A stretch of DNA of 16,228 nucleotides from a virus. Under the pieces are notes generated by a model, which was not told the origin of the DNA, made no database searches, and saw nothing but the letters and a program-made list of their open reading frames with translations. Shown piece by piece: positions 1 to 16,228 of this stretch. Position 1 is the stretch's first letter; the number at the start of each line of letters is the position of its first letter. The translations under genes were made by a program, and so were the position numbers. The stretch lies in UHGV virus genome UHGV-1335354; one strand, 5' to 3'.

Positions 1-55
1 AGAACGAGAGCTTCCCAAGCTCTATACGAGGGTTCGATTCCCTTCGCCCGCTCCA
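1..55 (+). tRNA. glyU: tRNA-Gly (anticodon CCC), 5' part cut by window edge; its 3' end is the attL side of the island
   Basis: Sequence matches the 3' two-thirds of enterobacterial tRNA-Gly(CCC) as I recall it: anticodon loop CTTCCCAAG, T-arm GGTTCGATTCC, acceptor 3' strand CGCCCGC, discriminator and CCA at 53-55. Confidence 0.9.
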
Positions 56-70
56 GAATCTCCCCAGGTG

Positions 71-93
71 GAGAAGACTAAAAAAGTCTTCTC
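71..93. other. perfect 8-bp stem hairpin (GAGAAGAC / GTCTTCTC, 7-nt A-rich loop) just downstream of the tRNA; no U-tract
   Basis: Inverted repeat read directly from the sequence; function unknown (tRNA 3' processing or att-associated structure). Confidence 0.3.
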
Positions 94-552
94 TGTCAGC
101 AACTTAAACAGTTACCTATTTAATTTGCTTAGGAGTTCTACCATTGTGATCCGCCCTTAGTAACTGTCACGTTAAGTTACACGGTGAGATGACAGTATAA
201 CCTAACGTTGGCGGCAGTTGCACCTCTCACACCGCGATAGCACAACGTGAAGATAAAGCCCATCCTGGCATTGTAATGTCATCGACAGACTGAACACACG
301 CATTTAAGCCCGATGTGCGGCCTTGTGGCTGCGTAAACAGGTTTATGGTGATATTGGTCCTTGCAAACCATATGCAAGCTCTATCAGCGTTTCAGCCACG
401 CTCCCAACGGGTACACGGTTATCCTGATAAGGTGTGATCTTTCTGACAATCTGATGAAGTCGCTACGCTCCCGCTTGTTGCTGTATCACCAACGGGGCTT
501 TATGGTTTCTATTGTCTATAATAATCTCACAATTCCCCTGCATGAGGTTGAT

Positions 553-759
553 ATGACTGTTAGCTACAAGATTACTTATGAGCATAGAGACGGTGATCAA
601 ATTAGAATGGAAGAGGTTTTATTCCATTCAGAGCATGAACCAACAAAAGATGAAATTCATGATGCAGTAAGAAAAGACACTGTGAGATTTAATTCTCCAT
701 CTAATGGAGTAACGGCTGTTTCAGGGTTTAAAGTGATTTCGGTTGTCCCTGTTCCATGA
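553..759 (+). CDS. hypothetical small protein (~68 aa); the ORF track extends it to 361 only via a TTG codon
   Basis: ATG at 553 preceded by GAGG 5 nt upstream; open frame to stop at 759; followed by a hairpin. No family recognised. Confidence 0.35.
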   Translation: MTVSYKITYEHRDGDQIRMEEVLFHSEHEPTKDEIHDAVRKDTVRFNSPSNGVTAVSGFKVISVVPVP

Positions 760-770
760 ATGGTTATAGA

Positions 771-787
771 AGGGGCTGGAAGCCCCT
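771..787. terminator. short hairpin between convergent genes (AGGGGCT-GGA-AGCCCCT), candidate bidirectional terminator
   Basis: 7-bp perfect GC-rich stem with 3-nt loop between the stop at 759 (+) and the stop at 793 (-); flanking sequence AT-rich on both sides. Confidence 0.45.
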
Positions 788-792
788 AATTA

Positions 793-1113
793 TTACTTCT
801 TAATATCGCCAGTGCATTGATATTCGATAGTCACAAGTGTTTGCATACAACCAGATGAAGAAGGTTGTGAACATTGAGAAGTGAATCCACCAAAAGGCTC
901 GGCTCCTGAATATCCCCAAGCGGCACAACGCGCTTTGGCTGCATTCATGCCTTGTTGTGGATCTACAACAGGACTTTCAAACATACCGTAAGAATAACTC
1001 ATCCTAACTGTGCCGTCTGATTTGCTTCCACCAGTTGGAACGAGTTGTTTTTTTGTTGCACATCCAGAAATAATCAATGTTGAAGCAAGTAACAGCATTA
1101 AACTTTTGCGCAT
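793..1113 (-). CDS. putative lipoprotein (106 aa) with six cysteines in the mature part
   Basis: N-terminus MRKSLMLLLASTLIISGC has a signal peptide plus lipobox (I-S-G-C) typical of signal peptidase II substrates; no specific family assigned. Confidence 0.6.
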   Translation of the reverse strand: MRKSLMLLLASTLIISGCATKKQLVPTGGSKSDGTVRMSYSYGMFESPVVDPQQGMNAAKARCAAWGYSGAEPFGGFTSQCSQPSSSGCMQTLVTIEYQCTGDIKK

Positions 1114-1257
1114 GTAAATAATCCCAAGAGATAATGGTTATGTATTGATTTAAAGCGTTTTTAGATTAATGCATTAACTTAGCAAAATTAAGTCTTTTCT
1201 GATTGTTTGCAGAGTAAAAATGAGTTGCTTTCGAAATTATTTCGGATGTTTATTGTA

Positions 1258-1425
1258 TTACGGTTTTTCAAACCGTCTAACTATTGTCGCTATTGAATGG
1301 GCAATAATAGCAAGAGGATTCATTTCGTCATTGGAGGCAACAAAAAGTCGGTAACTGATAGCTACAACGAATGAAACAATAACGAGAAAGCGGATAGTGC
1401 TAAGATGTTTTGAAGATAAATGCAT
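1258..1425 (-). CDS. unannotated small hydrophobic protein (55 aa), candidate membrane peptide
   Basis: Hand-translated minus-strand ORF MHLSSKHLSTIRFLVIVSFVVAISYRLFVASNDEMNPLAIIAHSIATIVRRFEKP; ATG preceded by AGGGGG Shine-Dalgarno ~5 nt upstream; absent from the ORF track because it is under 60 aa. Confidence 0.4.
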   Translation of the reverse strand: MHLSSKHLSTIRFLVIVSFVVAISYRLFVASNDEMNPLAIIAHSIATIVRRFEKP

Positions 1426-1765
1426 AACGCCCCCTAAATGAATGTGAGGGGGATTAAATCATGCAAATTTGTTGTGTGCAATACTGGTAATTTATCCTAA
1501 TAGTCTACTATTCACCTCAATCTACGTCAACCAATATTTGATGTAGATTTGATTTTCTTTTAAAAACAATATGTTGCAATTTGTTGGGTTTTGGGGTTAG
1601 GTTGTTTTTTGGACGTTTCCATCAAGTGTAAAGATACGTTTAGCCTTCATAGTGAGTTCAGTTACTGTCTTTTTCTCTGAAATCGGCGCATACGTGATCA
1701 TCGCTTAACGAGAAGATCAGCGCCGTCAGGTCCATGCAGCGACAATTCTGAAATATCAGGAGGCA

Positions 1766-2317
1766 TTACGCTTCCTGCTCTTTCTTGATACGTTGCACCG
1801 TCTGTGTGCTGACACTGAAATCTTTTGCTACGCTCCGAATTGATCCACCATTCGCGAGAGCGGCAACAATTCCCGCTCGATCAATTGCTTTTCCATTACC
1901 ACGTTTTGCTATACGCCCAGCTGCCTTAGCTGCGGCGATCCCTTCACGTTGACGCTCAAGCATCATTTCACGTTCCATTTGTGCCACTGCTGCAAGCACT
2001 GTGAGCATCATATTCCCTGCGGGAGAGTTCTTCCCTGTCTTAAAGTCTTCTTTATGGAAATGCACAGACACGCCGCGCTCTGTTAATTGCTCAACCGTTG
2101 CCAGAAGGTCGGCTGTATTACGGCAAAGGCGATCAATGCTGTGAACATGCAAAACATCACCTTCCCGCACATAGTTCATCATTGCCTCAAACTGTGGGCG
2201 CTGGGTATTCTTGCCTGACGCTTTATCTTCAAAGACTTTATCAAGAGTTACTCCAGCTAATTGACGGTCTGTGTTTTGTTGCACAGTCGATACCCTAATG
2301 TATCCAATATTAGCCAT
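1766..2317 (-). CDS. serine recombinase, small resolvase/invertase type (183 aa)
   Basis: N-terminus MANIGYIRVSTVQQNTDRQ with catalytic Ser at position 10, conserved R/D residues of the resolvase catalytic domain, C-terminal HTH (GGSIRSVAKDFSVSTQTVQRI). AGGA Shine-Dalgarno upstream. Confidence 0.85.
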   Translation of the reverse strand: MANIGYIRVSTVQQNTDRQLAGVTLDKVFEDKASGKNTQRPQFEAMMNYVREGDVLHVHSIDRLCRNTADLLATVEQLTERGVSVHFHKEDFKTGKNSPAGNMMLTVLAAVAQMEREMMLERQREGIAAAKAAGRIAKRGNGKAIDRAGIVAALANGGSIRSVAKDFSVSTQTVQRIKKEQEA

Positions 2318-2551
2318 TTTCTTTATTCCTTCTGTGTTGATTTGTGTGTAGTGATTATTGATCGTGTTGATTAGGTGTGTAAAGGACTTTTTTCACTACG
2401 AAATTCGAAGGTTTTTAGTGTGGTGATTTAGCCTGCTTTATCACTACACGTCTTGCATGAGAATCATGTAGTTACATTTTGGTAAAATTAGCAAGCTATT
2501 AAATAGTGTGTTTATTTTGAAAAAATAATTTTTTGTTGCATTAAAGGAAAC

Positions 2552-2585
2552 TTGTTCAATAAATGGTAGAACATTTATTGAGCAA
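2552..2585. promoter_or_regulatory. 34-bp palindrome (14-bp arms, 13/14 match, 6-bp spacer): candidate protein-binding or recombination site
   Basis: TTGTTCAATAAATG-gtagaa-CATTTATTGAGCAA read from the sequence, ~235 bp upstream of the serine recombinase start. Confidence 0.35.
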
Positions 2586-2940
2586 CAATTTTGCAGTGAT
2601 ACGCTATATGCCGCATTACATAAGGCTTTGCTGATGATAATGTAAAAGTGAAGAAAGTAAGAATTGCACTTTGAAGCTACTTTTCATTGCATTTTTTAGT
2701 ATGGAATTACACGGAATAAACTATGAATATTCTACGATTTACACGAGATATTCTTGCTGTTTAATTCCGGCTTTGGAGATCAGGCATTCGCAAGAATACG
2801 CTAACGCGTTGCCTGAAAAGCCATTGCACATAATAGAGGTGAGCGTATAGCGATACACTAATCATAACAACATCTTCTTACTTTTTAGTTAGTTAGTTGT
2901 TAGTAGGTTATTGTTATGCGCGCTATTAGCGCATGTATAA

Positions 2941-2989
2941 AGGTATCATTTTTATCTAAAGGGGCTTTAGACATTTTTGATACCTTTTT
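2941..2989 (+). terminator. bipartite hairpin (outer 8-bp and inner 6-bp stems) followed by a T-run; candidate rho-independent terminator or structured RNA
   Basis: AGGTATCA...CTAAAG-GGG-CTTTAG...TGATACCT followed by TTTTTC. Confidence 0.35.
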
Positions 2990-3025
2990 CTGTGCAAGAC
3001 ACTTACCAGTGTATAGTGCGGTTTC

Positions 3026-3077
3026 CCTACCTACCCAGGAAATGAGTTCCTACCTACCCAGGAAATGAGTTCCTACA
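3026..3077. repeat. 23-bp perfect tandem direct repeat, 2.3 copies (CCTACCTACCCAGGAAATGAGTT)
   Basis: Copies at 3026-3048 and 3049-3071 are identical, followed by partial copy CCTACA. Confidence 0.9.
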
Positions 3078-3084
3078 ATACTAT

Positions 3085-3106
3085 AATTAAACTACAATTA
3101 AACTAT
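3085..3106. repeat. 11-bp AT-rich tandem repeat x2 (AATTAAACTAC / AATTAAACTAT)
   Basis: Read directly from the sequence, immediately after the 23-bp repeats. Confidence 0.7.
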
Positions 3107-3239
3107 CTTTTATAAATTCTTTTATCTTTTAAAGAATAATTATAGGGATACCCGTTAGGGAGTCTTCGACTATCCCTTAATCTATTGGCATTCGCCAGAA
3201 CCTTGCACAAGTTAGACTGATGCTTGTCATAACAGATAG

Positions 3240-3287
3240 TTTTTGTTTTTTGTTTTTTGTTTTTTGTTTTTTGTTTTTTGTTTTTTG
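3240..3287. repeat. heptanucleotide microsatellite (TTTTTTG), about 7 units
   Basis: G at 3245, 3252, 3259, 3266, 3273, 3280 and 3287 with T6 between each; perfect periodicity of 7. Confidence 0.95.
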
Positions 3288-3943
3288 TTAGTAGTTAGCT
3301 GATCTATGTTCGCTTTCCGCTCACAACGAATATGTAATCTACTATGTGCAAATAGCCTACGGCTTGCGTATGGCTAATAGTCTTGCGCTGTGCGCAGAAC
3401 GATAATTAACTAACTACCATCTAACGATTGAAATTTACTTGTGCAATAACCTGAGCGTAAGCGAATGGTTGTTAGTGTCGCGTTACCCTTTGGGGATGCT
3501 AACGCATAACATGACAAAACAACCAACAACAAAAAAGAAAGAATGGTTTTTGTAGTTGAAGGTTAAATAAGATTCTACCGCTTAAATCAAGCCGTAGGCG
3601 AGCTTAACAGGGTAATGTAAGGGAAACACCTTAGCGGTAATAGATTAGCTCGTTACAGAGCTTCTGAGAACTTTGCAGGTATTTTATAAGATGTCTGAAA
3701 TCAGAGTTTATCTATCCACCATCTTTCCATCATCTGATAAATCAAAAATAAGACCCTTAAATAAGCCTCTGACGAGATAAACAACCTCTACATAAGGGAA
3801 TGTATTGTTTTTATCAAAACCCCGTCAGAGTGCGATTGAGAGCGTTTTAGACAACAGGGAAGAATTGTACCAGAGTAGGCAGCACAAAAAGCTAAGAAAA
3901 ATTATAAGAAATTGAAAATGATCAAATTTTTTATAAAAGAGGG

Positions 3944-3972
3944 TTGACAAAGCCGCCGTTATGTAGTATTGT
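3944..3972 (+). promoter_or_regulatory. candidate sigma70 promoter for the rightward small-gene operon
   Basis: TTGACA (3944-3949), 17-bp spacer, TATTGT (3967-3972); about 115 bp upstream of the first gene. Confidence 0.45.
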
Positions 3973-4088
3973 AAGTAGGGAGGGGAGAAACATCTCTCTC
4001 CATCTAAATAATCAAATCACAGAACACTGCACTTTGAGCCGTCAGGCTGCAAGGTGTGTTTTTCTTTTATCTAAATAAGGAGTTTTTT

Positions 4089-4271
4089 ATGAAATGGTAT
4101 ACACCGGAACACGTCGTAGAGGCATTTAAAAAAGGTGAGCTAACACGACATCAAGTAAGGATGAACAGGAACACAGCGCGGCGCTGTGGTTATCCAGAGC
4201 GTGAAAAATGCTTTGACGATGCACTAAAAATTATTGATGAACTGCGTAAGGCAGAAGCAGAGAAAGAATAA
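4089..4271 (+). CDS. hypothetical small protein (60 aa); ORF track start 4056 is probably too far upstream
   Basis: ATG at 4089 preceded by TAAGGAG at optimal spacing; protein MKWYTPEHVVEAFKKGELTRHQVRMNRNTARRCGYPEREKCFDDALKIIDELRKAEAEKE. Confidence 0.5.
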   Translation: MKWYTPEHVVEAFKKGELTRHQVRMNRNTARRCGYPEREKCFDDALKIIDELRKAEAEKE

Positions 4272-4294
4272 TAACAGGAGAAGGAGAAAACCAA

Positions 4295-4471
4295 ATGAAT
4301 ATTAATTTTGATTCTGCAACTTATAACGCGTTGTTAAATCGTGCAAAGGCAGAAGGGAAATCAATTCCAAAACTTGTTAATGAATTACTAATTACAGTCC
4401 TTACAAAGGAGGAACTAAATGAACCAAAACACCAAAACAATTGCCGAAGCAAAAGCGCAATGCCTCAATAA
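4295..4471 (+). CDS. unannotated small ORF (58 aa), possible ribbon-helix-helix (CopG/Arc-like) DNA-binding protein
   Basis: Hand-translated: MNINFDSATYNALLNRAKAEGKSIPKLVNELLITVLTKEELNEPKHQNNCRSKSAMPQ; GGAGAAGGAG upstream; N-terminal 40 aa resemble an RHH fold by composition; overlaps the next gene by 53 nt in another frame. Confidence 0.4.
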   Translation: MNINFDSATYNALLNRAKAEGKSIPKLVNELLITVLTKEELNEPKHQNNCRSKSAMPQ

Positions 4472-5084
4472 GAAAGATAGTAAACAAACATATGTAGTAG
4501 TTGAACAATGGCTGAAGATGTTTAAAAAGTGGTTCTCACCGTCAGGTAAGGAATACACCGCGACACTTCCAGCCGTTGAAATCTACAGTTACGTAGCTGG
4601 GTTCAATGAACAAGGGCAAGAATGTTACGCCAATCAAAAAACATTAGCTAATATTGGAATGGTTAGTGATCGTCAGGTGCGTAATATTATAAATATGTTT
4701 ATTGATATGGGTGTTCTTTCTGTAGAGGCACGGGACGGGCAAACATCACTCTATAAAGCATTACCCTTTACAGATGCACACATCACACCACCGGAAGACG
4801 TAAAAACCTCTGTAAACGTAGAACAGCCTGCACCTGAAACACAGGAACCGTTAGAAGCGACACACTCTATTGAGCAGGAAACACAGGCAGAAATCACGGA
4901 ACAATCTGATCTTTTTACATGGCTTATTTCCATAGACAGCCAAAAGCCTATGCAAGAAGAAACAGAAAATTTTATAAAACGTGCACTGACCTCGAAGAGG
5001 ATAATTCTTGAAGATGATGCTTTTAATGCACTGATGATAGCCCTGAGAAAAGAAAGTGAAATCTATGACTCAATACCATTTTAA
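4419..5084 (+). CDS. putative winged-helix/HTH DNA-binding protein (221 aa), replication-initiator-like or regulator, with acidic low-complexity C-terminal half
   Basis: AAGGAGG Shine-Dalgarno 7 nt upstream; central segment ECYANQKTLANIGMVSDRQVRNIINMFIDMGVLSV resembles HTH modules of phage/plasmid replication initiators; no Walker motif. Confidence 0.55.
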   Translation: MNQNTKTIAEAKAQCLNKKDSKQTYVVVEQWLKMFKKWFSPSGKEYTATLPAVEIYSYVAGFNEQGQECYANQKTLANIGMVSDRQVRNIINMFIDMGVLSVEARDGQTSLYKALPFTDAHITPPEDVKTSVNVEQPAPETQEPLEATHSIEQETQAEITEQSDLFTWLISIDSQKPMQEETENFIKRALTSKRIILEDDAFNALMIALRKESEIYDSIPF

Positions 5085-5096
5085 GGAGAATAAAAA

Positions 5097-5354
5097 ATGA
5101 AATACAACCTGACATTAAACAAACGAACATTCGAAATTACAGAAAGCGGCTACACACTGGCAAAACAGATCGCTGATAGCAATTATAAGCTACCCGCGAT
5201 TATCAGCTTTCAGGAGTTACCGCACAGTAAAGAACACACACAGCATTGGCTAAATCACCTAAGCCATTTTGGGGTAATTCAGTATGAAGCTGTGAATAGT
5301 CAGACGTTCCGTTTGCTCGAGGTAAACCCGTTTGAATTGTGGATGACACTGTGA
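5097..5354 (+). CDS. hypothetical protein (85 aa)
   Basis: ATG preceded by AAGGAG; part of the co-oriented operon; no family recognised. Confidence 0.5.
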   Translation: MKYNLTLNKRTFEITESGYTLAKQIADSNYKLPAIISFQELPHSKEHTQHWLNHLSHFGVIQYEAVNSQTFRLLEVNPFELWMTL

Positions 5355-5557
5355 TCATATTCGATGGCGAATTTTCACAAGAAATCTTTCTGCAATATTT
5401 ACGGGAAAGAACGGGAATGATTCTGTTTGATTCTGAGTTTTCCGGTGTGGTAGGTGAGCAATTTTTATATGCTCTTCTCGATAACCTAAGTAAACAAGGA
5501 TTATTGCAGTATACAAAAACTCATATGAAAGCATTCAGAATCGACTCTGTAGCTTAA
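5339..5557 (+). CDS. hypothetical protein (72 aa), GTG start overlapping the upstream gene
   Basis: Open frame with GTG at 5339 overlapping the preceding stop; no family recognised. Confidence 0.35.
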   Translation: MDDTVIIFDGEFSQEIFLQYLRERTGMILFDSEFSGVVGEQFLYALLDNLSKQGLLQYTKTHMKAFRIDSVA

Positions 5558-5685
5558 AACAAACAACAAACAACTATCAAACATCTTGAAGGGTGAAACA
5601 ATGGAAAGCTTAATATTTTTCTTAGTATTTATGATCGCTTCCTTTTTTAACACTGCAACAAGAAAAACAAAACGAAGGGGAAGCA

Positions 5686-6066
5686 ATGAGCAAGAAAAAA
5701 GGCAAGAAAAACGTAATAACAACTATTGGCGAAGCATGTGATCAGTATGCGTTAAACAATCCTCGCAAATATAATTATGAGCATGATGCACAACCAGGCG
5801 AGGAATTGATCTTTATACTTGAAGAACCAAGCCCAGAATTGACAGACGAAGAATTATCAATCATTCAAAGTATGGATGGTGTTTACTTCAATCCGCGCCC
5901 ACGCAAAACAACAATCATTGATAGTAGTCTTCTTAAAAGATGGCAGTGTTTAGGCTTCCAGGATATGAATCATTTTCGTGGCTACATGGCTCTTAATAGT
6001 TTGCAGTATGCAGGCGCAAGAGAGACAGAGTTACTTATGCTTGAAAGAATAAAAATAGACGATTAA
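5686..6066 (+). CDS. hypothetical protein (126 aa), lysine-rich N-terminus
   Basis: ATG preceded by GAAGGGGAAG; no family recognised. Confidence 0.5.
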   Translation: MSKKKGKKNVITTIGEACDQYALNNPRKYNYEHDAQPGEELIFILEEPSPELTDEELSIIQSMDGVYFNPRPRKTTIIDSSLLKRWQCLGFQDMNHFRGYMALNSLQYAGARETELLMLERIKIDD

Positions 6067-6107
6067 CAGCGTTGGCTGAATATAACCCTTAACAAAAGGA
6101 AAATAAA

Positions 6108-6329
6108 ATGATTAACAAAGCAATTTTAGAGACAACCACTTTTCATGATCTTAAGCTTCTTTCAGAATGTTTTATAAATATTATTGAACGTGCAAAGGAA
6201 GAGAACGATCTGGCAACTCTGGATGACGTTGTAGACAACATTGCAACTTATAAAATCCCGCTCACTATTGCTATGAAGAAAGCACGCGAAGCACAACAAA
6301 AATTAGAACAATTAGAGGAAGTGGCATAA
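6108..6329 (+). CDS. hypothetical small acidic protein (73 aa)
   Basis: ATG preceded by AAAGGAAA; stop overlaps the next start (ATAATGA). Confidence 0.5.
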   Translation: MINKAILETTTFHDLKLLSECFINIIERAKEENDLATLDDVVDNIATYKIPLTIAMKKAREAQQKLEQLEEVA

Positions 6330-6643
6330 TGAGCGAAGTTCACACCGTAACTATTCAGCTATACGATTTAATCATCGACCTTCAAAAATCTGTTAACGAA
6401 GCCATAGAAGATCCGACAGAATTTAATATAGGAAAAGCCGTTCTCAATCTTCAATCTCTACATGATGCAATGTCAATGTTAGTTGTAGCTTGTGAGGAGG
6501 CCGAAGGCGGGAAAGTTGATGCAGAAGATCTTGCAAACTTCAATCTCATGTTGGCTGATTGTAGTTGTGTTGTTCAAAGTGCAATAGAAGACTTACAGCC
6601 GCTTATTGATAACCTGTTAAGGGGTAAGCATGAGCAACTTTAA
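6329..6643 (+). CDS. hypothetical strongly acidic protein (104 aa)
   Basis: GAGGAAG Shine-Dalgarno; Asp/Glu-rich composition; translationally coupled to neighbours. Confidence 0.5.
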   Translation: MSEVHTVTIQLYDLIIDLQKSVNEAIEDPTEFNIGKAVLNLQSLHDAMSMLVVACEEAEGGKVDAEDLANFNLMLADCSCVVQSAIEDLQPLIDNLLRGKHEQL

Positions 6644-6863
6644 AACTAAGCGTGTGGAGTGCCTGGCGCTCTCTGAGATGGGCGTGTCCTGCGCCTGTTT
6701 CACCATTGGAAAGATCTATACCGGACTACTGAACACAGAGAATAGCTTGATGGTTATCACTGATGACAACGGCAACAACCAGGCGGTTGTAGTGGGCGGT
6801 GCGTGTGCTTTCGGTAGCTGGAAACTGACTACAAAGAAAAATGAAAATAGCACGAATAGCTAA
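6630..6863 (+). CDS. hypothetical small cysteine-containing protein (77 aa)
   Basis: AAGGGG upstream; overlaps the upstream stop; local GC higher than neighbours. Confidence 0.45.
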   Translation: MSNFKTKRVECLALSEMGVSCACFTIGKIYTGLLNTENSLMVITDDNGNNQAVVVGGACAFGSWKLTTKKNENSTNS

Positions 6864-6872
6864 AGATATACA

Positions 6873-6901
6873 TTGACTTTATAACAAGAATGTTATATAA
6901 T
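6873..6901 (+). promoter_or_regulatory. near-consensus sigma70 promoter with no convincing ATG-initiated ORF downstream
   Basis: TTGACT (6873-6878), exactly 17-bp spacer, TATAAT (6896-6901). Confidence 0.45.
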
Positions 6902-6956
6902 AATAAATATGCTTGGAAGATGATAAAGCAAGGATTGCATATTCTCCAATTATATC

Positions 6957-7316
6957 TTACCTCTGCAGCCTCTTATTGTCAATAAGAAAATCTAAGAGAC
7001 GGCGACCGCCACGATCGCCCATCTCTTTAAAACAGTTTTTAGAAAACATCCTCGTGTTTTTCATTGTTGGGTCTGTTCTGATTAGTTTTTCCCTTTTGGT
7101 AAGCGCGGTAGTTTCATTCCTTTTCTGCCGCTGCTTATTTTCAACAAAGAAAAGTTTTCTAAAAGCTGTTTTATAACAGCCTATACCCCTATAAGTTATT
7201 GAACGTTTCTTGGCTGGGTATATGCCTTGCGGCATAAAATCACTATTAAAATTATGTTTCCAACCCGTAGCAAGTTGAGCGTAGTTGAGTGATTCCTTGT
7301 TATCTGTTCTCGCCAT
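6957..7316 (-). CDS. possible basic protein (119 aa, Lys/Arg-rich); may be spurious
   Basis: ATG-initiated minus-strand ORF, weak and poorly spaced Shine-Dalgarno, rare codons; start codon is embedded in a palindrome; lies antisense to the orphan promoter. Confidence 0.25.
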   Translation of the reverse strand: MARTDNKESLNYAQLATGWKHNFNSDFMPQGIYPAKKRSITYRGIGCYKTAFRKLFFVENKQRQKRNETTALTKREKLIRTDPTMKNTRMFSKNCFKEMGDRGGRRLLDFLIDNKRLQR

Positions 7317-7345
7317 ACCTGATGGGCGTCAGGTTATGAACAGAT
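7302..7345. promoter_or_regulatory. nested inverted repeats (outer ATCTGTTC/GAACAGAT, inner CCTGA/TCAGG): candidate operator or RNA structure
   Basis: Read from the sequence; arms share the CAGAT/CCTGAT motif with the terminator stem at 7431-7477. Confidence 0.35.
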
Positions 7346-7430
7346 AGCGCCTTGCGCCAGTTACACATCCCTTACGGTCGGTGAATCCTAAATAGCCAAC
7401 TACCTGGTAACGGTGCATTGTATTTGAGAA

Positions 7431-7486
7431 AACAGATCAGGAAAGACTTTCCAAAGGGTCTACTCGCCTGATCTGTTCTTCTTTTT
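7431..7486 (+). terminator. long-stem hairpin followed by a T-run: candidate rho-independent terminator
   Basis: Perfect 11-bp stem AACAGATCAGG / CCTGATCTGTT with a 25-nt loop, followed by CTTCTTTTT. Confidence 0.5.
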
Positions 7487-7591
7487 AGAACATATAACAA
7501 TGACTGATCATTCTTATATGCTCTTCTCATGAAAGTATATAATCAATGTTATGCTTAATTCGAACATTAAAACCCCCCTCTAATTAATATA

Positions 7592-7619
7592 GCCAGCCTA
7601 CCCGCTGGCATATTTTTAT
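7592..7619 (+). terminator. short hairpin plus T-run, second candidate terminator before the structural-like operon
   Basis: GCCAGC-ctaccc-GCTGGC followed by ATATTTTTA. Confidence 0.35.
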
Positions 7620-7656
7620 AAGTGGAAAACAAATCTGTTATAAATGGGACCACTCC

Positions 7657-7860
7657 ATGAAAAAACAAGACATGATAATCAGTAAAGACGGGGAAACGAT
7701 GACTGTTAGTGATGAAAACATCCTTAAAGTTGCCGCACTGTTGGGAGTTACTCCCGAAAGTCTTCGCTCTACTACTGAACAATTGTTTAAATCTGCTAAT
7801 AATGCGGAAACACCCGCACAGGCTATTTTAAACCGAATCACACAACTGAAAGGAAAATAA
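7657..7860 (+). CDS. hypothetical small protein (67 aa), first gene of the structural-like operon
   Basis: ATG-initiated; predicted largely helical C-terminal half; scaffold-like role is speculation. Confidence 0.45.
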   Translation: MKKQDMIISKDGETMTVSDENILKVAALLGVTPESLRSTTEQLFKSANNAETPAQAILNRITQLKGK

Positions 7861-7865
7861 TATAT

Positions 7866-8252
7866 ATGGCTAACCCATACGGCGTTAAATTCGCCCCTGT
7901 AAACGCGAGCAATGACCTTGTGCGTTGCAAAATTATCGCCTATTCCGGCGATCCCCTGCTGCAAGACCGTTTAATCACACTGGCGGCACCACTGACAGAA
8001 GATGTTATTGTCGGTGATCTGCTGAAAGCTGATGGCACCAAAGCAACCGCCGCCGCTGATATCGCTTACGTCGCTGTAGAACCTTCGTTTGCAGGTCAGG
8101 AAAGCGTAGTGGTTGCACATCCTACTTTCGTTATTCTGGCGCGTGCTGGTATCGAATTTAACGGCATGGCAGAAGAAAGCGTGATCTCAAAACTGCAATC
8201 TATTGGTTTCGTGATCGCTGGTTATTCCGAAGCTGCAATCCCTACTACTTAA
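7866..8252 (+). CDS. possible phage head decoration-like protein (128 aa)
   Basis: Size, position directly upstream of the capsid-sized gene, and a loose pattern resemblance to lambda gpD/SHP-type decoration proteins; E. coli-like codon usage. Assignment unverified. Confidence 0.55.
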   Translation: MANPYGVKFAPVNASNDLVRCKIIAYSGDPLLQDRLITLAAPLTEDVIVGDLLKADGTKATAAADIAYVAVEPSFAGQESVVVAHPTFVILARAGIEFNGMAEESVISKLQSIGFVIAGYSEAAIPTT

Positions 8253-8270
8253 TATAAGGAAATATAAATA

Positions 8271-9305
8271 ATGAATATTCAAGAATTATTTGGTCGTCAG
8301 GCGAGCGTAGTAAGCCCATTCGAATATGAGCAAGGCTTAAACCTGCTGTTCTCTTCCCTGGAGATCTTTGATAAGCAATCTCACAGCACTAACAGTATTC
8401 TTCTGACTACTGCAATTGAAAGCTTTATGCAGATTGCAAATGAGCAAGAACCCTACGCACAAAGTCAGTGGGACTCAAGCAAGCGCGGCACCTTCTCAAA
8501 CGTAATGTTTGAAATGAAGCACCTTGCAACCATCAACAGCGTGACAAGTCGTGATCTTGAACAGTACAGCCGTAAAAATCTTTCTACTGCTGACTCTATG
8601 CTGCTGGCGATCAATGATTTTGCTAATCAGCATTACCGCTCACATGAGAACGCTGTAGAACGTGATCTGCTGCGTGCAATCCTCACGCTGAAAGTAGAAT
8701 CTCAATTTGCAGGTCAAGGTGATATTGATTTGCTGGAAGGTGACGCTAAAACCGTAGCGCCTGCAATTGACTTCACAAGCACTACCGTAAACCCTTACCG
8801 TGCACTGGCTAAGATTGTTCGTCAACAGTCTAACATTCTGGGCGAATCCCTTGCGGCTAAACGTTCCGGTGTTCTTGTGCTGGCTGCTGGCGGCGCTGCT
8901 GATGGTCTGCGTTACAACGATATGCTGAAAGATCAGGTTGTTTACTCCAGCAATGCACAGGCAAGCGCGGCAGTAACTAAGATCGTAGCTGATAACCCAG
9001 CGTATGATGCTTTCCAGCTTGCACAGGTGACTGTTATTGATGTTAGTGACTTCCCGTCAATCGTTGCAGAAATCGGTGAAAATGGTTTGGTTGTGATCCC
9101 GCTGTTCCCTGCTGATGTTCAAGCTTACGTGCTGCATACAGGCGTCGCGGTCCGTCATGCCGAACACGGTAAAGATGCGGAAACACATCACCAATATCTG
9201 ACACAGGATCAGTTTATGTTCCCGTCAGTGTGCACCGAAACGGCTTACCTGCCATTCATTCAGAAAGTAGTTGCTAAAGCGATTATCTTCTCTGAAGCAC
9301 AGTAA
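8271..9305 (+). CDS. possible major capsid protein of the lambda gpE-like family (344 aa)
   Basis: AAGGAA Shine-Dalgarno; length matches gpE (~341 aa); N-terminal segment QELF...FEYEQGLNLLF resembles the gpE N-terminus as I recall it; follows the decoration-like gene as in lambda D-E order. No alignment run. Confidence 0.6.
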   Translation: MNIQELFGRQASVVSPFEYEQGLNLLFSSLEIFDKQSHSTNSILLTTAIESFMQIANEQEPYAQSQWDSSKRGTFSNVMFEMKHLATINSVTSRDLEQYSRKNLSTADSMLLAINDFANQHYRSHENAVERDLLRAILTLKVESQFAGQGDIDLLEGDAKTVAPAIDFTSTTVNPYRALAKIVRQQSNILGESLAAKRSGVLVLAAGGAADGLRYNDMLKDQVVYSSNAQASAAVTKIVADNPAYDAFQLAQVTVIDVSDFPSIVAEIGENGLVVIPLFPADVQAYVLHTGVAVRHAEHGKDAETHHQYLTQDQFMFPSVCTETAYLPFIQKVVAKAIIFSEAQ

Positions 9306-9347
9306 GAATAATAACGCTCCAGCACGTTAAAAAATAATGCTGGCGAT

Positions 9348-9414
9348 AAAGGGCAAAAGGGATTAACTAACCTGTAAAGCAAATACAGTAACGGATCTCT
9401 TTGCCCTTTTTTCG
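9348..9414 (+). terminator. long hairpin (AAGGGCAAA ... TTTGCCCTT) followed by a T-run downstream of the capsid-like gene
   Basis: 9-bp perfect stem with ~42-nt loop then TTTTTCGTTT; an inner 6-bp inverted repeat CCAGCA/TGCTGG lies at 9318-9342. Confidence 0.4.
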
Positions 9415-9448
9415 TTTATACCGTCTATTAAATATTGAGAGAAAAATC

Positions 9449-9649
9449 ATGAGCGAACAAAACAAACAAGTAGAATTATATAAAGCAGTGCGCACACTGG
9501 CAGAAAACACCGATGAATCCATTGTAAACGTTAGCGCCTTATGCCGTTTTCTGGATGTGGATCATAATCGTGTGCGTCAATATGCACATTACCACAATGT
9601 AAGTGCAATCGCGGCTATTCAGTATGTGATGAATAACCCTGTAAAATAA
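9449..9649 (+). CDS. hypothetical small protein (66 aa); ORF track start 9401 is a TTG inside the upstream hairpin
   Basis: ATG at 9449 preceded by GAGAGAAAAATC; no family recognised. Confidence 0.45.
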   Translation: MSEQNKQVELYKAVRTLAENTDESIVNVSALCRFLDVDHNRVRQYAHYHNVSAIAAIQYVMNNPVK

Positions 9650-9667
9650 TAAAAGGAGTACCCAACA

Positions 9668-11515
9668 ATGAGTTTAGATATTTCTGTATCTACTTTAAAA
9701 AATACAGTAACCTTTGTTACCGATCATAAAAGCCTGAATAAAGCTAAAGCAGAAGTTGAAAAACTCCGTAAGCAAATGTCAGCCGTGAAAGACGTAGAAA
9801 TACGTGTTAAGACACACAAACAATCAACAGCTAAAACAAAAAAAGACGTAGACGATATTGCTAAAAAGCAAGCACAGGTAGATAAGGCAAATCTCAAAGC
9901 ACAAAAAGCGGCTCAACGTGTAGCGGCGCGAGAACAAAAAGCCCTGGCAGCACGCAAAGAGAAAGCAGAATTAAAACTGTTAGATGTTGGATCAAGTATT
10001 AGTGCAATGAATCGTCTTAATGTGTCTGAACAATACAAAGCTATTGCACAAGCTAAAGCTATTGCACACGAATATGAGAAGGGCGCTATTAGCCTGGCAC
10101 GTATGAATAGCCAAATGAAACGACTTCAACAGCAACAACGTAAGATTAACGGCAATCGTAACGCTCATGCTAAAGCTTATGCACCTGTTAAGGGTAGCGG
10201 GAGTATTGGCGGCGGTGCTGCTGCTGTTATGCTGGGCGGCTTAGGCGCTGGCGCTGCATTCTTGGCTATGAGTAAAGCAAACGAATTCGTTGCTAATAGT
10301 TTTGCCAATGCTGAGACACAAGGTGAATTATATAGCCGTGCGAAGCTGGGCGGTGTAGACGTTAACCAGATGAATAATATTGAGCAATGGGCGTATAAAA
10401 ACGGCGTTGATTCAATGATGGGCGAACAAGGGAAACGTAAATACCTCGACCAAATGAAAGATGTGCGTGAACGTGCAACCAAATCTTATGATGAGACTGA
10501 ATATGTAGTTGATAAAAAAACTGGTAAAGGGGAATGGAAGGGCGGCGATTCAGGTATTAATACTTTATTAAACGAAGGTTTCTTAACTAAGAAAGATTTA
10601 AAAGACTTCGCTAATAATCCGGCAGGTTTAATAAGTAAAGCAACACAAGGAATGGTGGCGAAAGGTTATTCTGATGCACAGGTGGGGTCACGGCTTGAAG
10701 ACCTGGGAGATGACCTTATGTTGACCTCCAAATATTGGACACGATCCGCTAAAGAAGTGGAACAATCAGCCCGTGAACAAAAAGAATCAGGACGCTGGAT
10801 AACGCAGGCACAACAGGAAAGCGTGATTAAATTCCGTGAACTGAATAATGCACTTACCGGACTTTCTGACTCACAAGGGATCGCCTTTGTTGATGGCTTT
10901 ATGAAATCTCTCGATCCTGCTGTGATTGAAGAATTTAAAAAGAGCATGGTTGCAATGCTGCCAATGTTTACCAAATTGGGCGAGGCTGTAGGGGGGCTGC
11001 TTAATGCGATCATGAAAACTATCAACTGGTTGATGAAAAATGACGAGAAGACGGCAGCTATTCAGAAGAATTTAGGTGATGCCCCTCCTTTAAGTAATGA
11101 AGGAATGAAGAAGAATTTAGATAATCTCACTCCTGATCAATATAAAGGCGCTGGCACTGCAACAACTGCACCGGATAATAGTAACTCTCTGTTTAATACT
11201 ATTAAGGGCTTTTTTGTTAATGGTGATGATTCTCCTTCTGGCGGTCAGGCTGCAATGCAATATGACGTTACAGGGCAAAACATTGCCAACCTGAAAAACA
11301 GTGCTGCACAGCAAGCTATGCAAGCTCCAGCCTACACATTTGCGCCTGTTCTCAATTTTGCACCTGAATTACAAGTTAATGCACAAGTGCCGCTAACTAT
11401 TCAGAGTGATACCGGACGATTGAGCGATTATATCGACTTCAAATCTAAAGCCTCTGCCGCTGAGTTTAGCAAGCTATTAACCCTGGGCGTTATGTCAGGC
11501 GGGTCAACCTATTAA
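9668..11515 (+). CDS. coiled-coil, glycine-rich protein (615 aa), tape-measure-like
   Basis: AAGGAG Shine-Dalgarno; N-terminal ~160 aa K/A/Q/E-rich coiled-coil-like; Gly/Ala hydrophobic segment GSGSIGGGAAAVMLGGLGAGAAFLAMS; no enzymatic motif or Walker A seen. Confidence 0.6.
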   Translation: MSLDISVSTLKNTVTFVTDHKSLNKAKAEVEKLRKQMSAVKDVEIRVKTHKQSTAKTKKDVDDIAKKQAQVDKANLKAQKAAQRVAAREQKALAARKEKAELKLLDVGSSISAMNRLNVSEQYKAIAQAKAIAHEYEKGAISLARMNSQMKRLQQQQRKINGNRNAHAKAYAPVKGSGSIGGGAAAVMLGGLGAGAAFLAMSKANEFVANSFANAETQGELYSRAKLGGVDVNQMNNIEQWAYKNGVDSMMGEQGKRKYLDQMKDVRERATKSYDETEYVVDKKTGKGEWKGGDSGINTLLNEGFLTKKDLKDFANNPAGLISKATQGMVAKGYSDAQVGSRLEDLGDDLMLTSKYWTRSAKEVEQSAREQKESGRWITQAQQESVIKFRELNNALTGLSDSQGIAFVDGFMKSLDPAVIEEFKKSMVAMLPMFTKLGEAVGGLLNAIMKTINWLMKNDEKTAAIQKNLGDAPPLSNEGMKKNLDNLTPDQYKGAGTATTAPDNSNSLFNTIKGFFVNGDDSPSGGQAAMQYDVTGQNIANLKNSAAQQAMQAPAYTFAPVLNFAPELQVNAQVPLTIQSDTGRLSDYIDFKSKASAAEFSKLLTLGVMSGGSTY

Positions 11516-11562
11516 TCATCGCTGTGGGGCTGTTTAGCCCCCTTAAATAAGGATTACAAATT

Positions 11563-12240
11563 ATGGCTTATGGTGCTTTAACCATCGGACGACCGACAGA
11601 ATCACAAGTAAACAGCACAAGTAACGATTCTAACGCGAAAGCGACGAAAGGACAGAACGGTTTCGCTATCATCACCTCTAACCTCGGCAGTGGTGCTAAT
11701 GCTGCGTATGCAGAGTATCAAGCTCTCAGCTTTGACAGCGTGGAATCGACAAAAGTTAGTCGCAATGCGGACGTAACAAGCTATGCCGTTCAGGATGGGG
11801 CTATGGTGTCCGATCACATCCAGATCAAGAACAATAAGTTTTCATTGCAAGGGCGCGTAAGTGAAACAGTATTGAAGCTTAACCCTGATATGCTTAAGAA
11901 CGCGGGTATTAACGGCAATCGTAGAATGCTTATGCTTGAATACCTAAATCAGATCATGGACTCACGCCAGCCCTTCATGTTGATAACAGAACATCGTAAT
12001 TTTGACAATGTGGTGCTGGTTGGGATTGATTACGAAGAAGAAGCCAGCGAATCATTGCTCTTTAATCTTGAATTCGAACAAATACGCCTTGTGAGCTATG
12101 CAACCACTAACGCTATTGCTACAAAGACACAGAGCAATAAATCGACAGGTGGCAGTGTTAAAACTAAGGTTAACCCGACACCACAAAAAGCACCTACGAG
12201 TACAGGTGAGGACGTTATAACGCCAGTATTTAAACAATAA
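11563..12240 (+). CDS. hypothetical protein (225 aa), last gene of the structural-like operon
   Basis: AAGGA Shine-Dalgarno; followed by a hairpin; no family recognised. Confidence 0.55.
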   Translation: MAYGALTIGRPTESQVNSTSNDSNAKATKGQNGFAIITSNLGSGANAAYAEYQALSFDSVESTKVSRNADVTSYAVQDGAMVSDHIQIKNNKFSLQGRVSETVLKLNPDMLKNAGINGNRRMLMLEYLNQIMDSRQPFMLITEHRNFDNVVLVGIDYEEEASESLLFNLEFEQIRLVSYATTNAIATKTQSNKSTGGSVKTKVNPTPQKAPTSTGEDVITPVFKQ

Positions 12241-12282
12241 CAATAGCGGTACTATAAAATGCTCCGTAACGAGATAATCCTA

Positions 12283-12313
12283 AAAGAGGCTCCCATTACA
12301 AGGAAGCCTCTTT
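12283..12313. terminator. hairpin between convergent genes (AAAGAGGCT ... AGCCTCTTT), candidate bidirectional terminator
   Basis: 9-bp perfect stem with 13-nt loop, T-rich 3' flank, between stop at 12240 (+) and stop at 12334 (-). Confidence 0.5.
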
Positions 12314-12333
12314 ATTGCGCCTATGGCGTTGTT

Positions 12334-13554
12334 TTAAGCCTTAAAATCAATATTTAATTCATATCTTACTAATTCTACATATTCAGCTAATTCTTGAATG
12401 CTTGCCCCTTGTGAGTAGGTGCGAAAGGCTTCTGTTTTAGCTATCTGCTCTGTATGTCCGGTAATGGCTCCGATCCGCTGTTCAGGCACTCCGGCACGAT
12501 CAAGACAAGTGATAAACATCCCGCGCAAGCTGTGAAAGCATTGTCTATTTGTAGCGATTGGCAAGACGCTACGACGTAAACGTGAGAATGCTTGAGAATA
12601 GAAAGGGCCTTTCTTACCGTCGATTCTTTTTACTTTGTTCGAGTGAGGGAACAAATATTCACCATAATTATGATTTAAATATTCATCGACAATAATCGAT
12701 AGTCTCGAATGTATCGGAACGTGCCTGATCCCTGCTTTAGTCTTACTTTTGCTGATATAAAAACAGCGTATTCCTTCCACAGTTACAACTTCTGACTTTT
12801 TCAGGCTTGCCAGTTCGTCTAATCTGCATCCTGAAAACAAGCCCATTAAAATAATATTTCTGATCTCCGGCTCCGCTGCATCAAGTAGCTTTTGCATTTG
12901 TTCAGGTGTAAACGGTTGATAACTCTCGATTGTGCGACGTGCTTCGAGGTTATGACCGTGAAAAGGGTTACTGTCTGGTATTCCGTCATAACGGCGTTTA
13001 GCAAATTCATAGAGCGATCCTAAGCATGTAAGCCAGTTTTGACGAGATTGATCGGCTGCTCCTCGTTGCTTCTGGTCATCTAAGAATACTGTTACAAGCC
13101 GTCTGCCTATTTTCTCAATATGAATATCATCTTTCTGAATGCTTTGTAAAAATAGCTCAACGGCCCTTGCTGATTTCTGTAGTGTTGAGTATGAACGACG
13201 CTCTCTGTAGCATTCGGCGTATTCGTCACGTATTAGGCACAGGGAAGGCGATGCATAACCGCGTTTTACGGCTCTTTGCGTGTTTTTATTGGCCCTTGCC
13301 TCTGAATGTAAGGATTCAATAGCTTGTTGTAACCTCCTTTCGGGGTTATCAGGATTATGTTTCCGCTTTAGTTCCTCCCATTCTAATAATAGATGGTTTC
13401 TGAATCTTCTCGCCTCATTCAGATCTCGTGTAGATGTGCTTTTTCTCCACAACTTGTAAGGGTAAAGATGACGTAAGTATTTAGGAACAAAAATCTGAAA
13501 CATCCAGATCCCATCTTTTCTCTTAAATAAGTATGCTTGGCTCTTGATCGACAC
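12334..13554 (-). CDS. int: tyrosine-type site-specific integrase (406 aa), GTG start
   Basis: C-terminal catalytic-domain signature: Arg in GCRLDE, HSLRG box, ITGH, terminal Tyr region; AGAGGA Shine-Dalgarno 8 nt before GTG; lies 86 bp inside the right direct repeat. Confidence 0.9.
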   Translation of the reverse strand: MSIKSQAYLFKRKDGIWMFQIFVPKYLRHLYPYKLWRKSTSTRDLNEARRFRNHLLLEWEELKRKHNPDNPERRLQQAIESLHSEARANKNTQRAVKRGYASPSLCLIRDEYAECYRERRSYSTLQKSARAVELFLQSIQKDDIHIEKIGRRLVTVFLDDQKQRGAADQSRQNWLTCLGSLYEFAKRRYDGIPDSNPFHGHNLEARRTIESYQPFTPEQMQKLLDAAEPEIRNIILMGLFSGCRLDELASLKKSEVVTVEGIRCFYISKSKTKAGIRHVPIHSRLSIIVDEYLNHNYGEYLFPHSNKVKRIDGKKGPFYSQAFSRLRRSVLPIATNRQCFHSLRGMFITCLDRAGVPEQRIGAITGHTEQIAKTEAFRTYSQGASIQELAEYVELVRYELNIDFKA

Positions 13555-13631
13555 GATAATGATCCTCTATTATCACGTAATCAGTTACCTATGATTGATC
13601 ACAAAATCTTTATTTTACAGCAGGTTATTAT

Positions 13632-13661
13632 GGGTTTCCTCGATTCCCTTCGCCCGCTCCA
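13632..13661 (+). repeat. attR: direct repeat of the tRNA-Gly 3' end
   Basis: 13640-13661 is identical (22/22) to tRNA positions 34-55 (TCGATTCCCTTCGCCCGCTCCA); upstream GGGTT also matches with a 3-4 bp insertion. Confidence 0.85.
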
Positions 13662-13893
13662 ATTTATCTTCACCTCATCAATCTGCCATTTTTGCTGTAT
13701 CTGATTTTCTATATTATCTTAATTCAATCGCTTCAGACTTTTCGCAATCGCCGTAATACTTCCCCATTTTTTTGTAAATAAAAGCGTTTACGCAATGCAA
13801 TCCATTTGTAACAACCCAGGTAAAATACCTTATTTTCAAGTTGTTAAATAAGTGGTTATCTACGCTTTTAACAAACGATTGATGGAATATTTT

Positions 13894-15504
13894 ATGAAAG
13901 GGAAATCTGCATTAACTCTTCTGCTCGCTGGTATATTTTCGTGCGGCACATGCCAGGCGACAGGGGCAGAAGTGACGAGTGAATCTGTATTTAACATTCT
14001 TAATTCCACGGGGGCAGCAACTGATAAAAGTTATTTATCGTTAAATCCAGATAAGTATCCTAATTATCGTCTTCTGATTCACTCAGCCAAATTAAAAAAT
14101 GAAATAAAGAGCCACTATACCAAAGACGAAATTCAAGGGTTGTTAACATTAACAGAAAACACACGAAAGTTAACGTTGACGGAGAAACCCTGGGGAACAT
14201 TTATTCTTGCTTCTACTTTCGAAGATGACAAAACAGCGGCAGAAACCCACTATGATGCTGTCTGGCTGAGGGATAGTTTATGGGGCTATATGGCATTAGT
14301 ATCAGATCAGGGAAATAGTGTAGCCGCAAAAAAGGTTCTGCTCACCCTGTGGGATTATATGTCTACGCCCGACCAGATTAAGCGGATGCAGGACGTCATT
14401 AGCAACCCCAAACGACTGGATGGAGTTCCCGGGCAAATGAATGCTGTGCATATCCGATTTGACAGCAACTCCCCCGTGATGGCAGATGTGCAGGAAGAAG
14501 GCAAGCCGCAGCTGTGGAACCATAAACAAAATGATGCGTTAGGTCTTTATCTTGATCTCCTTATACAAGCAATCGACACTGGTACAATTAACGCTGAAGA
14601 TTGGCAAAAAGGTGACCGATTAAAATCGGTTGCGCTGCTGATTGCTTATCTGGATAAAGCCAATTTCTATGTTATGGAAGATTCCGGAGCGTGGGAAGAA
14701 GATGCCAGATTAAACACATCTTCCGTTGCACTGGTGACCTCTGGACTGGAACGTTTGTCGAACTTACTCTCGAAGAAAGACTCTGTTTTTGTCTCTGATT
14801 TACTACGCGAAGCTAAAGCCAATGAACTGGATGAACCTCTTTCAACAACGAGGTTGAACCACCTCATAGATAAAGGTTATGAAAGAATAACGTTACAGCT
14901 TGATTTAGGGGGAGAATCCCCAGGTTATCTGGAAAAAGATAAACATTACAGAGAAGCCGATGCGGCTTTACTTAATGTTATTTATCCTGCAAATCTTTCA
15001 AAGATAAATACCAGAAGAAAAGAGCAAGTTCTAAAAATAGTTAAAAAACTAGCAGGTCCGTATGGTATAAAAAGATACGAGAAGGATAATTATCAGTCGG
15101 CAAATTTTTGGTTCAATGATATTAAAACCGATACCGATCAAAATTCACATGCAAAAAGAGAAATGAGCTTCATTCCATCAACAGAAGCAGAATGGTTTTT
15201 TGACTCATGGTATGCAAAATCAGCAGCAATTGTTTATAAAGAATCAAGAAAAGAAGAGTATTTGAATGACTCAGTGCAATTTATGAATAGATCATTGGCC
15301 CAAATAACAGGCGAGAATATGATTGGTGCAAATGGCAGGAGCGTACCAGAAATGGCACTTCCCGAAAGCTATAACTATATCCACAAGTCGGGAACTTTGC
15401 ATGAAGCGCCAAGCCCTATCATTCCGCTAAATTGGTCGAAAGCTTCAATGACTCTCATGTTGAAAGAGATGTCCAATCTTATCAATGATGAGGGAATTAA
15501 ATAG
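13894..15504 (+). CDS. secreted or lipid-anchored glycoside hydrolase family 15-like protein (glucoamylase-like); alternative starts at 13852 (GTG) and 13882
   Basis: Signal peptide MKGKSALTLLLAGIFSCGTCQA; GH15-type motifs VWLRDS and EDSGAWEED...NTSS (WEE general-acid region). Lies outside the island. Confidence 0.65.
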   Translation: MKGKSALTLLLAGIFSCGTCQATGAEVTSESVFNILNSTGAATDKSYLSLNPDKYPNYRLLIHSAKLKNEIKSHYTKDEIQGLLTLTENTRKLTLTEKPWGTFILASTFEDDKTAAETHYDAVWLRDSLWGYMALVSDQGNSVAAKKVLLTLWDYMSTPDQIKRMQDVISNPKRLDGVPGQMNAVHIRFDSNSPVMADVQEEGKPQLWNHKQNDALGLYLDLLIQAIDTGTINAEDWQKGDRLKSVALLIAYLDKANFYVMEDSGAWEEDARLNTSSVALVTSGLERLSNLLSKKDSVFVSDLLREAKANELDEPLSTTRLNHLIDKGYERITLQLDLGGESPGYLEKDKHYREADAALLNVIYPANLSKINTRRKEQVLKIVKKLAGPYGIKRYEKDNYQSANFWFNDIKTDTDQNSHAKREMSFIPSTEAEWFFDSWYAKSAAIVYKESRKEEYLNDSVQFMNRSLAQITGENMIGANGRSVPEMALPESYNYIHKSGTLHEAPSPIIPLNWSKASMTLMLKEMSNLINDEGIK

Positions 15505-15635
15505 TTTTCATAATGAGTTACAGCACAACGTTGGGTATTGACTGAGCAAGATGAACGACAAGGACAACGACATCAGCCTTATGAGGAGCAAGAAAATGAA
15601 AGCAAATTCGAAAACGATCAGAAGGATGAAAGTTA

Positions 15636-16228
15636 ATGTTCGGTCTGAGGAAAGTAAATCGAAACACTCATACGTTTGAAACCACTTTTCAAAATTGGAA
15701 AGAAAATGGCGAAGATGTTGCATTATTAATGCCCGAATTTAGTGCTAAATGGCTACCGATAGCAGAAGAGAGTGGCAGCTGGTCTGGATGGGTATTGCTT
15801 GGAGAAATATTTCCCTTAATTTCATCTGAGCTCGCTGGGATGGCTTTAATGCCAGAAACGGAAAGGTTAATAGGGGAATGGCTCAGTTTATCCAGTTCCC
15901 CGTTAAATCTAAAGCATCCTGAACTAAAATATAATCGTTTGCGCGTAGGTAAAGTATTTGATGGAGTATTGAGCCCTGCTCAACCACTAATAAGAATATG
16001 GACAGGGGAATTGAATCTTTGGTTAGATAAAGTCACAGTCTGCCAATACGGAAACGCTCCAGCGTTAGACAAAAAATCGTTATATTGCTCCATTCATTTT
16101 GTAATTGGATTTAGTAAAACATGTTACAGAAGTCTTGTTGATATTGAAGTTGGTGATGTTTTATTAATCTCAAATAATTTGGCTTATGCGGTTATTTATA
16201 ATACAAAAATTTTTGATTTAATTTATCC
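15636..16228 (+). CDS. type III secretion SctQ/SpaO-family protein (EpaO-like), 5' part; continues past the window end
   Basis: GAAGGA Shine-Dalgarno; segments WSGWVLLGE...LAGMAL and HFVIGFSKTCYRSLVDIEVGDVLLI parallel Salmonella SpaO (WSAWIKPGDW...LAGAAV; RFVIGSSDTQRSLLGRIGIGDVLLI) as recalled. Confidence 0.65.
   Translation, partial: MFGLRKVNRNTHTFETTFQNWKENGEDVALLMPEFSAKWLPIAEESGSWSGWVLLGEIFPLISSELAGMALMPETERLIGEWLSLSSSPLNLKHPELKYNRLRVGKVFDGVLSPAQPLIRIWTGELNLWLDKVTVCQYGNAPALDKKSLYCSIHFVIGFSKTCYRSLVDIEVGDVLLISNNLAYAVIYNTKIFDLIY

Follow-up and report, generated by a model that had tools for sequence, protein, structure and literature searches.

Gene content of the glyU-side segment

The sequence analysed (the window) is the whole 16,228-nucleotide stretch of the virus genome UHGV-1335354. 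To the right of the second of two 22-bp repeats, positions 13662–16228 carry pkgA/ygeQ in intact form, the last 39 codons of eivJ as a stub, and the start of epaO (SctQ). The features of the locus are as follows:

1–55, plus strand: glyU, the gene for tRNA-Gly(CCC), truncated at the window start to its 3′ 55 nt (identical to the 3′ part of the annotated tRNA-Gly of Sakai, K-12 and L001, a 99.4% identical genome)
34–55, plus strand: attL, 22-bp core TCGATTCCCTTCGCCCGCTCCA, the 3′ end of glyU (blastn and alignment against attR and the empty sites of Sakai and K-12)
12334–13554, minus strand: tyrosine integrase of the inserted element, not part of ETT2 (Pfam Phage_integrase and DUF6538; RefSeq "tyrosine-type recombinase/integrase")
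13640–13661, plus strand: attR, the second copy of the 22-bp glyU 3′ end, TCGATTCCCTTCGCCCGCTCCA (blastn and alignment)
13662–13893, plus strand: native glyU–pkgA intergenic region, 232 bp, 31.5% GC, colinear with Sakai
13894–15504, plus strand: pkgA/ygeQ, an intact GH15-like (α/α)6 glycoside hydrolase of 536 aa (homologues, Pfam, AF2 and Foldseek)
13894–13944, plus strand: predicted Sec-type signal peptide and lipobox (GIFS↓C, Cys17; heuristic scan)
15517/15518: junction of the ETT2 "right-end" deletion, 8,737 bp relative to Sakai (blastn and alignment)
15517–15636, plus strand: 3′ stub of eivJ (SpaN/InvJ family), 39 codons and a stop without the N-terminus, colinear with the 3′ end of Sakai eivJ2
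15636–16228, plus strand: 5′ part of epaO (SctQ/SpaO), 197 codons, open to the window end, its ATG overlapping the eivJ stop (TAATG)

This locus is already known: it is a degenerate form of the second type III secretion island of Escherichia coli (ETT2). Over the parts shared with ETT2 of O157:H7 Sakai, nucleotide identity is 96–98% by blastn and alignment, pkgA, the eivJ remnant and epaO are orthologues of the Sakai genes, and the site by glyU and the order of the genes are the same, apart from one gap of 8,737 bp; a comparison of gene order with E. coli ETT2 had been called for in the original prediction. The position is also that of ETT2, i.e., beside the tRNA gene glyU, between actS/ygeR and yqeG, and the gene run from actS and glyU to yqeG is present in two relatives (L001 and L062). 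ETT2 has been described as ECs3703–3737 adjoining glyU, with ECs3736/pkgA as its end gene, and EC042_3075 has likewise been placed at one end of the island (PMC3977695, PMC2808357). The gene content is incomplete in comparison with a full ETT2 (pkgA, eiv, epa, epr, org, ygeH and others), as eivF to eivJ are absent. The 5′ part of the GH15 gene is found in 3976 of 5426 complete E. coli genomes and the 5′ part of epaO in 3202 of them; thus, both are variable island genes rather than core genes.

The original prediction had placed a 13.6 kb element between the tRNA gene and a pre-existing ETT2, and this composite structure is borne out by the 22-bp repeats and by the empty sites of Sakai and K-12, in which the GH15 gene is the immediate neighbour of glyU and the flank is that of the attR side. 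To the right of attR the sequence runs on exactly as the Sakai glyU flank. K-12 lacks 76 bp of the intergenic region (window positions 13672–13747). In Escherichia albertii the GH15 gene lies about 560 bp downstream of actS, without the inserted element, at the place where glyU is found in E. coli. ETT2 was at glyU first, and the 13.6 kb integrase-bearing element then entered glyU at its 3′ end, with duplication of 22 bp. This phage-like element integrated later than, or independently of, the deletion within ETT2, and pushed the tRNA gene 13.6 kb away from the island. The locus thus bears the marks of a tRNA-integrated island: a tyrosine integrase by attR, a direct repeat of the end of the tRNA gene, and relatives with the site unoccupied. 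These it shares with tRNA-targeting elements that carry a P4-type tyrosine integrase; the present element differs from these in its small phage-like cargo (a DNA invertase, and replication-initiator-like, tape-measure-like and tail-fibre/endolysin-like proteins). Sakai ETT2 has no such element between glyU and the island. That ARAGORN reported no tRNA in the window reflects the truncation of glyU to its 3′ 55 nt, and not the absence of the gene; Rfam gives a 5′-cut tRNA match at positions 1–52.

The gene at the window end was predicted to be of the SctQ/SpaO family, and from the ATG at 15636 it matches the NCBIfam YscQ/HrcQ model NF006018 with 286.4 bits against a cut-off of 223 (residues 2–192, profile positions 3–191). 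TIGR02551 stays below its cut-off (82.7 against 100.8), since the window holds no more than 197 of the roughly 315 residues. The reading of this gene as a flagellar FliN/FliM paralogue is ruled out by the match to NF006018, so that the gene is a true SctQ. Its N-terminus (MFGLRK) resembles that of E. albertii EpaO (MFGLRH), a protein with SpaO_N and FliMN_C_rel domains. The genes beyond the window end were read from relatives, the best whole-window match being 99.4% identical. In L001 (99.4% identical), epaO encodes 315 aa and is followed by sctR, sctS, sctT and a truncated sctU; near-identical genomes continue with sctR/S/T/U, etrA, eprH–K, orgA, ygeK, pbl, ygeH and ygeG, so that the sctRSTU-type genes expected downstream are seen there. 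In close relatives, epaP-Q-R-S come after epaO, and then the decayed rest of ETT2. RefSeq labels epaO of L001 "frameshifted". This label is doubtful because the gene is intact over 315 aa from the MFGLRK start; it seems to be an artefact of comparison with the Sakai-type allele, which has a 1-nt deletion that epaO of the window lacks. Counts of ETT2 "attrition" may be slightly inflated as a result of such labelling.

The 8,737-bp deletion

In the original prediction, a GH15 enzyme next to a secretion apparatus was not a known association. It is a known one: pkgA/ygeQ has been on record as an ETT2 end gene since 2003, according to later papers (PMC3977695, PMC2808357). Moreover, the GH15 gene owes its contact with the SpaO-like gene solely to the loss of 8,737 bp of ETT2; an intact ETT2 keeps the two apart by eight genes, over about 8.7 kb. 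Missing relative to Sakai are ECs3735, eivF, eivG, eivE, eivA, eivC, eivI, eivJ1 and most of eivJ2. By function, the deletion took a ghoT-like gene, the regulator EivF, the secretin EivG, the gatekeeper EivE, the export gate EivA, the ATPase EivC, EivI and most of EivJ. With the eivF–eivJ parts lost, the locus is unable to build an injectisome, and any remaining action of ETT2 here would stem from surviving regulators.

The eivJ/SpaN stub (15517–15636) and the junction at 15517/15518 are additions to what had been described for this sequence. At the position of the stub, RefSeq annotates a pseudogene in L001 and L062 ("SpaN/EivJ family, missing N-terminus"). The order spaN(invJ)–spaO of Salmonella SPI-1, with overlapping stop and start codons, is kept in the eivJ stub and epaO, and EpaO matches the SctQ equivalog model as a counterpart of SPI-1 SpaO; compared with the inv/spa operon of SPI-1, the entire inv-like half is deleted in the window. 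In SPI-1, invH, and not a GH15 gene, stands at the invF end.

The junction is common. A 140-nt segment across it is present in 1939 of the 5426 complete E. coli genomes, ATCC 8739 included. An 8.74 kb right-end deletion isoform of ETT2 in avian pathogenic E. coli is cited in PMC11068852. It is alike in size (8,737 bp here) and in its glyU-side position, and the identity of the two junctions is judged by size and position only; the present junction extends far beyond avian pathogenic strains.

Perhaps the deletion created a new operon, in which transcription of pkgA reads into eivJ′-epaOPQRS and the remnant of the export apparatus comes under another promoter and may have taken on another function. 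The arrangement would allow this, as the gap from the pkgA stop (15504) to the epaO ATG (15636) is only 131 bp, a scan found no terminator-like site between the two genes, the GC-rich inverted repeat present after pkgA in Sakai falls within the deleted segment, the stop of the eivJ stub overlaps the epaO start, and from this overlapping start epaO of L001 is an intact ORF of 315 aa. However, the argument is purely positional, and the closest genome has frameshifts in epaS, eprH, eprI, eprJ and orgA, which gives no sign of selection on the remnant machine. A promoter scan of 13500–16228 was no richer in promoter-like sites than shuffled sequence, with none in the pkgA–epaO gap and none in 13662–13893. 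Such an operon is improbable.

The segment 13662–16228 very probably represents the widespread 8.74-kb deletion isoform of E. coli ETT2, at the end of the island nearest to glyU (the "right" end), with PkgA as a probable GH15 enzyme of the cell envelope that is not injected into host cells.

Fold, catalytic motifs and export signal of PkgA

A GH15-like hydrolase with a signal peptide had been predicted immediately to the right of attR, and the ORF at 13894–15504 is such a gene. A 536-aa cluster with 13,903 member sequences matches it at 98% identity from end to end, and a 538-aa protein of E. albertii at 77%; thus, it is not a fragment, nor a pseudogene remnant. The same gene is known as ygeQ (b2863) in K-12 and as EC042_3075. 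It is a single intact ORF in the window, whereas it is split in Sakai (ECs_3737 and ECs_3736) and truncated in K-12, in which YgeQ is a 264-aa N-terminal fragment. RefSeq names the ORF "glycoside hydrolase family 15 protein". The Pfam model PF00723 matches residues 94–411 with a narrow margin (25.6 bits against a cut-off of 22, E 7e-6). A literature search for ygeQ, ECs3736, EC042_3075 and b2863 found no functional study.

The fold is an (α/α)6 barrel (AF2 pLDDT 89, pTM 0.90). The best Foldseek matches, with probability 1.00, are the GH15-like domains of phosphorylase kinase α/β (E 1e-12), the GH15 glycosidase 5z3a (TM 0.73 on the target), which is presumably the isomaltose glucohydrolase of Kribbella flavida, and glucoamylases; a profile search also matched phosphorylase kinase α, so that the kinase domains are the best matches in both sequence and fold. 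Invariant in 35 homologues are W124-x-R126-D127, H210-K-Q-N-D-A215, W267-E268-E269, R394-Y395-x-x-D398-x-Y400 and E491. Both catalytic residues of GH15 are present by motif: the general acid Glu of the WEE motif (E268, codon 14695–14697) and the general base Glu in the LPESY motif (E491, codon 15364–15366). By motif, we take these to be the equivalents of E179 and E400 of Aspergillus niger glucoamylase.

The characterized GH15 enzymes (Aspergillus glucoamylase 1gah/3eqa, 5z3a and the dextran dextrinase 9ju0) share the (α/α)6 barrel, the WxRD, WEE and R-Y-x-x-D-x-Y motifs and the C-terminal catalytic Glu with PkgA. PkgA differs in having only 11–18% identity to them, in lacking an N-terminal β-sandwich and a starch-binding domain, and in being predicted as lipid-anchored or periplasmic. 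The fold and the conserved motifs are established by these comparisons, and from them and the N-terminus we infer the activity, substrate and export route: most likely, PkgA is competent in catalysis and works as an exo-glycosidase of the inverting GH15 type, which would be exported by the Sec route, anchored via lipid at Cys17, and may act on a glucan or oligosaccharide within the cell envelope.

The commonest neighbours of distant PkgA homologues are MalK-type ABC ATPases and sugar-type ABC permeases. In one contig (L064), a PkgA homologue lies beside opgG/opgH-like genes and a gene of the PF10091 "Glycoamylase" family, which we take to be a GH144-type β-1,2-glucanase. This context hints at a periplasmic glucan as the substrate, but as the only such case it is no more than a lead, the survey of neighbours pointing instead to MalK-type sugar importers. 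A "50% identical" GH15 gene in L028 ("Shigella flexneri SFBU0723") was considered as a paralogue and rejected: every gene of that assembly is broken into overlapping tblastn pieces, and it is an error-ridden version of the same deletion-type ETT2. In a tblastn search of PLSDB, PkgA matched only mislabelled chromosomes and one remote actinomycete sequence; thus, no known plasmid in that collection carries pkgA.

PkgA was once proposed as an ETT2 effector, and the proposal recurs in the 042 genome paper and in a 2014 review of ETT2 (PMC3977695, PMC2808357). In this proposal, attributed to Pallen 2003, PkgA would be injected by the type III system into host cells, where it would act on host glycogen metabolism. 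[quoted passage not shown] The N-terminus of the protein is the difficulty. Substrates of type III secretion systems leave the cytoplasm without Sec or lipobox signals, and a heuristic scan of PkgA finds a classical Sec signal instead of the N-terminus of a cytoplasmic precursor: in MKGKSALTLLLAGIFSCGTCQA, a basic n-region and a hydrophobic core (Kyte-Doolittle 10-residue mean 2.5) are accompanied by a PROSITE-type lipobox at Cys17. Position −2 of this lipobox is Phe, and the same heuristic prediction offers an alternative SPase I site, CQA↓T. In the AF2 model, pLDDT is below 50 at residues 1–5 and 13–24 (block mean 45 for residues 1–20). The K-12 fragment is annotated "putative lipoprotein YgeQ".

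A lipobox or signal peptide occurs in many homologues, and the hydrophobic N-terminus is missing in 39 of 113 (about a third). Homologues with such signals occur widely, in Bdellovibrionota, Elusimicrobiota and Commensalibacter among others, without an ETT2 homologue nearby, and there the gene often adjoins sugar ABC importers. Furthermore, among the matches listed, a full-length GH15 gene is annotated in every near-identical genome despite the 8.74-kb deletion, and an injectisome could not be assembled in any of the 1939 complete genomes with the junction. Thus, as far as can be judged from the sequence, the Sec/lipobox signal argues against the published effector proposal, which is very improbable; a probable enzyme of the cell envelope is the preferred reading of PkgA.

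GH15 and GhoT-like genes beside other secretion clusters

The pair of a GH15 gene and a GhoT-like gene recurs by SPI-1-type genes, in varied arrangements, in several other enterobacterial-type contigs, a modest addition to what is known of ETT2. Nine contexts, hand-picked from the best matches and mostly short metagenome contigs without an assigned taxon, were compared:

E. albertii: ETT2 order
L055: divergent from prgHIJK-orgAB
L058 (E. coli assembly): prgK-orgA-orgB-GH15 on one strand
L061: GH15-ghoT-hilA-like-SLT-luxR-orgBA-prgKJIH
L059: invH-ghoT-GH15
L060: eivF-like and SicA-like genes
L056: hilA-like, SLT and luxR genes 7 kb away
L050 (Yersinia): type III tip-protein gene 10 kb away
L063: weak EspG-like match

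In all nine, in which the GH15 homologues are 45–77% identical to PkgA, type III secretion-type genes lie within 10 kb of the GH15 gene, and the arrangements differ. The secretion proteins of these other contigs share just 27–73% identity with those of ETT2; thus, they belong to different systems. The L058 contig has no counterpart in the 5426 complete E. coli genomes, in which it matched only an IS fragment.

Possibly, the GH15 gene and its GhoT-like partner are a functional envelope accessory of ETT2-type injectisomes, e.g., a co-selected remodeller of periplasmic glycan rather than a passenger. The proximity in all nine contexts would be explained in this way. The contexts are, however, few, hand-picked and rich in IS elements, so that co-location on islands or plasmids could be hitch-hiking; the gene stays intact where the secretion genes are deleted; more distant homologues (47% and 56% identical) stand in contexts without such genes; and SPI-1 and Mxi-Spa are not known to carry such a gene. 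This role is tentative and, on balance, unlikely. It is similarly doubtful that PkgA and the small GhoT/OrtT-like neighbour form a two-gene module that travels with ETT2-like (SPI-1-family) clusters across enterobacterial lineages and serves as an envelope glycan-processing accessory, rather than as an effector or a passenger.

A degenerate ETT2 end with a probable envelope enzyme remains the preferred reading, and as an ordinary degenerate ETT2 locus it has little discovery value; its correct filing keeps "GH15 beside SctQ" from passing as a new system. For PkgA, the effector idea in the literature conflicts with the predicted Sec/lipoprotein signal. The recurrent linkage of GH15 genes with type III secretion genes nevertheless leaves room for a secretion-related role of PkgA, and the GH15 and GhoT-like module by SPI-1-type clusters is a cheap lead for research on ETT2-like systems.

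The glyU locus and its integrated element

The window opens within the tRNA-Gly(CCC) gene glyU, and the part retained has the same sequence as the glyU annotated in three E. coli genomes. Rfam detects a 5'-cut tRNA at 1-52, and ARAGORN found no tRNA in the window, missing the glyU piece because the gene is truncated there. The features considered here are as follows.

1-55: tRNA-Gly(CCC) glyU, 3' 55 nt
34-55 and 13640-13661: two copies of a 22-bp string, TCGATTCCCTTCGCCCGCTCCA, the second being attR
1766-2317, minus strand: DNA invertase
4419-5084: replication-initiator-like protein
9668-11515: tape-measure-like protein, 615 aa
11563-12240: tail-fibre/endolysin-like protein, 225 aa
12334-13554, minus strand: tyrosine integrase gene
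right of attR, 232 bp: AT-rich spacer
13894-15504: pkgA/ygeQ, GH15-like, single intact ORF, 536 aa
15517-15636: eivJ stub, 39-codon ORF fragment
15636 to window end: epaO (SctQ/SpaO family), 5' part, 197 codons, running off the end

To the right of the second 22-bp copy, the sequence is the exact continuation of the native glyU flank, as seen in O157:H7 Sakai and K-12, where in each case the glyU site is unoccupied. The 13.6 kb between the repeats (56-13639) is therefore an element inserted in the glyU 3' end, and the composite locus of the original prediction, in which this element lies between tRNA-Gly and an ETT2-type type III secretion island, is supported. K-12 is without 76 bp of the glyU-ygeQ spacer (window 13672-13747), which the window and Sakai keep. 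The element looks like a member of a small, mosaic phage-like or satellite-like family targeting glyU; of 5426 complete E. coli genomes, a single one matches 80% or more of the full window. The integrase recurs in other strains alongside a different gene set, which includes a "major capsid protein".

A common deletion form of ETT2

The region from 13640 to 16228 is colinear with the glyU end of ETT2 (the second E. coli type III secretion island) in Sakai, at 96-98% identity, apart from 8,737 bp of Sakai sequence that are missing between 15517 and 15518. The lost block comprises ECs3735 (a GhoT/OrtT-like small gene), eivF, eivG (secretin), eivE, eivA (export gate), eivC (ATPase), eivI, eivJ1 and most of eivJ2, leaving the eivJ stub, which RefSeq lists in near-identical genomes as a "SpaN/EivJ family, missing N-terminus" pseudogene. 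In size and position, the deletion agrees with an ETT2 isoform noted in a 2024 review, the "8.74 kb" deletion at the right end (PMC11068852). A 140-nt query across the deletion junction matched 1939 of the 5426 complete E. coli genomes, ATCC 8739 among them, which is about 60% of the 3202 that still have the 5' part of epaO. The exact island-end/attR junction (13590-13720) occurs in only 143, and most of the others match the query just in its tRNA-flank half; the island type is therefore rare and the underlying ETT2 deletion isoform common.

In the two closest genomes, the order continues as sctR, sctS, sctT, a broken sctU, etrA, eprH-K, orgA, ygeK, pbl, ygeI, ygeH and ygeG, which supplies the sctRSTU-type genes anticipated downstream, many of the ETT2 genes in this stretch being frameshifted. 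The locus is ordinary, degenerate ETT2, already known, in a very common degenerate form, and an injectisome cannot be formed here because the secretin, export gate and ATPase are absent.

The start of epaO overlaps the preceding stop codon as TAATG. Its 197 codons score 286 bits against the NCBIfam SctQ equivalog NF006018 (cut-off 223), and its N-terminus (MFGLRK...) aligns to profile position 3 and to E. albertii EpaO (MFGLRH...). This rules out a flagellar FliN/FliM paralog: epaO is a genuine SctQ gene, as predicted. Sakai epaO (L004 25787-26773) has lost 1 nt about 11 codons past the conserved MFGLRK start, which is why its annotation begins at an ATG further upstream. The alleles of the window (15636-15680), of the near-identical E. 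coli genome L001 and of L002 are without this deletion. From the MFGLRK start, L001 epaO is an intact 315-aa ORF, yet it carries the RefSeq flag "frameshifted", which therefore appears to stem from comparison with a Sakai-type reference.

PkgA as a predicted envelope enzyme

The predicted hydrolase is no pseudogene fragment: the full 536-aa ORF, with a Sec-type N-terminus, is 98% identical to an intact E. coli cluster of 13,903 member sequences, and E. albertii has an intact 538-aa protein (77% identity). The gene is split in Sakai (ECs_3737 and ECs_3736), and in K-12 it is cut by IS2 into a 264-aa fragment (b2863, "putative lipoprotein YgeQ") and the pseudogene ygeP. The K-12 homology ends at window 15030, where IS2 and ygeP start.

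The Pfam GH15 match is just over threshold. In a 35-sequence alignment, W124-x-R126-D127, H210-KQNDA, W267-E268-E269, R394-Y395-x-x-D398-x-Y400 and E491 (in LPESY) are invariant; these we take to be the GH15 substrate-binding motifs, with the general acid and general base among them. AlphaFold gives a high-confidence model (pLDDT 89, pTM 0.90), whose best structural matches are human phosphorylase kinase in its GH15-like domains, the bacterial GH15 glycosidase 5z3a (TM 0.73 on target), fungal glucoamylases and dextran dextrinase; phosphorylase kinase alpha and beta also come first in a PDB-sequence profile search. PkgA is thus predicted to be a GH15-type enzyme.

The original prediction regarded a GH15 enzyme beside a secretion apparatus as unfamiliar. 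The ETT2 literature (PMC3977695, PMC2808357) places ECs3736/pkgA and ECs3737 last in the island, gives a kinship to glucoamylases and phosphorylase kinase alpha/beta, and repeats a suggestion of 2003 that PkgA is a possible ETT2 effector directed at host glycogen; therefore, the association is already on record. Against the effector reading stands the N-terminus itself, MKGKSALTLLLAGIFS-C-GTCQA, which has the tripartite build of a Sec signal and, at Cys17, matches the PROSITE lipobox pattern. A hydrophobic N-terminus is present in 74 of 113 full-length homologs and a lipobox in 26 of these 74, among them the E. albertii protein and those of several Bdellovibrionota. In the AlphaFold model, residues 1-24 are for the most part unstructured. 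Judged from sequence, such an N-terminus is hard to reconcile with a type III substrate and would fit a periplasmic or outer-membrane-anchored enzyme.

Among distant homologs, mostly from Bdellovibrionota, the genes that most often adjoin the GH15-like gene encode MalK-type ABC ATPases and sugar-type ABC permeases (of 111 neighbour proteins, ABC_tran 8, BPD_transp_1 7, TOBE_2 6, OB_MalK 5), which would suit a catabolic glycosidase of the envelope that supplies an importer. Two ORFs upstream were inspected at L024-L029, L034 and other Bdellovibrionota loci, where many GH15-like genes directly follow a permease and ATPase of these types. At a single locus (L064 3619-11611, GCA_036745875.1), a 47%-identical homolog adjoins MdoG/OpgG-like, GT2 (OpgH-like) and PF10091 "Glycoamylase"-family genes, the last presumably a GH144-type beta-1,2-glucanase, which hints at periplasmic glucans as a possible substrate of this family.

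The GH15-like gene beside secretion clusters

That pkgA and epaO lie in direct contact here is an accidental result of the deletion. The 5' part of pkgA is present in 3976 of the 5426 complete genomes and missing from the remainder; pkgA is an island gene, not a backbone gene. In E. albertii the order actS-GH15-ghoT-eivF is the same as in ETT2, and all close homologs with examined context lie near SPI-1-type genes, in differing arrangements.

Context of close GH15 homologs, with the adjacent GhoT/OrtT-like (YdcX, PF10753) ORF
Sakai ETT2: ORF ECs3735, L004 35356-35535
E. albertii: ORF L053 11687-11866
Yersinia enterocolitica: 10 kb from a T3SS tip-protein gene; ORF L050 11696-11839
L055: divergent from prgHIJK-orgAB
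L056: 7 kb from hilA-like, SLT and luxR genes
L058: immediately after prgK-orgA-orgB
L059: adjoins invH; ORF 3144-3317
L060: near eivF-like and SicA-like genes; ORF 8286-8438
L061: upstream of hilA-like, SLT, luxR, orgBA, prgKJIH; ORF 5502-5669
L063: near a weak EspG-like match

The neighbouring type III proteins are only 27-73% identical to their ETT2 counterparts, so these are distinct systems. The GhoT/OrtT-like ORF accompanies the GH15 gene in six settings (ETT2, E. albertii, Y. enterocolitica and three contigs), which suggests a conserved module of two genes. In the window, the small ORF belongs to the 8.7 kb that were deleted. The contexts form a small, IS-rich sample picked from top matches, on contigs of unassigned taxonomy, and more distant homologs (47% and 56% identical) have unrelated contexts; a true functional link of the GH15 gene with type III secretion is considered rather unlikely.

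In three contigs, L058 (E. coli assembly GCA_033038075.1, 3,982 bp), L055 and L061, a divergent SPI-1-type cluster is accompanied by a GH15 gene that shares 49-65% identity with the one in the window; their EprK-like proteins are 56-58% identical to Sakai EprK. These clusters were not found in complete E. coli genomes or PLSDB. Because ParA/ParB-like genes occur at L055 and a TraI relaxase at L061, the evidence suggests ETT2-like systems carried on plasmids. A 50%-identical GH15 "paralog" in the "Shigella flexneri SFBU0723" record (L028, CP182557.1) was rejected as an artefact: in this species-representative genome, which seems to have been assembled with many errors, every ETT2 gene is broken up among overlapping low-identity tblastn pieces.

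The interest that remains lies in the recurrent GH15 and GhoT-like module beside SPI-1-type clusters and in the predicted Sec/lipoprotein signal of PkgA, which is at odds with the effector hypothesis.
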